A DNA stretch of 64,000 bases from a virus. The notes below the pieces were generated by a model that had not been told where the DNA came from, ran no database searches, and saw only the letters and a list, made by a program, of their open reading frames with translations. The stretch is taken from IMG/VR virus record IMGVR_UViG_3300020463_002440, positions 1-64,000 of that record. One strand, 5' to 3'. The translations under genes were made by a program, and so were the position numbers. Numbering within the stretch: position 1 is the first letter of the stretch; each line of letters begins with the position of its first letter. This document shows, in pieces, positions 1-64,000 of this stretch.

Positions 1-288
1 GGATTGCCACTACAAAGAATATCTACAAATGTAATTAGGCATGTGTACAGAAGAACTAGAGGTAAATTAACTATCATTGGTGTTGGCGGTGTATTTACAG
101 CCAAAGATGCTTATGAAAAAATTACATCAGGTGCTAGTTTACTACACATGATCACAACTATGATATTCGACGGTCCACAAAATATTAATGAAATTAATAG
201 AGGGCTTGTTAAACTTATTAAAAAAGACGGATTTGAATCTATTGAACAGGCAGTAGGTTGTCGTAATCCATTACCGGAGCTAAATTAA
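1..288 (+). CDS. pyrD: Dihydroorotate dehydrogenase, C-terminal part (5' end outside window)
   Basis: IIGVGGV...DAYEKI..GASL motif of the DHODH FMN-binding C-terminus; frame is open from base 1. Confidence 0.85.
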   Translation, partial: GLPLQRISTNVIRHVYRRTRGKLTIIGVGGVFTAKDAYEKITSGASLLHMITTMIFDGPQNINEINRGLVKLIKKDGFESIEQAVGCRNPLPELN

Positions 289-290
289 AA

Positions 291-980
291 ATGAAAAATT
301 TTAGACAAATTTTAGAAAATGTCGATTCAATCGACGAAAATCTCTCGAGAGAATCTAAAGCTTTAGCAAAAGAAATTAACGATGCTGCTCGTCGTGAGAG
401 TGGAGCCGATAAAAAAGATTTCCAAAATATTGCTAAAATGATATCTCAAAACAAACACAAAGAAGCAGCTAAGTATATGGCAAAACTTGATACAGTTGTT
501 CTTGAAGATCTTGTTACTTTTATTATGGGACATCAAGAAGTATTTAAAAAGATGTATCCAAAAGCAAGAGAAGGACAATACGTTGCACATTTTGCTAGAA
601 AAGTAGAATCAAAAAACGAAGAAGCTGAACCAATTGTCGAAGCAATGTCTGAAAGAGACAAAAAGAAAAGACTCATTATGATTAAGAAAGCTGTTGAAAA
701 ACTCAATAAGCAAAATCTTGATAAGGCAAAGAAAGACGCAATTGCTATGATGAAAGCATCAGGAATGTTTGACGAAGAAGAACACCACGATGATGCAGAG
801 TTATCAGAAGCTAAATTAAAGTTTTACGGTTCTGAAATATCAGGTCTTAGAGATAATAAAGGCGGAATGTATACTGCCAAGCCTGTAGAACATAAAGGTA
901 AAGTCGGTTATAGGGTTGTAAATCAATTTGGAGATTTTGAGACAATTGATCTTAAAGCCTTCGCAAAAAAATTCGGGTAA
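291..980 (+). CDS. Hypothetical, putative head-internal/virion protein
   Basis: 229 aa, charged; N-terminus MKNFRQILE resembles T4 capsid-targeting sequences; IVEA/LSEA are possible prohead-protease sites. Confidence 0.5.
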   Translation: MKNFRQILENVDSIDENLSRESKALAKEINDAARRESGADKKDFQNIAKMISQNKHKEAAKYMAKLDTVVLEDLVTFIMGHQEVFKKMYPKAREGQYVAHFARKVESKNEEAEPIVEAMSERDKKKRLIMIKKAVEKLNKQNLDKAKKDAIAMMKASGMFDEEEHHDDAELSEAKLKFYGSEISGLRDNKGGMYTAKPVEHKGKVGYRVVNQFGDFETIDLKAFAKKFG

Positions 981-986
981 ATAAAA

Positions 987-1448
987 ATGGTAAATATAGA
1001 AATCCAAGTCAAAGGCCTTAAAGGTAATATTGACAAATTAGAAGATTATATGGAAGATGAATCTCTTGCAGGAATTATGTTTGGTTATTTTGATATTAAC
1101 GAACCAGAAGAACATGAAATTAAATACAAAGGCAATAAAATATTAATGTCTTATAGTGATGATGAAGATCCTATGGTTCAGTTCAAAAAGATTAAAACAT
1201 TTTGTGCAGATTATACTAAGTTCGCAAGATTGACATCAAAGGTAATAGTACAACATATTAAAAATGGTGGAGATCCAACTGATCTTTCAGATATATCTGA
1301 TAAAGGTCCAATTGATCCTTACTTCAGAGGCGCAGTAGAATCAGGTAAATTTGGAGATGCAAAAAGACCATTTTCTTATTCAGCAACAATGAAACAAGTA
1401 AGAGAGTCAATTAAATCATTCAGGAATTTTAGTGATGGAATCGTTTAA
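987..1448 (+). CDS. Hypothetical protein
   Basis: 153 aa ORF packed between neighbours. Confidence 0.6.
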   Translation: MVNIEIQVKGLKGNIDKLEDYMEDESLAGIMFGYFDINEPEEHEIKYKGNKILMSYSDDEDPMVQFKKIKTFCADYTKFARLTSKVIVQHIKNGGDPTDLSDISDKGPIDPYFRGAVESGKFGDAKRPFSYSATMKQVRESIKSFRNFSDGIV

Positions 1449-1998
1449 ACAATTTTTAGAAAGAGACGGTTGCTGGGATGGCTACAAAAAAGTAGGCATG
1501 AAAAAGAAAGGTGACAAGATGGTTCCTAATTGTGTGCCTGAAGAAAATGTAGAAGAAAAATTTCAAAAAACAAAAACAATGAAAGACATAATGCGTGTTT
1601 ATGGTAGAGATTTAAAAAAGGCTGAAAGAACTGGAAAGTTAGATTTACCAAGCGATGTTGAAGATGCTTTAAAGAGTTGGGTATTTAAAAACGAACCTTA
1701 TATCGGAGATGATCCTGATGATTTCGATGAATGGTTAGATAATAATATAGAAGATATTGTAAAAGGTAAAATCAGAGAATCGGCTGAAGTCGAAGAAGGA
1801 TCAGAAACTTGGGAAGATGGATTTCAAAGGCGTGTTGTAAAAACAACAAAAGATTCCCATAAAAAAGATGGATACAATTGGCGAATTAAAGGCAAAGATA
1901 AAGATCATCTTTCAATTAAGTTATATAAAAGTAAACCAGATTTTGCTGAATTTAAAAAACAGATGAAGCGAGTCGCAGGACACGAATTCGGAGGATAA
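1435..1998 (+). CDS. Hypothetical, putative head-internal protein
   Basis: MESFKQFLE N-terminus; CWDGY..VPNCVP motif, which I recall as recurrent in T4-like marine phage proteins. Confidence 0.55.
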   Translation: MESFKQFLERDGCWDGYKKVGMKKKGDKMVPNCVPEENVEEKFQKTKTMKDIMRVYGRDLKKAERTGKLDLPSDVEDALKSWVFKNEPYIGDDPDDFDEWLDNNIEDIVKGKIRESAEVEEGSETWEDGFQRRVVKTTKDSHKKDGYNWRIKGKDKDHLSIKLYKSKPDFAEFKKQMKRVAGHEFGG

Positions 1999-1999
1999 C

Positions 2000-2626
2000 G
2001 TGGATAATAGACAAGATAGAATAGACGCGGAAATCAAAAAAGCAATTGATGGACGCACAAAAGAATTTAAAGAAAAGCTTGCAAAGCTTGCTTACGAAAA
2101 GATTAAACAACAATTAATTAAACATCCAAAGGAACCACTAAAAGGATTTCCTTATAACGAAGATGTTGAATTAGAAGATGGCGAAATACTTGTTTGTCTT
2201 GATGAAAAGGTTCGTGGCGGAAAAGGTAATGGCACTGTTGATATTGATTATATCGGAGATGCAGATTTATCAAAAAAGCTTATGAAGAAGTTCAAAATTA
2301 AAATCAAACAAACAGGTAGAACTACAGCTGATATCATTGGTAAGAAACAAGATGTTATCAATTTCCTTCAATCAGACGCAATGATGATGGACGACGATGA
2401 TATTGTAGATATGTATCCTGAACTTACTGAAGCAGTTGCAGAGCTACAAGAGCTTAACGCAAGATATGAACTATCTGATATGAAGCAATCAAAAGACCCT
2501 AAGGTCAAAAGAGAGCTTGCTAAATTGATGAGAGCAAAATATCCATCTATGCAATACATTAGACAATATAAAGAAGTTGAAGCTGCATTAGACGCAAGCC
2601 TTCCTGCGCATAAGCGTAAGAAGTAA
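2000..2626 (+). CDS. Hypothetical protein
   Basis: 208 aa, GTG start after GGAGG. Confidence 0.6.
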   Translation: MDNRQDRIDAEIKKAIDGRTKEFKEKLAKLAYEKIKQQLIKHPKEPLKGFPYNEDVELEDGEILVCLDEKVRGGKGNGTVDIDYIGDADLSKKLMKKFKIKIKQTGRTTADIIGKKQDVINFLQSDAMMMDDDDIVDMYPELTEAVAELQELNARYELSDMKQSKDPKVKRELAKLMRAKYPSMQYIRQYKEVEAALDASLPAHKRKK

Positions 2627-2646
2627 AAATACTTGAAATTAATATT

Positions 2647-4095
2647 ATGAAATCTATATCTGAATACAGAACCTCAACTCTTGAAGAAGAAGTAAGTTCA
2701 GAATTATCCTTTGAAGATTTACACGTTGTTGTACTAGGTACAGGCGACGGTGATGGTACTTTTGCTGGACTCATGGAAGAGGTTACAATTAAACGAAATA
2801 TCAAATATGATTTCGTTGATGTAAGACAAGCATGGATTGCCGGTTCAGATATTGAAATTGGCTCCGTTAAGATTCGTAATATTGATGGAAAAGGAAAGGA
2901 CGCAGAAGTACAAACACATGACTCAATTGTATTTGTTAGAGCAGGAGCCATTGAAACTCTATCCTCACAATCAATGGTTTCTTCCTTACAAGATATTGGT
3001 TTCCTAGTTGTTAATGATTTAGATTCAATGTTAGTTTGCGATAATAAAATGTCAAACGCATTGATGATGGAAAGAAACAATATTCCAATTCCAAAAACAT
3101 CAATCATATCAAACGAAAAATCTATTGAAGACGCTCATAAACGTATTGGCGGTAAATTTCCTGTTATTATTAAAACACTAAAAGGTACACAAGGTGTTGG
3201 TGTTATGAAGGTTGATAGTATGTCTTCACTTACAGGTGTATGCCAAGGTCTATGGAAATACGAAGCAGATTTATTGTTACAAGAATATAAAGAAATGAAA
3301 TCTGATATTCGTACTCTTGTTATTGGTGGTAAAATATTAGCATCAGCTGAAAGAATAAGAGAAAAAGATAATAAAGACTTTAGAAACAATGTTCATTTAG
3401 GTGCAAGCACAGTACCATATAGTTTATCAAAGAAAGAGATAGCAGTAATCAAAGCAGCTGCTCGTGCAAGTGGTGCAATGTATTGTGGAGTTGACCATGC
3501 AATGGTTCAAGGTAAACCGTATATCTTGGAAGTAAATGGTTCACCAGGTATTCGTTCTCACTTTGAAGGTTATGATCCTTGGACAGAAGAAAAGCAAGGT
3601 AAAATATCAGATAAGAAAGTATTGGAAAAGATTATACAATTCTTTTCCAAAGATGTCAATAGACGACCTGTATTTAGACAAGAAGCAGGTTATATTGAAA
3701 CAATTTTATTCGAAGGTATGGAAAAGAATCCTGTTAGAGCAAAGTTTGATACAGGAAATAGTGCCAAGGCAAGTATGCTTCACGTTGATTCAATGACAGT
3801 TAAAAATGGAAAGGTTACTTGGGAAAAGAACGGATACGAGTTTGAAGATAAGTTATTGTATATTTCAAAACCAATGAGAGGTCAAAAACCATTTGACGAA
3901 AGACCAGTAATTGAACATAATATATATTTTAACAATAAAAAGCATATTGCTGAAATTGCGTTGTCTTTAAAGGATACTGCATCAGAGATGTTAGTAAATA
4001 GAAAACTTATGACAAAATTTAAAGTTGCAGTTAATCCAAATAGAAGATTTATATTATCAAACAAAACAGCAAGAAACGACGAGTCAGATCACTAA
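2647..4095 (+). CDS. rimK: RimK-family ATP-grasp glutamate ligase fused to a C-terminal retropepsin-like (RimB-like) protease
   Basis: PVIIKTLKGTQGVGV, DIRTLVIGG, DFRNNVHLGA, LEVNGSPG (RimK); AKFDTGNS aspartic-protease motif in the last ~130 aa. Confidence 0.85.
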   Translation: MKSISEYRTSTLEEEVSSELSFEDLHVVVLGTGDGDGTFAGLMEEVTIKRNIKYDFVDVRQAWIAGSDIEIGSVKIRNIDGKGKDAEVQTHDSIVFVRAGAIETLSSQSMVSSLQDIGFLVVNDLDSMLVCDNKMSNALMMERNNIPIPKTSIISNEKSIEDAHKRIGGKFPVIIKTLKGTQGVGVMKVDSMSSLTGVCQGLWKYEADLLLQEYKEMKSDIRTLVIGGKILASAERIREKDNKDFRNNVHLGASTVPYSLSKKEIAVIKAAARASGAMYCGVDHAMVQGKPYILEVNGSPGIRSHFEGYDPWTEEKQGKISDKKVLEKIIQFFSKDVNRRPVFRQEAGYIETILFEGMEKNPVRAKFDTGNSAKASMLHVDSMTVKNGKVTWEKNGYEFEDKLLYISKPMRGQKPFDERPVIEHNIYFNNKKHIAEIALSLKDTASEMLVNRKLMTKFKVAVNPNRRFILSNKTARNDESDH

Positions 4096-4493
4096 TGAAA
4101 AAGTATACAGATTGGAAACAAGAAAACTTTGGATTATATGAAGGAGTTACGGTTCCTTTAGAAAAACCACTTATTGAGTTTGATAATTCAATGGGATTGC
4201 TTGCAGCAGAAAAAGATGTAGAACTAAATAAGCCAAAACGTTCAAGTGGAGATAAGAAATATGTTGTTTATGTTAGAAACCCTGACACAGGCAATATCAA
4301 GAAGATTGAGTTCGGTGATGAAAAAGGTGGTCTCACGGCAAAGATTAATGATAGAGAAGCAGCAAAGAATTTTGCATCAAGACACAATTGCGATACTAAA
4401 ACAGATAAACTCACTCCTGGATATTGGGCATGTCGATTACCAAAATACGCAAACGAACTCGGACTTAAAGGTGGCGGAGATTTTTTCTGGTAA
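4095..4493 (+). CDS. Conserved phage hypothetical protein
   Basis: KKYVVYV..FG..F.SRH.C..GYWAC pattern. Confidence 0.65.
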   Translation: MKKYTDWKQENFGLYEGVTVPLEKPLIEFDNSMGLLAAEKDVELNKPKRSSGDKKYVVYVRNPDTGNIKKIEFGDEKGGLTAKINDREAAKNFASRHNCDTKTDKLTPGYWACRLPKYANELGLKGGGDFFW

Positions 4494-4743
4494 GCCATAT
4501 ACTGATATTGACGATATTCGTATCTTCGATGTTAATAAAGATGAATCAGAATATGTTTGGCACAGAGATAATGAAGATCGTATGATTGAGGTATTAAAAG
4601 GAGATGGATGGCAATTTCAGCCTGAAGGATCTCTACCTTTATTATTAAAACCTGGAATTGGGTTTACAATAAGAAAAGGGGAATACCATAGATTACATAA
4701 GGGTATTAACAATTTGGAGATTAGAGTTACCAAACTGTTATAA
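4471..4743 (+). CDS. Cupin-like hypothetical protein
   Basis: WHRD.E.R...EYHR; probable GTG start at 4471, since the longer ORF overlaps the previous gene. Confidence 0.55.
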   Translation: MAEIFSGKPYTDIDDIRIFDVNKDESEYVWHRDNEDRMIEVLKGDGWQFQPEGSLPLLLKPGIGFTIRKGEYHRLHKGINNLEIRVTKLL

Positions 4744-4746
4744 ATA
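4739..4746 (+). promoter_or_regulatory. T4-type late promoter
   Basis: TATAAATA ~33 nt upstream of ATG 4779. Confidence 0.7.
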
Positions 4747-4778
4747 AACATAGAATAAAAAATAATAGGAATTAAGAA

Positions 4779-5258
4779 ATGGCCGACGGAAGTTTTAAAT
4801 TAGTTGATATGGACGACAAGTCCTATAAGAACGCGTTATCACTTGCTAAGAAGGCAAGACTTAATCCATTTACTAAAAAGACATCGACAGGAATGGAGAT
4901 AAGTGTTTTTGGTAGTAACAAAGATATAATGAAATTTTTAAAGTCATTACCAGAAAATTATAAAGAGGAAACCACAATGTCAAATTGGAAAGAAATCATA
5001 GAGAGCAAAATCGAAGAAAAGATTATGGCTCGTTTACAAAACGAAGAAGATACTGATTATCAGGAATTCTTCAAAAGTGTACTAAAAAAGTTTGGAGTCG
5101 AATCACCAGCTGAATTGGACGATGCAAAGAAAAAAGAATTCTTTGACCACATCGACAAGAACTGGAAAGGCGACAATGAAAAGGCTGAGGATACTGAAGC
5201 ATCAGATACTCTTGAGCCAAAGAAAAAGAAATTAGCTGCTAGCAATTGCGGTAGTTAA
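4779..5258 (+). CDS. Hypothetical virion-associated protein
   Basis: 159 aa downstream of a late promoter; possible internal start at 4977. Confidence 0.6.
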   Translation: MADGSFKLVDMDDKSYKNALSLAKKARLNPFTKKTSTGMEISVFGSNKDIMKFLKSLPENYKEETTMSNWKEIIESKIEEKIMARLQNEEDTDYQEFFKSVLKKFGVESPAELDDAKKKEFFDHIDKNWKGDNEKAEDTEASDTLEPKKKKLAASNCGS

Positions 5259-5295
5259 TTTGTAATTATATAATTATATATTATAGGAGTAAATT

Positions 5296-5535
5296 ATGTT
5301 TATTATTGATTGGCTAAAAAGCCTATTCGGTATGACTGATACTGTTAAATCGGTGGATGTTGTTAAGGAGCCTAAAAAGGCAGCCGCAGCAGCAGGTCCT
5401 AAGGTAACTAAAGCTTCGTTAAACAAATTAACGAAAGCAGGGTTAGAAACAGAAGGTCGTAAAGTTGGGATAGAACTCGATAAAAGACTTAAAAAAGCTG
5501 AGTTAGTAGACCAGCTTTATAAAGCAATTAAATAA
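5296..5535 (+). CDS. Small protein with a HeH/Rho-N-like C-terminal helix pair
   Basis: LNKLTKAGLE...IELDKRLKKAELVDQL; AGGAG RBS. Confidence 0.5.
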   Translation: MFIIDWLKSLFGMTDTVKSVDVVKEPKKAAAAAGPKVTKASLNKLTKAGLETEGRKVGIELDKRLKKAELVDQLYKAIK

Positions 5536-5581
5536 TTTTTTTTGTTATAAAGAATTTAATTAAAATAAAAAGGAGATAACA

Positions 5582-5893
5582 ATGGCACTATGGGGAAAAA
5601 CAGACGCTGCATCAAGCGTACCAAAGTGGCTCGAAACATCCGCAGATAATACAAACAAATCTCATGATGAAGATTTAGCTGTATTCGTTGATACGACTGA
5701 AGCAGGCGTAGCGGCTAACAGAGCAAAAGGTCTTAAAACACCTGGTTGGAATTTGTATCATACTTATACTGATGCAACAGGCGCAACTCGCCATAAAGCA
5801 GAATCTTTAGTAGTAATGAAAGTTGCTGCTGCTGACGCAGGCGATGCTGGTGTAACAGGTACAGGTGATGATTCAATTGTAGCTGACAGCTAA
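5582..5893 (+). CDS. Putative virion structural protein (MALWG type)
   Basis: MALWG N-terminus and GW...RHKAE motif typical of T4-like marine phage structural proteins; strong RBS. Confidence 0.6.
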   Translation: MALWGKTDAASSVPKWLETSADNTNKSHDEDLAVFVDTTEAGVAANRAKGLKTPGWNLYHTYTDATGATRHKAESLVVMKVAAADAGDAGVTGTGDDSIVADS

Positions 5894-5918
5894 TTTTAAA
5901 TAGTTAGCCTTTATTGTT

Positions 5919-6293
5919 ATGAATTTGACAGAATCAACCTTTCTGCTATATGCGATGAAACACTATGACAACCCTCAGTGTACTGAGATGTCAGAGTTCG
6001 AAGAGGATATTAAAAGATTTCAGTATCTTCGTAAACTCTTCAGTCGTTACAGGCAAGATGATGAATTAAAGGAAAGGTTGATACTGAACCATCTCATTGT
6101 AATATTCAATGTGTTTGGTGCAGAGGCAACAAATATGTTATTCATGCGATTGCATGAGTATCACGAATATTTAAAACCATTCGTAGTATATTTGAATTTT
6201 ATGCCTTCAATTATTAAGTATGATGATACAGTAATCAACTCAAGAAGTATTAATGCTGATGAGTTTGTTATTAACAGGCTTAAGGAAATCTAA
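5919..6293 (+). CDS. Conserved T4-like hypothetical protein
   Basis: FLLYAMKHYDNPQC...ERLILNHLIV. Confidence 0.7.
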   Translation: MNLTESTFLLYAMKHYDNPQCTEMSEFEEDIKRFQYLRKLFSRYRQDDELKERLILNHLIVIFNVFGAEATNMLFMRLHEYHEYLKPFVVYLNFMPSIIKYDDTVINSRSINADEFVINRLKEI

Positions 6294-7052
6294 ATGGTAG
6301 TAGATCTATTTTTAGTATATTCGTTTATTCGACGGTTAGTGACACCTTTTAATAAGTGGGCAGCTTATAAAGAAGGTATTATTGACGATAAAGGTAAATT
6401 ACTAATAAAGCGTAAAGAATTTACTAAGAACGCTCAAAAGAAAGCGTTTGGTGTATTTGACCAAATGATTCTTAATTTGAAAAAGCTTCTTGGTAAACTA
6501 CCAGGCGGACAGACTAAACTTGCATCATATGCATCGGCTCTTTGGTTAATTCGTGAAGAGCAACGTATTAGTGCAACTAATTATTTAACAGAGGAATCTG
6601 TTGACGAAGACATTGAGACGGCCTTAGAAAGGTTTGTTGAAGAGTATGGTATAATTATTGCAGAAGCCGCAAAGAAGGAAGTTGAAGAAGAACCAGCAAA
6701 TTCTGCAGGCGGTGGTGGTATCGCAGGTATAGGTATTGGACCTGACGGCGAACCAGGTGTTTCTAAAAAGAAACAAAAGAAACACAAAAAGAGAGTTAAA
6801 GATTTAATGAAAATCTTGGTTGATGAAGATGCAGTTGCACAGGCTCAACTTAAAGCAAGACAAGCAAGTGAAGCTGACCGTTTAAAGGATCAACAAGATA
6901 AAGATAAAGAAAGAATGAAATTAAAGCATGCCGCTGAAGTTGAACGACAAAAGTCAATTGACGATACAGAAAAAGAGCGTGAGAAACGTAAACAAGACCG
7001 TGATAAAGAGCGGGCTGCTGCAAAACAAGCAATGGGTTCTGCCGCAGGTTAA
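6294..7052 (+). CDS. Conserved T4-like hypothetical protein
   Basis: LVTPF..W.AY..GIID..G N-terminus; Gly-rich and coiled-coil C-terminus. Confidence 0.65.
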   Translation: MVVDLFLVYSFIRRLVTPFNKWAAYKEGIIDDKGKLLIKRKEFTKNAQKKAFGVFDQMILNLKKLLGKLPGGQTKLASYASALWLIREEQRISATNYLTEESVDEDIETALERFVEEYGIIIAEAAKKEVEEEPANSAGGGGIAGIGIGPDGEPGVSKKKQKKHKKRVKDLMKILVDEDAVAQAQLKARQASEADRLKDQQDKDKERMKLKHAAEVERQKSIDDTEKEREKRKQDRDKERAAAKQAMGSAAG

Positions 7053-7071
7053 TTAAAGGATGGTAACATAA

Positions 7072-7539
7072 ATGTTTTTTAGAGATACAAAATTAGACCG
7101 CGAGGCGGTATTTGAACAATTGAAAATAGACGAAGGTGTGGTGTATGAAATCTATCACGATCACCTGGGATACCCTACTTTCGGAGTTGGCCACTTGGTA
7201 CTCGAATCCGATCCTGAATTCGGATCTCCTCTTGGAACTCCAATCGATGAAAAACGAGTTAAGGACTGCTTCGAGCATGACCTTGATCTCGCCATCTCAG
7301 AATGTAATGCTTTATACGAAGATGGGATATTTGAAGATTTACCAGACGAGGTCCAACAGATCTTGGTTAATATGATGTTTAATATGGGTAGAACCAGACT
7401 AAGCAAATTTAAGAAAATGCACGCAGCAATTCTCGATGGAGATTGGAAAACTGCAGCCGTTGAGGGTAGAGATTCTCGATGGCACAAACAAGTTACTAAC
7501 CGAGCCGAGAGATTAATGGTTCGTTTAGAAAATGTATAA
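7072..7539 (+). CDS. T4-type lysozyme (GH24) endolysin
   Basis: DEG.....Y.D.LGYPT.GVGH catalytic E-D-T arrangement; NMMFNMG; SRW..Q. Confidence 0.9.
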   Translation: MFFRDTKLDREAVFEQLKIDEGVVYEIYHDHLGYPTFGVGHLVLESDPEFGSPLGTPIDEKRVKDCFEHDLDLAISECNALYEDGIFEDLPDEVQQILVNMMFNMGRTRLSKFKKMHAAILDGDWKTAAVEGRDSRWHKQVTNRAERLMVRLENV

Positions 7540-7542
7540 ATA
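7535..7542 (+). promoter_or_regulatory. T4-type late promoter
   Basis: TATAAATA overlapping the lysozyme stop, 30 nt before ATG 7573. Confidence 0.7.
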
Positions 7543-7572
7543 AATTTACGATATACAATATGGAGAAAAATT

Positions 7573-7833
7573 ATGCCAGTAAATGATATTATTCAACAAG
7601 CTTTAGACAACAATCCGTTGAATCTAAAGAAAGCGTTTGACGATGAAATGACAACTCGAGTAAGAGCTGCATTAAATCAAAAGTATACTGATATGACTCA
7701 GGAACATCCTGAAGTTGCTGAGGTGGACACAATGGCAGCTGAACTAGCAGCCGAACCTGAAGTTGATGTAGTTGATACACCAGCAGAAGAAGCACCTGAA
7801 GCAGTAATGGACACTGAAGAACCTGCGAGCTAA
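7573..7833 (+). CDS. Putative gp67-like prohead core protein
   Basis: 86 aa; amphipathic N-terminal helices and a very acidic tail like T4 gp67; late promoter. Confidence 0.45.
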   Translation: MPVNDIIQQALDNNPLNLKKAFDDEMTTRVRAALNQKYTDMTQEHPEVAEVDTMAAELAAEPEVDVVDTPAEEAPEAVMDTEEPAS

Positions 7834-7834
7834 T

Positions 7835-8218
7835 ATGTTTAACCAATTATTCATTGGTATTATATTAGTTCTCAGTTTAGGTTCATACTGGTTATATTCA
7901 GAAAACCAAACACTTAAAGAAAATACTGTAAAACTCGAAGCAGCTGTTGAAGAACAGAAAGCTACGTTGACTGCGGTTCGTGAATCGTTTGAAACACAAG
8001 GCAAGTCTTTACAGAATTTACAAAGAAACTATAATCAAATAGAGCAAGAGAAAGATCAGTACCTTGCTATATTTGCCAAACACAATTTTGATAAACTTGC
8101 GTTAGCAAAGCCGGGTCTTATGGAAATAAGATTTAATAATGGTACCGCAGCAGTATTTGAGGACATAGAGAATGACAGCAAAGCTATTAGCGAGCTTGAT
8201 GCTCCTGACGTTCCTTAG
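7835..8218 (+). CDS. Putative inner-membrane spanin (Rz-like)
   Basis: N-terminal TM helix plus coiled coil; overlaps the following lipoprotein gene. Confidence 0.65.
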   Translation: MFNQLFIGIILVLSLGSYWLYSENQTLKENTVKLEAAVEEQKATLTAVRESFETQGKSLQNLQRNYNQIEQEKDQYLAIFAKHNFDKLALAKPGLMEIRFNNGTAAVFEDIENDSKAISELDAPDVP

Positions 8219-8711
8219 CGGTTGTAGTACCTTACAAAATGTATTCGGTACTAAACAAGTTGAGATCGTAACAAAACCAATAGAAATAGAAATCATACAG
8301 CCTACCCTCCCAAGGCCTATTGATTTAGCAAACCCTAAATGGTATGTTGTATCAGAAGCGATTATAACAAATCCTTGTGTTAAATCTATTTCTTTTGAAC
8401 CTAAAAAGTTTGATGATGAAGGTAAGGAAAAACTAAAACGTCCAAAGACATGTTCTCTCGAAGAGCGTGAAAACCCGGACTGGCCTGTTGGTTATACTTA
8501 CCTTGATAGATTCCTTGACGATATGAAAAAGTTGAATAACGGAGAAGTCGTGTTTGTTGCGATGACTGTTGGAGACTATCAAATGATGTCAGGAAATACT
8601 CAAGAGCTTCGTAGATACATTCGTGAGCTAGGTGAAGTCATTATTTATTATCGTAATGTAACAATTAAAGACGAGCCAGGCGCCGGTGTCGCAATAAAGA
8701 AAAAAGATTAA
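8172..8711 (+). CDS. Putative outer-membrane spanin lipoprotein (Rz1-like)
   Basis: Signal peptide with lipobox FLSG-C, Pro-rich segment. Confidence 0.65.
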   Translation: MTAKLLASLMLLTFLSGCSTLQNVFGTKQVEIVTKPIEIEIIQPTLPRPIDLANPKWYVVSEAIITNPCVKSISFEPKKFDDEGKEKLKRPKTCSLEERENPDWPVGYTYLDRFLDDMKKLNNGEVVFVAMTVGDYQMMSGNTQELRRYIRELGEVIIYYRNVTIKDEPGAGVAIKKKD

Positions 8712-8749
8712 AAAGATTCCAATTAATCTTAATATCTGACACCGGGTAT

Positions 8750-8790
8750 TATAAATATCCATTGACAAATCATGCACTCTGTGATATAAT
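8750..8790 (+). promoter_or_regulatory. Tandem late (TATAAATA) and sigma70-type promoter
   Basis: TATAAATA 8750-8757; TTGACA 8762-N17-TATAAT 8785. Confidence 0.7.
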
Positions 8791-8812
8791 AACCATATAA
8801 CTGGAATAATAT

Positions 8813-9307
8813 ATGTCCCAAGACTTAAGTCACGTAAAAACAGACGTTGCGTTAATCAAGAAAGATATAAAACAAATAGAAAAATTTTTTACAAAGTTTG
8901 ACTATATTGTGGAAATTTCTGCAGAGCGCGACAAGAACATGGCCGTTCAGGTTGAGGTTCTTAAAGGTGTCTCTGAAAAAATTGAAGCGATGGACTTCAA
9001 AATTGAAGAGCATAAGCAAGATGCAGCCAAGGCTCTTGCTGTGGTTCATGATAGATTAGAAATGTATCGAAAGTCTTCAAGAGAAGACCATGAAAGATTG
9101 TCAAGCACAAGTGCTGAATCTCGAAAAGAGCGCAATGCTGAGATTATGGAAGCACTTGGCAAACTCAACGGACAACTTGATAAAAGAATATCTGATATGG
9201 AAAACCAAGTAACAACACTTGATAGATGGAAGTGGTATACACTTGGAATGGTTGCCATAATTGTTTTCATATCAACAAGATTAGACCTTTCTGCAATTTT
9301 TAGTTGA
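8813..9307 (+). CDS. Coiled-coil protein with C-terminal TM helix
   Basis: Heptad pattern; WKWYTLGMVAIIVFI. Confidence 0.6.
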   Translation: MSQDLSHVKTDVALIKKDIKQIEKFFTKFDYIVEISAERDKNMAVQVEVLKGVSEKIEAMDFKIEEHKQDAAKALAVVHDRLEMYRKSSREDHERLSSTSAESRKERNAEIMEALGKLNGQLDKRISDMENQVTTLDRWKWYTLGMVAIIVFISTRLDLSAIFS

Positions 9308-9332
9308 CATTCTAAACATTTTTTGTTATAAT
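9304..9332 (+). promoter_or_regulatory. Sigma70-type promoter upstream of primase
   Basis: TTGACA-N17-TATAAT. Confidence 0.75.
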
Positions 9333-9368
9333 AGCAGTTAATAACAAAACATTTGGCTTTTTTATATA

Positions 9369-10388
9369 ATGATTGATTTTACCGACCTACAATACGCCCA
9401 GCATTTAGCAGGCCGACTTGATAGATTCAGAATAAGACACACTAACCCTTATAAGATCAATTTTCGTTGTCCGCTATGCGGCGATTCAAAAAAGAGCCGA
9501 ACAAAAGCTCGTGGTTGGCTCCTTGAGAAAGAATCAAGCTTTCACTACTATTGTCATAACTGTGGTGCAAGTCATTCCTTTTCCAACTTTCTCAAGGTAG
9601 TCGACCCTTTATCATATAATGATTACATCGCAGAAAAATTTATCAACAATGCAAATTCATCTCCTAAAACAGAAACATCAACTCTAGATGACACTAAATT
9701 TGAGCAACCAAAATTCTCTCATGGGGAACCACTAAAAAAGTTAAAAAAAATCAGCCAGCTTGAACATTCTCACCCAGTAAAGAAATATATAGATAAAAGG
9801 TCTATTCCTTCTAAGCATCATTATCGACTTTACTTTGCTCCAAAGTTTAAAGAATGGATTAACGGAATTATTCCAAATAAGTTAGAATATGGTAAAGAAG
9901 AGCCTCGCTTAGTTATACCTTTTTTAGACAAAGACCGAAAGTGTTTCGGTGTTTCAGCCAGAGGATTCGATCCTGACGGTCTTAGGTACATTACCATTAT
10001 GTTTGATGAGGTACCTAAAATATTTGGACTCGACAAAGTAAACTTTCAAGAAAAGTATTACGTGGTCGAAGGTGCGTTGGATAGCATGTTTTTATCAAAC
10101 GCTGTTGCCATGGCAGGAGCCGATGGTAATACAAATGCACTTGACCATGTAGGGAATGCTGTCTTTGTCTTTGATGCTGAACCTCGTAATAAAGAGATTC
10201 ACAAAAGAATGGAAAGAATAATTGATAAAGGTCATAGTATTGTAATATGGCCGTCCGATACTCCTGGTAAGGATATCAATGAAATGGTACTCTCAGGCAA
10301 GATATCTTGTGTCGAGAGTTTAATGAGAACAGTAACGTATAAAGGCTTAGAGGCAAAATTGAAATTTCAACAATGGAGAAGGACATAG
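9369..10388 (+). CDS. DNA primase (T4 gp61-like)
   Basis: RCPLCGDS..CHNC zinc finger; VVEG.LD, FD.EPRN, KDINE TOPRIM motifs. Confidence 0.95.
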   Translation: MIDFTDLQYAQHLAGRLDRFRIRHTNPYKINFRCPLCGDSKKSRTKARGWLLEKESSFHYYCHNCGASHSFSNFLKVVDPLSYNDYIAEKFINNANSSPKTETSTLDDTKFEQPKFSHGEPLKKLKKISQLEHSHPVKKYIDKRSIPSKHHYRLYFAPKFKEWINGIIPNKLEYGKEEPRLVIPFLDKDRKCFGVSARGFDPDGLRYITIMFDEVPKIFGLDKVNFQEKYYVVEGALDSMFLSNAVAMAGADGNTNALDHVGNAVFVFDAEPRNKEIHKRMERIIDKGHSIVIWPSDTPGKDINEMVLSGKISCVESLMRTVTYKGLEAKLKFQQWRRT

Positions 10389-10391
10389 ATA

Positions 10392-11075
10392 ATGAAGGTT
10401 AAATTGATTAGTCATAGCCAATCACCTGAGTACAACGAATCTGCTCAGGACTTAATTGCTTATTGTGCACGAGTAAGTAATCCATCAAATCAAAATAATA
10501 AAGAGACATCTGAAAAACTTTTGAAGTACCTTGCTAAACATAAGCATTGGTCTCCATTTGAAATGGTTAGTGCATGTCTTGAAATTGAAACAACGAGGGA
10601 TATCGCTCGCCAGCTACTAAGGCATCGTAGTCTAAGCTTCCAGGAATTTAGTCAACGTTATGCCGATCCTGTTTCTGATTTGGAACTTATTCCAAGAGAA
10701 GCAAGATTACAAGATCCGAAGAATCGTCAAAATAGTATTTCTATTAATGAAGACGATGAACAACAAAGAAGAATAAATGAAGAATGGCGTATGAAACAAA
10801 TGACTTTCATTAGAGAAGCCAAGAAACTATATAACTGGGCTATTGATAAAGGTATAGCAAAAGAACAAGCAAGAGCCGTATTGCCTGAAGGTAATACTGT
10901 GTCCAGATTATATGCAAATGGTACTTTGAGAAGTTGGATTCATTATATTGAATTACGATCCGCAAATGGAACACAGAAGGAACACATGGACCTTGCGATT
11001 GCGATTGCTAAAGTTATAGCTGAAATTTTTCCTTTATCTGAACAATATATTACAAATGAACAAGGAGAACATTAA
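10392..11075 (+). CDS. thyX: Flavin-dependent thymidylate synthase
   Basis: HWSPFE; RHRSLSFQEFSQRY ThyX motif. Confidence 0.95.
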   Translation: MKVKLISHSQSPEYNESAQDLIAYCARVSNPSNQNNKETSEKLLKYLAKHKHWSPFEMVSACLEIETTRDIARQLLRHRSLSFQEFSQRYADPVSDLELIPREARLQDPKNRQNSISINEDDEQQRRINEEWRMKQMTFIREAKKLYNWAIDKGIAKEQARAVLPEGNTVSRLYANGTLRSWIHYIELRSANGTQKEHMDLAIAIAKVIAEIFPLSEQYITNEQGEH

Positions 11076-12866
11076 ATGCAGCACTTAGGAATTGACATTG
11101 ATAAGAAGAGAGATAAAATATTAGGAGAGCAGTCATTTAAACTGTTAAAAGATTATTATTGTAGAGACGATGAGAAAACACCACAGATGGCATTTGCCCG
11201 AGCAGCGGTAGCTTTTTGTGGTAACAACATTGGACTAGCTCAAAGAATTTATGACTATGTATCAAAAGGTTGGTTTATGTATTCATCTCCTGTATTATCA
11301 AATGCACCGCTTAAAGGAGAAGAAGTAAAAGCATTACCTATTAGTTGTTTCCTAACTTATGTACCTGATACACTTGATGGATTAATTGACCATACAGCAG
11401 AGTTAAGATGGTTATCCGTTAAAGGTGGCGGAGTAGGTGGTCATTGGTCAGACATAAGAGCGGTATCAAAGAAAGCACCTGGGCCAATGCCATTCTTACA
11501 TACTGTTGACGCTGATATGGTCGCTTATCGTCAAGGCAGGACACGTAAAGGATCTTATGCTGCATATATGGATATTGACCATCCTGATATTGTAGAGTTC
11601 ATTAATATGAGGATTCCTACAGGAGATGTAAATCGAAAGAATTTAAATCTTCATCATGCTGTTAATTTATCTGATAAGTTTATGGAAGCAGTAAGAGATG
11701 GTAAGCAATGGGGTTTATTAGATCCAAATGATAAGTCGGTTCGTGAAATGACTGATGCTCGTAAACTATGGGAGTTAATATTAGAAACAAGGTATCGTAC
11801 TGGTGAACCTTATGTTAACTTTATTGATACGGCAAACAGAGCATTACCTCAAGCTCAGAAAGATTTAGGTCTTAATATAAAAGGATCTAACCTATGTAAT
11901 GAAATTCATTTAGTGACCAATGAAGAAAGAACAGCAGTATGTTGTTTATCTTCCGTCAATTTAGAAATGTATGACGACTGGAAAGATACAACCATGGTTA
12001 AAGACCTTATTGTATTCCTAGACAATGTATTACAATTCTTCATTGATAATGCAGGAGATGAGATCTCAAAGGCTCGTTATTCTGCACAACAAGAAAGATC
12101 ATTAGGTTTAGGAGCGATGGGATTACATTCCTATTTCCAAAAACATTTAATTGCATTTAATAGTCAAGAGGCTATTGATAAAAACGAGGAAATATTTTCT
12201 CACATAAAAGCAAAGTCAGTTGAAGCAACTTTACAGATGGGTAATCGACGTGGTGAAGCACCAGATATGATTGGCACAGGCCGTCGTAATGCTCATATGT
12301 TAGCAATTGCTCCAAATGCAAACAGTTCTATGATTGTAAATACCTCACCATCAATTGAACCATGGAAGGCAAATGCATTTACTTCAAGAACAAGGGTGGG
12401 TAGCCACCTAAATAAAAATCCATATCTGAAAAAGGTATTAGGAGATCTTGACAAAGACACTGAAGAAGTGTGGTCAATTATAATTACAAATGGAGGATCA
12501 GTTCAGGGTCTAGACTTCTTAGATGATCATTTAAAGGAAGTATTTAAGACGGCAATAGAATTGGATCAGCATGTATTAATCCGCTTAGCAGGAGACCGAC
12601 AAAAGTATTTATGTCAAGGACAATCATTAAACATCTTTTTCCCAGCAGGAGCTGATAAGAGGTACTTACATACAGTACACTATCAAGCATGGGCAGAAGG
12701 ATGTAAAGGATTATATTATTTAAGAACAGAATCTTCTAACAAGGCAGAAAACGTATCTCAAAAAGTAGAACGCGAAAAGTTAGATGATATTATTAACCCA
12801 GACTCAATAAAGTTCAGCAACGGCTCGGAGGAACAACAAGATGAGTGCATCGCCTGCGAAGGATAA
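11076..12866 (+). CDS. nrdA: Class Ia ribonucleotide reductase alpha subunit (no ATP cone)
   Basis: PISCF, SNLCNEI, IAPNA, GLYYLR, C-terminal CIACEG. Confidence 0.95.
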   Translation: MQHLGIDIDKKRDKILGEQSFKLLKDYYCRDDEKTPQMAFARAAVAFCGNNIGLAQRIYDYVSKGWFMYSSPVLSNAPLKGEEVKALPISCFLTYVPDTLDGLIDHTAELRWLSVKGGGVGGHWSDIRAVSKKAPGPMPFLHTVDADMVAYRQGRTRKGSYAAYMDIDHPDIVEFINMRIPTGDVNRKNLNLHHAVNLSDKFMEAVRDGKQWGLLDPNDKSVREMTDARKLWELILETRYRTGEPYVNFIDTANRALPQAQKDLGLNIKGSNLCNEIHLVTNEERTAVCCLSSVNLEMYDDWKDTTMVKDLIVFLDNVLQFFIDNAGDEISKARYSAQQERSLGLGAMGLHSYFQKHLIAFNSQEAIDKNEEIFSHIKAKSVEATLQMGNRRGEAPDMIGTGRRNAHMLAIAPNANSSMIVNTSPSIEPWKANAFTSRTRVGSHLNKNPYLKKVLGDLDKDTEEVWSIIITNGGSVQGLDFLDDHLKEVFKTAIELDQHVLIRLAGDRQKYLCQGQSLNIFFPAGADKRYLHTVHYQAWAEGCKGLYYLRTESSNKAENVSQKVEREKLDDIINPDSIKFSNGSEEQQDECIACEG

Positions 12867-12888
12867 CGATAAAAAATCAGGAAGAAAA

Positions 12889-14097
12889 ATGGAAGTACTA
12901 ATATACACAAAATCAAACTGCCCCTTTTGTGAAAAGGCAAAAGCTTGGTTTACACAACATGGATTAACATACACACAGGTTGTATTAGACGATGAAGAAC
13001 AAAGATTAGCATTTTACCAAAGAATATCAAATGGTAAAGAAGTAAGATCAGTACCACAGATTTATATAGATGATAAACATATTGGAACGTATAATGATTT
13101 AATGGCAATTTCCAATACATTAATTAAAAAACAAGGCGGTCTTTTAGAGTTCTCAGAAACTTATAAACCGTTTCACTATCCTTGGGCTGTTGAAATTACA
13201 ACAAGGCATGAAAAGGCTCATTGGATTGAAGATGAACTTGACCTATCAGAAGATGTTTCTGATTGGAAAGGTGGTAAGATTACGCCGACTGAAAAAGAAT
13301 ATATTACAAACATCTTAAGATTATTTACGCAATCAGATGTTGCTGTAGGTCAAAACTATTACGATCAATTTATTCCGAAGTTTAAGAATAATGAAATACG
13401 TAATATGTTAGGATCTTTTGCTGCTCGAGAAGGTATTCACCAAAGAGCATATGCATTATTAAATGAAACATTAGGTTTGTCAGACGCTGAATACCACGCA
13501 TTCTTAGAGTATTCTGAAATGGCAGATAAGATTGATTATATGCGTAAAGCAGATCCATCTACATTGCGTGGTCTTGGTCTTTGTTTAGCAAAATCTGTAT
13601 TTAACGAAGGAGTTGCTTTATTTGCTTCTTTCGTTATGCTACTTAACTTTCAGCGTTTCGGTAAAATGAAAGGTATGGGTAAAGTAGTAGAGTGGTCAAT
13701 TCGTGATGAGTCAATTCACGTTGAAGGTATCTCTAAATTATTTAAAGCATTTGTTAAAGAGCACAGCCGTGTTGTTGATGATAGTTTTAAAAAGGAAATC
13801 TACGAAATGTCAAAAGACATTGTAGATCTGGAAGATAAGTTTATCGACCTAGCTTATTCGTTAGGCGCAATCGAAGGCTTGAAAGAATCCGAAGTAAAAG
13901 AATATATAAGGTATATAACTGACAGAAGATTATTACAGCTGGGTATGAAGCCAAACTTCAAGGTTAAGGAAAATCCATTACCTTGGTTAGAATGGGTGCT
14001 GAATGGTGCAGACCATACAAATTTCTTCGAAAATCGTGTAACTGAATATGAAGTTGCTGGTTTAGAAGGAAGTTGGGACGATGCCTACGCTGCTTAA
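12889..14097 (+). CDS. nrdB: Glutaredoxin-NrdB fusion (RNR beta subunit)
   Basis: CPFC..VPQI Grx domain followed by EGIH..Y, RDESIH, NFFE.R..EY. Confidence 0.92.
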
Positions 14098-14108
14098 GGC
14101 GAAGGACA

Positions 14109-15311
14109 ATGATAAACAAAAAATACTTTCAGGATGTAGTCGACACTCTTAAAGAAGAGGGTAAGTATCGCATCTTTAATGATATAGTAAGAGAGAGGGG
14201 AAACTTTCCTAAGGCTACATGGTACTCAAAATATTCACCAAAGACAATTACTCATTGGTGTTCAAATGATTACCTTGGGCAAGGGCAAAACAAATACGTC
14301 ATAGACGCAATGGAAACTGCACTCAAAAAGACAGGAAGTGGTAGTGGAGGTACACGTAATATAGGCGGTACCTCTCATTATCATGTTACTCTCGAAGCAG
14401 TCATAGCTGATTTACATAAAAAAGAAAAAGGTTTACTTTTTACTTCAGCATATGTTGCTAATGAATGGGCTCTGATTGCTCTTAGTCGTATTGTTCCAAA
14501 TATCTGTTTTATATCCGATAATAAAAATCATGCCTCAATGATTATGGGTATTAAACATTCTCGAGCAGAAAAGATAATTTGGGAACACAATAATATGGAA
14601 CAGTTAGAGAATGCTTGTCAACAGGCAGTTGAGAATAACTTAATTCCATGTATTGTATTTGAATCCGTATATAGTATGGATGGAGATGTTGCACCAATTA
14701 AAAAAGTTTGCGATATAGCAGATAAGTATAACGCAATGACTTATATTGATGAAGTTCATGCAGTAGGACTTTACGGTGACACAGGAGCTGGGTACTGCGA
14801 AAAATTAGGACTCTCAGATAGAGTAGATATTATAAATGGAACATTGGGCAAAGCGTTTGGTTGTCACGGTGGTTATATTACTGGTGATAGTATCGTACTT
14901 GATGCTATACGCAGCGTGGCCTCAGGGTTTATATTTACCACTTCCCTTTCACCTGTAATGTGTGCAGGAGCAATTGCTTCAATACGTTACTTAAAGGAAC
15001 ACAACGAATTACGCGAATCACACCAGGAAAGAGCAAATACATTAAGACAAATGCTTAATGATAATAATATTGAGCTTCATCCAAGCAGTTGCACTCATAT
15101 ATTACCAGTTATGGTTAGAGATGCAAAGAAATGTAAACTTATGTCGGACAAATTATTAAATGACTATGGAATATATGTTCAGCCTATTAATTACCCAACA
15201 GTCGATGTGGGTTCGGAGCGGCTTAGAATTACACCAACACCATTTCACGATGATATTATGATGGATCAATTAATCGTAGGACTTAAGGAGACGTTTAGGG
15301 ATATACAATGA
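14109..15311 (+). CDS. hemA: 5-aminolevulinate synthase (Shemin/C4 pathway)
   Basis: [62 protein letters not shown]. Confidence 0.93.
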
Positions 15312-15913
15312 CAATGAATAAAGTGTACCCGGCGTTCAGTACACCGATATATAAAGATTACATAAACTTAAATAAAGATATATTAAATCCAGTTTTAAGA
15401 AACATTGATTTTAAAAGAATTAATACTAATGATAGATTTCATTCAGCAGATTATAAAATATTAGATAATGATTTAAATTTTTTAAAGCAACTCATAGTTG
15501 AAAAGATAAAAGAATATAGCCAAAACTATTTGGGTTTAGTAGAAAGGCATAAAATAGTAATAACAGATAGTTGGGTTATGAAACATACTTCAGGAGATAG
15601 TTCTGAAATACATTGGCATCCTAATAGTATTATATCAGGTTGCTTGTATTTACAAACAGATCCGAAGAGTGGTAATATTTGTTTCTTTAGAGAAAAAAGT
15701 TTATTTAACGATGTACTTGATTTTGAAACTACAGAGAGTGAATTTAATAAAAAAGAAGTACAAGTTGCACCAACTGATGGAATGATTATATTATTTCCGT
15801 CTACATTAAAACATGGAGTAAATCCATCAAGAAGTGATATACCGCGTTTTTGTCTCGCGTTTAACACTTGGATAGAAGGGGAATTAGATCCACCTTTTAG
15901 GAGTAAAACATGA
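15308..15913 (+). CDS. 2OG-Fe(II) oxygenase-like protein
   Basis: HWHPNS..SG..YL; ILFPS.LKH.V; R...AFN. Confidence 0.75.
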
Positions 15914-16734
15914 AATGGTTAACACTATTCACGTCTTTAACACTTGCATCTACAGCAGCCTACTTTAGTATTATCGGTTTAATGACAATCTTTAGTGGAG
16001 CAGCCATATCAATTGCTGTAATGACAACTGTATTAGAATTTGGTAAACTTGTATCAGCAGCTTGGCTACACTATGAGTGGGACCGCATAAATAATTTAGT
16101 AAGAGGTTATTTTACAGCAGCAGTGCTTGTATTAATGTTAATTACCTCAATGGGTATCTTTGGATTTTTATCAAAGGCTCATATTGATTCAGCATTAGTA
16201 TCGGACAGTTATAGTTTGGAAGCAAGCATTATTGATACAAGAATAAATGCAGAACAGTCAAAACTCAAAGCTGCACAAGATCGTATTGAAGGTTTAGATT
16301 ACGTACTTGAAACATCAAGACCACAAGATCGTAATTATGTAAATGTCAAACAAACAGAAGAAAGAGAAAGTTTAGCAATAACTATTGACAAAGCAGTAGA
16401 AAGTATTGTAAAATATAACGAACAAAAATTACCAATACAGAGGCAACAGTTAGAACAAGAATCAGAATTAGGACCAGTTAAATATATCGCTGATATGATA
16501 TATGGTTCTGAAGCTAAAGAATATTATGACAATGCAGTAAGATGGGTTATCTTAACAATCATATTTGTGTTTGACCCACTGGCAATTATGCTATTAATTG
16601 TAAGTACCGCAGCGTTTAAAAGAGAGCGTGAAACTCCGGCAACGCCGTTAGTTGACGAAGGTCAAATTATGAATATGGAAATCGAAGAAAAGCGCAACGG
16701 ATTAACAACAACAATTAATAGGAGAAAAATATGA
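15910..16734 (+). CDS. Conserved phage membrane protein
   Basis: Three N-terminal TM helices, coiled coil, FVFDPLA TM helix. Confidence 0.7.
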   Translation: MKWLTLFTSLTLASTAAYFSIIGLMTIFSGAAISIAVMTTVLEFGKLVSAAWLHYEWDRINNLVRGYFTAAVLVLMLITSMGIFGFLSKAHIDSALVSDSYSLEASIIDTRINAEQSKLKAAQDRIEGLDYVLETSRPQDRNYVNVKQTEERESLAITIDKAVESIVKYNEQKLPIQRQQLEQESELGPVKYIADMIYGSEAKEYYDNAVRWVILTIIFVFDPLAIMLLIVSTAAFKRERETPATPLVDEGQIMNMEIEEKRNGLTTTINRRKI

Positions 16735-17147
16735 GTATTAAAAAATTAGGTTGGATGGCTTTGGGATTTGTATCACTAGGTGTTGCATATATTGGAGTAG
16801 TACTTCCTGGTATACCTTTTAGTATTCCTGCCGTATTTGCTGCTTATTGTTTCGCAAAGAGTTCTGATAGAATGCATACATGGTTATATAATCATAAACT
16901 ATTTGGACCTTTTTTAACAAACTGGGAAACAAAGAAAGTATTTCCACAAAAAGCAAAATATGCTATGATAGGATTTATGGCCTTTGCATTAATCTTAATG
17001 TGGTTTACAACAGGTAACATTAAAGCAATGTTGTATTCAGGTACATTTATGGCTCTAGGTGCATTATGGGGTTGGCAATATCCTAATTCACCAGAAGAAT
17101 ATGACAGGCGTATTAAGGCCGGAGAAAAAATAGGATTATTTAAGTAA
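16731..17147 (+). CDS. ybaN: YbaN/DUF454 family inner-membrane protein
   Basis: IGVVLPG.P....AAYCFAKSS.R.H.WL..H.LFGP...NW. Confidence 0.8.
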   Translation: MSIKKLGWMALGFVSLGVAYIGVVLPGIPFSIPAVFAAYCFAKSSDRMHTWLYNHKLFGPFLTNWETKKVFPQKAKYAMIGFMAFALILMWFTTGNIKAMLYSGTFMALGALWGWQYPNSPEEYDRRIKAGEKIGLFK

Positions 17148-17422
17148 TGTCGAAACGAGACGACAATGAAATGCCATTTGATGATGATGGTCGTATAGAT
17201 TTAGAAAGGTGGAAAAGAATTAATGCCTTTGTAAATATGCTACACGACATGCATTATATGAATCAGCAGGAGAAGGCAAAACAGTTTCGTACTATACGAA
17301 ACAAATATCTTCAAGAGTTGGATATGGTTGACACAGTCGTCGATATGATGGAAGAATATCCTGAAGCCGAATTGATAATAAATAAGATCCTAAGAAGGTT
17401 AGATAATGACAAAAAATACTGA
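17147..17422 (+). CDS. Hypothetical protein
   Basis: 91 aa, translationally coupled. Confidence 0.55.
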   Translation: MSKRDDNEMPFDDDGRIDLERWKRINAFVNMLHDMHYMNQQEKAKQFRTIRNKYLQELDMVDTVVDMMEEYPEAELIINKILRRLDNDKKY

Positions 17423-17600
17423 TTGCACTTACGAGGAAGCAACTCCTGAGGCAATAGAAAAATGGCATAAAGAAGACTATTGGATGCGTATGGATTATAA
17501 TCCATTAGTTATGTTTGTAGTCATTCCAACAATCATTCAATTACTTGCGTTCTTACTTATGGGTGGAGTGATGCTTATGAATAGTTATTTCTTCGGATGA
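17406..17600 (+). CDS. Small membrane protein
   Basis: 64 aa, C-terminal TM helix. Confidence 0.55.
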   Translation: MTKNTDCTYEEATPEAIEKWHKEDYWMRMDYNPLVMFVVIPTIIQLLAFLLMGGVMLMNSYFFG

Positions 17601-17761
17601 TAAAAGAAGTACTTAAAGCATTAGTAGGAGTAGGTAGACCACCTGAAACTCCATTTGAGCCGAGTCCTAAGAATATACTTATATTCGCTATTTTATTATT
17701 GTTATGTTTTCTTGGAACAGTAACAGGTGCATTATTTTTAACAAGTTTAGTATTGAGGTAA
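17597..17761 (+). CDS. Small membrane protein (not in ORF track)
   Basis: MIKEVLKALVGVGR...54 aa, ATGA overlap, one TM helix. Confidence 0.55.
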   Translation: MIKEVLKALVGVGRPPETPFEPSPKNILIFAILLLLCFLGTVTGALFLTSLVLR

Positions 17762-17764
17762 TAT

Positions 17765-17941
17765 ATGACTATGATTTATGAAAGTCCTGATAAAGGCAAA
17801 ACAGTTTACGAAAGGCCGTTTGGCGCGCCTTTGAGTGAACGCAAATTGGTTAAACAAGAACCAAGTGCAGTAGAAGATGCAGCTAATGCTATGGCACAGG
17901 CAGCATATAACGATAAATTACGAAAAGAAAAGTTACGCTAA
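17765..17941 (+). CDS. Small hypothetical protein (not in ORF track)
   Basis: MTMIYESPDKGKTVYERPFG, 58 aa, GAGG RBS. Confidence 0.6.
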   Translation: MTMIYESPDKGKTVYERPFGAPLSERKLVKQEPSAVEDAANAMAQAAYNDKLRKEKLR

Positions 17942-17952
17942 TAGAGGTAAAT

Positions 17953-18282
17953 ATGAAAAGTGATTATGTAATAATTGATACAGTATCAATGTTTAAACAA
18001 AGATACATAGTACCTAGAGAAGAGGTACAAAGGTGGAATGAAGAAATTAAGTTAACTGATAAGCTTGCAAAGCAGTGGGCTCAGGAATCAGTTGAAGCAG
18101 AAGAAATAAAAGAATTCAGTCAACGATGGTTGGGTGAAACTGTTTCTAATGTAGATTTTGCTGATACTGAAAAAGTACTTAAATTATTCAAAGAAGATAA
18201 TGAACAATTATCTGAAGAATGGACTCAGGCAAAACAGCTTGACTACATTAACGACTGGAAAGATAAGACACCAAAAGAGTGA
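17953..18282 (+). CDS. Hypothetical protein
   Basis: 109 aa, GAGG RBS. Confidence 0.6.
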   Translation: MKSDYVIIDTVSMFKQRYIVPREEVQRWNEEIKLTDKLAKQWAQESVEAEEIKEFSQRWLGETVSNVDFADTEKVLKLFKEDNEQLSEEWTQAKQLDYINDWKDKTPKE

Positions 18283-18518
18283 TATACATTTATGGAACTA
18301 GGTCTTGCACATTCTGTGACAAGGCTAAAGTGATGGCAACCGATTACTATGGAGGATATAAATTCCTTGACATCGGCATCACAATGTATTATAATAAACT
18401 AATAGAGCAAGATATAAGTACAAACGTACTACCTCAGATCTTTGAGGACAAGCGGTACATTGGTACATACTATGACTTTATGAAAGAAAAACAGACTAAA
18501 CTGAGAGGAACATGTTAA
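18279..18518 (+). CDS. Glutaredoxin-like protein
   Basis: CTFC, LPQIF, YIGTY. Confidence 0.75.
   Translation: MIYIYGTRSCTFCDKAKVMATDYYGGYKFLDIGITMYYNKLIEQDISTNVLPQIFEDKRYIGTYYDFMKEKQTKLRGTC
18367..18395 (+). promoter_or_regulatory. Sigma70-type promoter inside the glutaredoxin CDS, upstream of glyA
   Basis: TTGACA-N17-TATAAT. Confidence 0.55.
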
Positions 18519-19672
18519 ACGAAGAGATCAATAGGATCTATCAAAAAGAATTGTCAAGACAAAAATTGACAGTAGAACTTATCGCAAGCGAAAACTTTGC
18601 TTCAAAGGCTGTAATGAAATTGTGCGGTTCAGAATTTACAAACAAATATGCAGAAGGTTATCCTGGAGCACGTTATTATAATGGTTGTGAATTCATGGAC
18701 GAAATTGAAACATTGGCAATTAATCAACTTAAAGAAATATACGGATGTGAATTTGCGAATGTTCAACCACATAGTGGAGCAAATGCAAATCTTGCTGTAT
18801 ATAAAGCGTTCTTAAATCCAGGAGATACAATTCTTGGAATGGATTTAGCAAGCGGCGGACATTTAACTCATGGAGCTCCTGTTACAATTTCAGGCAAATG
18901 GTTTAATGCCCATACTTACGGTGTTGACGAAAACGGTTTAATTGATTACGATGAAGTTGCTCGATTAGCACAAGAACACAAACCCGATATGATAGTTGCT
19001 GGTGCAAGTGCATATCCAAGACAAATCAATTGGGTAAAGTTTAGAGCAATAGCTGATTCTGTTGGTGCGTTGTTATTAGTGGACATGGCTCATTATTCTG
19101 GATTGATCGCAGGAGGTGTATATGACAATCCAGTAGAATATGCAGATGTTGTTACTTCAACAACGCACAAAACATTACGAGGACCTCGTGGTGGAATTAT
19201 ATTATGGAACAATCCTGAGTATACAAGAAAGCTAAATGGAGCAATCTTCCCAGGTACTCAAGGCGGACCATTAATGAATATTATCGCAGCTAAGGCCCAA
19301 GCATTTGTCGAAGCAAATACTCGAGACTTTCAATGGTATTCAAAAAAGGTAGTTGAGAACGCAAAAGAATTAGCAAAAGTAATACATAATTCAAAAACAT
19401 TGGAAGTACTAACAGGTGGAACCGATTCACATATTATTCTTGTAAGTTTAGTCAATTCTAAATTAAGTGGTAGAGAAGCTGCTGATATTTTAGAAAAGCA
19501 TCGTATTACTGTAAATAAAAATGGCATACCAAACGATCCTAGAAACTTTAAAGAAACAAGTGGCATACGTATTGGTACAGCAGCAGAAACAACTCGCGGT
19601 ATGACAACAAAAGAATTTGGAAAGTTAGGGCAAAGAATTGTTAAGATACTTGAAGACGAATCACAATGGTAG
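18512..19672 (+). CDS. glyA: Serine hydroxymethyltransferase
   Basis: LIASEN, NKYAEGYPG.RYY, GGHLTHG, STTHKTLRGPRGG, FPGTQGGP. Confidence 0.96.
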   Translation: MLNEEINRIYQKELSRQKLTVELIASENFASKAVMKLCGSEFTNKYAEGYPGARYYNGCEFMDEIETLAINQLKEIYGCEFANVQPHSGANANLAVYKAFLNPGDTILGMDLASGGHLTHGAPVTISGKWFNAHTYGVDENGLIDYDEVARLAQEHKPDMIVAGASAYPRQINWVKFRAIADSVGALLLVDMAHYSGLIAGGVYDNPVEYADVVTSTTHKTLRGPRGGIILWNNPEYTRKLNGAIFPGTQGGPLMNIIAAKAQAFVEANTRDFQWYSKKVVENAKELAKVIHNSKTLEVLTGGTDSHIILVSLVNSKLSGREAADILEKHRITVNKNGIPNDPRNFKETSGIRIGTAAETTRGMTTKEFGKLGQRIVKILEDESQW

Positions 19673-19842
19673 ATATGATAGGCAACTCAAAAAGATGGCA
19701 AGACTCATCTAGTGGTTGGGTTGATACTATGACAAAATCAAAAGAGAACAAAGAAGAGTATCAAGAATATATAAAAACAAGAAACAATCCAATCCCATAT
19801 AGAGATTGGTTAAGAGAGAAAGCAAATGGCATTAAAAAGTAA
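19666..19842 (+). CDS. Small hypothetical protein (not in ORF track)
   Basis: 58 aa, overlaps both neighbours. Confidence 0.5.
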   Translation: MVDMIGNSKRWQDSSSGWVDTMTKSKENKEEYQEYIKTRNNPIPYRDWLREKANGIKK

Positions 19843-19969
19843 CGCATATACATCATCGCATAACGGCATAAGAAAAGGTACGAGTATTGGAGCAAATCCA
19901 AAGAGCAGAGCTACGATGAACAAATCAAAGAAACGTTCATTTAAAAAGTATCGCGGCCAAGGTAAGTGA
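19826..19969 (+). CDS. Small basic peptide ending KKYRGQGK (not in ORF track)
   Basis: 47 aa MALKSNAY...MNKSKKRSFKKYRGQGK. Confidence 0.65.
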   Translation: MALKSNAYTSSHNGIRKGTSIGANPKSRATMNKSKKRSFKKYRGQGK

Positions 19970-20151
19970 TTTATAACAGATTAGCTTCAGCAGCTTATGG
20001 AGAAGGTAGAAAATATTTTAAATGGTGGATAAATGTTTGGTGTAAACGACCTCGTTAAAAAATTATTAATTTTAGGAATCGTTTTACTTCCATGGGAAGT
20101 TTTGCTGGTATATATTATAGTTAAGGCCTTTGTATAATAATAAATAAAGAT

Positions 20152-20598
20152 ATGGCATATAGCAATAAAGTAGTAAATAGATTTGAAGATGTATTAAATA
20201 ACCCTGAAAAACATGGAGTTGGACGATTTGATCCAAACGATCCACATGTAGCAACAGGACTAACAGGTGCACCTGCTTGCGGCGACGTTATGAAATTGGA
20301 TTTAAAACTAAATCCTGATAACGACGAAATCATTGATGTTAAATTTAAAACATACGGATGTGGTTCAGCAATTGCTTCATCTACTTTGTTTGTTGAAATG
20401 CTTAAGGGAAAAACAATTGAAGAAGCTAAACTTATAAAAGATAAGGATATAGCTGATTCTTTGGAACTACCTCCAATTAAAATACATTGTTCAGTTTTAG
20501 CTGAAGACAGTATTAAAAAAGCAATTGAAGATTGGGAAGAAAAGAAAGCAGGGCGTAATACTTCCTGGATTGAAAAGATGACAATGGGAAAAAAATAA
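20152..20598 (+). CDS. iscU: Fe-S cluster scaffold protein
   Basis: GAPACGDVMKL, FKTYGCGSAIAS, LPPIKIHC. Confidence 0.93.
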   Translation: MAYSNKVVNRFEDVLNNPEKHGVGRFDPNDPHVATGLTGAPACGDVMKLDLKLNPDNDEIIDVKFKTYGCGSAIASSTLFVEMLKGKTIEEAKLIKDKDIADSLELPPIKIHCSVLAEDSIKKAIEDWEEKKAGRNTSWIEKMTMGKK

Positions 20599-20600
20599 AA

Positions 20601-21083
20601 ATGTATGAATATAAAAGTAAATTAAGAAGAGTTGTAGACGGAGATACAGTAGATGTCGATATTGACTTGGGGTTTGGTATTTGGCTTTATAACGAGCGTG
20701 TACGTATTATGGGAATTGATACACCAGAGTCTAGAACGCGTAATAAAATTGAAAAACTATTTGGCTTGGCAGCAAAGAAAAGAGTTAAAGAGCTTCTTGG
20801 AAAAAGTCCCGTCCTCAAAACGTTTGTAGGTCGTGGTGGCGAAGATATGAAAGGCAAGTTCGGTCGTATCCTTGGAGATTTTGATTGTTATAATCCATCT
20901 GAAGATTCTTGGAGTCCATTAACAAAAATTATGATTGCCGAAGGTCATGCAGTAGAATATCATGGTCAATCAAAAGATGATATTGAAGATGCTCACTTAG
21001 AGAATCGCGACAGAATATTAAAAGAAGGTTTAATTGACAAAAAAGCTTACGATAAACTCGTTAAGACAGGGAAGTATAGTTAA
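20601..21083 (+). CDS. Thermonuclease (SNase-like)
   Basis: VVDGDT, R..GIDTPE, KFGRILG. Confidence 0.85.
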   Translation: MYEYKSKLRRVVDGDTVDVDIDLGFGIWLYNERVRIMGIDTPESRTRNKIEKLFGLAAKKRVKELLGKSPVLKTFVGRGGEDMKGKFGRILGDFDCYNPSEDSWSPLTKIMIAEGHAVEYHGQSKDDIEDAHLENRDRILKEGLIDKKAYDKLVKTGKYS

Positions 21084-21386
21084 ATGCTTTTTTGGATAGG
21101 CTTTACTCTAATGGTCTTAAACGAAGGATTTGTTATTATGCGACATGTCCATCCTTGGTTTGCGAATAAAAGACAACAGCTTATGGACAAACTTGGAGAC
21201 AAGTGGAAGAAAATTCATGGAACACTTGACTTTGCATGGATAGGTGGTGTTACTGCTGGTATTCTGATTGATCTTGATAATTGGAAAACTTATGTAGCGG
21301 CTTTAGGAATATTTTGGGGAGCTGTTTTATTATTCGTCTATATGCCAAAATTGTATTGTAAAATTCATTCTAGGTTAATTAAATGA
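21084..21386 (+). CDS. Membrane protein
   Basis: 100 aa with three hydrophobic segments. Confidence 0.6.
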   Translation: MLFWIGFTLMVLNEGFVIMRHVHPWFANKRQQLMDKLGDKWKKIHGTLDFAWIGGVTAGILIDLDNWKTYVAALGIFWGAVLLFVYMPKLYCKIHSRLIK

Positions 21387-22051
21387 AAACTTATAAAGAA
21401 TACATAAACGAAGATTCCAGATTAGACGATCGTCTCAAAAGTAGATTAGCCAATTTAGTATTCAAATCACAAGATGAATTAAAGAAACCACCATACGATG
21501 AAATTAAAATCTTTCGTGATGGTTGGGAACGCATAATATTACCAAGTCCTCCAAGAGAAGATAGAGAATTGGATGCAGTCATAGATGCTGTGAAAAACGC
21601 AACTAAAGAACAAATTGAAGATTATAAACTATGTGATCAGAATTCTTCTCATTTCATTGAAAAATATTTAAAAGATAATAATTTAAAATACAATAAAGAT
21701 ACCGTAGAGTTTATTGAAGATCAGTGTGTACCAATTGTTAGACATTATAAAAATCACTTTAATAGACCAAGACCATATCAAGTAGCTGAAGTATACAATA
21801 AAGAACTTAACAGATTTGTATCTGACACAGCAAAAACTCCGGCCTATCCTTCAGGCCACGCAATGCAACCAATGGTCGTTGCCCTATATTATGCAAGAAA
21901 ATATCCAGAACATAAGTCTGAATTAGTCCGTGGTGCAAAAAGATGCGGATACGGTAGAGTAATAGCAGGAATGCATTATCCTTCCGATTATGATGCTGGT
22001 ATTGAATTAGCAAAACAATTAATGGATTACGTGGAATACAACAAATACTAA
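21383..22051 (+). CDS. PAP2-superfamily phosphatase
   Basis: K..FNRPRP, YPSGH, R...GMHYPSD. Confidence 0.85.
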   Translation: MKTYKEYINEDSRLDDRLKSRLANLVFKSQDELKKPPYDEIKIFRDGWERIILPSPPREDRELDAVIDAVKNATKEQIEDYKLCDQNSSHFIEKYLKDNNLKYNKDTVEFIEDQCVPIVRHYKNHFNRPRPYQVAEVYNKELNRFVSDTAKTPAYPSGHAMQPMVVALYYARKYPEHKSELVRGAKRCGYGRVIAGMHYPSDYDAGIELAKQLMDYVEYNKY

Positions 22052-22069
22052 AATATTTTCAAAAAACCA

Positions 22070-22098
22070 TTGACATTCATAAAGAACTGTAATATAAT
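22070..22098 (+). promoter_or_regulatory. Early sigma70-type promoter (palindromic-spacer class)
   Basis: TTGACA-TTCATAAAGAA-CTGTAA-TATAAT. Confidence 0.8.
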
Positions 22099-22107
22099 AT
22101 AACCATA

Positions 22108-22392
22108 ATGAGATATAATAATAATAACGGTGGCTTGTCTGTAGACTTGACACCTAGGAAAAGACATCCTAAAGATAAAAGACCGCCAACACCAATGCCA
22201 TTTGAGATTGGGTTAAGAAAGTTTAGAAAAAATGTTGAAAAAGCAGGAATTCTAAAAGAACTTAGAAAAAAAGAATTTTACGAAAAGCCGACGGCAAAGC
22301 GTAAAAGAAAAAGGGCAGAAGGTATTAAAAGACACCAAAAGAAACTTGCACTGGAAAGCAGAGCATTTAATTCAAGAGGAAAAAGATACTAA
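22108..22392 (+). CDS. rpsU: Ribosomal protein bS21
   Basis: [31 protein letters not shown]. Confidence 0.88.
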
Positions 22393-22398
22393 AAACTA

Positions 22399-22427
22399 TT
22401 GACATCTGTCATTAGTTTTGTTATAAT
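22399..22427 (+). promoter_or_regulatory. Sigma70-type promoter of the small ncRNA
   Basis: AAAACTATTGACA-N17-TATAAT with extended TG. Confidence 0.8.
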
Positions 22428-22431
22428 AGTT

Positions 22432-22574
22432 TTGTTCAGTGGGAATAAACCATGACGGCGAGATCGCAAGATTGAGGACCCACGACGGCTACCGCGTTCG
22501 GGAGCAACTTTTGAACTACCAATATACCGAGTAGGAATCTGACGCCAAAGAACCAACCACTGAACAACTTTTTT
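22432..22574 (+). ncRNA. Structured ~136-nt ncRNA, 6S-like rod (tentative)
   Basis: 11-bp terminal stem TTGTTCAGTGG/CCACTGAACAA followed by a T-tract; internal helices; GC-richer than flanks; own promoter; no ORF in track. Confidence 0.7.
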
Positions 22575-22590
22575 GAATGGAATTTATATT

Positions 22591-23001
22591 ATGGGATTAG
22601 TACGTGGAATGTCAACGCTTAACACTCGTAAGCGTAAAGTAAAACTCACAAAGGCTAAATTAGCATCTTACCATGAACAGTGGCTTGCTCACAATCGCTG
22701 GGCAAAATCTAAACATTTACATGATCTTCGTTATAATACGGTAGAAGAGTATATAGATTACTGTTTAGGTAAAACTAAAATCACAAGGGAATTCAAACCT
22801 TACATACCAGAACCAACTCCTTATCGAAATACACCACACTATCCTAGTATGGAAATTTCCGGCGGTGGATGTGGTACTAAGAAAGAATCTCCTAAATACA
22901 CTGGGACATTAGTAAAAGGTATTGCTACGATGCATAAATCAAATGCAGTTCCTGTTATTAATCAAAAAGAAGCAACAGAAATATCGAGGATGGCAAAATA
23001 A
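22591..23001 (+). CDS. Conserved phage hypothetical protein
   Basis: YTGTLVKGIATMHKSNAVPV motif. Confidence 0.7.
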   Translation: MGLVRGMSTLNTRKRKVKLTKAKLASYHEQWLAHNRWAKSKHLHDLRYNTVEEYIDYCLGKTKITREFKPYIPEPTPYRNTPHYPSMEISGGGCGTKKESPKYTGTLVKGIATMHKSNAVPVINQKEATEISRMAK

Positions 23002-23201
23002 TGTTGTATATGGAATATCATTTTGAAATAAATGAAAACGGCCTTCTGTTAACAGATAAGGCAAACCCTAACGAAACCTACATGGTTCAGTTAAAAAGCA
23101 CTCCATTTAATATTGGAGATAAATTTACATTAGAGTTAGATAACCACAATCGTATGTTCTTTAAGAAAGACGGTCCGGTTCAACTTGCTCTTGGAATTTA
23201 A
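23001..23201 (+). CDS. Hypothetical protein
   Basis: 66 aa, TAATG coupling. Confidence 0.55.
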   Translation: MLYMEYHFEINENGLLLTDKANPNETYMVQLKSTPFNIGDKFTLELDNHNRMFFKKDGPVQLALGI

Positions 23202-23386
23202 TGACAACAAAAAACGACATAACCGGAGATTCTTTAAAAAGCAAAGCATCTAATAAAGCGTATGATAAAGGCTGGGATAGAATTTTTGGTAAAAAGAAAA
23301 AACCATTGGATACTAAATATGCACATCCCGTGTATACAAGATATCCACATCTTAAAGATAAGGAAATAAAAGATGAACAACAGTGA
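23201..23386 (+). CDS. Hypothetical protein
   Basis: KNDITGD...WDRIF. Confidence 0.6.
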   Translation: MTTKNDITGDSLKSKASNKAYDKGWDRIFGKKKKPLDTKYAHPVYTRYPHLKDKEIKDEQQ

Positions 23387-23624
23387 AGTAGAGGATCTCA
23401 AGATTCAACTGACTATCGCAAATAGAAAAATTGAAACTTTGGTAGAAGAGGTTAATCTCTATAAACAAAAGTATCGTGACGAAGTAGATAACAATGAATA
23501 TAAATTAAAGTACCGAGAGTTGCTTGATAGTCATTGGGATTTCAAACTAAAACAAAAAGCAATGACCGAATTAAATTACGATGGTAATGAAGATCGCGGC
23601 CGATACGGTGAAGACGAGTCTTAG
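23373..23624 (+). CDS. Hypothetical coiled-coil protein
   Basis: 83 aa. Confidence 0.55.
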   Translation: MNNSEVEDLKIQLTIANRKIETLVEEVNLYKQKYRDEVDNNEYKLKYRELLDSHWDFKLKQKAMTELNYDGNEDRGRYGEDES

Positions 23625-23632
23625 GAGACAAT

Positions 23633-24904
23633 ATGAAACCTTGGGAATTAATCCAATTACTTGAAAGAGACAACAGTAGAATCTATAAAGAAGATCTACT
23701 TGGCTTACATATAAATGATGAAGGATTAATACAAGGACTACAGTATTGTCTGGATAATATGATTACTTTTGGAGTTGCTGATATTCCAACAAGTCAAACA
23801 AACGGCCCAGGACTTTCTCCTGATTCTTTTTATGAACTTGCTAATAAGTTAAAAGATCGTAAGTTAACAGGTCATGATGCTCGAGATGCAATTGTTGTCG
23901 CAAGAGAACAAGCAACAAGCGCTGAATGGAATGATTGGTATCGTAGAATCCTTTTAAAAGACCTTAAATGCGGAGTATCTCTCAAGACGGTCAATAACGT
24001 TAAGAAAGAAACTATCCCTGTATTCACCTGCATGCTTGCTCATAGTGGTGATAATCATCCAAAGAAAATTACAGGAGATTGTGTTGTTGAATATAAGTAT
24101 GATGGTGTAAGAGCCATTGTTATTGTTGAAAACGCAAACGCAACGATATATTCTCGAAACGGTAAACAACTTAAAAACTTTCCACATATTGAAAACGCAT
24201 TCAGTCATAAGATGTTTGATAACTTAGTTTTTGATGGCGAAGTAATGTCAGCTGATTTTCAAACACTAATGAAACAAGTTCATCGTAAAGAAAATGCTCA
24301 AACTGAAGATGCATACTTTGCATTATTTGATTTTCTACCTCTTGATGAGTTCAAAACTGGATCGTCAACATTACCTTTAATAAAAAGAAAAGAATTGCTT
24401 AAAGGATTTGAACATTCAGAATATTTTAAAGAATGTATTGTTAATACTGAATATACAGTTCTTAATATTGAAGATGATGCTGAAAAGTTTAAAGCAATGA
24501 ATACCGAAGCAATTGAAAAAGGTTATGAAGGTATTATGGTCAAACCCGTAAATGGTGCTTACGAATGTAAACGATCTTACGGTTGGTTGAAAATGAAACC
24601 TTTTATTGAAGTAACACTTAAAGTAATTGATATTGAAGAAGGCACAGGAAAGAACGAAGGAAGCACAGGAGCACTCGTCTGTGAAGGCATTGATGAAGGT
24701 AAGCACATTAAAGTTAATGTTGGCACAGGCCTTAGCGATGATCTTAGGAATAGTATTTGGATTGACACTGACTCTGTTGTTGGTCAATTAGTTGAAGTAA
24801 GAGCTGATGCAATTACAATAAGTCAAGATTCAGATACAATATACAGTTTAAGATTTCCAAGATTTAAAACTTTTAGAGGCTTTGAGCCAGGAGAAAAACT
24901 ATGA
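23633..24904 (+). CDS. lig: ATP-dependent DNA ligase (gp30-like)
   Basis: EYKYDGVR, FDGE, EGIMVK, WLKMK, LRFPRF. Confidence 0.95.
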   Translation: MKPWELIQLLERDNSRIYKEDLLGLHINDEGLIQGLQYCLDNMITFGVADIPTSQTNGPGLSPDSFYELANKLKDRKLTGHDARDAIVVAREQATSAEWNDWYRRILLKDLKCGVSLKTVNNVKKETIPVFTCMLAHSGDNHPKKITGDCVVEYKYDGVRAIVIVENANATIYSRNGKQLKNFPHIENAFSHKMFDNLVFDGEVMSADFQTLMKQVHRKENAQTEDAYFALFDFLPLDEFKTGSSTLPLIKRKELLKGFEHSEYFKECIVNTEYTVLNIEDDAEKFKAMNTEAIEKGYEGIMVKPVNGAYECKRSYGWLKMKPFIEVTLKVIDIEEGTGKNEGSTGALVCEGIDEGKHIKVNVGTGLSDDLRNSIWIDTDSVVGQLVEVRADAITISQDSDTIYSLRFPRFKTFRGFEPGEKL

Positions 24905-25173
24905 CACAATATGATAGTACGGTAGAACAACAACGACTACTAATAGAGGCAGAGAAATGGGCAGAAGGTGTAAAAGCCATTCATTGTCATTCTTTTACTT
25001 CTATGTGGTATGACACTCGTCCACAAGATACAAATTACGGTAAAGAAAATGTTACCGATGTAGAATATAATAATGGTTTAATTAAAAGATCTAAAGGCGG
25101 TAATCCTATTCATACTTTTGGAAAAGAACTCAAAGGTCGTGATTTGGTTGATGCTTACAGACAAATGACATGA
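24901..25173 (+). CDS. Hypothetical protein
   Basis: 90 aa, ATGA overlaps. Confidence 0.55.
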   Translation: MTQYDSTVEQQRLLIEAEKWAEGVKAIHCHSFTSMWYDTRPQDTNYGKENVTDVEYNNGLIKRSKGGNPIHTFGKELKGRDLVDAYRQMT

Positions 25174-25718
25174 AATATTTTATATACATTTTAGGTTTAG
25201 CATCTCTTATTGCATTTACCGTTTCTCCATCAGTTGATCTTTCAGCATCAACAAGTTATGAAACAGACTTGTCATATATTGAAACATCCGATTACGAACA
25301 GGAATGCCTAGCAGTAAATGTTTATCATGAAGCAAGATCTGAAAACTTGGCAGGTAAATATGCCGTTGCTGATGTTGTATTGAATCGTGTACGTGACGAT
25401 AGATACCCAGATTCTATCTGTGGTGTAATATATCAAGGAGAACATACACCTTCTTGGAAGAACCCTAATGTTCTTGTACCTGTAAGAAATCGTTGTCAGT
25501 TCAGTTGGTATTGCGATGGTAGGTCAGATGAAACAACAGAATTAGACGCATGGGAAGAATCAAAAATGGTTGCGATTCAAATATTAGATCATAACAAGTA
25601 TCGTGGTTTAACAGAAGGAGCAACTCATTATCATACAACATTCATAGATCCATATTGGGCTTCATCACTTCAGCAAGTAGGAACAATCGGAAGTCATATT
25701 TTCTATCGTGCAGAATGA
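25170..25718 (+). CDS. Cell wall hydrolase (SleB/Hydrolase_2)
   Basis: Signal peptide; CLA.NVYHEARSE, VVLNRV, CQFSWYCDG, GATHYH, HIFY. Confidence 0.9.
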   Translation: MKYFIYILGLASLIAFTVSPSVDLSASTSYETDLSYIETSDYEQECLAVNVYHEARSENLAGKYAVADVVLNRVRDDRYPDSICGVIYQGEHTPSWKNPNVLVPVRNRCQFSWYCDGRSDETTELDAWEESKMVAIQILDHNKYRGLTEGATHYHTTFIDPYWASSLQQVGTIGSHIFYRAE

Positions 25719-25754
25719 ATAAATAACTCTATAATATAAATTATGGAGTACATT

Positions 25755-26324
25755 ATGAAATACGCTGGAGTTGACTACAGTTTAAGTAGTCCAGCAATTT
25801 GTATACATGAAGGTAAAGAATGGAGTTATGATAACTGTACCTTTCATTATTATGTAAAGCAAAAGAAATTGCTACAAGGAGAAAAAGGTCAGTATCAAGC
25901 TACTATGTATCCTGACAATTGGAACACAGACCAAGAAAGATATGACATGCTTGGTTCTTGGTCGCAATCGAAATGTTTTGAATGCGACTTTGTTGGTATT
26001 GAAGGATATGCATTTGGAGCAGTAGGTAGAGTTTTTCAAATCGCAGAGAACTGTGGTTTATTTAAACATAAGCTATATGAAAAAAATATACCTCACGAAG
26101 TTTATCCTCCAACAATGATTAAAAAGTTTGGAAGTGGAAAAGGAAATGCAAATAAAGAATTTATGATTGAAGCGTTTGAAAAAGAAGTTTCTATTGACAT
26201 TCGCGAAAAATGTGGTATAATAACAAAATCATGGAATCCTATTACTGATATCGTAGATGCTTACTATATTTGTAAATACGGATTCTACAAACAAAACGGA
26301 AAATTAGATGATAGTAATATTTAA
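25755..26324 (+). CDS. RuvC-like nuclease
   Basis: GVDYSLSSP, IEGYAF, PPT.IKKF..GKGNA.K, D..DAY. Confidence 0.75.
   Translation: MKYAGVDYSLSSPAICIHEGKEWSYDNCTFHYYVKQKKLLQGEKGQYQATMYPDNWNTDQERYDMLGSWSQSKCFECDFVGIEGYAFGAVGRVFQIAENCGLFKHKLYEKNIPHEVYPPTMIKKFGSGKGNANKEFMIEAFEKEVSIDIREKCGIITKSWNPITDIVDAYYICKYGFYKQNGKLDDSNI
26194..26221 (+). promoter_or_regulatory. Possible promoter inside the RuvC-like CDS
   Basis: CTATTGACA-N16-TATAAT with TG. Confidence 0.45.
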
Positions 26325-27003
26325 CGGACCCCCAGCTTCAGGTAAAGATGAAGCAGCAAGTTTATATAAAGAACAATTTGGTTTCGGTAACCTATCTTTT
26401 AAGTATCAGTTATTTAAAGAAACTGTAAAACATTTTGGTGTTGACCAAAGATGGTTTATGGAAGGGTATGATAATAGAGAGACAAAAGAAAAGAAAGAAA
26501 TTGCATTAAACGATATGTCTCGTAGAGAAGCAATGATTCATGTCTCTGAAGATATTATTAAACCAAAGCATGGATTAGATTACTTCGGACAATTAGTTGC
26601 TGAAGAAATTGAAGTAGACAAACACTATGCAGTAGCAGACGGTGGATTTGTTGAAGAACTTGAACCTATTATTGAAAAAGTAGGAACCGAAAATATAGTC
26701 ATTGTTCAATTGACAAGAGAAGGACACGATTATTCAACAGATAGCAGAAGATACTTTAACGGTAACTTAATTAAAGAAGTAGCAATTAATCATGAAACCA
26801 GAGTTGATAAAGCATATGTACTTAAAGAAGAAATGGATATTAAAACTTATAGAGTACATAACAACGGCTCAGTGAGAAACTTTCAAAGTGTACTTACCGA
26901 TATTTACAATGAACTAAACGAAGATTATAAACTTGATAGCATTAACAGACAAACTGAAGAACATTCCGAAACCGAACATAATCAATCTGAAGACGTGTCC
27001 TGA
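26308..27003 (+). CDS. P-loop kinase, dNMP kinase-like
   Basis: NGPPASGKD Walker A; FK..L; D.GF..E. Confidence 0.7.
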   Translation: MIVIFNGPPASGKDEAASLYKEQFGFGNLSFKYQLFKETVKHFGVDQRWFMEGYDNRETKEKKEIALNDMSRREAMIHVSEDIIKPKHGLDYFGQLVAEEIEVDKHYAVADGGFVEELEPIIEKVGTENIVIVQLTREGHDYSTDSRRYFNGNLIKEVAINHETRVDKAYVLKEEMDIKTYRVHNNGSVRNFQSVLTDIYNELNEDYKLDSINRQTEEHSETEHNQSEDVS

Positions 27004-27742
27004 TAGAAAAGCCTGGACTGAATCAGAATTTTTAAGACACGGCGTTGAAGATATAAGAGTTCATTCTTATGATCGTTATGAGGAAGGAGTATCAATTCCT
27101 TTCGTAGGTGATCCTGACATTGTAACTAAAACTACAAAAGGAGTTACATCATCTCATTTACTTACGATTAAATGGTGGTATGAAAATACCAACGAAGAGT
27201 TTGGATTATTCTTTGAAGACGATCTTGATTACGAAACAGTTCAACATTGGAATTTTACATTAGAAGAATATATCGAAAGATGTGATAGATATGATTGGGG
27301 AGCATTACATATGTGTAATGTATTTGAGTATCCTTATGATTATCAAAATGAGTACATACCTATGATTCCTCGAAAACGAGTTCCTTGGGATCATGGATTA
27401 CAGGCTTATGCGTTAACAAGGAATTACGCACAAAAGATAGTAGAATATTATTTTCCTGAAGACGGCGGTAAGATACATTATAAAATGCCATTAGGTTCTC
27501 CAATAACAACAGAGAACAATATATTACATGGCTTTGGATTAGTTATTTCCTTTCCACTGTTTAACCATAATGTAACCGACTTCAGATCAAAGAATATATA
27601 TTATTATAATGAACAAGCAAGTTCAGCTTTCTACTCATACGAGTTCTTAAAAGCTTGGTGGGAAGACAAAGGTCAATGGTTATCGCTTGATGGCATATTT
27701 GATAGTGAACGTGAAGAAAATAAAATTTATGAGGAATTATAA
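26933..27742 (+). CDS. Glycosyltransferase (GT25-like)
   Basis: IINL...PDR, SH, FFEDD, AY..TR..A. Confidence 0.7.
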   Translation: MIALTDKLKNIPKPNIINLKTCPDRKAWTESEFLRHGVEDIRVHSYDRYEEGVSIPFVGDPDIVTKTTKGVTSSHLLTIKWWYENTNEEFGLFFEDDLDYETVQHWNFTLEEYIERCDRYDWGALHMCNVFEYPYDYQNEYIPMIPRKRVPWDHGLQAYALTRNYAQKIVEYYFPEDGGKIHYKMPLGSPITTENNILHGFGLVISFPLFNHNVTDFRSKNIYYYNEQASSAFYSYEFLKAWWEDKGQWLSLDGIFDSEREENKIYEEL

Positions 27743-27744
27743 AA

Positions 27745-28707
27745 ATGAGTTGCATATATAAAGGCGAAGTTGTAGAATCAGAACTATCCGTAAATAGTAA
27801 AGGCGGAACTGAAATGATGAGACAACGTTTAATAGATAACATTGGTAAAGAAGTATTGGAAAAGGTAGCAGTACATTTATCAAGACCAAGAGAATTATAC
27901 GATGATGTACCAAATATACTTTGGTGTCATGACCTAGCAGAAGATCCTGAGAATAAAGTATTAAGAGACGGTGGTTGGGATAAGTTCAATCATTTTGTAT
28001 TTGTCTCTGCATGGCAAAGAGATCAATATGTTGTAAGATATGGTATTCCGTATTCTAAATGTTCTGTTATTAATAATGCAGTTGAAAAGAAATACGATCC
28101 AAAAGAAAAGGACATGGAAACAGTTCGTTTCATTTATCATACAACTCCTCATCGTGGATTAGAATTACTTGTTCCTGTATTTGAGGCTTTATGTAAACAA
28201 CACGACAATATTCATCTTGATGTTTATTCAGGATTTGAAATATATGGTTGGGAACAACGTAATGAAGCATACAAAGGTTTATTTGAAAGAATTAATCAAC
28301 ATGATAAAATGACTCATCATGGAGTCGTATCAAACGATGAAGTACTCGAAGCTTTAGATAAGTCTCATATATTCTTATACCCTAATGTATGGAAAGAGAC
28401 ATCGTGTATCGCACTGATTGAAGCTGTTAAATCTCAAGTAATATGTATCCATCCAAATTATGGAGCTCTTCCTGAGACTGCATCAAATGCAACCATTATG
28501 TATGATTGGAATGAAGATATCAATGCTCACGCAAACTTTAGCTTTGCAGTTGCGAACCAAATTCTAAATCAGATGAAACAAGATCCTAAGTACTTTCATG
28601 GATTTACTTTTTCTGATAGATTTAACCTAGCAAGGAATAGTATCGCTTCCTTTGCTACTATGTGGAACACTCTATTAAGGAACATCGGAGATGCCTACCA
28701 AAGATAA
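27745..28707 (+). CDS. Glycosyltransferase (GT-B fold)
   Basis: GGTE, TTPHRGL, YP..W.ETSCI..IEA, GALPET. Confidence 0.8.
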   Translation: MSCIYKGEVVESELSVNSKGGTEMMRQRLIDNIGKEVLEKVAVHLSRPRELYDDVPNILWCHDLAEDPENKVLRDGGWDKFNHFVFVSAWQRDQYVVRYGIPYSKCSVINNAVEKKYDPKEKDMETVRFIYHTTPHRGLELLVPVFEALCKQHDNIHLDVYSGFEIYGWEQRNEAYKGLFERINQHDKMTHHGVVSNDEVLEALDKSHIFLYPNVWKETSCIALIEAVKSQVICIHPNYGALPETASNATIMYDWNEDINAHANFSFAVANQILNQMKQDPKYFHGFTFSDRFNLARNSIASFATMWNTLLRNIGDAYQR

Positions 28708-29077
28708 CATAATTCAGTTTCCTGTATTAAATGAAGATAATAACTGGACTCCTGAAGACGTCGGAAATCGTATTCGAGAATACAAAGAAAGTTATTCATC
28801 AGAACTAACTGAAATTATTTGGGAAAACGTATTAGGAGAAATGGCAAGAGCTGGGTGTAACCTAGACGAAGATATTGAAAAATACTTTCCAAGTATGATA
28901 TTAGTATTTGAGGCAATCAAATCTTTACATCTACAAACAATGGGTGTGGATCACGAATTGCAGAATTTTGCTGAGGAACATGTATTTGTTCAAGATAGCG
29001 AAACTCCAGGGTCAGTAACTGGTGGATATATCACAAATATTGAAGAAACTATTGACAATGACGAAGAAATAGATTAA
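28691..29077 (+). CDS. Hypothetical protein
   Basis: 128 aa, NIIQFP N-terminus. Confidence 0.6.
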   Translation: MPTKDNIIQFPVLNEDNNWTPEDVGNRIREYKESYSSELTEIIWENVLGEMARAGCNLDEDIEKYFPSMILVFEAIKSLHLQTMGVDHELQNFAEEHVFVQDSETPGSVTGGYITNIEETIDNDEEID

Positions 29078-29080
29078 AAT
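29052..29080 (+). promoter_or_regulatory. Sigma70-type promoter for rnh
   Basis: AAACTATTGACA-N17-TAAAAT. Confidence 0.6.
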
Positions 29081-29112
29081 AGCTATTGTAAATTAAATTA
29101 TGAGTGTACACT

Positions 29113-29970
29113 ATGATATTAGTAGATTATAACCAAGTTATGCTTGCGAGTCTTTTCGCAGGTATTGGTAATCATACAAACGTTGAATTAGATGAAAATC
29201 TGTTACGACATATGTTTCTGAATTCTATCAGATTCAATCGTAAAAAGTTTTCTGAAGACTATGGAGAGATTGTTCTCTGTTGTGATAATACAAATGTTTG
29301 GAGACGTGATTACTTTCCTTATTACAAAGCAAATCGTAAAAAGAATCGCGACGAATCAGAATTAGATTGGAATTACTTATATGATGTGATTCATCAAATT
29401 CGGAAAGAAGTTCAAGAATTCTTTCCGTATAAAGTATTATACATTGATCGTTGTGAAGCAGACGATATCATTGCTACGATAGTTCAAGAAAAAGGTACTG
29501 AATTAAATACAGGTTCAGAACCAATTTTGATTCTATCAGGAGATAAGGACTTTATACAATTACATAAGTATGCAAATGTCTCACAATACAATCCAGTTCT
29601 CAAAAAGTGGATTCGTCATGCAAACCCAGAAGTATATATTCAAGAACATATACTAAAAGGTGATGTTGGTGACGGTGTACCAAATATCTTGAGTGCTGAT
29701 AATTGTTTAGCAATTGGTGAAAGACAAAGGCCAATGACTAAGAAAAGAATTGATATGTTTACAAAAACTCCTGAAGAAATGGATGAAGAAACAAAACTAA
29801 GATTTAATCGTAATAAACAAATGATTGATCTTAGTCAGATTCCTCAGGAATATAAAGATATCATTCTTAAAGAATATAATAACCAAGAAGAGGTTGGCAG
29901 AGAACATCTATTTAACTACTTCGTAAAACAAAAGCTGAAGAATTTAATTTCAGATATACAGGATTTTTAA
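29113..29970 (+). CDS. rnh: T4-type RNase H / 5'-3' exonuclease
   Basis: WR....PYYKANR, EADDII, SGDKDF.QL, GD..DGVPN. Confidence 0.93.
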   Translation: MILVDYNQVMLASLFAGIGNHTNVELDENLLRHMFLNSIRFNRKKFSEDYGEIVLCCDNTNVWRRDYFPYYKANRKKNRDESELDWNYLYDVIHQIRKEVQEFFPYKVLYIDRCEADDIIATIVQEKGTELNTGSEPILILSGDKDFIQLHKYANVSQYNPVLKKWIRHANPEVYIQEHILKGDVGDGVPNILSADNCLAIGERQRPMTKKRIDMFTKTPEEMDEETKLRFNRNKQMIDLSQIPQEYKDIILKEYNNQEEVGREHLFNYFVKQKLKNLISDIQDF

Positions 29971-29971
29971 T

Positions 29972-30409
29972 ATGATAAGAGATGCAATATCAAAAATACT
30001 TACCAATGCAGGTAAGGAAAAAACAGTAAAAGGTAAAATTGAAGTTTTACTTTCAAACGATTCGGTACCTTTAAGAACAGTACTAAGATTAATATACGAT
30101 GAAACAATTGAATTCTTAGTACCTGATACACCACCGCCTTTTAAAGAAAGCAAACTTGACGATTTAGATACTTTACTATATCGTGAAGCAAGACGTTTGA
30201 AAATTTTCTTTAAAGGTGGAGGATATGATAATATCGCACAAATGAAAAGAGAATCACTATTCATAAGTTTGCTTGAAGATCTCGATAAAGGAGATGCTAA
30301 ACTTTTAGCAAATAATCTAATAAGTCATACACCTGTTAAAGGTTTGACTCGCAAAACTGTAGAAGCAGCTTATCCTGAGTTGTTTACTACTCCAATGGAC
30401 ATGACGTAA
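29972..30409 (+). CDS. Conserved T4-like hypothetical protein
   Basis: FFKGGG...KRESLFI.LLE. Confidence 0.7.
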   Translation: MIRDAISKILTNAGKEKTVKGKIEVLLSNDSVPLRTVLRLIYDETIEFLVPDTPPPFKESKLDDLDTLLYREARRLKIFFKGGGYDNIAQMKRESLFISLLEDLDKGDAKLLANNLISHTPVKGLTRKTVEAAYPELFTTPMDMT

Positions 30410-30422
30410 TAAGGAGACCGAT

Positions 30423-30566
30423 ATGAGCAAGCGGATTAAAAGATACCGCGATGCCGATTGGGCCGAACCAAAAGTTGAAGATAAACAACTAGACAAAGAA
30501 AAGAAATCTCGTAGATCTGAAGATCGAAAGCGCAAATTATCCGATAAAAAACAATTTATCTCATAA
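30423..30566 (+). CDS. Small basic protein (not in ORF track)
   Basis: 47 aa after AAGGAG. Confidence 0.55.
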   Translation: MSKRIKRYRDADWAEPKVEDKQLDKEKKSRRSEDRKRKLSDKKQFIS

Positions 30567-30571
30567 AACTA

Positions 30572-30600
30572 TTGACATTATCTCCGTTTTGTGTTATAAT
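30572..30600 (+). promoter_or_regulatory. Sigma70-type promoter
   Basis: TCATAAAACTATTGACA-N17-TATAAT. Confidence 0.75.
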
Positions 30601-30622
30601 ATTATTATGAAATGGAAAAAAA

Positions 30623-31216
30623 ATGGAAAAAATTATGGATCATAGAACAGATAAACTGATCCTTGTAGATTGTGACGGCGTATTGCTTGATTGGAAATAT
30701 GCATTCTATAAATGGATGTCAGAAAATAATTATTCAGTAGTTAAGGAAGGCGTCTACGATGTTGCCGAAACTTTTGGAATTACTAAGAAAGAATCAAAAA
30801 TACTTGTTAGACAATTCAATGAGTCTGCAAGAATTGGATTTTTACCGGCTTTAAGGGATTCAATTAAATATGTCAAAAGATTACATGAAGAAGGTTATAT
30901 TTTTCACTGTATTACTTCTCTTTCTACTGACTTCTTTGCCGGTAAGCTGAGACAACAAAATCTTGAAAAGCTTTTCGGAGCTTCAGTATTTGAAACAATT
31001 GTATGTTTAGACTGTGGAGCCGATAAGGATGACGGTCTATTACCTTACAAGGATAGTGGCTGTATTTGGGTTGAAGACAAACCCAAAAATGCTGAACTTG
31101 GAGTTGAATTAGGTCTAAGGTCTGTATTAATAGAACATCTATTTAATGCTGATTATGAACATCCTGAAGTACAAAAAGTTAAAAATTGGAAAGAGATTTA
31201 CGAATCAATCGTATAA
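30623..31216 (+). CDS. HAD-superfamily nucleotidase-like protein (T4 30.2-like)
   Basis: LVDCDGVLLDW, ITS, WVEDK. Confidence 0.8.
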   Translation: MEKIMDHRTDKLILVDCDGVLLDWKYAFYKWMSENNYSVVKEGVYDVAETFGITKKESKILVRQFNESARIGFLPALRDSIKYVKRLHEEGYIFHCITSLSTDFFAGKLRQQNLEKLFGASVFETIVCLDCGADKDDGLLPYKDSGCIWVEDKPKNAELGVELGLRSVLIEHLFNADYEHPEVQKVKNWKEIYESIV

Positions 31217-31219
31217 ATA
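31212..31219 (+). promoter_or_regulatory. T4-type late promoter
   Basis: TATAAATA. Confidence 0.6.
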
Positions 31220-31248
31220 CTATTATGCAATATAGGATTGGATACTAA

Positions 31249-31494
31249 ATGCCGACATATATCTTTGAAGATCAAAATACAGGTGAACAATTTGAAAAGT
31301 TCATGTCTATCGCATCCCGCGAACAATACCTCAAAGACAACCCACATTTAAAAACTATTATAGCTTCAGCGCCCGGTTTGACTGATGCGGCGCGACTTGG
31401 ACGGATGAAACCCGACCAAGGTTTTCGTGATTTACTTACATCAATGAAAAATAATAAATCATACACTGGAAACAAAATCAACGATTGGAAGTAA
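31249..31494 (+). CDS. FmdB-like small protein
   Basis: MPTY.F...TGE.FE; GF.DLL. Confidence 0.6.
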   Translation: MPTYIFEDQNTGEQFEKFMSIASREQYLKDNPHLKTIIASAPGLTDAARLGRMKPDQGFRDLLTSMKNNKSYTGNKINDWK

Positions 31495-31535
31495 TTTCTA
31501 ATTGCCTCCATCAAGTTGATGTATAAGGAGGTTTT

Positions 31536-32291
31536 ATGTCAAGACAGCGTCGTTTATCACCAAAAGAGAAGAGGAAGATGGTAGGGAAACAAAAGAGGAC
31601 TTTAGATACTAAATTCTCAATGAATAATATTTCACCATTGACACCAACTCAAGAAGATATGTTCGACAGCTATCATGCTGGGTATAATATAGCTGCTATC
31701 GGAACGGCAGGCACAGGAAAAACAATGTGCGGATTATATCTTGGTTTAAGTGATATTTTAAATGATGATAATTATGACCAAGTAATAATTGTTCGTTCGG
31801 CAGTACAAACAAGAGAGCAAGGTTTTATGCCAGGCACTCAGGCTCAAAAAGAAGCCGTATATTCTGTACCCTATGCTGATATAGTCAACAACCTATTTGG
31901 CAGAGGAGATGCTTGGGAAATACTAAACCATAAGCATTCTGTTAAATTTATGACATCATCGTTCGTTCGCGGACTTACATTTGATAATTCTATTATTATT
32001 GTAGATGAATGTCAAAGCATGACTTATCACGAACTCGACAGTATAATAACAAGAGTTGGTGATTCGTCGAGAATCATATTCTGTGGTGATACAGCGCAAG
32101 ACGACCTTGCGGGAACTAGACACAAACATGATACATCAGGACTTGCAGATTTTTTAAGAGTCCTACAAAGAATGGACCATTCTTTCAAAGTAGTTCAATT
32201 TGGAATTGAAGATATTGTAAGAAGCGGTCTGGTAAAAGAATACATTATAGCAAAGGAGAGGACGGAACTCAAGCCGGCTTTAGTGGCTTAA
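31536..32291 (+). CDS. phoH: PhoH-family ATPase
   Basis: GTAGTGKT, GFMPG, RGLTF, VDECQ, TRVG, GD..Q.D, DIVRSG. Confidence 0.93.
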   Translation: MSRQRRLSPKEKRKMVGKQKRTLDTKFSMNNISPLTPTQEDMFDSYHAGYNIAAIGTAGTGKTMCGLYLGLSDILNDDNYDQVIIVRSAVQTREQGFMPGTQAQKEAVYSVPYADIVNNLFGRGDAWEILNHKHSVKFMTSSFVRGLTFDNSIIIVDECQSMTYHELDSIITRVGDSSRIIFCGDTAQDDLAGTRHKHDTSGLADFLRVLQRMDHSFKVVQFGIEDIVRSGLVKEYIIAKERTELKPALVA

Positions 32292-32297
32292 TAAACT

Positions 32298-32330
32298 TGG
32301 AAGGGGATCTTTGGATCCCCAACCTTCCAT
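32298..32330 (+). terminator. Hairpin after phoH (terminator or processing site)
   Basis: GGGGATC-TTTG-GATCCCC inside an outer TGGAAGG/CCTTCCA; weak U-tract. Confidence 0.5.
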
Positions 32331-32342
32331 TAGGAATATATT

Positions 32343-33035
32343 ATGAAATTATTTGAACATAACGCGGACGCACCTGTCCTTGAAAAATTAACAAGATCTT
32401 CAGTAAATGGTAAAAGAATTTACCAAACTCCATCCGGTGACGGATATCCATCTGTTACGACTGTCCTATCAATATTAGGAAAAGAAGATATACAAAGGTG
32501 GAGAGATCGTGTAGGCCATGAAGAAGCCAATCGTATATCAACACAAGCTGCTCGAAGAGGTACTGCAGTTCATAAGTTATGTGAAGATTATTTAGATAAT
32601 GATCCTGACTTTTCTAAAAAGCATATGCCATCAAATATACATATGTTTAATACAATGAAACCTATCTTAGATAAAAATATAAATAATATTTGGTACCAAG
32701 AGTGTTTTCTCTATTCTAACGAATTACAAACTGCAGGACAAGTAGATTGCATCGGAGAATGGAAAGGTGAACTTGCTGTTATTGATTTCAAGACATCAAG
32801 GAAACTAAAGAAAGAAGAATGGATTCTAAATTATTATATGCAGGTTTCATTCTATGCAAAAGCATTCGAGGAAATGACTGGTAATAAGGTTAATAAAGGA
32901 GTGGTCTTTATAGGTGTAGATGGAAACGATCCTCAAGTATTTGAGTTTAACACAAAAGAATATCTTGACCACTTTAAAGCAGTAAGAAGTACATATAAGG
33001 AATTATATGAAAAAGATAAGATACATAATCTCTGA
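32343..33035 (+). CDS. PD-(D/E)xK exonuclease
   Basis: YPSVTT, RGT.VH, AG.VD, IDFKTS, Q..FYA. Confidence 0.85.
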   Translation: MKLFEHNADAPVLEKLTRSSVNGKRIYQTPSGDGYPSVTTVLSILGKEDIQRWRDRVGHEEANRISTQAARRGTAVHKLCEDYLDNDPDFSKKHMPSNIHMFNTMKPILDKNINNIWYQECFLYSNELQTAGQVDCIGEWKGELAVIDFKTSRKLKKEEWILNYYMQVSFYAKAFEEMTGNKVNKGVVFIGVDGNDPQVFEFNTKEYLDHFKAVRSTYKELYEKDKIHNL

Positions 33036-33354
33036 TGATAACATGGGAGTGTTCCTAGGAACATACAACGGATATGATCTTGGGATGGAAGAAGATGGTA
33101 GAATATACGCTTGCTTTGCTGCTAACAATCCATTTGGGCTAACTACTGCTTGTTCTTTTAAAACTGAACGAGCTGCAAGACAATATATGATAGATATGTT
33201 CCCACAAAAGAAAATGAAAAATCTTATCACTAAAGTAGTTGAGACCGAGAGCGAATTTCCTACTGTAGTAGATATTATTAAATCAGGTCACGGAGAAGAT
33301 TGCTTTGATATGATAGATGGATTGGTAGCTGAAGGAAGCCAAGTAATTCACTAA
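33007..33354 (+). CDS. Hypothetical protein
   Basis: 115 aa, AAGGA RBS. Confidence 0.6.
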   Translation: MKKIRYIISDDNMGVFLGTYNGYDLGMEEDGRIYACFAANNPFGLTTACSFKTERAARQYMIDMFPQKKMKNLITKVVETESEFPTVVDIIKSGHGEDCFDMIDGLVAEGSQVIH

Positions 33355-33363
33355 ATTTAACTA

Positions 33364-33392
33364 TTGACATTCATAAAGAAATGTAGTATAAT
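33364..33392 (+). promoter_or_regulatory. Early promoter (palindromic-spacer class)
   Basis: TTGACA-TTCATAAAGAA-ATGTAG-TATAAT. Confidence 0.8.
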
Positions 33393-33398
33393 AATCAG

Positions 33399-33929
33399 AT
33401 GTTAAATGAAAAAAAATTAGTACAAGAAGCGCTGATGTTGGCAATCAAAGCCCATGAGGGTCAAAGACGGAAGTACACCGGCGAACCTTATTCCATACAT
33501 CCTATAGGTGTATCGAAAATAGTGGAATCTGTTGAGCATACTCCGGAGATGGTTGCAGCTGCATTATTACATGATGTAGTTGAAGATACTCCAGTTACCT
33601 TTCGAGAACTCAAAGATAAGTTTGGATCTACGGTAGCAGAATATGTTCACTACTGCACAAACGTTTCCGAAAAGGAAGATGGAAACCGTGCGTTTCGTAA
33701 AAAGATGGACGCAGACCATTTTGCATTAGGACCTCCAGAGTCTCAAACAATTAAGATCGCTGACCTAATACATAATAGTCAAACAATCATACCTTACGAT
33801 CAAAAGTTCTTCCATAAAGCATACAAGTACGAAAAGAAGTACATGATGGATGTTTTAACGAAGGCAGATCAATCCCTTAAAGATCAGGCGCAATCGATGC
33901 TTGACGAATCTTGGAATCCGGCCAAATAG
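33399..33929 (+). CDS. HD-domain small alarmone ((p)ppGpp) hydrolase-like protein
   Basis: AH.GQ.RK..GEPY..HP; AALLHDVVEDT; IK.AD..HN. Confidence 0.8.
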   Translation: MLNEKKLVQEALMLAIKAHEGQRRKYTGEPYSIHPIGVSKIVESVEHTPEMVAAALLHDVVEDTPVTFRELKDKFGSTVAEYVHYCTNVSEKEDGNRAFRKKMDADHFALGPPESQTIKIADLIHNSQTIIPYDQKFFHKAYKYEKKYMMDVLTKADQSLKDQAQSMLDESWNPAK

Positions 33930-33944
33930 GTCGGATTTCTTTCT
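33913..33944 (+). terminator. Intrinsic terminator
   Basis: GAATCCGGCC-AAATA-GGTCGGATTT followed by a T-rich tail. Confidence 0.55.
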
Positions 33945-34012
33945 ATATTCCAAAAAGTTCTAACAATATAACTATAAATTATAAAAAAGTTCATATTTCT
34001 TTATGAAAACTA

Positions 34013-34041
34013 TTGACATCATAACGAAACTATAGTATAAT
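34013..34041 (+). promoter_or_regulatory. Early promoter
   Basis: TTGACA-N17-TATAAT, preceded by TTCTTTATGAA. Confidence 0.8.
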
Positions 34042-34072
34042 GGTTGTATAAATTATGGAAAAGGTGGAAAAC

Positions 34073-34387
34073 ATGACAAAATTTGACAAACAACTATTTA
34101 CTTGGGATGGTATGTATCTCATGTATAGAGGAGATTTTGAAGGCTCCAAAACAATGGATGAAGTTCATCCTAACTGCCATCCTTCTTGGGTTGGTAAAGT
34201 AAAACCTTCTTTTATTGCTAGGTTCAAGTATGGTGCAAAGCCGTATAAATCTTACATCAATTGTATTACTGAAAATTATACAGTTGAAGAATACCTAAAA
34301 GTTTCAACCGAAAAAAGTCCTCTTGAAGCTGTTCAAGCTGTTGGATATTCAGGAAGAGGAAGATATTATTCAAGGAGTGCTGCATAA
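34073..34387 (+). CDS. Early hypothetical protein
   Basis: 104 aa, FIARFKY, ends in -AA. Confidence 0.65.
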   Translation: MTKFDKQLFTWDGMYLMYRGDFEGSKTMDEVHPNCHPSWVGKVKPSFIARFKYGAKPYKSYINCITENYTVEEYLKVSTEKSPLEAVQAVGYSGRGRYYSRSAA

Positions 34388-34737
34388 TGAAAAATACATA
34401 TTGGGAAGAAAAAGGAACTTATCAAGAAATTTGCGATAAGCTTCAAGAAATGGTTCCAGTAAGTGGAGCTTGTTATAATATACCTGATGATGAAACGTCA
34501 GGCGTTAATAAACCACTTGATATGTTTCGTGAATCTGTTAATGCATATTACGATATTTTTAATAACGGTGGATGTAACTCCGCGACTCGTAGAGTTTCTT
34601 ACTACTTTCCTGGTGTTATGTCAGTCATTAATCGTAACTATAGAAACATTGATTGGGAACTCGTTGAAAGTATTGTGGAACCTATAATGGATAAGAGAGT
34701 TTTGCTCACAGCAAAAAAGATGAATTTATTTTCATAA
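34387..34737 (+). CDS. Early hypothetical protein
   Basis: YW...G..Q; YYD.FNNG..N. Confidence 0.65.
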   Translation: MKNTYWEEKGTYQEICDKLQEMVPVSGACYNIPDDETSGVNKPLDMFRESVNAYYDIFNNGGCNSATRRVSYYFPGVMSVINRNYRNIDWELVESIVEPIMDKRVLLTAKKMNLFS

Positions 34738-34742
34738 AACTA

Positions 34743-34771
34743 TTGACATTCATTATGAAACCATATATAAT
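34743..34771 (+). promoter_or_regulatory. Early promoter (palindromic-spacer class)
   Basis: TTGACA-TTCATTATGAA-ACCATA-TATAAT. Confidence 0.8.
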
Positions 34772-34799
34772 GGTACTATAAATTGGAAAAAGGAATAAA

Positions 34800-35183
34800 A
34801 TGGAAAATTACATTGTAAAACAAATTAAGATCCCAGAGGCAGAAGAGGAATATCCAAATCTGTATGGGTGGAACGGAGCTGAGGAGAAATCACCAGCTTG
34901 GAAAGCAAAGCTTGAGTCTATGCATTTTAGACAAGAGGATAAGTTTGATATAAACAACTTACCTTATTATCAAGATTGCTACGAGGTTCAAGCGCAATGC
35001 TTGGATAGTGTATTTAGAATCACAAACCTATGGGATGAACCTGATGCAGTGTTCACCATTCAAGTTGGTCATAGTACTTCAGTCGGTGATATCATCGTTG
35101 AGAAAAGTACAGGAGATCATTACATGGTTTGTAATTTTGGATTTAAATTGTTAGGCGTTACTGAGGTACAGAAAGTTGCTTAA
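34800..35183 (+). CDS. Early hypothetical protein (YodL-like)
   Basis: HSTSVGDII...GF. Confidence 0.6.
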   Translation: MENYIVKQIKIPEAEEEYPNLYGWNGAEEKSPAWKAKLESMHFRQEDKFDINNLPYYQDCYEVQAQCLDSVFRITNLWDEPDAVFTIQVGHSTSVGDIIVEKSTGDHYMVCNFGFKLLGVTEVQKVA

Positions 35184-35187
35184 GGAA

Positions 35188-35334
35188 ATGTTTACCTTTT
35201 TGGATGATCTCCGTGCAAGCGGCAAGATCAATATGTTTGGAGCGCCGACGGCTTTACAAGAAGCTTTCGGTATAACAAAAGAAGAGTCATTCGAAGTCTT
35301 TAAGGCTTGGACTGACACATTTAATAATAAGTGA
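35188..35334 (+). CDS. Small hypothetical protein (not in ORF track)
   Basis: FLDDLRASGKINMFGA, 48 aa. Confidence 0.6.
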   Translation: MFTFLDDLRASGKINMFGAPTALQEAFGITKEESFEVFKAWTDTFNNK

Positions 35335-35346
35335 GGAAAATATATT

Positions 35347-36312
35347 ATGGCACATGAATTAGAAATTGTGAATGGTGTAGCAAACATGGCTTATCGTCAA
35401 TCGTCAGGAGTACCCTGGCATGGACTTGGAACTCCAGTTGAAGATGGCATGTCACCTATCGAAATGATGAAGGCTGCAAATCTTGATTGGACAGTGTCCA
35501 AGAAAAAATCATTCGTTGAAATCAACGGAGAAAATGTAGAAACAGGTCAGGAAGCTTTAGTTCGCGACAGCGACGGTAAGATTCTGACAAATGTTTCTGG
35601 TAATTGGAAACCTTGTCAAAACCAAGAAGCTTTTGAATTCTTTAATGAGTTCGTAAATGCTGAAGGTGCTAACTCTATGGAGATGGACACAGCAGGTAGT
35701 TTAAAAGACGGTCAAATCGTTTTTGCAGCTGCTAATGTAAATGACGGGTTTACACTCGCAGGTGGAGACGAAGTAAAAGGATATCTTTTATTCTCAAATC
35801 CGCATGTATACGGAAAGTCAATCGATGTTAAATTCGTAATGACAAGAGTTGTTTGTAACAATACTCTTTCTATGGCTTTAACTGAAAGAGGTCAACCTGC
35901 CGTAAGGTTATCTCATAGAAATCATTTCAATCCTGAAATGGTTAAAGAGTTACTTGGTATCTCACACAATCGTGTTGAGCAATTCCAACAAGCTGCTGAG
36001 TTCCTTTCTTCAAAAAGGTATTCTGATTCTGCTTACAAGACATTCCTTGCTCAAGTATTTGGTACTTCTAATCAAGAAGGTAAAGTTCTATCAAGAACTG
36101 CTGAACGTGCATTGGAAGTTGTTGATACTCAACCAGGAGCAAATATGTCACCAGGAACATGGTGGAATGCTTATAACTCAGTAACCTATATGACTGACCA
36201 CGAAATGGGTAGGTCTGCGGATACAAGAGCTGCTGCTGCTTGGTTCGGACATAACGCAAAGAGAAAGCTTGATGCTCTCAATCTTGCGGTTGAAATGGCG
36301 GAGGCTGCATAA
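35347..36312 (+). CDS. DUF932-family protein
   Basis: PWHGLG, L.W.V, QN.EAF.F, TAGSL, RVVCNNT. Confidence 0.85.
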   Translation: MAHELEIVNGVANMAYRQSSGVPWHGLGTPVEDGMSPIEMMKAANLDWTVSKKKSFVEINGENVETGQEALVRDSDGKILTNVSGNWKPCQNQEAFEFFNEFVNAEGANSMEMDTAGSLKDGQIVFAAANVNDGFTLAGGDEVKGYLLFSNPHVYGKSIDVKFVMTRVVCNNTLSMALTERGQPAVRLSHRNHFNPEMVKELLGISHNRVEQFQQAAEFLSSKRYSDSAYKTFLAQVFGTSNQEGKVLSRTAERALEVVDTQPGANMSPGTWWNAYNSVTYMTDHEMGRSADTRAAAAWFGHNAKRKLDALNLAVEMAEAA

Positions 36313-36351
36313 GCAGCTTCCATTTTCATGGAATTTAATTTATCACAGCTA

Positions 36352-36380
36352 TTGACATTCATAAAGAACTATTGTATAAT
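36352..36380 (+). promoter_or_regulatory. Early promoter (palindromic-spacer class)
   Basis: TTGACA-TTCATAAAGAA-CTATTG-TATAAT. Confidence 0.8.
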
Positions 36381-36411
36381 AGCTGTATAAATTAAATTAA
36401 TTGGAGAAGAT

Positions 36412-36765
36412 ATGAAATTTGATAATAATGGAAAAGTGAGAACAGATGCCTATGTAGGAACATTTGCTACTGATGATGCAGCAGGAATGCTGGAAGTTGA
36501 GTCAATTAAAACCTTTGTTAAAAATATGAACAAAGAACTTAAATACCTTGACGCAAGAGATAAGAGAAACATGCCGATTAGGTTTAGAACTACTCTTAAA
36601 GCAAGAAAGCCAATTAATAAAATAAGACATTTTAGAACTGGACAACTCAGAGGTTATTCATACCACGGAGATGTTCTTGGTGGAATGGCAAATGCTGGAG
36701 CTGTTGATGTTTACATTCACAGAAATCTAACTGATGCCATGTGGAAACAAAGAGTGATGGCATGA
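36412..36765 (+). CDS. Early hypothetical protein
   Basis: 117 aa, GGAG RBS. Confidence 0.65.
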   Translation: MKFDNNGKVRTDAYVGTFATDDAAGMLEVESIKTFVKNMNKELKYLDARDKRNMPIRFRTTLKARKPINKIRHFRTGQLRGYSYHGDVLGGMANAGAVDVYIHRNLTDAMWKQRVMA

Positions 36766-36881
36766 AGATAAAGATTGAAGTAGAACTTGATACTGATAGA
36801 GATGCTCATGAAATAGAACAACTTATTGATATCGTAGAAAAAATCAAAGAAAAAGCAAAAGAGGTAATAGAAGATGAGTAA
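36762..36881 (+). CDS. Small hypothetical protein (not in ORF track)
   Basis: MKIKIEVELDTD, 39 aa, overlaps on both sides. Confidence 0.55.
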   Translation: MKIKIEVELDTDRDAHEIEQLIDIVEKIKEKAKEVIEDE

Positions 36882-37887
36882 GATTCTTATTACGGGTGGT
36901 ACTGGGTTTGTGGGAACAAACCTTTTGCCTATGTTAATTGAAAACGGTCATGAGGTTGTCTTGGTTGATAATCTTGCACAATCCGTTTATGTACCAGAGT
37001 TTCATCGAGCAGCAAACTTTTATCTTGCTGATATTCGCGATGCAAACATGATGAATAAAATTTTTGAAGCTGAAAAGCCTGATATGGTATTTCACTTTGG
37101 TGGTTTGGTTTCTATATATGACTGTCATAATGACCCAGTAGATGCAGCAGAGAATAATATCATTGGTTCTATCAATGTATTTAATGCAGCTCTTAATAGT
37201 GGTTGTGATAGAGTTATATTTTCAGAAACTTCAGCAGTATATGAAAATGTTGAATTACCTGAGAGTGGATATCAAGAAGGTTCTTCAGATCCTACAACTT
37301 TCTATGCAGCTTCAAAAGCATCAGTTGCTTTGATAGCAGATAGTTATGCTAGGACAAGAGGATTAAAATATACTGCATTAAGGTATTTTAATATCGCAGG
37401 ACCAATACAAGATTATAAGAGAACTGTACCTCCTCTATTCGCAGGAGTTGCACTTAGACTATTAGGTGGTAATAATCCAATCATATTTGGAGACGGTACA
37501 CGTAGACGAGATTTTATACACGTTGATGATGTAAATCGTTTTCACTTACAATGTCTAACTGACGAAAGAACAATTGGAGAGACCTTTAATCTAGGTATGA
37601 ATCAATCTCATTCTCTATACGAAATATCAGAAATTATTTGGGATTACCTTAAAGATGAAACAAGTCTATCTAACCTAGAATATGACCAACTTCCAGAGAT
37701 CAATGGAGAAGCTCATACAATTTTTGCTAATATTGATAAGGCAAATGAATTAGGCTGGGTCCCAGAAAAGACGATACAAGATGCTATTTATGATACGATA
37801 GATTACCTGAAGAACGAAATAACAGAAGGTAATGTGAATCCAGAAGGCTTTATGGCTGATATTGATACAGATTCCGTAAAAATATAG
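36874..37887 (+). CDS. NAD-dependent nucleotide-sugar epimerase/dehydratase
   Basis: ITGGTGFVG, YAASK, LRYFN, GDG...RDFIHV.D. Confidence 0.9.
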   Translation: MSKILITGGTGFVGTNLLPMLIENGHEVVLVDNLAQSVYVPEFHRAANFYLADIRDANMMNKIFEAEKPDMVFHFGGLVSIYDCHNDPVDAAENNIIGSINVFNAALNSGCDRVIFSETSAVYENVELPESGYQEGSSDPTTFYAASKASVALIADSYARTRGLKYTALRYFNIAGPIQDYKRTVPPLFAGVALRLLGGNNPIIFGDGTRRRDFIHVDDVNRFHLQCLTDERTIGETFNLGMNQSHSLYEISEIIWDYLKDETSLSNLEYDQLPEINGEAHTIFANIDKANELGWVPEKTIQDAIYDTIDYLKNEITEGNVNPEGFMADIDTDSVKI

Positions 37888-37926
37888 CAACTATTAAAAA
37901 AAGTTAGTTTATTTTCATAAAAACTA

Positions 37927-37955
37927 TTGACATTCATTATGATATAGAGTATAAT
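37927..37955 (+). promoter_or_regulatory. Early promoter (palindromic-spacer class)
   Basis: TTGACA-TTCATTATGAT-ATAGAG-TATAAT. Confidence 0.8.
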
Positions 37956-37987
37956 AGTTGTATAATTTGAAAGGAAAAGGAGAAATT

Positions 37988-38482
37988 ATGAAAATCGTTA
38001 TTCAAACTCAATACCGCGAAAACTATGCGGCTCACAACGAGGACTATGTCCATGGGGTTTCTGAACCTTATTGGAAGTTCAAAGGTGGCGACACGTATGT
38101 CGTAAGTTGTAGTTTGGCCGACGCCCAAGATTCTTTCTTTAGGCAAGCTGCTATGGATGCAGTTACTTTCTCTAATGAGGCTGCTGAGGAATATGTACTT
38201 GATTACAATATTCTTGATGACGCAGACTTTTCTATCAAAGACCACATTCAAGACTGGGAGACTCCTACAAACCTTTGGTTTGATGGTGAGAACTTCTGTG
38301 CTACCAAGATCACTCACAATGATGAGTTCGGTTATATGAGATCTGAAATTAAGGGTAAGACTGAGTCTTGGATTATCACTAAAGAGAACAATAGGTCTAA
38401 ATACGAATGTTCCTTTATTGTAGAAAGTGGTGATGAACTGTCTAGTTCTGAGCTTAAAGCATATTTAGCAGAGGCAGCGTAA
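37988..38482 (+). CDS. Early hypothetical protein
   Basis: TQYRENY..YWKFKGG; ends in -AA. Confidence 0.7.
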   Translation: MKIVIQTQYRENYAAHNEDYVHGVSEPYWKFKGGDTYVVSCSLADAQDSFFRQAAMDAVTFSNEAAEEYVLDYNILDDADFSIKDHIQDWETPTNLWFDGENFCATKITHNDEFGYMRSEIKGKTESWIITKENNRSKYECSFIVESGDELSSSELKAYLAEAA

Positions 38483-38483
38483 T

Positions 38484-38714
38484 ATGTATATTGAAAAAGA
38501 AACTAATAAAATTGCCGACACACTTTTAACAGTCGGTTTTGGAATAGTAGTGCTATTGCTTGTTTTTATAGCACTCGTTAACACGACATCAATACCTGAT
38601 GTTCACATATCACATTCAACAGGAGAATGCGTTAAAGTAATAAATTACGATGAAAGGTTTATCTACAACTGTAGTAACTACCCTTCAAAGTACAATCACA
38701 TATGGGTGAAATAA
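38484..38714 (+). CDS. Membrane-anchored hypothetical protein
   Basis: TM helix plus PDV..S..TGECV.V. Confidence 0.6.
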   Translation: MYIEKETNKIADTLLTVGFGIVVLLLVFIALVNTTSIPDVHISHSTGECVKVINYDERFIYNCSNYPSKYNHIWVK

Positions 38715-38908
38715 TGGAAATAATAACAGGAATCTTGGCTTGTATTATAATGGGCTTGTTTACTTACATCGGAGTTCACATTCAAGAAGAAAGAAGACAA
38801 GGTAATCATATACCTTTACTATGGGAAGAAGGCGGTTTCTTTAAAAGAACCAAAAGAAAAATATTTGACAAGTCAGATCTTAAATATAGAGATGGAGACA
38901 ATACATGA
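38714..38908 (+). CDS. Small membrane protein
   Basis: N-terminal TM helix. Confidence 0.55.
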   Translation: MEIITGILACIIMGLFTYIGVHIQEERRQGNHIPLLWEEGGFFKRTKRKIFDKSDLKYRDGDNT

Positions 38909-39114
38909 GACCTTTAATTGAATATTGGAATGATAGTATTGATTCTATCTCAAATTTAACAGATTGGAAATATGTTGGAAAAGTAGTTTTAGTTTTCCTA
39001 CCAGTTATTTTCTTTACTGTTTGGTATTATACATTAAAAGGTATTTGGCTTTCAACTGAGTACATCAATAAGCAAGGCGATAAATTTCTAAAATGGTTTA
39101 TACAAGATGATTGA
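38905..39114 (+). CDS. Small membrane protein
   Basis: Central TM helix. Confidence 0.55.
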   Translation: MRPLIEYWNDSIDSISNLTDWKYVGKVVLVFLPVIFFTVWYYTLKGIWLSTEYINKQGDKFLKWFIQDD

Positions 39115-39430
39115 AATATTAAAAGAAATTACTGAATGGGATTGCTATAAAGTTAATAATGGCTTTTATCATATTAACGGTGCAGGACAATTAGTTGCAC
39201 ATCAACCTGAAGGTGGTGAATTGAAAGTTTTTAAAACACCTATCAAAAACTTCTCTAAATCAAGACGTAAGTTTTTAAAGGTCGGAGATTATCAAGAAAA
39301 GAATAATCTCGGAGGTATTCCTGTGAAAGGCAGTAATGGGAATACATATTATATTGTGGACGGTAAATGTTCTTGTAAAGGATTTCAGTTCCGCGGAGAT
39401 TGTAAACACATAAGGAGCTTGGCAGCATGA
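39107..39430 (+). CDS. SWIM zinc-finger protein
   Basis: CSCKGFQFRGDCKH. Confidence 0.75.
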   Translation: MIEILKEITEWDCYKVNNGFYHINGAGQLVAHQPEGGELKVFKTPIKNFSKSRRKFLKVGDYQEKNNLGGIPVKGSNGNTYYIVDGKCSCKGFQFRGDCKHIRSLAA

Positions 39431-39750
39431 AAAGATTATTACAAAAAGGAACGATATTTATAGTAGACAGTTGGAGACTAGTAATGGATGCAAGGTATAA
39501 TCCATTAAGGTTTATACCAGATCCAAGTTTACAAATGTATTTTACATTAGTGCTATTTACTGTGTGGAGTGTATACTTCGGTTTCGTTGCGACATTTTAT
39601 ATGGGATGGTTAGGATATCAAACACTAACAAGTATTGCAGTACATATTGGAGTTATATTTCCAATTGCATTTACAAATGCGGTCTTTTTAGATGCTGAAA
39701 GAAACGGTTCAAAATGGTTACAAAATTGGAGAAAGAAAGATGAATTATGA
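39427..39750 (+). CDS. Membrane protein
   Basis: VMD..YNPL..IPD plus two TM helices. Confidence 0.65.
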   Translation: MKRLLQKGTIFIVDSWRLVMDARYNPLRFIPDPSLQMYFTLVLFTVWSVYFGFVATFYMGWLGYQTLTSIAVHIGVIFPIAFTNAVFLDAERNGSKWLQNWRKKDEL

Positions 39751-40129
39751 TTCTATAGAATTTGCTACAAGGGAAAACTTTATTAGGCAATACTTTAATG
39801 CATTTAGTAATAAAGACATTGATGCTTTAGAAAAAATGTTTGATAAAGATGTTACTCTAACAGATTGGGATATATCTGCTGAAGGTATTCTACCTGTCTG
39901 CAGAGCAAATGAACAAATCTTTAATTCTGTATTAAGGATTACTGCTATTCCTGAAGAGATTATTATTGACGGTAATAATGTTTGTGCATTGTTAACTATT
40001 GAAGTAATCACTGAAGGAACAGATCCAATAAACGATTTCGCAGAAAACCACGAAACACTTAAGGTCGTAGATTTAATAACGCTGACTAATGACTTTAAGA
40101 TTAAATCAATATCAGCGTTTAAACAATAA
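39740..40129 (+). CDS. SnoaL/NTF2-like protein
   Basis: YF.AF..KDI..L...F..DV.L.DW. Confidence 0.7.
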   Translation: MNYDSIEFATRENFIRQYFNAFSNKDIDALEKMFDKDVTLTDWDISAEGILPVCRANEQIFNSVLRITAIPEEIIIDGNNVCALLTIEVITEGTDPINDFAENHETLKVVDLITLTNDFKIKSISAFKQ

Positions 40130-40131
40130 GT

Positions 40132-40308
40132 ATGGACGAAAGAATCTTAAAAGAGATACGACTCGCAAGAAATTTAGCAAGAGAAATACAATGGGTTATA
40201 GATTCTGGTGGTGTAATGCCAGTTCAGATTCGTAACCAATTTGATCCTCTTAAAAAGTTTTATGATGAGTGTATAGCAGAAGAAGAAAGTATTTTTTACA
40301 GTATGTAA
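40132..40308 (+). CDS. Small hypothetical protein (not in ORF track)
   Basis: 58 aa MDERILKEIR. Confidence 0.5.
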   Translation: MDERILKEIRLARNLAREIQWVIDSGGVMPVQIRNQFDPLKKFYDECIAEEESIFYSM

Positions 40309-40400
40309 AATATATCATATTTTTATAAGTAGTTATTCATTCCGGTTATATATACTTGTATAGGCCAAGTGAAATTCTTGGTTTAGTAACGTGGATAAAT

Positions 40401-40496
40401 ATGAGCTTTGAAAAAATTAAAGATGGTGCAGAACTTGCAGTTCTTGTCATGATCTTCTGTCTATCAATCAGTGGTGTAAGTCCAAGTTTATTATAA
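40401..40496 (+). CDS. 31-aa single-TM peptide
   Basis: MSFEKIKDGAELAVLVMIFCLSISGVSPSLL; GGA RBS. Confidence 0.45.
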   Translation: MSFEKIKDGAELAVLVMIFCLSISGVSPSLL

Positions 40497-40516
40497 TAAA
40501 AAATCAGAGGTGGACC

Positions 40517-40624
40517 ATGAGGCAATTCGTAAGACGGGTTGTACTCAGCGAAATCTGTATCGAGTGTATGTTAATTCTTATGTTTATGGGAACAACAATT
40601 TACAGCATAAGTACGATTGTATAA
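40517..40624 (+). CDS. 35-aa single-TM peptide
   Basis: MRQFVRRVVLSEICIECMLILMFMGTTIYSISTIV; GAGGTGG RBS. Confidence 0.5.
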   Translation: MRQFVRRVVLSEICIECMLILMFMGTTIYSISTIV

Positions 40625-40646
40625 CCTGAGTGCAATCTAACCGGTT

Positions 40647-40672
40647 AAGGGAGTTGAAAGGCTCCCTTTTTT
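40647..40672 (+). terminator. Intrinsic terminator at a convergent junction
   Basis: AAGGGAGT-TGAAAG-GCTCCCTT + TTTT. Confidence 0.75.
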
Positions 40673-41000
40673 ATTGTGTATGTTTTTTAGCAATTGCTAT
40701 TGCTTCTTCTACTGTATACGGACTACTATGTGCCAATGGTGCTTTCGTTTCGGTTATGTTTGGAAAAACATCTGATAGTCTTGCATTGATTTCAAAGAAT
40801 GGTATTTGCTCAGGTGGTAATTCATCTTCACTCCATATTGCTTCAACAGGACATTCAGGAACACAAAGACCACAATCAATACATTCATCAGGATGTATTA
40901 CTAAAAAATCAGGTCCTTCATAAAAGCAGTCAACAGGACATACTTCCACACATTTAGTATCTTTACATCCGACACAAGGACTACCTACTACAAAAGCCAT
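40671..41000 (-). CDS. fdxA: 7Fe/8Fe ferredoxin (FdxA-like)
   Basis: [38 protein letters not shown]. Confidence 0.9.
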
Positions 41001-41006
41001 AACGAA

Positions 41007-41576
41007 TTATCTCTTAGGACATCTAATTTTTGCTTTTTTGGTTATCTTATAATTATTATATGCTACCAAGCCAGTCAAAGCAGCTGACATAAATTTCCAT
41101 TCATTCCACATTAGTTCACCATATTCTTCATCAGCATAAAACACGTTACTCACAGCCCAGATAACACTACCTTTTAAAGCAATCATCTCGCCAACTTCTG
41201 GGACTGGTGGTAATAAAGGATTTGCTTCTTCAATACATGAATACTTAACTCCTTCATAAGTCGTATATACATCTGCTATATGTGCTGTCCAAAATAAAAC
41301 ATTAACTAATAATTTATCCTTATTACTATGTTGCATAACAAATTCATTAAAACTTAATTCACCAAGTATTAACGTAGGTTCTTTATATTGAGGTAAGGTT
41401 TGAACTCTTCTAACTGTTTCGTCACTATAAGGAGCGTGATGTCCTAATCTGATAAGTTCTTTTGTTGCTTCAGAGAGTTCTGATAATAATGGGTCTTTTG
41501 GAACATATGCTTGTGCAGGAATTATAAAACATAATCCTAAAATAAGACTACTTAGTAGTCGCGATAAAAACACCAT
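41007..41576 (-). CDS. Hypothetical membrane/secreted protein
   Basis: Signal peptide; D..TT...C..EANP. Confidence 0.6.
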   Translation of the reverse strand: MVFLSRLLSSLILGLCFIIPAQAYVPKDPLLSELSEATKELIRLGHHAPYSDETVRRVQTLPQYKEPTLILGELSFNEFVMQHSNKDKLLVNVLFWTAHIADVYTTYEGVKYSCIEEANPLLPPVPEVGEMIALKGSVIWAVSNVFYADEEYGELMWNEWKFMSAALTGLVAYNNYKITKKAKIRCPKR

Positions 41577-43593
41577 TCCAATCCTTGGGAAGATCTTGCG
41601 TTTTCATGTATTCACAACGCTCAATCCACATTTTGTAATAACCGTCCATTTGTCCTTCAAAGCAATCCATGAGGTCATTACATATTTTAATCGCCTTATC
41701 AAAGTTTTGCTTTTGATAATTTGAATGCATTGCTTTGTGCATATCTACTGGTTTAATATATTTATCTTTATTTAGATCGAGAACAGTATATATTGTGATA
41801 CCTATTGTTTTTCCTTTCACAGCAAGATCATCAACCTTTAGAAAAAAGAATTCATTCGGATTACAACGATCTACAGTTTCTTCTCCGACTAATAATAGAC
41901 AACCATATTCTTTACACTTGGATTCTATTCTTGCGGCTGTTGATACGGCATCTCCAAGTATATCGTAGCTGTGACGAGATGTACTTCCCATTTCGCCAAC
42001 ATATCCAAGACCGCTATTAATACCTGCTCCCATACCAATCGGAGGTCGACCTTCTTTTGTAATTTTATTATTAAAGGATTCAACAGCTCTTAACATATTA
42101 ATACCAGTTTGTACTGCCGTCTTTGCATGATCTTTATCTTCCATAGGAGCATTATGTATATGCATACTTGCGTCTCCAATGTATTTGATAATCATTCCAT
42201 TTGCATCTAGAACAGGTTGTGTAATTGCATCCATATAACCATTCATTAATGTGGTCAGTCCTTTAACATCATCTCCGAAGCTTTCGCCCAGTGGAGTAAA
42301 TCCTCGAAGATCACTGAATACAATACTTACATCTTTTTTCATTCCGTCCTTGACAAGTGAGGGATTTTGTTGTAAAATAGTAACAACTTCTGGAGAACAA
42401 TACCCAGCGAATTGTTTCATGATTTCGCGCTTTTCTAAAAATGTTAAATAGTATTTGTTAAAGGAACTTTGGGCAAACACAACTAAGGAACTCAATGAAA
42501 TCAAAGATGCGTCAACGAAGATCAATGAACCGCTCCAAAGCCAGTAACTCACTCCGTATCCGGAAGAAACAAGACCAAGACTTATTAACACCCCAGGAGT
42601 TATGGGCAAGATATAGACCGCTCCAAGGATACCTAGACTCAATAAGACCAGAAGACCGAGCTCGAGTATTGGCTTCCAGTCGGGAATCTGTATTTCAACT
42701 CCTGAAAGAACGGTCTGAATTAGTTGGGCTTGAACTTCGTGGGGATACATTGCACCCGTTGGGGTTGAAACTGGATTAGAGACACCTTCAGCTGTTACTC
42801 CAAAGATAAGAACCTTTCCACTAGGTAAAGGATCAGTAATACTTATTTGTTCAAATTGATTCCAAAACGCAATTGGTAATTCAGCAAAACTATTTGTTGT
42901 GATAGGATCTTGACGACCCATACGAATCCATTCAACGCCGTTGGCGCCTACCTTCATTTGGTAACTGGGTTCTCCTGAATACACACGTAAGGTGTCAAGG
43001 GCGAGACTAGGGTATACGTTCCCGGCTGCTTCGACAACAAGTGGTGCTCTACGCACGACTCCGGTTGGTTCATCAGGTATAGCAACGGTAGCACCAACCC
43101 CGAAAGCGAAATTAGACAAATTGTCGATAGGATAAAGTAATCCAGGAAATTTGTAGAGCCATTTTTCATTTTGTTCTCCAAAGGTAGCGACACCTACAAA
43201 GGTACCTAAACCACCTGTTAATTGTTGTGATGGTGCTGAGGCCAACACCACTGCTTTTTGTTGCATTTCAAATGCAAGTAAATTGTCTTCTCCAAATCTA
43301 TCTTCTTCGGAGTATATTAAGTTAAGTACATAAAGGCTATCATTAGGGCCGTCACGTAAATAATCAGCAATGGAACCGCGAGGCCAAGGATACTGACCTT
43401 TGGCAGAGATTGCGGTTTCGTCGATGTTGACGAGGACCACGTCTTCAATAATTTCTTTTGTTTGATTTTGCTGTAACGCGTCATAATAAGCGTATTCTAT
43501 ACTTTGTATGAAACTAGGATTAACAATACTTAAAGTAGCAAAGCCTGCGATTGTAATAAGTACTGTCCACCACTGAGTTAGTGTTTTAAACAT
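41548..43593 (-). CDS. CHASE2-domain class III adenylate/guanylate cyclase
   Basis: VNIDE..GQYPWPR (CHASE2), three TM helices, FSDLRGFT, KYIGDA, YDILGDAV..AARIE. Confidence 0.92.
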   Translation of the reverse strand: MFKTLTQWWTVLITIAGFATLSIVNPSFIQSIEYAYYDALQQNQTKEIIEDVVLVNIDETAISAKGQYPWPRGSIADYLRDGPNDSLYVLNLIYSEEDRFGEDNLLAFEMQQKAVVLASAPSQQLTGGLGTFVGVATFGEQNEKWLYKFPGLLYPIDNLSNFAFGVGATVAIPDEPTGVVRRAPLVVEAAGNVYPSLALDTLRVYSGEPSYQMKVGANGVEWIRMGRQDPITTNSFAELPIAFWNQFEQISITDPLPSGKVLIFGVTAEGVSNPVSTPTGAMYPHEVQAQLIQTVLSGVEIQIPDWKPILELGLLVLLSLGILGAVYILPITPGVLISLGLVSSGYGVSYWLWSGSLIFVDASLISLSSLVVFAQSSFNKYYLTFLEKREIMKQFAGYCSPEVVTILQQNPSLVKDGMKKDVSIVFSDLRGFTPLGESFGDDVKGLTTLMNGYMDAITQPVLDANGMIIKYIGDASMHIHNAPMEDKDHAKTAVQTGINMLRAVESFNNKITKEGRPPIGMGAGINSGLGYVGEMGSTSRHSYDILGDAVSTAARIESKCKEYGCLLLVGEETVDRCNPNEFFFLKVDDLAVKGKTIGITIYTVLDLNKDKYIKPVDMHKAMHSNYQKQNFDKAIKICNDLMDCFEGQMDGYYKMWIERCEYMKTQDLPKDWNGVFIATTK

Positions 43594-44527
43594 GTTTACG
43601 ATATACTTTTACCGTATTAATTAATTGTCTTACGTGTTCAACTGGAGTTGTCTTATCAATTCCATGAGCCAAGTTAACAATATACGGCCTGTCTTTCATT
43701 TTATTGAGTACAGGTGTAATATCTTCTCCTTTAATTAATCGGCTTACTGAAATACCTCCTTGAAGTACTTCGCCATTAATTTGATCCACAGGTAAATCAT
43801 CGCTCATATTTGTTGCGTCAGGATTTACTTGTTCTATATAATCATTTATTTTTGTACCAACAAGTCTTGGAAAGGCAATAATACAAACATCAGGATAATG
43901 AGCTCTTATAACATCAACAATTTGCTGTGTTGGTTGAATTACATATTCATAAAAGTTTTCTTCTGATATGTCACAAGCATGACTATCAAATATTTGTATT
44001 GTATCACACCCTGCTTCAATTTGCATTGATAGGTGGTCAATAATATAAGGTACTAATTTTTGTACTACATCCAATCTTTGTTCTTCACACATATATTTAC
44101 ATATTGTGTATGGTGCTGCAGCAAATCCAATTAAAGATTTACTATCATCAAGCTCTTCTCTAACTTTTCGTATTGCTTCGTAAACTGGTTCGCACTTATC
44201 TTGGAATTCTTCTCGTGTTGTTTCCCAAAATGATTCGTTGTATGGACCTAGCTTTGGACCAGGAACATAATCAAGTTCTTGTCCTAAAGCGTAATTCACA
44301 ATTAATATATCTGAAAATATAATTGCACAATCCATATCAAACTCAAGAATAGGTTGCATCGTAATCTCAGCAGCCTTCCAAGGAGTAAGAGCCATATCTA
44401 AAAAGCCATCGGATTCTTTTTTCATTGCCATATATTCTGGCATATATCTTCCGGCTTGTCTCATTAACCAAACAGGATATAAATTAACTTCTTTATCCTG
44501 AATCGTTCTCTGTAATAATGTTTTCAT
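43586..44527 (-). CDS. hemE: Uroporphyrinogen decarboxylase
   Basis: PVWLMRQAGRYMPEY, AIIFSDIL, LIGFA.APYT, IQIFDS, NLAHGI. Confidence 0.9.
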   Translation of the reverse strand: MKTLLQRTIQDKEVNLYPVWLMRQAGRYMPEYMAMKKESDGFLDMALTPWKAAEITMQPILEFDMDCAIIFSDILIVNYALGQELDYVPGPKLGPYNESFWETTREEFQDKCEPVYEAIRKVREELDDSKSLIGFAAAPYTICKYMCEEQRLDVVQKLVPYIIDHLSMQIEAGCDTIQIFDSHACDISEENFYEYVIQPTQQIVDVIRAHYPDVCIIAFPRLVGTKINDYIEQVNPDATNMSDDLPVDQINGEVLQGGISVSRLIKGEDITPVLNKMKDRPYIVNLAHGIDKTTPVEHVRQLINTVKVYRKHV

Positions 44528-44532
44528 AATTT

Positions 44533-44844
44533 TTAACTTAATTTCTTTTGTATGTATTTCACCGCAGCATATATCGTTAAACCATATATTGCGAATATTG
44601 TTAAGGGAACTGCCATGTTGAGGATTACACTGATATCTAGGAATAGCAAATCTTTTGTAAAATCAATAATTGCTTCTGCGTCACCTTGTGCAGGTTCAAT
44701 ATTTCCTTCTATAGTATATTGCATATCTGCATCTGTAAGCATCAAGTGAAACTCATCTTCAGGAATACACATCATACCTTCAGGACAACCTTCTTCACCT
44801 GGGTATTTCGTTCCCACAGGATTTCCAAACATATCTAAATCCAT
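44533..44844 (-). CDS. Small membrane protein
   Basis: CPEGMMC N-terminal region, C-terminal TM helix. Confidence 0.6.
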   Translation of the reverse strand: MDLDMFGNPVGTKYPGEEGCPEGMMCIPEDEFHLMLTDADMQYTIEGNIEPAQGDAEAIIDFTKDLLFLDISVILNMAVPLTIFAIYGLTIYAAVKYIQKKLS

Positions 44845-44846
44845 AA

Positions 44847-45587
44847 TTATTCTTGAATCACCGATGTACTACAACCACCGACTGTCATACAATCAACTGA
44901 TATAGTATAAGACTGTGTACCGCTAGTACCAAATTGTATTAATGTTAAGTCTGTTCCATATAAACCATCAAGAGTTATATTTGCAGTGTGTGGTTGATTA
45001 GTTCCTTTCTGACGAACATACACATCGTTATAATCATTGTATATTGTTAAGTTTGTAGTTTTTGAAGCTTTGCCTTGTTGTTTTATTTGAACTTCGTTAT
45101 GGTCACCTGCTAAATGTAAATCAAAGTTATGTCCATCAGCTGCATTCCACTGATTGGTTTGTTGAACTGCTAATTGATTATAGTCACCGTACATAGTAAT
45201 ATCTATCTCATGACCACCACCTTCATCTCCATCGTCACTCCAATCTAAATTAGTATCAGAATTAAGAACGTCCCAAGAAACACCTTGTCCTAATTTCATT
45301 TGATTACCTGTACCACTTACTTCATCAAATCTTATTTTATTAGGAAGTGAAGTATTGCTTGTATTTACTTGTACTAAATACATATCTAAACTTGATGCTG
45401 TAATATATGAATTATTATCTAACATTAAAATTTGATTATCAAATCCAACTTGGTCAACACCTAATTGAAAAGTATCACCGCTCTGTTCAATATTGATTTC
45501 GTTATCTGCAAGTGCAACAGGTGCCAACATTAATACACCAAATAATATACCTGCTAAAAATATGTATGTTCTTTTTTCATTTGCCAT
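44847..45587 (-). CDS. Secreted curlin-repeat-like beta-solenoid protein
   Basis: Signal peptide; repeated N.I.I.Q.G..N units; C-terminal Cys pair. Confidence 0.7.
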   Translation of the reverse strand: MANEKRTYIFLAGILFGVLMLAPVALADNEINIEQSGDTFQLGVDQVGFDNQILMLDNNSYITASSLDMYLVQVNTSNTSLPNKIRFDEVSGTGNQMKLGQGVSWDVLNSDTNLDWSDDGDEGGGHEIDITMYGDYNQLAVQQTNQWNAADGHNFDLHLAGDHNEVQIKQQGKASKTTNLTIYNDYNDVYVRQKGTNQPHTANITLDGLYGTDLTLIQFGTSGTQSYTISVDCMTVGGCSTSVIQE

Positions 45588-45595
45588 AATATTAT

Positions 45596-46750
45596 TTATC
45601 CTCCTTGTCTAATCACAATTATTGAATCATTACCACCATTCAAATCTATAATCCCTTGATAACCATCTACTGATGTATCAACTCTAACTGATGCGTCTAC
45701 TGCAAAAGAAATATTTACTACTCCATTTACAGTTCTATAAAAAAATATTTTTCCGCTTTGTTCGTATATGTTATATTGACTGTCGTTATTAAATCCAAAA
45801 CTTGCTCCACGTAATTCAGCACCTAATGCTGTTCCGCTAATTGCACTATCATCAAGTGATGCGGTTGTTCTAACGAGAGCTTCGACTACATCTAATAAAT
45901 CTGTTAAAAAATCAACATCAAGATAATCAATATCAAGTTCTGAAAATTCTAATGCATCTTCATCGAGAGCATCATATTCTAATTCATTAAATTCTAAAAA
46001 ATCGAAATCAAGTAATCCTTGATCCATGTTTGCTTCGTCTTCGGCTGTTTCTTCAATTGCTTCTTTTACTTCAGGAGGCGGAGAAACAATAAACATATTA
46101 TCAATCATATTAGGTGTAATACCTTGCATTGTGATTTGTCTTGTAGGCGGGGTATCTAAACTGCTCACCATCGTTGCTGCATATGCTTCTGATAAAGTAA
46201 TTGTTCCACCATTGTTTGTTACATCGATAATACCTGAAGGATTACCGAACTCATCAGGTAAAAGTATTACGAGTGATCTACCTAACTCATCAATGGTTGC
46301 TGTAAAATCTGTTCCTCTTACAGCGATTTGTGCTGTTGGTGTTGATAGGTCAATATTTGCTTTATTAACCATTCCTAATCGACCAGATGCAAACCGCGCT
46401 GTGCCAACTGCCATGCGCATTGCCATTTTGGATTTACTTGGATCTGGATCGTAGTATATCTTGTCGATATATACTTTGGTGTGTTCTGTTAAAGATAACT
46501 GAGCTTCGTCTAAAAACTCAATCTTCATTCGGCCTTGGCCTGTTTCAGCCGTATCGTTTAATTCAATATTTGGAATAGAAGACGCGTCTAATATTTCGCC
46601 TTCTTCTCGAACAATTTGTCCGCTGCCAGTTTGTTCAATGATATCGCCAATTGGGCTCGCCATTGCTGTTCCGAAAAACAACATTGGCAAACCCAATAAT
46701 AGTCTAGCTGTCGTTAGCTGAATCTTTCTGATTAATTTGAATTGTAGCAT
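45596..46750 (-). CDS. FecR-domain protein
   Basis: D...T..G...I.F.D; TPTA.IAVRGTDF; acidic LD-rich linker; start uncertain. Confidence 0.8.
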   Translation of the reverse strand: MLQFKLIRKIQLTTARLLLGLPMLFFGTAMASPIGDIIEQTGSGQIVREEGEILDASSIPNIELNDTAETGQGRMKIEFLDEAQLSLTEHTKVYIDKIYYDPDPSKSKMAMRMAVGTARFASGRLGMVNKANIDLSTPTAQIAVRGTDFTATIDELGRSLVILLPDEFGNPSGIIDVTNNGGTITLSEAYAATMVSSLDTPPTRQITMQGITPNMIDNMFIVSPPPEVKEAIEETAEDEANMDQGLLDFDFLEFNELEYDALDEDALEFSELDIDYLDVDFLTDLLDVVEALVRTTASLDDSAISGTALGAELRGASFGFNNDSQYNIYEQSGKIFFYRTVNGVVNISFAVDASVRVDTSVDGYQGIIDLNGGNDSIIVIRQGG

Positions 46751-47435
46751 TTTCACTATCAACATCCAAAGTAATAATTCCATTACAAGTAGAAATGCCT
46801 TGTGGGCATGTTCCGCTCATTTGGTTAATATCAATATCTGCAGATGATCCGTTAAGAACTAAATTAATTTCATGTTCTCCACCATCTTTCTGTAAGGTAT
46901 TAATATTGTTTGATCCACCTGTGATGTCCATATTCCAAACTGCATCATCAACATCTATGTCAATATCAAAGATATTACTATCTCCAATTACAGTTAAGTC
47001 AAGATCTAATCTTTCTGCACTTGCGTTATACCCTTGGTCAAAGTCCATAGTATTTGAATCACCAGTAATATCAACATCATATGTTGAAGTATCTGCTGAA
47101 CCTACATATCCTACGTCCCAATCCCAAACGTTGCTGTCACCTGTCCAAAGTAAATTGGCAGTTGAGCTGTCGCCAACAAATTTTCCGAATAGTAAATTTT
47201 CGTTTCCTATTTGGTCAATATTGAAAGTTAAAGTTGTACCTGTGATAGGCATAGCACTTGAACCTGATGCAAAATTGTCTAAACCAATTTTGTTACCATA
47301 TCCATATTGGTCAATGTAAAGTGTTAAAGTATCACCTTGTTGGTCAATATTAATTTCATTATCGTCGGTAGCTTGCGCATTCGCATTGAAAGAAAAAACA
47401 CATAATAAAGATAGGCCTAATATTTTACGTATCAT
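46704..47435 (-). CDS. Secreted curlin-repeat-like beta-solenoid protein
   Basis: Signal peptide; DNEINIDQQG, IDQ.G..N, GDSN repeats; Cys pair. Confidence 0.7.
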   Translation of the reverse strand: MIRKILGLSLLCVFSFNANAQATDDNEINIDQQGDTLTLYIDQYGYGNKIGLDNFASGSSAMPITGTTLTFNIDQIGNENLLFGKFVGDSSTANLLWTGDSNVWDWDVGYVGSADTSTYDVDITGDSNTMDFDQGYNASAERLDLDLTVIGDSNIFDIDIDVDDAVWNMDITGGSNNINTLQKDGGEHEINLVLNGSSADIDINQMSGTCPQGISTCNGIITLDVDSENATIQINQKDSANDS

Positions 47436-48376
47436 TATTCTTCCTCTTTTAAGTTAATCGACCAGAAGCCACGTTCGTCGCCCTGGTACACCATTTCTAG
47501 TACGGCAGCTTCAATTGCTGTTCGTACTGCGTATGTCACTGATTCATTATTACCAATTCCGTCCTCGTATTCAATCAACTGAGTTCCCTGCTCGATAAAG
47601 CGGAAGACGTCTCCTCCTGAGCCATAGCTCAGTATTGATTTTTTCGTCTGAACATTCAATAATATTTCACCTGTTAAAACCGATACAGCTCGCACTGAAA
47701 CTGTTACGACATCTTGTCTATATTGTCGACTAAAACCTATGCCTAACGTTCTTGCGCCTCGCCCTCCTGTCTTTACATTACTATCATAACCAATGATGCC
47801 GCCCTCAATTATCATTCCCGCGAATAATAGAGGACCAACACCTTTTGTTTCTTCGCCCAGTTTCTTTGCCGCTTCATCACGACCTGTACGAATGATTTGA
47901 CGTTCTCTTACAAGAGCGTCAATTCCTTGTCTTTCTACTACTCTGAACCAGGTACCATTTCCTGCTGTCTTCAGAGCATCTATTAATAATTCTGTTCCAC
48001 CTTGTGTTACCGCCGTGGAAAAACTTTGTCCTGTGACAGAATCTTTTCTCTGTCCTGTCTTATCTAAAAATCCATATACTGCTACCACAGGTTTACTTGC
48101 TGCAGGCGGTAAATTTAATAACTCAATGTAAGATGGTAATCTAACAACTTGAGGCTGTTCGATACATATCTGTTTACTCTCAATATATTTACGAGTACCT
48201 GTATTAATCTTATCTATTAATAAACCGTCACCGTTTTCATCTTTTACTTTGCCAAACCCTTGCGAGTAATATCCTTGCCCGTATTCGCAATTTGCAGGTC
48301 CTTCAGACCATTGTGGCATTTGTGCACAGCTTGTTAAAAACGCAAGGCTAACCGCCGTCAGGATTCGAGTCACCAT
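47435..48376 (-). CDS. csgG: Curli secretion pore CsgG/HfaB-family lipoprotein
   Basis: Lipobox LTS-C; VAVY.F.DKTGQRK, FSTAVTQG, WF.VVER, ERQIIR, EGGIIGYD. Confidence 0.92.
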   Translation of the reverse strand: MVTRILTAVSLAFLTSCAQMPQWSEGPANCEYGQGYYSQGFGKVKDENGDGLLIDKINTGTRKYIESKQICIEQPQVVRLPSYIELLNLPPAASKPVVAVYGFLDKTGQRKDSVTGQSFSTAVTQGGTELLIDALKTAGNGTWFRVVERQGIDALVRERQIIRTGRDEAAKKLGEETKGVGPLLFAGMIIEGGIIGYDSNVKTGGRGARTLGIGFSRQYRQDVVTVSVRAVSVLTGEILLNVQTKKSILSYGSGGDVFRFIEQGTQLIEYEDGIGNNESVTYAVRTAIEAAVLEMVYQGDERGFWSINLKEEE

Positions 48377-48860
48377 CCGTTCCTCCACCAAAATTTCCAC
48401 TACCTATTGGTATCTCAATAATAGTAGTAGTCCCATTTTCGTCAATAATTGTCATTTTAATATATTCAGTTCCATCTGTGTTAGTTATAACTTCATATGT
48501 TACTGTTGATCCTTCTAATACGAAAGATCCAAACCTTACAGGATTATCGTTAGAGAACATATTATCTACTAACTGTTTTGCTAACTGAGCATAAATCCTT
48601 GACTCAAGGTTACGAATAAACTTTGATAATGTTGTATTATCAGCTTCTCGTTGTGCAGCTCTTTCAGCTGCTTCAAGAGCATCCTTTATTTGCTCCTTTC
48701 TTGAAAACTCTTGGTTCTCAATTGTTAAATAATGCGCTCCTGCGCCTACACCGCTGAACGATGGATTTTTAAATTTATGAACAATTGGCTCTGCACAGAC
48801 TTGTGCAGAAAAATAAACTCCAATTACAAGTATTCCTAAAAGTGTTCCATTAATCTTCAT
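48348..48860 (-). CDS. csgF: Curli assembly component CsgF
   Basis: Signal peptide then H.FKNPSFSG; F..NLESRIYAQL; adjacent to csgG. Confidence 0.82.
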   Translation of the reverse strand: MKINGTLLGILVIGVYFSAQVCAEPIVHKFKNPSFSGVGAGAHYLTIENQEFSRKEQIKDALEAAERAAQREADNTTLSKFIRNLESRIYAQLAKQLVDNMFSNDNPVRFGSFVLEGSTVTYEVITNTDGTEYIKMTIIDENGTTTIIEIPIGSGNFGGGTDGDSNPDGG

Positions 48861-49119
48861 TGTCTTTCTCACCTTTTTTCTTCAATTCTTCTATTTCTTT
48901 ATATTTCAGAACAACATCAACTTTTTGTTGTAAACGTATTAAGTCTTGATCTAACATCCTCATTCTGTCAATTAACTTTATAAGTGCCATGTGTTGCTTA
49001 TCAATTTCAGGTTGCAGTTTAGTATTCACAAACTGCCACACAAAATATACAAAATAACCAAGTCCTACTACCATAACAGCAGGAAAGCCATACTCATTAA
49101 CTAAGCTCGCAATATCCAT
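48850..49119 (-). CDS. Small TM + coiled-coil protein (YvrJ-like N-terminus)
   Basis: NEYGFPA TM helix; LIDR.RMLDQDLIRL. Confidence 0.65.
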   Translation of the reverse strand: MDIASLVNEYGFPAVMVVGLGYFVYFVWQFVNTKLQPEIDKQHMALIKLIDRMRMLDQDLIRLQQKVDVVLKYKEIEELKKKGEKDNED

Positions 49120-49123
49120 TATA

Positions 49124-49420
49124 TCAATCTCTTCTTACGTCTACTTTTCCATCTTCTATAAAATTTTCTGCTCGGGCTACTCTTTCAATATCTGGATTTA
49201 ATCCTAATGCACTACTCACAAGAAGATCAATCTTGATCATTTCATTAGACATCATAGATGCTCTATTTTCCAATGATTCTGCGAACATTGTTAACGTGCC
49301 AATACTATCAACGATTCCTTCAAAGATTTGTTTTATAATTACAAAAATAAAGAATCCCATTGTAAGGGCTCCGGCAATAGGCAATCCTACGTCAGATATA
49401 AGTTGAAAAATTTCTTCCAT
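49124..49420 (-). CDS. Small TM + coiled-coil protein, likely paralog of the next gene
   Basis: ISDVGLPI TM helix; LENR...M.NE..KID; DGKVD.RRD. Confidence 0.65.
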   Translation of the reverse strand: MEEIFQLISDVGLPIAGALTMGFFIFVIIKQIFEGIVDSIGTLTMFAESLENRASMMSNEMIKIDLLVSSALGLNPDIERVARAENFIEDGKVDVRRD

Positions 49421-49457
49421 AGTAATCCTAGTATTGAAAGGTAAAACCTCTCAATGT

Positions 49458-49465
49458 TATTTATA
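49458..49465 (-). promoter_or_regulatory. T4-type late promoter of the csg-fecR-cyclase operon
   Basis: TATAAATA on the minus strand, 37 nt upstream of the first ATG. Confidence 0.7.
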
Positions 49466-49649
49466 CATTTTAGATACTATATAGGTAACAAATTGTCTTC
49501 TAATAGGCTCCATATTCTCCTTCTAGTCCTCTTGTAATGTATGGCAATACAATCCAATTAGTAAAAATAACCACTTTTAGAGGACATTTATTTTGTTATA
49601 TACATGATGATTAATATAACAAAAAGTTCTAAAAAGATGAAAAAAGTTG

Positions 49650-49678
49650 TTGACATTCTTTATGAAATAGATTAGAAT
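49650..49678 (+). promoter_or_regulatory. Early promoter (palindromic-spacer class)
   Basis: TTGACA-TTCTTTATGAA-ATAGAT-TAGAAT. Confidence 0.75.
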
Positions 49679-49710
49679 ATACATTCAACAATTGAAAAAG
49701 GAATCAAATA

Positions 49711-49944
49711 ATGTCTACTGAATTGAGAACTGTTCCAACAACAGATATTCAACAAACGCGTTTCTTTGGTGGAAAAGACCGAGGAACATGTATTCAATTA
49801 ACGCCACCATGGCAATCACAAGGTCACATTCAGCTAACTCGTAAACAGGCTGCTGAGTTGGCTGCAGAATTAACGCTGTTCGCAAATGGTGAAGAAGTTG
49901 CCGAGCATCTACTACCTCTATTCCAAGTTGTCAAAAATAAATGA
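49711..49944 (+). CDS. Early hypothetical protein
   Basis: TRFFGGKDRG.C.QLT. Confidence 0.65.
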   Translation: MSTELRTVPTTDIQQTRFFGGKDRGTCIQLTPPWQSQGHIQLTRKQAAELAAELTLFANGEEVAEHLLPLFQVVKNK

Positions 49945-49953
49945 AAAAAACTA

Positions 49954-49982
49954 TTGACATCATAAAGAAACTATGGTATAAT
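49954..49982 (+). promoter_or_regulatory. Early promoter
   Basis: TTGACA-TCATAAAGAAA-CTATGG-TATAAT. Confidence 0.8.
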
Positions 49983-50016
49983 GGTTGTATAAATTAAATT
50001 AATCAGGAAATAAATT

Positions 50017-50295
50017 ATGAAATTATCAAAAAGTGAAATGACTAAATTAGAAACTTTAATCAATAAAGCTGAAGGTACTGATGTATCGGTTATCATTCAG
50101 ATGATTAAGGCAAAGCAAAGAAACGATCAGTTTAAAGCTGCTAAGTCTTTTGAAGTTGGTCAAACTGTTTCCTTTACTACAAGGATCGGCGAAAAGATCG
50201 TTGGTGAAGTTATGAAAGTCAATACCAAGAACATCAAGGTAAGGACTCCTCAAGGTAACTGGAATGTTACTGCTTCATTACTGTCAGCTGCATAG
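50017..50295 (+). CDS. Early protein with an SH3/KOW-like C-terminus
   Basis: F.VGQ.V.F...G.V.KVN.K...V...W.V..SLL; ends in -AA. Confidence 0.65.
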   Translation: MKLSKSEMTKLETLINKAEGTDVSVIIQMIKAKQRNDQFKAAKSFEVGQTVSFTTRIGEKIVGEVMKVNTKNIKVRTPQGNWNVTASLLSAA

Positions 50296-50315
50296 GACGT
50301 TCTGTCCGACCGAAG

Positions 50316-50341
50316 AGCCTATCTATCTTGGTAGGCTTTTC
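50316..50341 (+). terminator. Possible intrinsic terminator
   Basis: AGCCTATC-TATCTT-GGTAGGCT + TTT. Confidence 0.5.
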
Positions 50342-50372
50342 ACTACCCAACTATTAACATAGAGGAAAGTAA

Positions 50373-50576
50373 ATGAGTAATGTAATTAAATTTCCAATGG
50401 ATCGTATTCGATTAAGTCCAAATGCAGAAGACTTTTTTGCTGATAGAATTTGCGACCAAGCAGATCAACTTGAAGAGCAACTGAACGATGTCTTGAGTCA
50501 AGCAATTGCTATTGAAGAACAGACAGCACGTCTTCTTAAAATGATGGAAGCAATAGATGAGGATGATCATGTTTGA
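50373..50576 (+). CDS. Hypothetical protein
   Basis: MSNVIKFP, 67 aa. Confidence 0.6.
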   Translation: MSNVIKFPMDRIRLSPNAEDFFADRICDQADQLEEQLNDVLSQAIAIEEQTARLLKMMEAIDEDDHV

Positions 50577-50724
50577 TTGGAATCACATTGTGAAAATGAC
50601 TATAATATTTTCAGTGTTTTTGTTTTTGATGTTGGCAATGCAATCTAGCATAAACCATTGGACACCAGAAAAAATGTATTTTGATGCGCCAAACCAGTCC
50701 TTTGAGACAGATAAGATTGCATAG
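50569..50724 (+). CDS. Small membrane protein (not in ORF track)
   Basis: 51 aa, GAGGA RBS, one TM helix. Confidence 0.5.
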   Translation: MFDWNHIVKMTIIFSVFLFLMLAMQSSINHWTPEKMYFDAPNQSFETDKIA

Positions 50725-50733
50725 CATAAACTA

Positions 50734-50762
50734 TTGACATTTTCTTTTAACTTTGATATAAT
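50734..50762 (+). promoter_or_regulatory. Early promoter
   Basis: AAACTATTGACA-N17-TATAAT. Confidence 0.75.
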
Positions 50763-50769
50763 ATACATT

Positions 50770-51327
50770 ATGAATATTTTTATTTTAGACAACGATCCAA
50801 TAAAAGCAGCTCAATCTCAGTGCGACAAGCATGTCGTAAAAATGATTATTGAGTCTGCTCAGATGTTATCGACCGTTCATCGTATGTTGGACGGCAAAAT
50901 GGAACGCAGGCCTTCAAAGTCTGGTTCTATGTTAAAGTATTATTACCTTGAAGACAGTCGAGAAGATACACTCTACAAAGCCTGTCATCATAATCATCCG
51001 TCCACAGTTTGGACGAGAGAATCCAAAGCCAACTATGATTGGCACTACAAACACTTTGTTGCGTTATGTGATGAATACACTTATCGTTATGGTAAGATCC
51101 ATATGACAGATACTAAATTAAGACAAGCATTAAAATATTTTCCAACTAATATACCTGATATAGGACCAACTAAATTTAAGTTAGCAATGAGTTCTAATCC
51201 TGAGTGTATATTTGAGGATGCAGTTAAATCGTATCGTGCTTTTTATCATACCAAAGAAGAAAGATTTAAATTGGTGTGGAGTAAAAGACCGATTCCTGAC
51301 TGGTGGCAAGGTCGGAGATTAGCTTAG
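50770..51327 (+). CDS. Pyrimidine-dimer DNA glycosylase-like protein
   Basis: MNIF.LD..P..AA...CDKHVVKM..E.AQMLST; H.NHP..W; EYT.RYGK.H. Confidence 0.8.
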   Translation: MNIFILDNDPIKAAQSQCDKHVVKMIIESAQMLSTVHRMLDGKMERRPSKSGSMLKYYYLEDSREDTLYKACHHNHPSTVWTRESKANYDWHYKHFVALCDEYTYRYGKIHMTDTKLRQALKYFPTNIPDIGPTKFKLAMSSNPECIFEDAVKSYRAFYHTKEERFKLVWSKRPIPDWWQGRRLA

Positions 51328-51359
51328 TTATAATTATGGTAATTAAATAGGAGTGTAAT

Positions 51360-51587
51360 ATGCAAAAGAAACTAGGAGAGCAGCTATTAAGCGATGCCAA
51401 AAGAAGAATCATTTCAAAAGATGATTTACTTGAAGCTTGTTTAAAAACTTTAACCGATGATCAGATATACGAAATAGCAATTGCTAATGATTTTGTAATG
51501 ACTGAAAACGAAGATGCAAATATTGATATGGAGAATTCTCCGCAACAACGAATCATTGATGCGGTCTTGGCACGACATGGAGATTAA
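51360..51587 (+). CDS. Hypothetical protein
   Basis: 75 aa, AGGAG RBS. Confidence 0.6.
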   Translation: MQKKLGEQLLSDAKRRIISKDDLLEACLKTLTDDQIYEIAIANDFVMTENEDANIDMENSPQQRIIDAVLARHGD

Positions 51588-51798
51588 CTTAAGTATGGAT
51601 CTTTGGATGTATTGGGTAACTGCAATTGTATTTACAGCTCTTGGTTACGCATTTGCACGAGATAAAAAAGCTTCTTTCGAAGAATCAAGACGAATTACAC
51701 AAGAAACTATTGATACTCTAATTGAAATGGGGTTTATAAAAACTCGTCTTGATGACAATAATGAAATTGAACTAGTCAAATACGAAGAGGAAATTTAA
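51577..51798 (+). CDS. Small membrane protein
   Basis: TM helix plus TID.L...G.IK. Confidence 0.6.
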   Translation: MEINLSMDLWMYWVTAIVFTALGYAFARDKKASFEESRRITQETIDTLIEMGFIKTRLDDNNEIELVKYEEEI

Positions 51799-51999
51799 AT
51801 GGAAATACCAGCAGTAAGTTCTACAGGACCTACTCCAACTTATCGGTTTCAACAGAATAATGTTGAATATGATACTCGTACTGTTAAAGTAACAACAAAA
51901 GTAATGAACGATTATCAACAAGAAACAATTTACACATACGATAAGTATGGCCACTTACAGTCAACAGTGATTCACAAATCGGATATTGCTTTAATATGA
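51799..51999 (+). CDS. Hypothetical protein
   Basis: 66 aa, YTYDKYG. Confidence 0.55.
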   Translation: MEIPAVSSTGPTPTYRFQQNNVEYDTRTVKVTTKVMNDYQQETIYTYDKYGHLQSTVIHKSDIALI

Positions 52000-52187
52000 T
52001 ATCAGATTTTACACTTTTTAATGTTTCTATTATTAATCCATCCACAATGGAAAAAATTGACCAAGGTGAGATGAGATATAAACACGCAAAAGATTTTCTT
52101 AATAAAATGGATAAGAAAGGAATACCTGTAATTGTTGAAGCAATCAACGATTCTGATGTAGCAGATTTCATATTATCAAATAATTAA
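51996..52187 (+). CDS. Hypothetical protein
   Basis: 63 aa, ATGA overlap. Confidence 0.55.
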   Translation: MISDFTLFNVSIINPSTMEKIDQGEMRYKHAKDFLNKMDKKGIPVIVEAINDSDVADFILSNN

Positions 52188-52206
52188 ACTTTTTTCATAA
52201 AAACTA

Positions 52207-52235
52207 TTGACATTCATTATGAACTATAGTATAAT
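52207..52235 (+). promoter_or_regulatory. Early promoter driving the large ncRNA
   Basis: TTGACA-TTCATTATGAA-CTATAG-TATAAT. Confidence 0.8.
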
Positions 52236-52240
52236 AGACG

Positions 52241-52922
52241 TATATTGAGGGAAACACCCCCGACTCGCAAGAGAAATGGTAAAATGCAATTACCAAAGCG
52301 ACGGAGATATCTCGAGGTCATAAAAGTTGTTCTTATCAAACAAAGGCCGAGAAAAAACAGGTGGACAAACCCGACTGGCAGCTGAAGCTGTTGAGTATAT
52401 CCAATCGTAACAGATATATTCGGACAGAGTAATGAGAGGGCCAATACTGGAAAGTATGTAATTATACGGGTACAGAACAAATCAATAGAGACTGAGGCGA
52501 GCCCGAGTTTGAAGAAACGCTCGAAACTAAAGTGGATTAAATTCCCGCAGTCCGAAAAGAGATAGGTTTAGCTTGCAAGCTAAACGACACAAGACGGCAG
52601 TCTAGGATCTTCTCTTTTTTACTTGAGAGTATGCTTAAGTGTTACCCAAGAAACTAGAGTTAACGAAGTACGATGTAAGTCCGAGGCCAGCCAGTCGACC
52701 TAATAGTTTTACTTGGAATGCTACGATTAACAATTCAGCATTATTTAACGAATTACGTTAACACAGCATTCCATTTTCTAGGTGGTTAGAAACCGCAGCT
52801 TAGTCGGCTGTTCCTTTAGAAAGGATCCAATAACAAATGACGATTGTGAGGCATGAGTTCTACACCGAGGCGGTTCTTGTCATACCTTTGATGGGTGTAT
52901 ATGGAAGAACCGCCGTTTTTTT
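52241..52922 (+). ncRNA. Large structured ncRNA (ROOL/GOLLD-like class, tentative)
   Basis: ~680 nt between promoter and terminator with no plus-strand ORF in the track; many hairpins and long-range complementary segments. Confidence 0.75.
52869..52922 (+). terminator. Intrinsic terminator / 3' stem of the ncRNA
   Basis: GGCGGTTCTT...AAGAACCGCC + GTTTTTTT. Confidence 0.75.
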
Positions 52923-52936
52923 ATTAAGGACATAAT

Positions 52937-53779
52937 ATGATTCCATTAATTGGAACAAGAAAATCAAAACTTGCTCTTGCATATACTAACAAAGCAATAA
53001 AACGTTTAGATATTTCACTTACAACTGTCCTCATTGATTCAGAAGCAGATCTTAAACCTGATGTTACTATTGAAGAATTAGGTAATAAAGGAGTCTTTTC
53101 TAAAGAGGCTGAAACCTCTCTAATTAATAATCATATTGATATTGCATGTCATGCATACAAAGATCTTACAAGAGATAACGATCACCTTCTAGAAATATCC
53201 TGCGTACTACCAAGAGCTGACTTTAGAGATTGTTTAATTGGTAATAATATAAATCCAAGAACAATAGGTACAAGCTCTCCAAGAAGATTATTTCAATTAC
53301 AAGAATTATATCCAAATGCACAGATAGTTCCTATTCGTGGTAACATAGATACTCGAATACAAAAACAAGAGAACGGTGAATATGATGCAATTGTTTTAGC
53401 AAAAGCTGGTCTTGATTCTTTAAACCTTACTCACAAAGCAAGTAGAATATTTGGAACTGCAGATATGTTGCCTGCACCAGGACAAGGAGTTATTGCTTTA
53501 CAGACAAGAATACCAAATAATGATAGAGATCGCGATATTACAGGAATGTTATGGGCAAGAAATCATATTGACACTTGGTATACAGTAATGGCTGAAAAAG
53601 CAATGCTTAAAGAAATAAATGGAGACTGCCATACTCCAATTGGTGTATTATCATATGTTGAAAATAATACATTACACATGGTTGCGAAACACTTTGAAAC
53701 AGATAAGCTAAGTTTGAATAAAGGTCCTATTGAAGAATATAATGAAATAGGTTCGCAGCTCGGCAAATCTTTAATATGA
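52937..53779 (+). CDS. hemC: Hydroxymethylbilane synthase (porphobilinogen deaminase)
   Basis: IGTRKSKLA, KGVFSKE, H.YKD, IGTSSPRR, RGNIDTR, LPAPGQG, GDCHTPIG (cofactor Cys). Confidence 0.9.
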   Translation: MIPLIGTRKSKLALAYTNKAIKRLDISLTTVLIDSEADLKPDVTIEELGNKGVFSKEAETSLINNHIDIACHAYKDLTRDNDHLLEISCVLPRADFRDCLIGNNINPRTIGTSSPRRLFQLQELYPNAQIVPIRGNIDTRIQKQENGEYDAIVLAKAGLDSLNLTHKASRIFGTADMLPAPGQGVIALQTRIPNNDRDRDITGMLWARNHIDTWYTVMAEKAMLKEINGDCHTPIGVLSYVENNTLHMVAKHFETDKLSLNKGPIEEYNEIGSQLGKSLI

Positions 53780-53994
53780 AACAAAGAACAAAACAAATAC
53801 ATAAAGAAACATCATTTCAAATTGCTACAGGATTAGCTATAAATTACCCTTTAAACCTCTTTTTACTGTATATCTATATAGAACGGTTTGGCATTACTGA
53901 CCCTGTCATGTTGGGCACTCTAGTCACTTTAGTTATGACTATTGTGGCATACACTAGAATCTTTCTGATTCGATCTTATTTCTCTAAAAAATAA
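53776..53994 (+). CDS. Small two-TM membrane protein
   Basis: 72 aa, hydrophobic. Confidence 0.6.
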   Translation: MKQRTKQIHKETSFQIATGLAINYPLNLFLLYIYIERFGITDPVMLGTLVTLVMTIVAYTRIFLIRSYFSKK

Positions 53995-54017
53995 CTGAAC
54001 TTTTTCTCATAAAACTA

Positions 54018-54046
54018 TTGACATTTGCTCTCATATAGAGTATAAT
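54018..54046 (+). promoter_or_regulatory. Early promoter
   Basis: TCATAAAACTATTGACA-N17-TATAAT. Confidence 0.8.
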
Positions 54047-54075
54047 TGTATTATAAAATGGAAAAAGGAATTAAA

Positions 54076-54411
54076 ATGAATAGAGTAGATATGATAGAGA
54101 TTTGGGATTCAGTTGAATTTAAAATTAACGGAGTTCATCACAGAGGTTTCATCAAAGAATTAAGAAAAGATGGAATGTCAGTTAAAGTCATTGAACAAGA
54201 TTTCGTAAACAGTTACCATGATGAAAGCTTTGATGCTTTTATGTTAGATATTAATGAATCTGAATTTGATTCTTTTAAATTAGAAATATGGTCTGATGGT
54301 AGAGGTGGAGACAATTCTGCTATTGGAGTTCAAGGCTGTCATGAACCATGGAAATTGGTTTGGATGCCTGCCGCTGAATTTGATGAATGGAAAAACAGGA
54401 GGGCTGCATAA
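54076..54411 (+). CDS. Early hypothetical protein
   Basis: 111 aa, ends in -AA. Confidence 0.65.
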   Translation: MNRVDMIEIWDSVEFKINGVHHRGFIKELRKDGMSVKVIEQDFVNSYHDESFDAFMLDINESEFDSFKLEIWSDGRGGDNSAIGVQGCHEPWKLVWMPAAEFDEWKNRRAA

Positions 54412-54533
54412 TGAGTTGTGAATTTAAAGATGCAATGATGGAGTCTTTAGTTCAAGAAGCCGAAGAGTTAGGACTTAGCGGTGATGAATTAGAGAACTGG
54501 GTCGAAGAGCAATTTGACATGAGATTGAGATAA
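54411..54533 (+). CDS. Small acidic protein (not in ORF track)
   Basis: 40 aa, TAATG coupling. Confidence 0.5.
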   Translation: MSCEFKDAMMESLVQEAEELGLSGDELENWVEEQFDMRLR

Positions 54534-54558
54534 AAAAAGGCAACCCCGAAGGGTTGCC
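54532..54558 (-). terminator. Intrinsic terminator after gp23 with a cUUCGg tetraloop
   Basis: Minus strand GGCAACCC-TTCG-GGGTTGCC + T7. Confidence 0.85.
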
Positions 54559-54611
54559 CAAATGTTCCGAAGAACTTTTAATTGTGGTTTAGTTGACCTA
54601 AACTCTTAGTA

Positions 54612-55922
54612 TTAGAATAAGTTAGAGATTCTTACTTTTCTGTAATACTTGTTGGTATCCTGAGTCAATGCACCAGAACCTTGTGAGGCTCCTTCAGCAA
54701 AAGGATTAGCAACCATACCGTAACGAGTTTTAAAACCAATTTTCGGTTGGAAACTATTTTCACCAACGGCACGAACCATTTGCAATGGTACGTAAGGACA
54801 ATAGAATAGTCCAGCGTCAAATGCGCTTGAACCTTTATATCCAACTACTAAGTAGTTTCCGCCTGCGAAAGGATCAACATATACTCTGAATCTTCCGTTA
54901 AGAACACCAGCAAAAGTATTGCCTGTGTCATCAACTTCTAGATTGTTAGAGTTAAGAGCAGGAGTATAGTCGAGAACGCCAGCCATTTGAAGTGCTGAAG
55001 CAACATCAGAAGAACAAATAACAACGTTACCTTTTCCTCTTCTTGTATCTTTAGCGATAGCATTAGCTTCTTGCTCGATTTGGAACATTAAGCCTTTGAA
55101 CTTCTCAACTGACCATCTTCCGTTGGAATCAACGTCAAGGTCGAATACACCAGCAGATGCAGTACCAGCGGCACCTTCAACAGCAGTTGTATAAATTGTT
55201 CTAACAACTTCTCTATTGATCTCTGTTAGGATTTCAGTTTGAAGAATGTTAGCAAGTTCTGTTTCAGCGTCTAAGCCGTGAACAGCCTTAAGATCCTGAG
55301 CAAGCTCAGTTGTATACTCAGCCTTTAGGGCACGAGTCTTAGCAGATACAGTAACCTTCTCGATTGAGAATGCCATTTCTGCATAGTTAGTACCATTACC
55401 ATCACCTAAAGCTTCCGCTTCAGTTGTTCCCATACCAGTACCAGTTGTAATCAACGTAGTATTAGCATTAGGAAGTGTGTTAGCATGAGTACCTGCACCA
55501 GCGAAGTCTGTATCAGCTTCGTTGTACATTGCTTCTGCACCACCTTGTGAGCTGTATCTTGAACGCATTGCGAAGATAAGTCCTGTAGGACCTGTCATCG
55601 GCTGAACACCACAGATGTCATATGCGATTAAGTTAGGTACAGCACGTCTTACCAATGAGATAAGAATTGGGTCGTAACCTGCAACTGGACCAGTTGCTGT
55701 AGCTCCACCACTAAATCCACCTGTTGAGGCGTCGTTAGCATGTGTCTCTGACAACAATGAAGTCATGTTAGCAGATAAGTCACCAGACTCAGTTAGTGCT
55801 TTTTCAGTGTTCTCAAGAATAGTAGCCGTAACTGCTTTTCTATGATTATCACTGATTGGTGAAAAAGATTCGTGCTCTAAGATAGGCTCCCACTTTTCCA
55901 CTAGTCTTTGATAGTTATCCAT
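54612..55922 (-). CDS. gp23: Major capsid protein (T4 gp23)
   Basis: KW.PIL, GVQPMTGPTGLIFAMR, ELAQDLKAVHGLDAE, FYCPYVPL, GFKTRYG. Confidence 0.97.
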   Translation of the reverse strand: MDNYQRLVEKWEPILEHESFSPISDNHRKAVTATILENTEKALTESGDLSANMTSLLSETHANDASTGGFSGGATATGPVAGYDPILISLVRRAVPNLIAYDICGVQPMTGPTGLIFAMRSRYSSQGGAEAMYNEADTDFAGAGTHANTLPNANTTLITTGTGMGTTEAEALGDGNGTNYAEMAFSIEKVTVSAKTRALKAEYTTELAQDLKAVHGLDAETELANILQTEILTEINREVVRTIYTTAVEGAAGTASAGVFDLDVDSNGRWSVEKFKGLMFQIEQEANAIAKDTRRGKGNVVICSSDVASALQMAGVLDYTPALNSNNLEVDDTGNTFAGVLNGRFRVYVDPFAGGNYLVVGYKGSSAFDAGLFYCPYVPLQMVRAVGENSFQPKIGFKTRYGMVANPFAEGASQGSGALTQDTNKYYRKVRISNLF

Positions 55923-55966
55923 TTTGGATCTCCTTTAATTAATGTTTAATTTAATAAAACCAATTA

Positions 55967-56962
55967 TTAATTATTCTTTTTTCTAGTGTTGAAAGCTTCA
56001 ACAAGAGCATTAATAGAAGTGTGCTCAGAAGCTGGTTTAGTTGCTTCCTGTTCTTCTAGAATAATTTCATCGTTTTCTTCTTGAACATCCTTATTTTCTA
56101 CAATAGGTTTGTCGCTGAAGAACGATTCCTTAATTACTTGAAGATTTTCAGTATAAGACTCAAGATCTTCAATATCAAGCTTTTCAGACAATACTTTCAA
56201 ACGCTCTACCTGATTTTCAGATAAACCTTCTGCTAGTTTGTCAAATTCCTGTCCTGCCTTATAGGTTGAAATTTCTTTCGCAAGCTCAATATTTTCATTT
56301 ACTAAATTATTAGCTTTACCTTCTAAGTCAGAGACCTGTGTTTCTAAGTTTTGAACAACATCAACAGTTTCTTCCGAAACGTTAACATTATGTTCTACGA
56401 ATAAGTTCTTTAGACCTGACATTAATGATTCAGCCATCTCAACCTTAATTCCAGATTCGATTGCTATTTCATTCTCGCCCATCCACTCAGTTACAACGTA
56501 ATCTAAATACTTATCAACATTCTCAGTAATTGATTCTAATTTCTCAGAAACAGTTTCTTCCAATGCTTCGTCTAAAGATTTTGTTAACTCTTCGCGAATT
56601 GTTTCAGTCTGCTTTGCGACTTCTTCGTTTAATGCGGCTTCAAATACTAAAGATATTTTAGATTTGAATTCTTCTGATAATTCTTCGCCTTCGATGATTG
56701 ACTCTATTGAAGATTCTACAACAACCTCTTCGATTGTTTCGACTTCTTCAGTTTCAACTTCTGACTCTTCAGCTGTTGGGACAGGTTTGCCAGCATCACC
56801 TTGTGCAGGTGTTACTTTCTTCGCGTCTACAGCTCCTTTAGGCTCATCAGTTGTAGTCTTTTTCAGCTTATCCTTTTTGCCTTCACCACCCTCAGGTGCT
56901 ACAGCATCAGGTACACTAGAGATACCATCATCAGCAACGAATTTTTCTTCTACGTTTGCCAT
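55967..56962 (-). CDS. gp22: Prohead core scaffold protein (gp22)
   Basis: LSEEFK.K...VFEAA, VDKYLDYV..EW..EN, LF.EHN; synteny. Confidence 0.9.
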   Translation of the reverse strand: MANVEEKFVADDGISSVPDAVAPEGGEGKKDKLKKTTTDEPKGAVDAKKVTPAQGDAGKPVPTAEESEVETEEVETIEEVVVESSIESIIEGEELSEEFKSKISLVFEAALNEEVAKQTETIREELTKSLDEALEETVSEKLESITENVDKYLDYVVTEWMGENEIAIESGIKVEMAESLMSGLKNLFVEHNVNVSEETVDVVQNLETQVSDLEGKANNLVNENIELAKEISTYKAGQEFDKLAEGLSENQVERLKVLSEKLDIEDLESYTENLQVIKESFFSDKPIVENKDVQEENDEIILEEQEATKPASEHTSINALVEAFNTRKKNN

Positions 56963-57025
56963 TATTTTCTCCTTTAAATTTGTTTTTAATTTACAAATAT
57001 CTAATTATAATAAACTTGTCTATTT

Positions 57026-57033
57026 TATTTATA
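57026..57033 (-). promoter_or_regulatory. T4-type late promoter
   Basis: TATAAATA upstream of gp22. Confidence 0.75.
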
Positions 57034-57038
57034 AAAAG

Positions 57039-57713
57039 TTAGTTTCTCAAAGAACGAACGAATGTTTCAAACATTCTTGTTGCCGTTGCTTCATCAATAG
57101 TTTTTACTACTGTTCTATATTGCTTCTCTACAGTTTCTTGGATTTGTTCAACAACCTGAGTTGCTTTCCAATTACCAGAAGCTATATCGTAGTAATACTC
57201 TACGTTCTCCATGATTCCATTTACGAACGCGTTTGGTGCTGAAGGGTCAGTAACAATATCAACAGTAGAAAGGTGGAAATCCTTTTGCACTTCCATTACT
57301 CCATCTCTACCTGCCTTGACCGAACCAAGACCTCGAGTCGAAACTCCAATCTTTACTCCTTCGTCTAATAGGCTTTTAACGATTTCCCCCATAGGTGTTG
57401 ATAAGATCTTTGCCTTACCATAAAAATCGTTTTCATCGCGTCTCATTTCAGTAATTAAATGTGAAACACGATCCCCATTGATCTGCGGACCATCGGGGTG
57501 ACCTAGTTCTCCAAGTGCACGTTTAGTATCAATAAATTCTTTTTGATAACGAGCCATCTCGCTTTCTAACGTTTTACTTGGATAAATTCTTCCGTTGCGA
57601 TTCTTGATATCTCCTTGCATAAAGATACCTTCAATAAAGTAATTCTTTTTACCGTCTTCTTTAGCTTCGGTAATTACTTCGCAACCTTCTGTATATTCTG
57701 TTATTAAGTTCAT
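57039..57713 (-). CDS. gp21: Prohead protease (gp21)
   Basis: IEGIFMQ..NRNGRIYP, GELGHP, GVSTRGLGS, D.V.DPSAP.A. Confidence 0.95.
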   Translation of the reverse strand: MNLITEYTEGCEVITEAKEDGKKNYFIEGIFMQGDIKNRNGRIYPSKTLESEMARYQKEFIDTKRALGELGHPDGPQINGDRVSHLITEMRRDENDFYGKAKILSTPMGEIVKSLLDEGVKIGVSTRGLGSVKAGRDGVMEVQKDFHLSTVDIVTDPSAPNAFVNGIMENVEYYYDIASGNWKATQVVEQIQETVEKQYRTVVKTIDEATATRMFETFVRSLRN

Positions 57714-57733
57714 ATGTTTTTCCTATTAAAACC

Positions 57734-57741
57734 TATTTATA
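57734..57741 (-). promoter_or_regulatory. T4-type late promoter
   Basis: TATAAATA upstream of gp21. Confidence 0.7.
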
Positions 57742-58732
57742 AGTTTTCTTTAGCAAATGTAAGAATTTCATTATATCCTGCTTCATCAGTGGTCATAACA
57801 TTCCACATTTCTTTTGCATTTGTTTCGGTCAACTCTTCAAACATTTTGTTTAATAAATTTGCATCTTCTTCTGTTATTTCAACTGAAGATGTGTTATTCA
57901 ATTCAAACATTCCTGCTTCAATTGATTCGCCATATCCTGCCTTAGCAAATATCTTTGCAGCACCCATTGGACGACCGCTTACCATTTGCTCACCTTTGCT
58001 ATATGCATAAAGTGATTTAACATTCGAGAATACTTCTGCTAATTTGTTTTGCCACCATTCTTCAGGATCTACACCTTCTCCAAGGTATTCACCGATTTCC
58101 TGAGATGCATAACAAATAAACTCTAACTGTTTCATCATCATTGGAATTTCTTGTTGGGGACTCTCAAGAAGTTCTTCCTCTGTAGAAACTTTGCTTAACA
58201 TTTCTTTAAACGTTAGGCTTATTGTTTTACCATTTGAATCTTTTATAGTAACTTGACTTGGTTTAGGCTTTGCTACTTTAGGCTGTTTATCTAAAGTATC
58301 AGCCGCATCAGTATGGTCTGCTTCTTTCTTTTCTTTTTCTTCAGGTTTCTTTTCAGCAGCTACTAATTCGCCTTCTTCCATTGAGTCATCTTTCTTTTTC
58401 TTATTTTCAGTCTTCTTTTTATTGACTCCTAGAATTTCAGTAATAGATTTTTTAATCTCTACTTCTTCTTTAGCAACTTGTTTACCTGCACCTGCACGTT
58501 GAGGTAGCGTTTGTGCTACTTTATTTTTGTATGCTTTATCGTAATCAGCTTCATCGTTAACCTTGTCAGCTTGACGTTTACCGTCAACCATGCCAGGTAT
58601 TTCACCAGTAAAAACGTGATCAGGAGCAACAGGATGAGGTATCACCTCAATTGTATGCTGATCCTTAAAGCGCTTTTCTTCGGGAGCTTTTGGTTGGGCA
58701 ACTTCCGAAACTAGATCTTTAAAATTTTTCAT
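57737..58732 (-). CDS. Putative prohead core protein (in the gp67/68 position)
   Basis: Between gp20 and gp21; charged; MKNFKDLVSE N-terminus. Confidence 0.6.
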   Translation of the reverse strand: MKNFKDLVSEVAQPKAPEEKRFKDQHTIEVIPHPVAPDHVFTGEIPGMVDGKRQADKVNDEADYDKAYKNKVAQTLPQRAGAGKQVAKEEVEIKKSITEILGVNKKKTENKKKKDDSMEEGELVAAEKKPEEKEKKEADHTDAADTLDKQPKVAKPKPSQVTIKDSNGKTISLTFKEMLSKVSTEEELLESPQQEIPMMMKQLEFICYASQEIGEYLGEGVDPEEWWQNKLAEVFSNVKSLYAYSKGEQMVSGRPMGAAKIFAKAGYGESIEAGMFELNNTSSVEITEEDANLLNKMFEELTETNAKEMWNVMTTDEAGYNEILTFAKENL

Positions 58733-58763
58733 ATTTAGTCCCTAATGTTTAATTTATATTACC

Positions 58764-58771
58764 TATTTATA
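58764..58771 (-). promoter_or_regulatory. T4-type late promoter
   Basis: TATAAATA. Confidence 0.7.
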
Positions 58772-60295
58772 TTAAAAAGGATTATCATCGTCTTCGTGAC
58801 CACCTTGCGCCTTTTCATCTGCAATCTGGTCTTCCATTGTTTGCTGATCTTCGTCAGACATTTGAAGAACATTACGTGTAATCCACTGATGAGAGAAATA
58901 CTTTCCAGTATAATCTGATATATCTCTGAGAGTATTCAATCGTTCTCTCAAAATTTCAGCTTCTTTCAATTCTTCAAAATAATTGTCTTTAACAAAATCA
59001 TATCTTAAATCGTTTCTAATTTCGTTAAACTCTTCAGGTGTTAATATACCTTTGAGTACTAACTGTTTTTCTAAAACGACATTAAACAAAAATGAAAAAC
59101 GAGTTCTAATTCTTCTAATAAATTTGCCAAACTTCAATTCATCTCTTGTTATCTCTGAAGTTCTACCAAAGGTTGCCATTGCTTCTGGCTCTAAACGAGT
59201 TAAAGGTACTTTCAACGCCTTATATAATTTACGTTGAAAATACTCTAAGTTTTCGTTTCCACTCAAACCTGGTGCATTACCACCAGCTAAAGTATCTACC
59301 TCTGTTGATCTTTCTCCACCTCTACGAGGGAACCAAAAATCTTCAGTCATTGTTAACATTTTTCTGGCATCGGTAATTTCACCTGTACCTGAATTATATT
59401 GTAATTTGTTTTTATGGCGAGCCATCATATCTCTAAGATATTGCTCTGCCTTATTCTTTGGCAAATTACCTACATCAATATAAAAAATCCTTCTTTCCGG
59501 TGCTCTTGTTAACGTGTATATAACAACAGCATCTTCCAACATACGAAGTTGATTTAACGCCTTCGTTGCTGGATGTAAATGAGATAATACCAAACTGTTA
59601 TTCTCATTCATCAAGCCTGAAGTTACTCTACCTATAGAGTCCTTCGCAATTTTTATTCCTGATGTACTTGTGGAGCCACCGGCTCCTGTACCTGCGTTCT
59701 GAAACCCAGTTTCAGAATACATATAATATTCATTCTTAACTTTCTTAACTGGTACGCCAGAATGTTTATCTTTCTGTTTCTTATCAACTTCTCGAATTAA
59801 CTTTAGTTTTCGAGGATCAACATATCTTAATTCAACTACACCTTTCTTTATGTCTTCAGGATCAATTATAATATGATAATTTAATCTTCCATCAACATAA
59901 AATTTTGAAAACATATCATATGCATTGTTTGTAAAATCAAATAATGCAAGTATACTATCAAATTCCTTAACAATTGTCTTCTTTACTTTATCAGGTAAAT
60001 CGGTTTCTCCTAATGAGATCTCAACCACCCTATCATCTGTATTAACACTAATTGCTTCGTTCACAATGTCATCGAGAGCCTGACTTATTTCAGGTTGCAT
60101 TGCCATGTGACGATATTTTGTAATAAGTTCAGATTCTGATTTAGCAGAACCTTCCATATCCAAAATTGTATTATAAAATCCACCAAGAGCATTACCAACG
60201 GTAATTGCTCCATCTTCATTAGAGGGTTCGGCGAAGGAGACCGGTAATGTGGTCTCTTCCTCTGCCCTCTTTATATCAAAGCCAAAAATTTTCAA
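58772..60295 (-). CDS. gp20: Portal protein (gp20)
   Basis: RAPERRIFYIDVGNLPK.KAEQY, EDFW.PRR.G, ITRDELKF. Confidence 0.96.
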   Translation of the reverse strand: MKIFGFDIKRAEEETTLPVSFAEPSNEDGAITVGNALGGFYNTILDMEGSAKSESELITKYRHMAMQPEISQALDDIVNEAISVNTDDRVVEISLGETDLPDKVKKTIVKEFDSILALFDFTNNAYDMFSKFYVDGRLNYHIIIDPEDIKKGVVELRYVDPRKLKLIREVDKKQKDKHSGVPVKKVKNEYYMYSETGFQNAGTGAGGSTSTSGIKIAKDSIGRVTSGLMNENNSLVLSHLHPATKALNQLRMLEDAVVIYTLTRAPERRIFYIDVGNLPKNKAEQYLRDMMARHKNKLQYNSGTGEITDARKMLTMTEDFWFPRRGGERSTEVDTLAGGNAPGLSGNENLEYFQRKLYKALKVPLTRLEPEAMATFGRTSEITRDELKFGKFIRRIRTRFSFLFNVVLEKQLVLKGILTPEEFNEIRNDLRYDFVKDNYFEELKEAEILRERLNTLRDISDYTGKYFSHQWITRNVLQMSDEDQQTMEDQIADEKAQGGHEDDDNPF

Positions 60296-60311
60296 AATAT
60301 CACCTATTTAA

Positions 60312-60845
60312 TTATGTAGTTGGAATACCGGTTGCGCCTTCAACTTTCCATAAGTCGTATTCAAAGGTACAACTAAATTCCTGAATTGCGTCATTAGTTG
60401 ACCAATCCATTGCGATCTGTCCCAAACTTGTTGGGAACAAACCTTCAAACACGTATGTTCTAATTGGATCACCACCTTTACTGTATTGAGTAATCAATGC
60501 GTTAGACTTATAGTCTCCAGGTAATGCACGTGTATTTGAATCATGCGAATTTAATGCATTCATCCACGCTTCCAACGAGTTACGTACTAAGAAATCCTCA
60601 TCATTAATGATAGTAACTTCCCATGATGCAAATGTTCTATCACCAGAATATTTAACCTGTCTTCCAAAATATGGAACCGTGAATGATGCAACATCCGACG
60701 CAGGTAACCCTGCTGTCTTAATCATAAACGGCGCCTTAAAATCAGCCGAAGGATCTACTGGGTTGAGAATTTGCACTTGGAAAAGGTTAGCACGAGCGCC
60801 GCCACCAACTAATTGGGACTTAAACTCATTTATATTAAATGCCAT
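60312..60845 (-). CDS. gp19: Tail tube protein (gp19)
   Basis: GGAR.NLF, GDRTF..W.VTIINDEDF. Confidence 0.92.
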   Translation of the reverse strand: MAFNINEFKSQLVGGGARANLFQVQILNPVDPSADFKAPFMIKTAGLPASDVASFTVPYFGRQVKYSGDRTFASWEVTIINDEDFLVRNSLEAWMNALNSHDSNTRALPGDYKSNALITQYSKGGDPIRTYVFEGLFPTSLGQIAMDWSTNDAIQEFSCTFEYDLWKVEGATGIPTT

Positions 60846-60868
60846 TCTTATTCTCCTTTATTTAAAAA

Positions 60869-60876
60869 TATTTATA
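60869..60876 (-). promoter_or_regulatory. T4-type late promoter
   Basis: TATAAATA upstream of gp19. Confidence 0.7.
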
Positions 60877-60879
60877 CTG

Positions 60880-62802
60880 TTAGAGCGATCCAACAATTTC
60901 TTCAAACTCAACCCCGCTTCTTGTAGCAACAAAGGTCAGTTCAATTACATTAATTGAACGCGCAGGCTTAATAAAGATATTAGCTCTGAACTTACTTTGA
61001 TCTACAATTGCTGGTGTATTAACTGTTTCATCAGAAACTACTCTGAAATCAATAATACCGCGTCTGCCTTGAATATCTCTCAAGAATGGTTCAACAATTC
61101 CTTTGAACTGAGCTTGAGTAAATTCATCGTTCATTTCAAATAAGAACGATTGAGCAGCATTTGCGATTGCTTTTTCAACTGATATAAACAGTCTTCTAAC
61201 ATTTATTCTATCAAATGCACTGTTCTGACCTAATCCAGTCTTATCACCAAATAGAACAATTCCTTGTCCTACTTGACTCATTACTGGGTTAACTTCAGAG
61301 CTGTATAGTTGATCTCTTTGAGTTTTGTTAGGATTAAAAGCAAGCTTTACTACATTCTTGATTACACCCTTACGGAAACCTGCTGGACTTTCAAAAGGTT
61401 CAACTCTTGAATTAAGACCTGCGATATCACCGTTGAGTGGAGTATATCTATATACATCGTTGTATCTGTCGTATCTATATTTGTAACCTGAATCCATTAC
61501 ATAGTATGAAGAACTAGGTAGTGCATTCTTATATGCGATTACATTTGCTAATTTAGTTTCAGTTTTGCTTTCGTCAACAACATCAGATTTAGCAGGCGAA
61601 ATAAACGCAATTGCGTCCTTTCTGAAATCTGCAATATTTGATATGAGGTATGTAGCAAGATTACCTGAATCATCACCTTTACCTTGTAGTATGAAAGAAA
61701 CATCAATTTCATTTGAACTCTTAAACAAATCGTATCCTGCAGCGAGATCTGCCAACGTTGCCGCTGATTCAGTTCTACCTGCTGTTCCACTTGCTAATGA
61801 TTCATATTCTTTTGTTTTACCTTCAAAATGAGCAGTGTTAGCAACTACAACCCAAGATGAATCTTGTTCTATAACTTCTTTATAGTAATTAGTTTTACCA
61901 TTTGCTAGTTTTGCGCTTGCTGATACTGATACATCGGTGTATGCTTCTAATAGAGTACCTGCAGTTCCACTTACCAATCCATCTTCATCAATAACGGCAA
62001 TATGATAGTTGCCTGCTTGAGGAGCTTTGCCAAATGATCCAGATAATCCCCATTTCTTTTCAATGGAAAGTTTATTTAAATCAGTTTCGGCAAGTCGGAA
62101 GTTTTGACCTAACGATACTGTATAGTGGTATGCTGTTGTTAATACTGTGTTAGCAGTAGGATCACCTGCGGCATCTCGAGCTTCTTCTGAAATTGAAGAT
62201 ACTGGGATCGTTTGGAATCCAACTGATTCGTTACCGATTACAAATAAATCGCCACTGGCGACATCTGCAACTGTAATTCTTTTTGCTGGTGCAACTTCAA
62301 AGTTAATTGAAGAAGCGTTAAAAGTAGTTGTTTGATTAGTGTTTTGCTCGACACTGTTTCCACTTATTCTTGTTGATGGAATGTCACCTACAACAATAAT
62401 GTCTTGAGCGAAGTTAGTATCTTTAACATATGCAACTTCTATTGAATTACCAAGATCTCCAGGATACTTAGCGTCAAATGAACCGAATGTATGTAATGCA
62501 CTGTTAGCATTAGTAGTATCGGATGCTGAAGCAGTAGTTGCGCCGTTATCGACACGAGCTACATACAAAGCATTTGCGTATGAAAGATAATCTGCTGCTA
62601 CAAAGAACGTTTCATAGTTATCGTTATCAGGTGTACTGAAACGGTTTACTAATTCATTCTCTGAAGAAACAAGTACTGCCTCGCCAACAGGACCCCATCT
62701 AAAAACACCAGCTACTGCTGCAGGCGGCGTTGCGATGGCAGGAACCGATGCTGATGCGTCCACCTCTCGAACAATTACGGAAGGACTTACGGAAAAAGCC
62801 AT
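60880..62802 (-). CDS. gp18: Tail sheath protein (gp18)
   Basis: SP.V.VREVD, F.WGP, SPAG..G, FDRINVRRLF, IKPARSIN. Confidence 0.95.
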   Translation of the reverse strand: MAFSVSPSVIVREVDASASVPAIATPPAAVAGVFRWGPVGEAVLVSSENELVNRFSTPDNDNYETFFVAADYLSYANALYVARVDNGATTASASDTTNANSALHTFGSFDAKYPGDLGNSIEVAYVKDTNFAQDIIVVGDIPSTRISGNSVEQNTNQTTTFNASSINFEVAPAKRITVADVASGDLFVIGNESVGFQTIPVSSISEEARDAAGDPTANTVLTTAYHYTVSLGQNFRLAETDLNKLSIEKKWGLSGSFGKAPQAGNYHIAVIDEDGLVSGTAGTLLEAYTDVSVSASAKLANGKTNYYKEVIEQDSSWVVVANTAHFEGKTKEYESLASGTAGRTESAATLADLAAGYDLFKSSNEIDVSFILQGKGDDSGNLATYLISNIADFRKDAIAFISPAKSDVVDESKTETKLANVIAYKNALPSSSYYVMDSGYKYRYDRYNDVYRYTPLNGDIAGLNSRVEPFESPAGFRKGVIKNVVKLAFNPNKTQRDQLYSSEVNPVMSQVGQGIVLFGDKTGLGQNSAFDRINVRRLFISVEKAIANAAQSFLFEMNDEFTQAQFKGIVEPFLRDIQGRRGIIDFRVVSDETVNTPAIVDQSKFRANIFIKPARSINVIELTFVATRSGVEFEEIVGSL

Positions 62803-62866
62803 ATTATTCTCCTTTAAATTATTATCTATTTAAAACCTATTTTTTAATTTATAGTTATCACAGTTT

Positions 62867-62874
62867 TATTTATA
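62867..62874 (-). promoter_or_regulatory. T4-type late promoter
   Basis: TATAAATA upstream of gp18. Confidence 0.75.
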
Positions 62875-62881
62875 AAAATTT

Positions 62882-64000
62882 CTATATCTCAAAACTTCTT
62901 TGAGGATATTCTATCCAGCCTTGGTCATCGGCCATAGGATCCCCTGTATCAATAAAGCCAAAAGGTAGCAATTCTTCATCAAGCTGTTGTTCTGTTTTTT
63001 CTTTTAAAGCTGCTAATGTATTAATATCTGTAAGTTCTCTAAAGAACCTTTGGTCTGATAACCAAGCAAATAAAACCAAATTCATGGCGAGATCATCATG
63101 TGTTCCCGCTTCAGCCTCATAAGAATTACCCTTTTTACTAAATCGTGATAACTCCTGTATCGTATTATAATCTTGTATTATTAACTGATTTTGTTCAATT
63201 AATAACTTCAAAATAGAACAACCTTTAGATTTTACACTTTTTGTTGTTCGTATTCCATGATCTGCACGCTTCCCTCCAAAACCACTTGAAACTTGCTTGC
63301 CAGCTCGGCCTGCGTTTTCTGTGAAGAGAAGATTCTCATAGCCGTAGTCCATTAAGAGTACATCAGCGACTTGTTCCCCGATGTCATTTATCTCAATTAA
63401 GATAGCACTCTCATTATACATCAGCCCTATTCTATATATAACGGAGGCAAAGTCTACTGGACTTATAGTATTATCCTGAAAGCAACAAACTTGTTTATAC
63501 GGCATTTCTGTTACATCAAACATTGTAAAGGTTGAATAATCTAATCCTTTACCTCTTGATACATCAACCGTCATTACATACGAGTTTCCCGGCTCCACTT
63601 TTTCGTATTGTGTTACATTTTCACTTTCAGCTATTGGGCGTGAAGGAGCAAGTTCCTTTAATTTTGCTCCACTTATAAGAGTTCCTGAACTGCCTAAAAA
63701 TTGACAGCAGTACTCTTGATTAAATTTTTCTTGGTCAAAGTCTAATGCTTCTAATGTTTCATCTTTCCATTGGTCATCTCTACCAGGAACATCATACCAC
63801 ATAACCTCAACATATTCATATCCATTCGTTCCTTCTTTAGCACCCTTACATGTCTTCCAAAAGTGGTTTAAACCATTAGGAGTAGAAGTCATTAATAGTT
63901 TTGTACTTTTTCCTGATGAAATTGTTGGATAAACAGAAGCAAAGAATTCATCAAAGCCTTCAATAAATGCAACCTCATCAAGATATAGAAAAGATATAGA
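62882..64000 (-). CDS. gp17: Terminase large subunit (gp17), 5' part outside window
   Basis: Frame stays open past the ORF-track start: LYLDEVAF (Walker B), PTISSG, STPNG, DVSRG.G.DYS, HDDL. Confidence 0.95.
   Translation of the reverse strand, partial: SISFLYLDEVAFIEGFDEFFASVYPTISSGKSTKLLMTSTPNGLNHFWKTCKGAKEGTNGYEYVEVMWYDVPGRDDQWKDETLEALDFDQEKFNQEYCCQFLGSSGTLISGAKLKELAPSRPIAESENVTQYEKVEPGNSYVMTVDVSRGKGLDYSTFTMFDVTEMPYKQVCCFQDNTISPVDFASVIYRIGLMYNESAILIEINDIGEQVADVLLMDYGYENLLFTENAGRAGKQVSSGFGGKRADHGIRTTKSVKSKGCSILKLLIEQNQLIIQDYNTIQELSRFSKKGNSYEAEAGTHDDLAMNLVLFAWLSDQRFFRELTDINTLAALKEKTEQQLDEELLPFGFIDTGDPMADDQGWIEYPQRSFEI

Follow-up and report, generated by a model that had tools for sequence, protein, structure and literature searches.

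Folate one-carbon and tetrapyrrole genes of an uncultured T4-like ocean phage: probably two adjacent, separately inherited modules

Viral 5-aminolevulinate synthase (valaS) has been reported on pelagimyophage-like contigs; the enzyme is active in complementation of E. coli and lacks the heme-feedback residues (Wegner et al., Nat Commun 2024; PMC11480375). That study describes a "broken cassette" in which hemO and pcyX lie tens of kb from alaS, and proposes an auxiliary role, the maintenance of ALA flow. One "deep ecotype" pelagimyophage genome encodes porphobilinogen deaminase (hemC) and coproporphyrinogen oxidase (hemF), and in these T4-like marine phages the replication module is separated from the structural one by a curli-like csgF/csgG cluster (Zaragoza-Solas et al., mSystems 2020; PMC7029224). 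The final steps of this pathway, from heme via biliverdin to bilin, are represented by ho1, pebS, pcyA, and cpeT in cyanophages and by hemO-pcyX in pelagiphage Mosig, all of which start from host heme. Full-length serine hydroxymethyltransferase (SHMT) occurs in large myoviruses, namely T4-like Aeromonas phages (PHROG 9968). T4 itself combines the gp42 dCMP hydroxymethylase, Td thymidylate synthase, Frd dihydrofolate reductase, and NrdAB, and depends on host SHMT.

The stretch of DNA analyzed here (the window) covers the initial 64 kb of IMGVR_UViG_3300020463_002440 (hereafter G000), a pelagimyophage-like IMG/VR record of 156 kb that is ~73% complete; its source is an uncultured ocean T4-like (pelagimyophage-like) phage. 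A host/phage chimera, a possibility raised in an earlier note on this DNA, can be dismissed: GC content is even along the contig, and the gene order of the window recurs in dozens of IMG/VR viral contigs. A SAR11 host is suggested solely by the kinship with pelagimyophages and by the published ~55% identity of AlaS to Pelagibacteraceae. This assignment is uncertain, since the nearest cultured relative, both by NrdB (80% identity of the Grx-NrdB fusion) and by capsid, is Melnitz, a Methylophilales (OM43) phage.

Gene identities were checked by Pfam and NCBIfam profile searches (Table 1). These bore out the earlier description of thyX, nrdA, grx-nrdB, and alaS (listed there as hemA) as consecutive genes with ybaN (DUF454) and glyA downstream. 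The layout needs one correction: the co-directional run is unbroken from a primase-like gene to glyA, with abutting or overlapping ORFs, and all six genes belong to one early array. The promoter preceding the primase-like gene likely drives the part of the array holding thyX, nrdAB, and alaS, as abutting or overlapping genes could be traced downstream of it to position 17600. No T4-type late promoter motif was found on the plus strand between 8757 and 31212. This motif, TATAAATA, precedes the operon containing hemE and is also located 20–65 nt upstream of five structural genes (55967 to 62802). Taken together, the sigma-70-type promoters before the array and glyA and the late motif before the hemE operon suggest early expression of alaS and glyA and late expression of hemE.

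Table 1. Features of G000 discussed in the text. The last two rows lie downstream of the window.
Feature	Position	Strand	Evidence
pyrD (dihydroorotate dehydrogenase) fragment, C-terminal 71 residues	1..213	+	PF01180 profile positions 219-289, E 1e-20
Sigma-70-type promoter, TTGACA-17-TATAAT, before primase-like gene	9304..9332	+	12/12 consensus match
thyX, flavin-dependent thymidylate synthase	10392..11075	+	TIGR02170 161 bits (cut-off 88); PF02511
nrdA, class Ia ribonucleotide reductase alpha subunit	11076..12866	+	NF006577 772 bits; Pfam
grx-nrdB, glutaredoxin-NrdB fusion	12841..14097	+	NF009398 681 bits
alaS ("hemA"), Shemin-pathway 5-aminolevulinate synthase	14106..15311	+	TIGR01821 559 bits (cut-off 339)
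2OG-Fe(II) oxygenase	15308..15913	+	PF13759 / phrog_81
Membrane protein, 274 aa, coiled-coil middle	15910..16734	+	sequence, synteny
ybaN/DUF454, small inner-membrane protein	16731..17147	+	PF04304 97 bits
Chain of small overlapping ORFs bridging ybaN and glyA, no assigned function	17147..18518	+	in part conserved in relatives
Second perfect sigma-70-type promoter, ~120 nt before glyA	18367..18395	+	12/12 match
glyA, serine hydroxymethyltransferase (SHMT)	18512..19672	+	NF000586 566 bits (cut-off 335)
IscU-type Fe-S cluster scaffold	20152..20598	+	PF01592 135 bits; TIGR01999 162 bits, below cut-off 192
7Fe-type ferredoxin, end of hemE operon	40671..41000	-	Fer4 + DUF3470
CHASE2-adenylate/guanylate cyclase	41548..43593	-	profile match; synteny
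hemE, uroporphyrinogen decarboxylase	43586..44527	-	PF01208 URO-D end to end, 223 bits
T4-type late promoter motif before csgF-csgG...hemE...ferredoxin operon	49458..49465	-	motif match
hemC, hydroxymethylbilane synthase (porphobilinogen deaminase)	52937..53779	+	TIGR00212 232 bits (cut-off 164); Pfam domains
Structural protein, 3,755 aa	101028-112295		eleven phycobiliprotein-like domains
T4 gp42-type dCMP hydroxymethylase	153437-154111		T4 gp42 match E 1e-71 (PDB 1b49) vs 1e-13 for ThyA

The catalytic residues of the key enzymes are retained. ThyX has the RHR(X)7S motif at residue 77, in the form RHRSLSFQEFS. The alaS reading frame extends upstream to a TTG at 14073, its likely start being the ATG at 14106; the closest solved structures are AlaS of Caulobacter and Rhodobacter (PDB 7x98, E 7e-130; 2bwn, E 1e-117), and the PLP lysine is kept in GTLGKAFG. 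Both heme-sensing residues are missing: His342 of the Rhodobacter enzyme is replaced by Lys, and the C-terminal Cys is absent. SHMT (386 aa) has trimmed termini, an intact catalytic core (PDB SHMTs match at E 1e-136), and the PLP-lysine motif TTHKTLRGPRGG. HemC preserves the catalytic aspartate, the RR pair, RGNIDTR, and the cofactor cysteine. HemE, shortened to 313 aa, scores 240 bits against TIGR01464, below the cut-off of 303, and retains the active site (RQAGRYMPEY, FSD, the tyrosine, and the NLAHG histidine). The earlier statement that hemE, hemC, and pyrD lie elsewhere in the window with intact motifs thus holds for the first two genes, whereas pyrD is truncated by the contig end.

We consider it probable that this early nucleotide-metabolism and auxiliary block comprises two adjacent, separately inherited metabolic modules, and that the glycine link between them is a by-product rather than a selected coupling. 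The modules look like largely already-described add-ons, one for DNA-precursor supply and the other for pigment or heme supply; what the sequences show is gene identities, intact active sites, gene order, promoter motifs, and distribution in relatives, and from these the direction of flux, the timing of expression, and the purpose of each module are inferred.

The first module would be a folate one-carbon cycle for DNA precursors. NrdA and Grx-NrdB would make deoxynucleotides, ThyX would methylate dUMP, and the gp42-type protein, which keeps the specificity aspartate, would make hydroxymethyl-dCMP. ThyX converts CH2-THF and dUMP into dTMP and THF. Both pyrimidine reactions would return methylene-THF to THF, and the phage SHMT would reload THF from serine. 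As in T4, the phage reductase and the gp42 homolog imply a large methylene-THF demand for modified pyrimidines; unlike T4, G000 has ThyX in place of Td, so that THF and not DHF is returned, and brings its own SHMT. Since T and hydroxymethyl-C both consume methylene-folate, this demand would explain the presence of SHMT; we estimate it at ~214,000 methylene-folate units, and hence as many glycines, per genome copy.

The distribution of glyA fits such a role. Viral SHMTs form an old, virus-only clade (100% SH-aLRT; identity to cellular SHMTs at most 59%), often next to nrd or thyX genes, and among the 10 records with glyA and without alaS, glyA often adjoins nrdA/B or thyX. The enzyme is ~52% identical to SHMT of Aeromonas phages (phrog_9968, E 1e-161), while the marine viral SHMTs constitute their own clade, are shorter (~385 aa), and occupy two loci within one phage group.

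The second module would increase flux into tetrapyrroles. AlaS, free of heme-feedback residues, would be expressed early, HemC added, and HemE expressed late; relatives add HemF, heme oxygenase, and a PcyX-type bilin reductase. The positional partners of alaS are constant, nrdB upstream and DUF454 downstream, and among the 80 nearest nrdB loci, alaS comes directly after the reductase gene in every contig that is long enough. Melnitz has primase-nrdA-nrdB without thyX, alaS, or glyA at that locus. DUF454 is its most faithful partner across phage clades, following alaS at alaS identities from 66% to 88%, and does not adjoin alaS in 19 alphaproteobacterial genomes examined. Of the intervening genes, the one for the 274-aa membrane protein (no match in Pfam, NCBIfam, or PHROG) is found behind alaS in nearly all close relatives, and the 2OG-Fe(II) oxygenase at the same spot in only a few.

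Compared with the published valaS contigs, G000 shares the Shemin-type AlaS without feedback residues and adds hemC and hemE, more distant relatives also having hemF; these genes receive no mention in that paper (PMC11480375), and its tested enzyme came from the freshwater phage CB_2, outside the clade of G000. Likewise, alaS, hemE, and SHMT are not mentioned for the pelagimyophages with the same curli-like cluster (PMC7029224), and in G000 hemE lies within the curli/cyclase operon itself. The remark of the earlier note that three heme-pathway genes in one phage are unusual is therefore only partly justified, since valaS and the pair of hemC and hemF had already been published for this group. 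In relatives, hemE and hemC are syntenic, hemE copies are 76–90% identical in nine viral contigs, and the cyclase gene, whose first 8 nt are shared with the end of hemE, always adjoins hemE. Two long relatives with alaS (G028 and G032) have neither hemC nor hemE, while another relative (G012) has alaS, hemO, pcyX, and a hemF-hemC-hemE cluster within 57 kb.

Heme genes of relatives co-occur with hemF and with hemO-pcyX, the latter ~30 kb upstream of alaS in G004, G008, G024, and G032. Neither hemO nor pcyX was found in the recovered 156 kb of G000. The contig begins just 14 kb upstream of alaS and does not contain the essential genes gp59, gp32, uvsX, and gp41, which in G004 lie between hemO-pcyX and the equivalent of the window start. 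Part of the genome is thus missing, and the oxygenase and reductase of G000 would sit in this unrecovered quarter. The company of the heme genes, together with late hemE, is more in keeping with heme or bilin supply than with the respiration proposed earlier. In contrast to cyanophages and Mosig, this lineage adds alaS, hemC, and hemE (and hemF in some members) upstream of heme, and, unlike those of cyanophages, its hosts are probably not photosynthetic.

Heme or bilin supply possibly serves a giant virion protein. In its strong form, this reading has the tetrapyrrole genes mainly making a putative virion bilin: AlaS, HemC, and HemE would raise heme, HemO-PcyX would convert it to bilin, and the 3,755-aa protein would carry the attached pigment on its eleven phycobiliprotein-like domains, which bear cysteines. 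The eleven repeats have an invariant C-x-R-D motif. The AlphaFold model of the domain (pLDDT 72) retrieves by Foldseek only phycobiliproteins, smURFP, or the ApcE bilin domain among the top 50 PDB hits (TM 0.5–0.67), but with E-values of only ~0.01, and PF00502 of Pfam fails to detect it. The same protein with 12 domains is encoded by alaS-bearing G028 and G032, the latter also having hemO and pcyX; G016 and G017 combine hemO and pcyX with a giant protein that contains the domain, and Melnitz lacks alaS, hemO, and the domain. Expression of hemE with late virion genes, as suggested by the promoter motif, would fit, and the role of hemO/pcyX in phages of non-photosynthetic hosts has been called "enigmatic" (PMC11480375). 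On the other hand, besides the absence of hemO and pcyX from the recovered part of G000, Mosig has hemO and no domain detectable by tblastn, 286 cyanophage records have homologous domains in tail or baseplate proteins regardless of which tetrapyrrole genes they carry, no bilin lyase was identified, and pigment is not known from such virions. We regard the virion bilin as a tentative and rather unlikely main purpose.

Still less likely, in our view, is the circuit proposed in the earlier note, in which ThyX, SHMT, and AlaS are selected together, glycine from dTMP-linked folate turnover is drawn off by AlaS, SHMT is pulled forward, and heme is supplied for respiration. Its chemistry is sound, as SHMT releases glycine and AlaS consumes it, and the three enzymes are intact and encoded in one early sigma-70-type array. 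In the close clade, every record with enough sequence has alaS together with glyA, so that each gene is almost universal, and the two may be functionally linked there at the genome level. Flux through an AlaS without feedback residues would follow substrate supply, and the Km of AlaS enzymes for glycine is high. SAR11 requires external glycine or serine, and one SAR11-pelagiphage infection showed induction of host glyA (PMC12753301). The supply of glycine could therefore be of more consequence for AlaS than stoichiometry implies.

The wiring of dTMP synthesis into heme synthesis is, however, not specifically supported as a selected circuit. Firstly, the genes are separable. In close relatives glyA occupies two alternative sites, 3–4 kb downstream or ~20 kb upstream of alaS (after gp41/DUF6267), while alaS stays behind nrdB in all of them; outside the close clade the co-occurrence breaks down, with alaS found without glyA (G009, G011, G012, and G029) as well as the reverse. 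Moreover, six groups of contigs with alaS lack thyX at its usual position. Secondly, one tetrapyrrole takes 8 glycines, and against the estimated ~214,000 per genome copy AlaS could not meaningfully pull SHMT forward: by estimate, SHMT would release ~100 times as much glycine as tetrapyrrole synthesis could plausibly use. As sinks for glycine, purine synthesis or glycine cleavage far exceed AlaS. Lastly, hemE appears to be late and belongs to a curli/cyclase operon, and the partners of the heme genes are the heme-degrading hemO-pcyX and not genes for respiration. With two separately inherited modules, glycine from SHMT would simply reach AlaS via the common pool.

It is highly improbable that the "hemA" product acts in vivo as another alpha-oxoamine synthase (Kbl, BioF, or SPT-like) and provides no entry step to tetrapyrroles: AlaS belongs to this superfamily, and the Kbl and BioF models also match (~307 bits), but they fall far under their cut-offs and SPT is likewise below, only the AlaS model passes, AlaS structures outscore other hits by >180 bits, alaS co-occurs with hemC, hemE, hemF, and hemO, and a viral AlaS of the same group complemented an E. 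coli ALA auxotroph (PMC11480375).

The most likely reading of the early block of the window is that it holds two auxiliary modules of known kinds that are independent of each other, a folate one-carbon cycle and a tetrapyrrole module, rather than the circuit proposed in the earlier note, in which glycine released during dTMP synthesis would feed heme synthesis. As it stands, this is a solid, incremental extension of published work. The record containing the block (G000) is linear, 156,383 bases long and approximately 73% complete by CheckV; the window is its first 64 kb. It belongs to a T4-type phage, whose gp23 capsid protein shares 65% identity with its counterparts in Sinorhizobium phage phiM12, Methylophilales phage Melnitz, and cyanomyoviruses; a scaffold protein, RNase H, ligase, and PhoH are also encoded. 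The OM43 phage Melnitz is its nearest cultured relative by NrdB. As in the pelagimyophage group, T4-like core genes are accompanied by a csgF/csgG cluster between the replication and structural modules; this curli-like cluster, which in the window comprises CsgG, CsgF, and a curlin repeat, is a described feature of pelagimyophages (PMC7029224). The possibility that the contig is a host/phage chimera, named in the earlier note among the things that could undo its reading, is ruled out, since the GC content is even (0.33–0.39) and identical gene orders recur across dozens of viral contigs.

Gene order and profile matches bear out that thyX, nrdA, grx-nrdB, and alaS (the hemA of the earlier note) are consecutive and that ybaN and glyA lie downstream. 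Downstream of the AlaS ORF come, in order, a 2OG-Fe(II) oxygenase, a 274-aa membrane/coiled-coil protein, and DUF454/YbaN, with glyA next after a chain of small ORFs. Neighboring genes abut or overlap (gaps of −26 to +8 nt) all the way from the primase-like gene (9369) to position 17600, and the apparent gaps in the block are occupied by small ORFs. An Rfam search of 8500–23000, with E up to 1, matched no family; riboswitches for glycine, THF, or ZTP and all other Rfam RNAs were thus not found there. The 274-aa gene was also considered as a divergent HemD or another heme enzyme, and rejected: it encodes a membrane protein whose middle is coiled-coil and which matches no family. The pyrD that the earlier note took to be apparently intact turned out to be truncated at the contig end, with only the C-terminal 71 residues left.

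Perfect sigma-70 promoters (TTGACA-17-TATAAT) occur three times within 10 kb, the total of promoter-like sites being not above that in shuffled sequence. The second of them precedes the abutting array, and the third lies about 120 nt upstream of glyA. Five structural genes have the T4 late-promoter motif TATAAATA 20–65 nt upstream, and the motif also stands ahead of the operon containing hemE; it was not found on the plus strand between 8757 and 31212. Judged by the positions of these two kinds of motifs, alaS and glyA look early and hemE late.

Coordinates of the features discussed in the text (window positions coincide with those of G000; other records are relatives)
Feature	Record	Coordinates	Strand	Basis or remark
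RimK-type ATP-grasp ligase with putative protease domain	Window	2647–4095		One 482-aa ORF
Sigma-70 promoters	Window	8762–8790, 9304–9332, 18367–18395	+	12/12 consensus positions
thyX	Window	10392–11075		TIGR02170, RHR(X)7S motif
alaS ORF	Window	Open from 14073; likely ATG 14106		Shemin-type, TIGR01821
alaS through DUF454/YbaN	Window	14106–17147		DUF454 downstream of alaS
glyA	Window	18512–19672		NF000586
iscU (Fe-S scaffold)	Window	20152–20598		Follows glyA
7Fe ferredoxin	Window	40671–41000		Closes the hemE operon
hemE and CHASE2 cyclase	Window	41548–44527		Curli-like late operon
T4 late-promoter motif TATAAATA	Window	49458–49465	-	Ahead of curli-hemE-cyclase-ferredoxin operon
Gene-free stretch	Window	52241–52922		Directly upstream of hemC
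Giant structural-type protein (L192)	G000, outside window	101028–112295	-	3,755 aa; repeat analysis
gp42 homolog, dCMP hydroxymethylase (L191)	G000, outside window	153437–154111	-	PDB 1b49, E 1e-71
iscU homolog	L189	755–1168		Directly beside hemE
hemF match	G010	15152–15928		In-frame stops
hemF match	G012	19939–20712		In-frame stops
Heme oxygenase match	G032	38763–39149		Open frame of 460 aa

Phage genes for ALA synthase have recently been recognized as auxiliary genes, and by family criteria the window gene belongs among the 5-aminolevulinate synthases. It scores 559 bits against the NCBIfam equivalog TIGR01821 (cut-off 339) and stays below the cut-offs of the sister models Kbl (307 vs. 460), BioF (307 vs. 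426), and SPT. The fold is full-length (residues 5–397 align to 7x98 and 11–391 to 2bwn), with the PLP lysine, Lys249 in GTLGKAFG, corresponding to Rhodobacter K248. The heme-sensing residues are missing: Rhodobacter His342 is replaced by Lys, and the C-terminus (...LKETFRDIQ) has no counterpart of Cys400. In this respect the protein is like the published viral AlaS, many copies of which lack His342 and Cys400; such genes were described on pelagimyophage-like contigs, where they occur by themselves or together with hemO and pcyX, and one viral AlaS, the related enzyme of phage CB_2, was able to complement an ALA auxotroph of E. coli (Wegner et al., 2024, PMC11480375).

More than 120 viral AlaS clusters are at least 79% identical to the window protein, some of them, at 81–86% identity, on ENA and Logan contigs of 194–200 kb; the best 120 protein clusters are all viral at this identity, with no SAR11 sequence among them. 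Of the 80 IMG/VR loci closest in NrdB, nearly all those on sufficiently long contigs have alaS directly after nrdB, usually followed by the gene for the 274-aa membrane protein and by DUF454. In the complete Melnitz genome, this locus reads primase-nrdA-nrdB and contains none of thyX, alaS, and glyA. No partner of alaS is more constant than DUF454/YbaN, which is found downstream of it in phage clades with AlaS identity of 66–88% (loci L034–L038 and L169–L176, as well as the window); in the close clade the 274-aa protein intervenes between the two. Inheritance of the pair from Alphaproteobacteria was considered and rejected: DUF454 is present in 22 of 121 sampled alphaproteobacterial genomes, and in none of the 19 carrying both genes are they adjacent. 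Hence, the pairing is phage-made.

In the folate module, SHMT scores 566 bits against NF000586 (cut-off 335), retains the PLP-lysine motif T-T-H-K-T-L-R-G-P-R, and aligns to 3ecd over residues 10–381, while ThyX scores 161 bits against TIGR02170 (cut-off 88) and carries the RHR(X)7S signature as RHRSLSFQEFS at residue 77. The third component, a homolog of T4 gp42, has 244 bits to 1b49 vs. 52 bits to ThyA, below every ThyA cut-off, and keeps the specificity aspartate (T4 D179; NNDYAW aligned to T4 RNDYAW), suggesting that the phage DNA probably carries hydroxymethylcytosine. In addition to tetrapyrrole genes, some marine T4-like phages thus have a folate cycle that is complete in itself, made up of ThyX, gp42, and SHMT. 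Since ThyX and gp42 both turn methylene-THF into THF, one SHMT turnover is needed per DNA pyrimidine, and approximately 214,000 glycines would be released per genome copy (an estimate for a 214-kb genome with 35.6% GC). One tetrapyrrole costs eight glycines, so that by our estimate even hundreds of tetrapyrroles per virion would take only about 1% of the SHMT glycine; much more would go into purine synthesis, which uses one glycine per purine, and into glycine cleavage than into AlaS. Hence, AlaS cannot pull SHMT forward, as the earlier note had supposed, and the methylene-folate demand of ThyX and gp42 is a simpler reason for a phage SHMT than the supply of AlaS. Phylogeny points the same way: all 24 sampled viral SHMTs group in a single clade (100% SH-aLRT), separate from the 45 nearest bacterial sequences, and therefore glyA is an old viral gene and not a recent partner of alaS. 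For host assignment from glyA, the cellular SHMTs among the matches listed are at most 59% identical to the viral ones and include no SAR11 genome.

The distribution of the genes was assessed with glyA presence judged by whole-record searches and local tblastn, and not by the downstream slot alone. In the window and some relatives, glyA is situated 3–4 kb downstream of alaS. In other relatives this slot is empty, and glyA is found about 20 kb upstream of alaS, with DUF6267 on one side and a glycosyltransferase gene on the other, a short way past gp59-gp32-uvsX-gp41. The co-occurrence expected by the earlier note is thus seen in the close clade, where alaS and glyA are both nearly universal with no conserved spacing, but the genes separate outside it: alaS occurs without glyA in four records (G009, G011, G012, G029) despite 25–44 kb of upstream cover, and glyA without alaS in ten, several of which have it beside nrdA/B or thyX. 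In six deduplicated alaS-bearing groups, thyX is absent from its usual slot; these contigs are short, and the gene may lie elsewhere. The flow of glycine from SHMT to AlaS is chemically valid, but distribution, phylogeny, and stoichiometry do not favor a selected circuit. On a weaker claim, SHMT may supply glycine to AlaS, an enzyme with a high Km for glycine, in a glycine- or serine-dependent host. SAR11 needs external glycine or serine (PMC12753301). Our literature searches brought up no paper on a phage link between glyA and thyX or among glyA, thyX, and alaS. Treating the two modules separately keeps a tidy but unsupported story of glycine wiring out of the annotation.

Within the tetrapyrrole module, hemC and hemE were confirmed elsewhere in the window with catalytic motifs intact; by alignment to solved structures, the catalytic residues of all four enzymes, AlaS, SHMT, HemC, and HemE, are present. 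HemC scores 232 bits against TIGR00212 (cut-off 164), with the YKD aspartate, SSPRR, RGNIDTR, and the cofactor cysteine of GDCHTP aligned to 4mlq. HemE is shortened to 313 aa, about 25–40 residues less than usual, and for this reason falls below the equivalog cut-off of TIGR01464 (240 bits in two stretches vs. 303). It passes the Pfam gathering score of PF01208 with 223 bits over profile positions 4–344 of 346, and its active site (human Arg37/Arg41, Asp86, Tyr164, His339) is kept as RQAGRYMPEY, FSD, KYM, and NLAHG aligned to 2eja. Our literature searches brought up no paper on a phage hemE; porphobilinogen deaminase and coproporphyrinogen oxidase have been reported in one pelagimyophage (Zaragoza-Solas et al., 2020, PMC7029224).

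In relatives, hemE always adjoins the CHASE2 cyclase and the curli cluster. In the window it overlaps the start of the CHASE2-adenylate/guanylate cyclase gene by 8 nt, and the pair is kept in nine viral contigs; hemC is located between the curli/cyclase cluster and gp23. Both genes are accessory, as they are missing from the long alaS-bearing relatives G028 (137 kb) and G032 (170 kb). In a more distant group (G010–G013), hemF, hemC, and hemE form one contiguous cluster, located about 6 kb away from alaS, and G012 adds hemO and pcyX on the same 57 kb. Thus, up to six tetrapyrrole genes (alaS, hemC, hemE, hemF, hemO, pcyX) occur in some marine T4-like phages. The hemF matches of G010 and G012 contain one or two in-frame stops (TGA or TAA), which could mean that the match extends past the ORF ends, that the gene is broken, or that there is recoding. 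A gene-free stretch of about 680 nt upstream of hemC is present in loci L183 and L187 as well. It is not an obligatory hemC leader, since it is missing in L177–L181, where hemC abuts the preceding ORF. Genes for iron-sulfur proteins, iscU and a 7Fe ferredoxin, were also observed near glyA and hemE.

Among the further heme genes that the earlier note proposed to look for, hemB, hemD, hemF, and hemH were not found in G000, which thus does not show a complete heme pathway, and hemB is also missing in the five relatives that have the most heme genes. Neither hemO nor a bilin reductase (FDBR) was found in the 156 kb of G000, a contig missing a region expected from its relatives. In the close relatives G004, G008, G024, and G032, hemO-pcyX is located about 30 kb upstream of alaS; in G004 the pair is followed by the essential genes gp59, gp32, uvsX, and gp41, none of which has a homolog in G000. 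That hemO and pcyX were not seen in G000 is therefore uninformative, because the contig begins 14 kb upstream of alaS and the intervening core genes are missing; both probably belong to the unrecovered quarter of the genome. The heme oxygenase match in G032 lies in an open frame twice the usual length and may be fused to the neighboring gene.

New here are hemE, the six tetrapyrrole genes across the clade, the mobility of glyA, the pairing of alaS with DUF454, and the connection with a virion protein that resembles phycobiliproteins. The use of extra heme or bilin to phages of non-photosynthetic bacteria thereby becomes a testable question, with two concrete leads, the constant alaS-DUF454 pairing and the virion protein. 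The latter is a giant structural-type protein with eleven repeats of about 160 aa, each with an invariant C-x-R-D motif. For an AlphaFold model of one repeat (pLDDT 72), the top Foldseek PDB matches are only phycobiliproteins, smURFP, and the ApcE bilin domain (TM 0.5–0.67, E about 0.01); Pfam PF00502 gave no match to the giant protein, so that the fold is indicated by structure comparison only. The same protein is present in G028 and G032, and a giant protein with the domain occurs in two records with hemO and pcyX (G016, G017), while Melnitz has none of alaS, hemO, and the domain. A strict link between the domain and bilin genes is disfavored by Mosig, a Pelagibacter phage with hemO and no detectable domain, and by 286 cyanophage records with homologous domains (24–28% identity) in "short tail fibre" or baseplate proteins.

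Bilin for the virion is thus an attractive but unproven purpose of the tetrapyrrole genes, and would be a real surprise if it held. That the whole chain forms a single pigment supply line we consider improbable. In such a line, SHMT would split serine in a glycine/serine-auxotrophic SAR11 host, giving methylene-folate for DNA with T and hydroxymethylcytosine, and glycine for a feedback-free AlaS; HemC and HemE, with HemF in relatives, would widen the tetrapyrrole pathway; HemO and PcyX, placed in the unrecovered part of the genome, would convert heme to bilin; and the bilin would be attached to the eleven phycobiliprotein-like domains. If true, this would mean a pigmented particle in a phage of a non-photosynthetic host and would explain the bilin genes of such phages.

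Near the beginning of the window, one ORF joins a RimK-type ATP-grasp ligase and a putative protease domain of zinc/retropepsin-like type; the fusion is 81% conserved in G004.

Follow-up and report, generated by a model that had tools for sequence, protein, structure and literature searches.

The closest described system is the "viral curli" (type VIII secretion, T8SS) block of pelagiphages, which includes a FecR gene and an adenylate cyclase gene (Wittmers et al. 2022, PMC9599517) and of which earlier accounts were given by Zaragoza-Solas et al. 2020 (PMC7029224) and, in the phage Melnitz, by Buchholz et al. 2022 (PMC9004378). Of the assembled viral proteins, Wittmers et al. attributed about 0.1% to the block, and they reported its expression in metatranscriptomes and found it in two phage families; FecR was universal in the podophage versions, whereas the cyclase and the second curlin were missing from some of them (PMC9599517). 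Therefore, a coupling of FecR to the cyclase cannot be obligatory. These pelagiphage papers mention neither a CHASE2 domain nor a late-promoter motif, nor the pairing of FecR with CHASE2 proteins in bacteria.

Bacterial curli systems (CsgBAC/CsgDEFG and the alphaproteobacterial csgF-csgG-curlin loci) have in common with the phage block a CsgG lipoprotein channel, a CsgF that plugs its barrel and adjoining secreted repeat proteins. The phage subunits differ in their length of about 245 aa and in curlin repeats that score below threshold, CsgE and CsgC were not found, and FecR and the cyclase are embedded in the phage block whereas they were absent from 7/7 bacterial curli loci examined. FecIRA signalling, with its anti-sigma factors FecR and PupR, shares the fold of the periplasmic FecR domain. 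However, it has a cytoplasmic anti-sigma domain, a TM helix, an ECF sigma factor and a TonB-dependent transducer, all of which the phage block is without. CHASE2 cyclases of S. meliloti were reported to be signalled via the outer-membrane protein NsrA (PMC7529298), and a FecR gene adjoins cyaD1 (PMC5498481); in Burkholderia, a LysM-FecR protein and a CHASE2 kinase share an operon (PMC5192318). In S. meliloti (smc02177/CyaD1 with NsrA) and in the Burkholderia operon an exported FecR-fold protein stands beside a CHASE2 sensor as it does in the phage, and bacterial FecR/CHASE2 pairs, like the phage block, involve an outer-membrane component.

The locus lies in a stretch of 64,000 nucleotides (the window) from the 156-kb record of an uncultured marine HTVC008M/Melnitz-like T4-type phage, with an estimated completeness of 73%. 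An initial sequence-only reading had described twelve tightly packed minus-strand genes as a candidate trans-envelope sensing system. The twelve genes were confirmed at 40671-49420, all with ORFs at the coordinates given below and with neighbours that overlap or stand no more than 8 nt apart, and profile searches reproduced every domain call of that reading (CsgF, CsgG, FecR, HemE, CHASE2 with Guanylate_cyc, and an FdxA-type ferredoxin). The system is not new, because the block was published in 2022 with FecR and cyclase as presumed regulators (PMC9599517). The pelagiphage T8SS region runs from one or two small membrane genes through csgF, csgG, curlin, FecR and curlin to the cyclase, which is the order found here and that of the SAR11/OM43-type phages (PMC9599517), and protein identity to Melnitz and HTVC008M (NC_020484) was 27–51%. 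Judged by its sequence, the present block is an intact copy of the published one, and it brings no new phenomenon.

The genes are adjacent and in fixed order, but the conserved unit is eight genes and not twelve: two small membrane paralogs, CsgF, CsgG, curlin-like protein 1, the FecR-fold protein, curlin-like protein 2 and the CHASE2 cyclase. The sequence-only reading had made its proposal depend on co-occurrence across phages, and the same order was found in Melnitz, HTVC008M, 12 cyclase-anchored IMG/VR contigs and 80/80 CsgG-anchored IMG/VR contigs, the last scored as far as each contig reaches (n=80). In 48/48 CsgG-anchored contigs that still held a high-scoring cyclase ORF, the cyclase was in the same place. 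Upstream of the first gene, 38 nt before its ATG, lies the T4-type late-promoter motif TATAAATA (49458..49465, minus strand). The window contains 12 copies of it against 9.1 expected, which is no excess over chance; 10/12 of these copies are placed 25–65 nt upstream of a same-strand start, and the motif is exact at the leading position of the block in 51/75 related contigs. The promoter proposed earlier is therefore present as a motif, which suggests late expression of the block.

The two leading genes encode proteins of 98 aa (49124..49420, minus strand; phrog_18771, E = 4e-23) and 89 aa (48850..49119, minus strand; phrog_18771, E = 4e-26), and their shared PHROG agrees with their earlier description as paralogs. 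Protein 1 has an N-terminal TM helix (residues 11–29) followed by a helical tail, its matches in the ESM Atlas were confined to viral clusters without a name, and neither protein matched Pfam. Protein 1 was labelled "HK" in PMC9599517. We rejected the histidine kinase label for both genes because the products are only 89–98 aa and because no His is conserved among 79 homologs of protein 1; in protein 2 one His is kept in 72% of homologs, but neither a kinase nor an ATPase domain was found.

CsgF (48348..48872, minus strand; PF10614, E = 1e-14) carries a signal peptide, and its profile matched CsgF of the E. coli CsgG-CsgF complex (6l7a_J, E = 9e-11) with the FxNPxFxG segment aligned, indicating that the N-terminal part with which CsgF plugs the barrel of CsgG is retained. 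The outer-membrane lipoprotein CsgG (47435..48376, minus strand; PF03783, E = 1.5e-53) has an ORF that opens at 48400, a likely true start at 48376 and a signal peptide ending in the lipobox LTSC. Residues 78–312 aligned with CsgG from E. coli (4uv2, E = 1.5e-47), the constriction-loop Phe being retained, and alignment with the CsgG of Melnitz and HTVC008M showed additional N-terminal sequence in the present protein. By these alignments, CsgG and CsgF keep the parts that build the double-constriction channel. Profile searches of the 156-kb record, estimated to be 73% complete, gave no match to CsgE (PF10627) or CsgC (PF10610), in accord with the sequence-only reading.

Curlin-like protein 1 (46704..47435, minus strand; 243 aa), the conserved paralog, is acidic, with a signal peptide and a C-terminal Cys pair. 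Curlin_rpt (PF07012) scores of the curlin-like proteins were below the Pfam cut-off (E = 8.6e-4 for protein 1), and protein 1 matched CsgA and CsgB models with E values of 1.2e-4 and 2.5e-3. Its AF2 model is a beta-solenoid (pLDDT 75), and in VIA the curlin-like model scored Z 17.2 against SufD and, at 21% identity, Z 16.2 against CsgA 8c50. Such a match is generic among beta-helices; HMMs of the phage curlins matched Curlin_rpt ORFs in 4/7 alphaproteobacterial csgFG loci. Curlin-like protein 2 (44847..45587, minus strand; 246 aa) shares 31% identity with protein 1 (E = 6e-9) and is hypervariable and mosaic, with 25–79% identity among relatives, uncoupled from the adjoining genes. Both carry Sec signal peptides, so that they are exported proteins and not virion parts, as the proposal had assumed. 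On these models, the two exported paralogs are curlin-like beta-solenoids, and their assembly into fibres is a prediction.

The FecR-fold protein (45596..46750, minus strand; 384 aa; PF04773, E = 9e-9) has an ORF that opens at 46783 and a likely true start at 46750. Behind a signal peptide come a FecR beta-domain (residues 30–210), a disordered linker of acidic character and, at the C-terminus, a small beta domain; the protein has more than 7,700 relatives in the protein collection. Its AF2 model matched the periplasmic domain of PupR (6ovk_R, E = 2e-4), and the protein also matched a family model of the adhesin Lsa33 (E = 1.5e-5). An anti-sigma domain and a TM helix were not found in the protein, which has a cleavable signal peptide instead.

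The last core gene encodes a CHASE2 class III nucleotide cyclase (41548..43593, minus strand; PF05226, E = 8e-29; PF00211, E = 8e-18). A TM helix (residues 11–29) is followed by a periplasmic CHASE2 domain (PF05226 match at residues 18–319), further TM helices (313–331 and 356–374), a cytoplasmic catalytic domain (PF00211 match at residues 419–596) and a C-terminal tail of about 85 aa, an architecture that matches CyaD1-like CHASE2 class III cyclases in its TM, CHASE2, TM bundle and catalytic domain. The protein matched cyclases in the PDB, e.g. CyaB 3r5g (E = 2e-19), and the metal, Lys and Arg residues of the catalytic site were kept (D428, K470, D474 and R555), as the catalytic residues were in all 46 complete viral cyclases. 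Two residues are unusual and are a signature of this clade, namely D544 (Asp for Ser/Thr) and S551 (Ser for Asn). The ribose-orienting Asn was kept in 80/80 bacterial relatives and in 43/46 complete viral relatives, and the Asp544/Ser551 cyclase is thus a minority catalytic type that sets this copy apart within the pelagiphage T8SS region. From its sequence, a cyclase with this CHASE2 sensor should make cAMP. Six core products bear a Sec or lipoprotein signal, a further two are anchored in the membrane and the cyclase spans it several times, which places the working of the whole block in the envelope.

The association of FecR with CHASE2 that the sequence-only reading had seized on proved to be a real inherited bacterial pair. 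Among 80 loci with full-length bacterial cyclase homologs (26–31% identity), 27 had a FecR gene within 10 kb, often directly upstream, and the genome-wide best match of the phage FecR profile was the cyclase neighbour in 3/4 genomes. A Slam-like outer-membrane barrel was present at eight of the cyclase loci, six of them with FecR. Other partners were giant cadherin/RTX FecR proteins (adhesins) and a type I exporter that includes a cNMP-binding HlyD and was seen in a marine SAG of low GC content. CsgG or CsgF adjoined the bacterial CHASE2 cyclases at 0/80 loci, and FecR or a cyclase adjoined alphaproteobacterial csgFG at 0/7. Because the pair never occurs with CsgG and alphaproteobacterial curli loci are without the pair, the phage block appears to be a fusion of two modules. 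In the bacterial pair the exporter is a Slam-like barrel or type I system and FecR is often a giant adhesin, whereas the phage has the curli channel and a 384-aa FecR.

The reading that we favour, with a probability of roughly 0.55, is a viral curli block under a late promoter whose channel exports fibres and whose FecR/CHASE2 sensor pair leads to cAMP. CsgG-CsgF would form an outer-membrane channel late in infection, through which the two curlin-like proteins would reach the cell surface as fibres. The FecR-fold protein, itself exported, and the CHASE2 cyclase would be a sensor pair acquired together from Alphaproteobacteria, where the pair stands beside a dedicated exporter (Slam-like barrel or type I) and FecR likewise is exported or resembles an adhesin; the curli channel would have replaced this exporter in the phage. 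The state or location of FecR (retained, exported or ligand-bound) would set the activity of the cyclase, and the cAMP formed would act on host receptors. Trans-envelope sensing by the block is plausible, and the relay of fibre state via FecR to CHASE2 that the sequence-only reading proposed is hypothetical. Counting against the favoured reading are the missing CsgE and CsgC, curlin repeats under the Pfam cut-off together with the generic fold match, the podophage versions that have no cyclase or second curlin (PMC9599517), Ser551 in place of Asn, a phage record that encodes no cNMP-binding domain or receptor, and a late timing deduced from the motif; so does the absence of clumping in Melnitz-infected cultures (PMC9004378).

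An extension of this reading, which we regard as doubtful, is that exporter, exported FecR-fold protein and CHASE2 receptor make up a general, unnamed class of secretion-coupled envelope sensors with interchangeable exporters, be they Slam-like barrels, type I systems or, in phages, the curli channel. In the phage, such a sensor would signal that fibres are being exported or would respond to an external cue, for instance cells nearby or a phage attempting superinfection, and the resulting cAMP late in infection might set lysis timing or exclusion.

The FecR-fold protein could instead be an accessory of the channel, standing in for the absent CsgE or CsgC as adaptor, gate or chaperone in the periplasm; the cyclase would then be an independent addition not directly linked to it. 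The position of the gene directly 3' of csgG and between the two curlin genes, its universality in podophage versions when the cyclase is not universal (PMC9599517), and a long acidic disordered linker of the kind found in binding or adaptor proteins are consistent with this role. We nevertheless consider it rather unlikely, because the closest bacterial FecR homologs adjoin homologous CHASE2 cyclases and not curli genes, and the C-terminus of FecR showed no similarity to the curlin-like proteins.

Buchholz et al. 2022 raised the possibility that CsgG-CsgF is repurposed as a gated envelope pore that contributes to triggering or timing lysis, with fibres beside the point. The late-promoter motif, the lack of a CsgE gate, the unclumped Melnitz cultures (PMC9004378) and the two leading, N-terminally anchored membrane paralogs of holin/antiholin size would all suit such a pore. 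However, holins act on the inner membrane and CsgG is a lipoprotein of the outer one, every copy conserves a full-length CsgF along with both exported curlin-like paralogs, and FecR and the cyclase are left unexplained; we judge a pore of this kind to be quite unlikely.

That the genes are functionally unlinked, their synteny reflecting one ancestral acquisition and block transfer, is improbable in our view. Recombination does affect curlin-like protein 2, the cyclase and the membrane protein encoded after it independently of the remaining block, and the operon accepts cargo, which adds three genes to the pelagiphage T8SS region. A small acidic protein with a C-terminal TM helix (44533..44844, minus strand; no family match) is an accessory insert present in 17/80 CsgG-anchored contigs. 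A HemE-like uroporphyrinogen decarboxylase (43586..44527, minus strand; 313 aa; PF01208, E = 8e-66) scored 240 bits against TIGR01464, under the cut-off of 303, and its gene was found in 2/80 and 5/12 related contigs and was absent from Melnitz and HTVC008M. A 7Fe FdxA-type ferredoxin (40671..41000, minus strand; NF045490, E = 1e-38; Fer4 and DUF3470) was at this position in this phage and in 0/92 related viral loci. These three are cargo outside the core, probably unrelated to it and carried in the same transcript. Against a lack of functional links stand the order of the core, invariant over CsgG identities of 48% to 88% and in two phage families (PMC9599517), the envelope location of every product, and the catalytic residues kept in 46/46 complete viral cyclases. 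Uptake of iron or cofactors through an ungated CsgG pore, with FecR sensing ferric citrate as in FecIRA, was suggested in PMC9599517 and would fit the family name and the missing CsgE gate, but it is very improbable given a signal peptide where an anti-sigma domain and a TM helix would be expected, the lack of an ECF sigma (Sigma70_r2) or STN/TonB-transducer domain in the 156-kb record, and a late expression that fits nutrient supply poorly.

Few accessory gene sets of ocean phages are as abundant as this block, which supplies SAR11-type hosts, the most numerous bacteria in the sea, with an envelope machine that they themselves lack. If, as in our favoured reading, it makes fibres or senses the outside, it could affect aggregation, carbon export, superinfection and lysis timing in SAR11-type hosts. 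Its function is a question already posed in the literature, and what is added here is comparative: the CHASE2 sensor, the bacterial precedent of FecR, CHASE2 and exporter, the cargo genes and the variant catalytic site.

The exported or membrane protein encoded at 41007..41576 (minus strand) gave a weak DUF5658 match (E = 2e-4), lies 3' of the cyclase in most relatives and is fast-evolving, with 28–42% identity among them. Immediately 3' of the ferredoxin stop, where plus-strand genes converge on the run, is a GC-rich hairpin (40647..40668) with a T-run on the plus strand only.

The block consists of twelve ORFs on the minus strand (40671-49420), joined by overlaps or gaps of no more than 8 nt and flanked by plus-strand genes; GC and AT skew reverse across it. 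Two small proteins, paralogs of 98 aa (small protein 1, 49124-49420) and 89 aa (small protein 2, 48850-49119), lead the block, each with one N-terminal transmembrane (TM) helix and a match to phrog_18771. They are followed by CsgF (48348-48872; PF10614, E 1e-14), CsgG (47435-48376; PF03783, E 1.5e-53), the exported, acidic curlin-like protein 1 (46704-47435; 243 aa; curlin repeat sub-threshold at E 8.6e-4), a FecR-domain protein (45596-46750; PF04773, E 9e-9) and curlin-like protein 2 (44847-45587; 246 aa), a paralog of curlin-like 1 (31% identity, E 6e-9). The remaining genes, all on the same strand, encode a small protein with a C-terminal TM helix (44533-44844; 103 aa), a URO-D/HemE protein (43586-44527; E 8e-66), a CHASE2 protein with a class III cyclase domain (41548-43593; E 8e-29 and 8e-18, respectively), an exported or membrane protein of 189 aa (41007-41576) and an FdxA-type 7Fe ferredoxin recognized by profile matches (40671-41000). 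The feature described in the sequence-only reading was therefore real and correctly read, and its domain matches were reproduced. The true start of CsgG is most likely 48376, giving a signal peptide that ends in the lipobox LTSC, and that of FecR is most likely 46750. CsgF, FecR, the 189-aa protein and the two curlin-like proteins each begin with a typical Sec signal peptide that ends in an AxA-type cleavage site.

The motif TATAAATA is located at 49458-49465 on the minus strand, and the first ATG lies 38 nt further on. It is not over-represented in the AT-rich window (12 copies versus 9.1 expected), but its placement is non-random: for 10 of the 12 copies, a start codon on the same strand follows 25-65 nt downstream. 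Of 75 related contigs, 51 have the exact motif at the block position and another 18 have a close variant, for example CATAAATA. These results provide good motif-level evidence for T4-type late transcription of the block. A sigma-70 promoter scan yielded fewer sites than in shuffled sequence.

At the nucleotide level, the locus had no near match among 50,697 phage records; relatives emerged only from protein comparisons. Protein searches revealed the same arrangement in the Methylophilales phage Melnitz and the Pelagibacter phage HTVC008M. We then scanned 12 cyclase-anchored and 80 CsgG-anchored IMG/VR contigs with profiles built from the phage proteins. The order small 1, small 2, CsgF, CsgG, curlin-like 1, FecR, curlin-like 2, cyclase was found in all contigs, as far as each reaches, so the co-occurrence across phages on which the sequence-only reading depended was observed in both published phages and throughout the IMG/VR set. 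The cyclase position was unchanged in all 48 CsgG-anchored contigs still holding a high-scoring cyclase ORF, and the cyclase was usually followed by the 189-aa membrane protein. The small C-terminal-TM protein was detected in only 17 of 80 contigs, HemE in 2 of 80 CsgG-anchored contigs and 5 of the 12 closest relatives, and ferredoxin in none of the 80 CsgG-anchored and 12 cyclase-anchored contigs. Because these three genes are rare or missing whereas the core order is constant, we regard them as cargo inserted in an eight-gene core. The proposed twelve-gene operon thus stands as a tightly packed set of minus-strand ORFs, but across the 92 contigs the conserved unit comprises only eight genes.

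Much of this module has been described. A curli cluster is carried by pelagimyophages (Zaragoza-Solas et al. 2020, PMC7029224), and Wittmers et al. (2022, PMC9599517) reported the whole block as 'HK', CsgF, CsgG, CsgA/B, FecR, CsgA/B and adenylate cyclase, in both podo- and myoviruses of SAR11, with the cyclase and second curlin less frequent in podophages. They inferred that the block arose in Alphaproteobacteria and pointed out that bacterial curli operons lack FecR and cyclase. The earlier statement that csgF and csgG were known from marine T4-like phages is accordingly correct, and the entire block was published in 2022. CHASE2 is not mentioned in these two papers or in PMC9004378. The block is therefore a phage module known from the literature, with a function that is so far only proposed; what sets this copy apart is its additional cargo genes and its variant cyclase. 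The two small leading genes are labelled histidine kinases in PMC9599517. We reject this label, since the proteins are only 89-98 aa long with no Pfam match and no kinase or ATPase domain, and small protein 1 has no conserved His among 79 homologs. An ESM Atlas search with small protein 1 matched unnamed viral clusters only.

CsgG aligned to E. coli CsgG (4uv2) across the whole mature domain (E 1.5e-47), and the constriction-loop Phe is kept. In the window's clade, CsgG (47435-48376) has an extra N-terminal stretch, including two Cys, between the lipobox and the conserved domain, whereas this linker is shorter in Melnitz and HTVC008M. Searching the PDB by phmmer with CsgF alone retrieved no CsgF; a profile of phage and alphaproteobacterial CsgF was needed to reach E. 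coli CsgF in the CsgG-CsgF complex (6l7a, E 9e-11). The alignment spans the N-terminal FxNPxFxG segment, the part of CsgF that enters the CsgG barrel. Seven of 401 alphaproteobacterial genomes encoded a closely similar CsgG (E 1e-68 to 1e-86); csgF lay upstream of it, the same arrangement as in the phage.

The AlphaFold2 model of curlin-like 1 was an all-beta solenoid (pLDDT 75). In the PDB, Foldseek found no structure with an E-value under 0.15. Only an exhaustive aligner recovered the beta-solenoid class: besides many generic beta-helices, it listed SufD at Z 17.2 and, at Z 16.2, Pontibacter CsgA (8c50), which had the highest identity in the list (21%). The predicted fold match is best read as generic. 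Phage curlin profiles matched one ORF in 4 of the 7 alphaproteobacterial csgFG loci, each a genuine Curlin_rpt protein. With hhalign, the curlin-like alignment gave only a short N-terminal match to single bacterial curlins (E 4e-4 and 9e-3), and the best matches listed in a word-indexed search with curlin-like 1 were all close marine relatives, with no bacterial homolog among them. From the solenoid model with its CsgA match and the Curlin_rpt ORFs found in bacterial curli loci, we consider with moderate confidence that both proteins are diverged curlins. The possibility that they are virion parts was rejected because of the Sec signal peptides on both; a match to the Gp34 tail fibre (E 0.008) was below the cut-off.

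Full-length bacterial homologs of the cyclase (26-31% identity) came mostly from Alphaproteobacteria and also from SAR86. A FecR-domain gene lay within 10 kb of the homolog in 27 of 80 bacterial loci, often directly upstream on the same strand, whereas CsgG, CsgF or curlin-like genes were found in none of the 80. When four genomes were searched in full with a phage-only FecR profile, the gene next to the cyclase ranked first in three of them and second in the other. The FecR-CHASE2 link suggested by the sequence-only reading thus recurs as a separate bacterial pair, in agreement with published examples: a LysM-FecR and CHASE2 kinase operon in Burkholderia (PMC5192318), a FecR gene adjoining cyaD1 in S. 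meliloti (PMC5498481), and S. meliloti CHASE2 cyclases that receive a protein signal via the outer-membrane protein NsrA (PMC7529298). On these counts, the phage block joins two alphaproteobacterial modules that did not occur together in the bacterial loci examined: the curli channel plus its subunits, and the pair of FecR and CHASE2 cyclase. A word-indexed search with FecR listed only close marine relatives among its best matches, with no bacterial homolog.

Judging from its neighbours, the bacterial pair normally travels with some other exporter. In the first group, FecR proteins of 320-440 aa are transcribed after a TPR plus Slam-like outer-membrane barrel and divergently from the cyclase; FecR was present in six of eight such barrel loci, which span four phyla. 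This triad of TPR plus Slam-like (SlipAM/DUF2860) barrel, FecR and divergent CHASE2 cyclase recurs in bacterial loci L053, L062, L066, L072, L074 and L083, in Alphaproteobacteria and Elusimicrobiota, and a literature search found no report combining DUF560 and FecR. The second group comprises giant proteins with cadherin-like, Big_9, LamG or RTX repeats. In the third, from a 31%-GC marine alphaproteobacterial single-cell genome (AG-337-E20), an RTX-FecR with its own ABC/HlyD exporter adjoins, on the opposite strand, a cNMP-binding HlyD, the CHASE2 cyclase, a small cNMP-binding protein and DUF1538 plus P-II (L046:8267-20997); this locus resembles a secretion system coupled to a CHASE2 cyclase.

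All 46 complete viral cyclases and all 80 bacterial ones retain the two metal-binding Asp residues, the substrate Lys and the Arg. The common type, with Ser/Thr as the second substrate residue together with the canonical Asn, is found in the bacterial relatives, HTVC008M and 43 of the 46 complete CsgG-anchored viral copies. Asp544 and Ser551 take their place in the window's cyclase (41548-43593) and its close relatives, in Melnitz and in one other contig (L014). Because the paired changes are kept at 49% overall identity, this form is evidently an enzyme under selection, possibly with a rate or product unlike that of the common type. Median identity to relatives was 57-69% for CsgF, CsgG, curlin-like 1 and FecR, 41% for the cyclase, 37% for curlin-like 2 (range 25-79%, uncoupled from neighbour genes) and 33% for the 189-aa protein; in contig L143, curlin-like 2 showed 79% identity versus 57% for curlin-like 1. 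This variability suggests recombination or diversifying selection on curlin-like 2, the cyclase and the downstream membrane protein.

At the sequence level, these comparisons establish the anatomy of the block, place every core product in the envelope by prediction, and show that the eight genes are strictly co-inherited and that the two halves have separate bacterial ancestries. Late in infection, CsgG-CsgF would form an outer-membrane channel exporting both curlin-like proteins as fibres, the exported FecR-fold protein would modulate the CHASE2 domain, and the resulting cAMP would act on host receptors, because the phage record contains no cNMP-binding domain. We give this combined proposal a little better than even odds (roughly 55%). 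The strongest rival is that FecR substitutes for CsgE or CsgC and the cyclase is independent; in its favour, both Csg proteins are missing from the 156-kb record, as the sequence-only reading had noted for its stretch, and against it, FecR and cyclase are also neighbours in bacteria. A pore-only or lysis-timing role of CsgG-CsgF comes next: Buchholz et al. (2022, PMC9004378) modelled the Melnitz CsgGF and proposed the latter. Co-inheritance without a functional link is a further, less likely rival, and iron or cofactor uptake is the weakest.

The FecR model was confident at residues 30-210 and matched the periplasmic domain of the PupR anti-sigma factor (6ovk_R, E 2e-4), followed by an acidic disordered linker and a small beta domain. 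FecIRA-type signalling does not fit the block, because the protein has no anti-sigma domain and the phage record no ECF sigma or STN domain. The C-terminal beta domain was also considered as a fibre-docking curlin repeat and rejected (hhalign versus both curlin-like families, probability <1%).

An Rfam scan of 38000-54000 matched no family. The flanking plus-strand genes (50734-51327 and 39692-40129) encode, among others, a putative pyrimidine-dimer glycosylase, whose Pyr_excise match is weak and lies at the cut-off, and a SnoaL-like protein. Downstream of the block lies a small basic ORF of 59 aa with a TTG start (40346-40525, minus strand), which several related contigs match weakly (E 1e-6 to 3e-8) at the corresponding place; it may be a real small gene.
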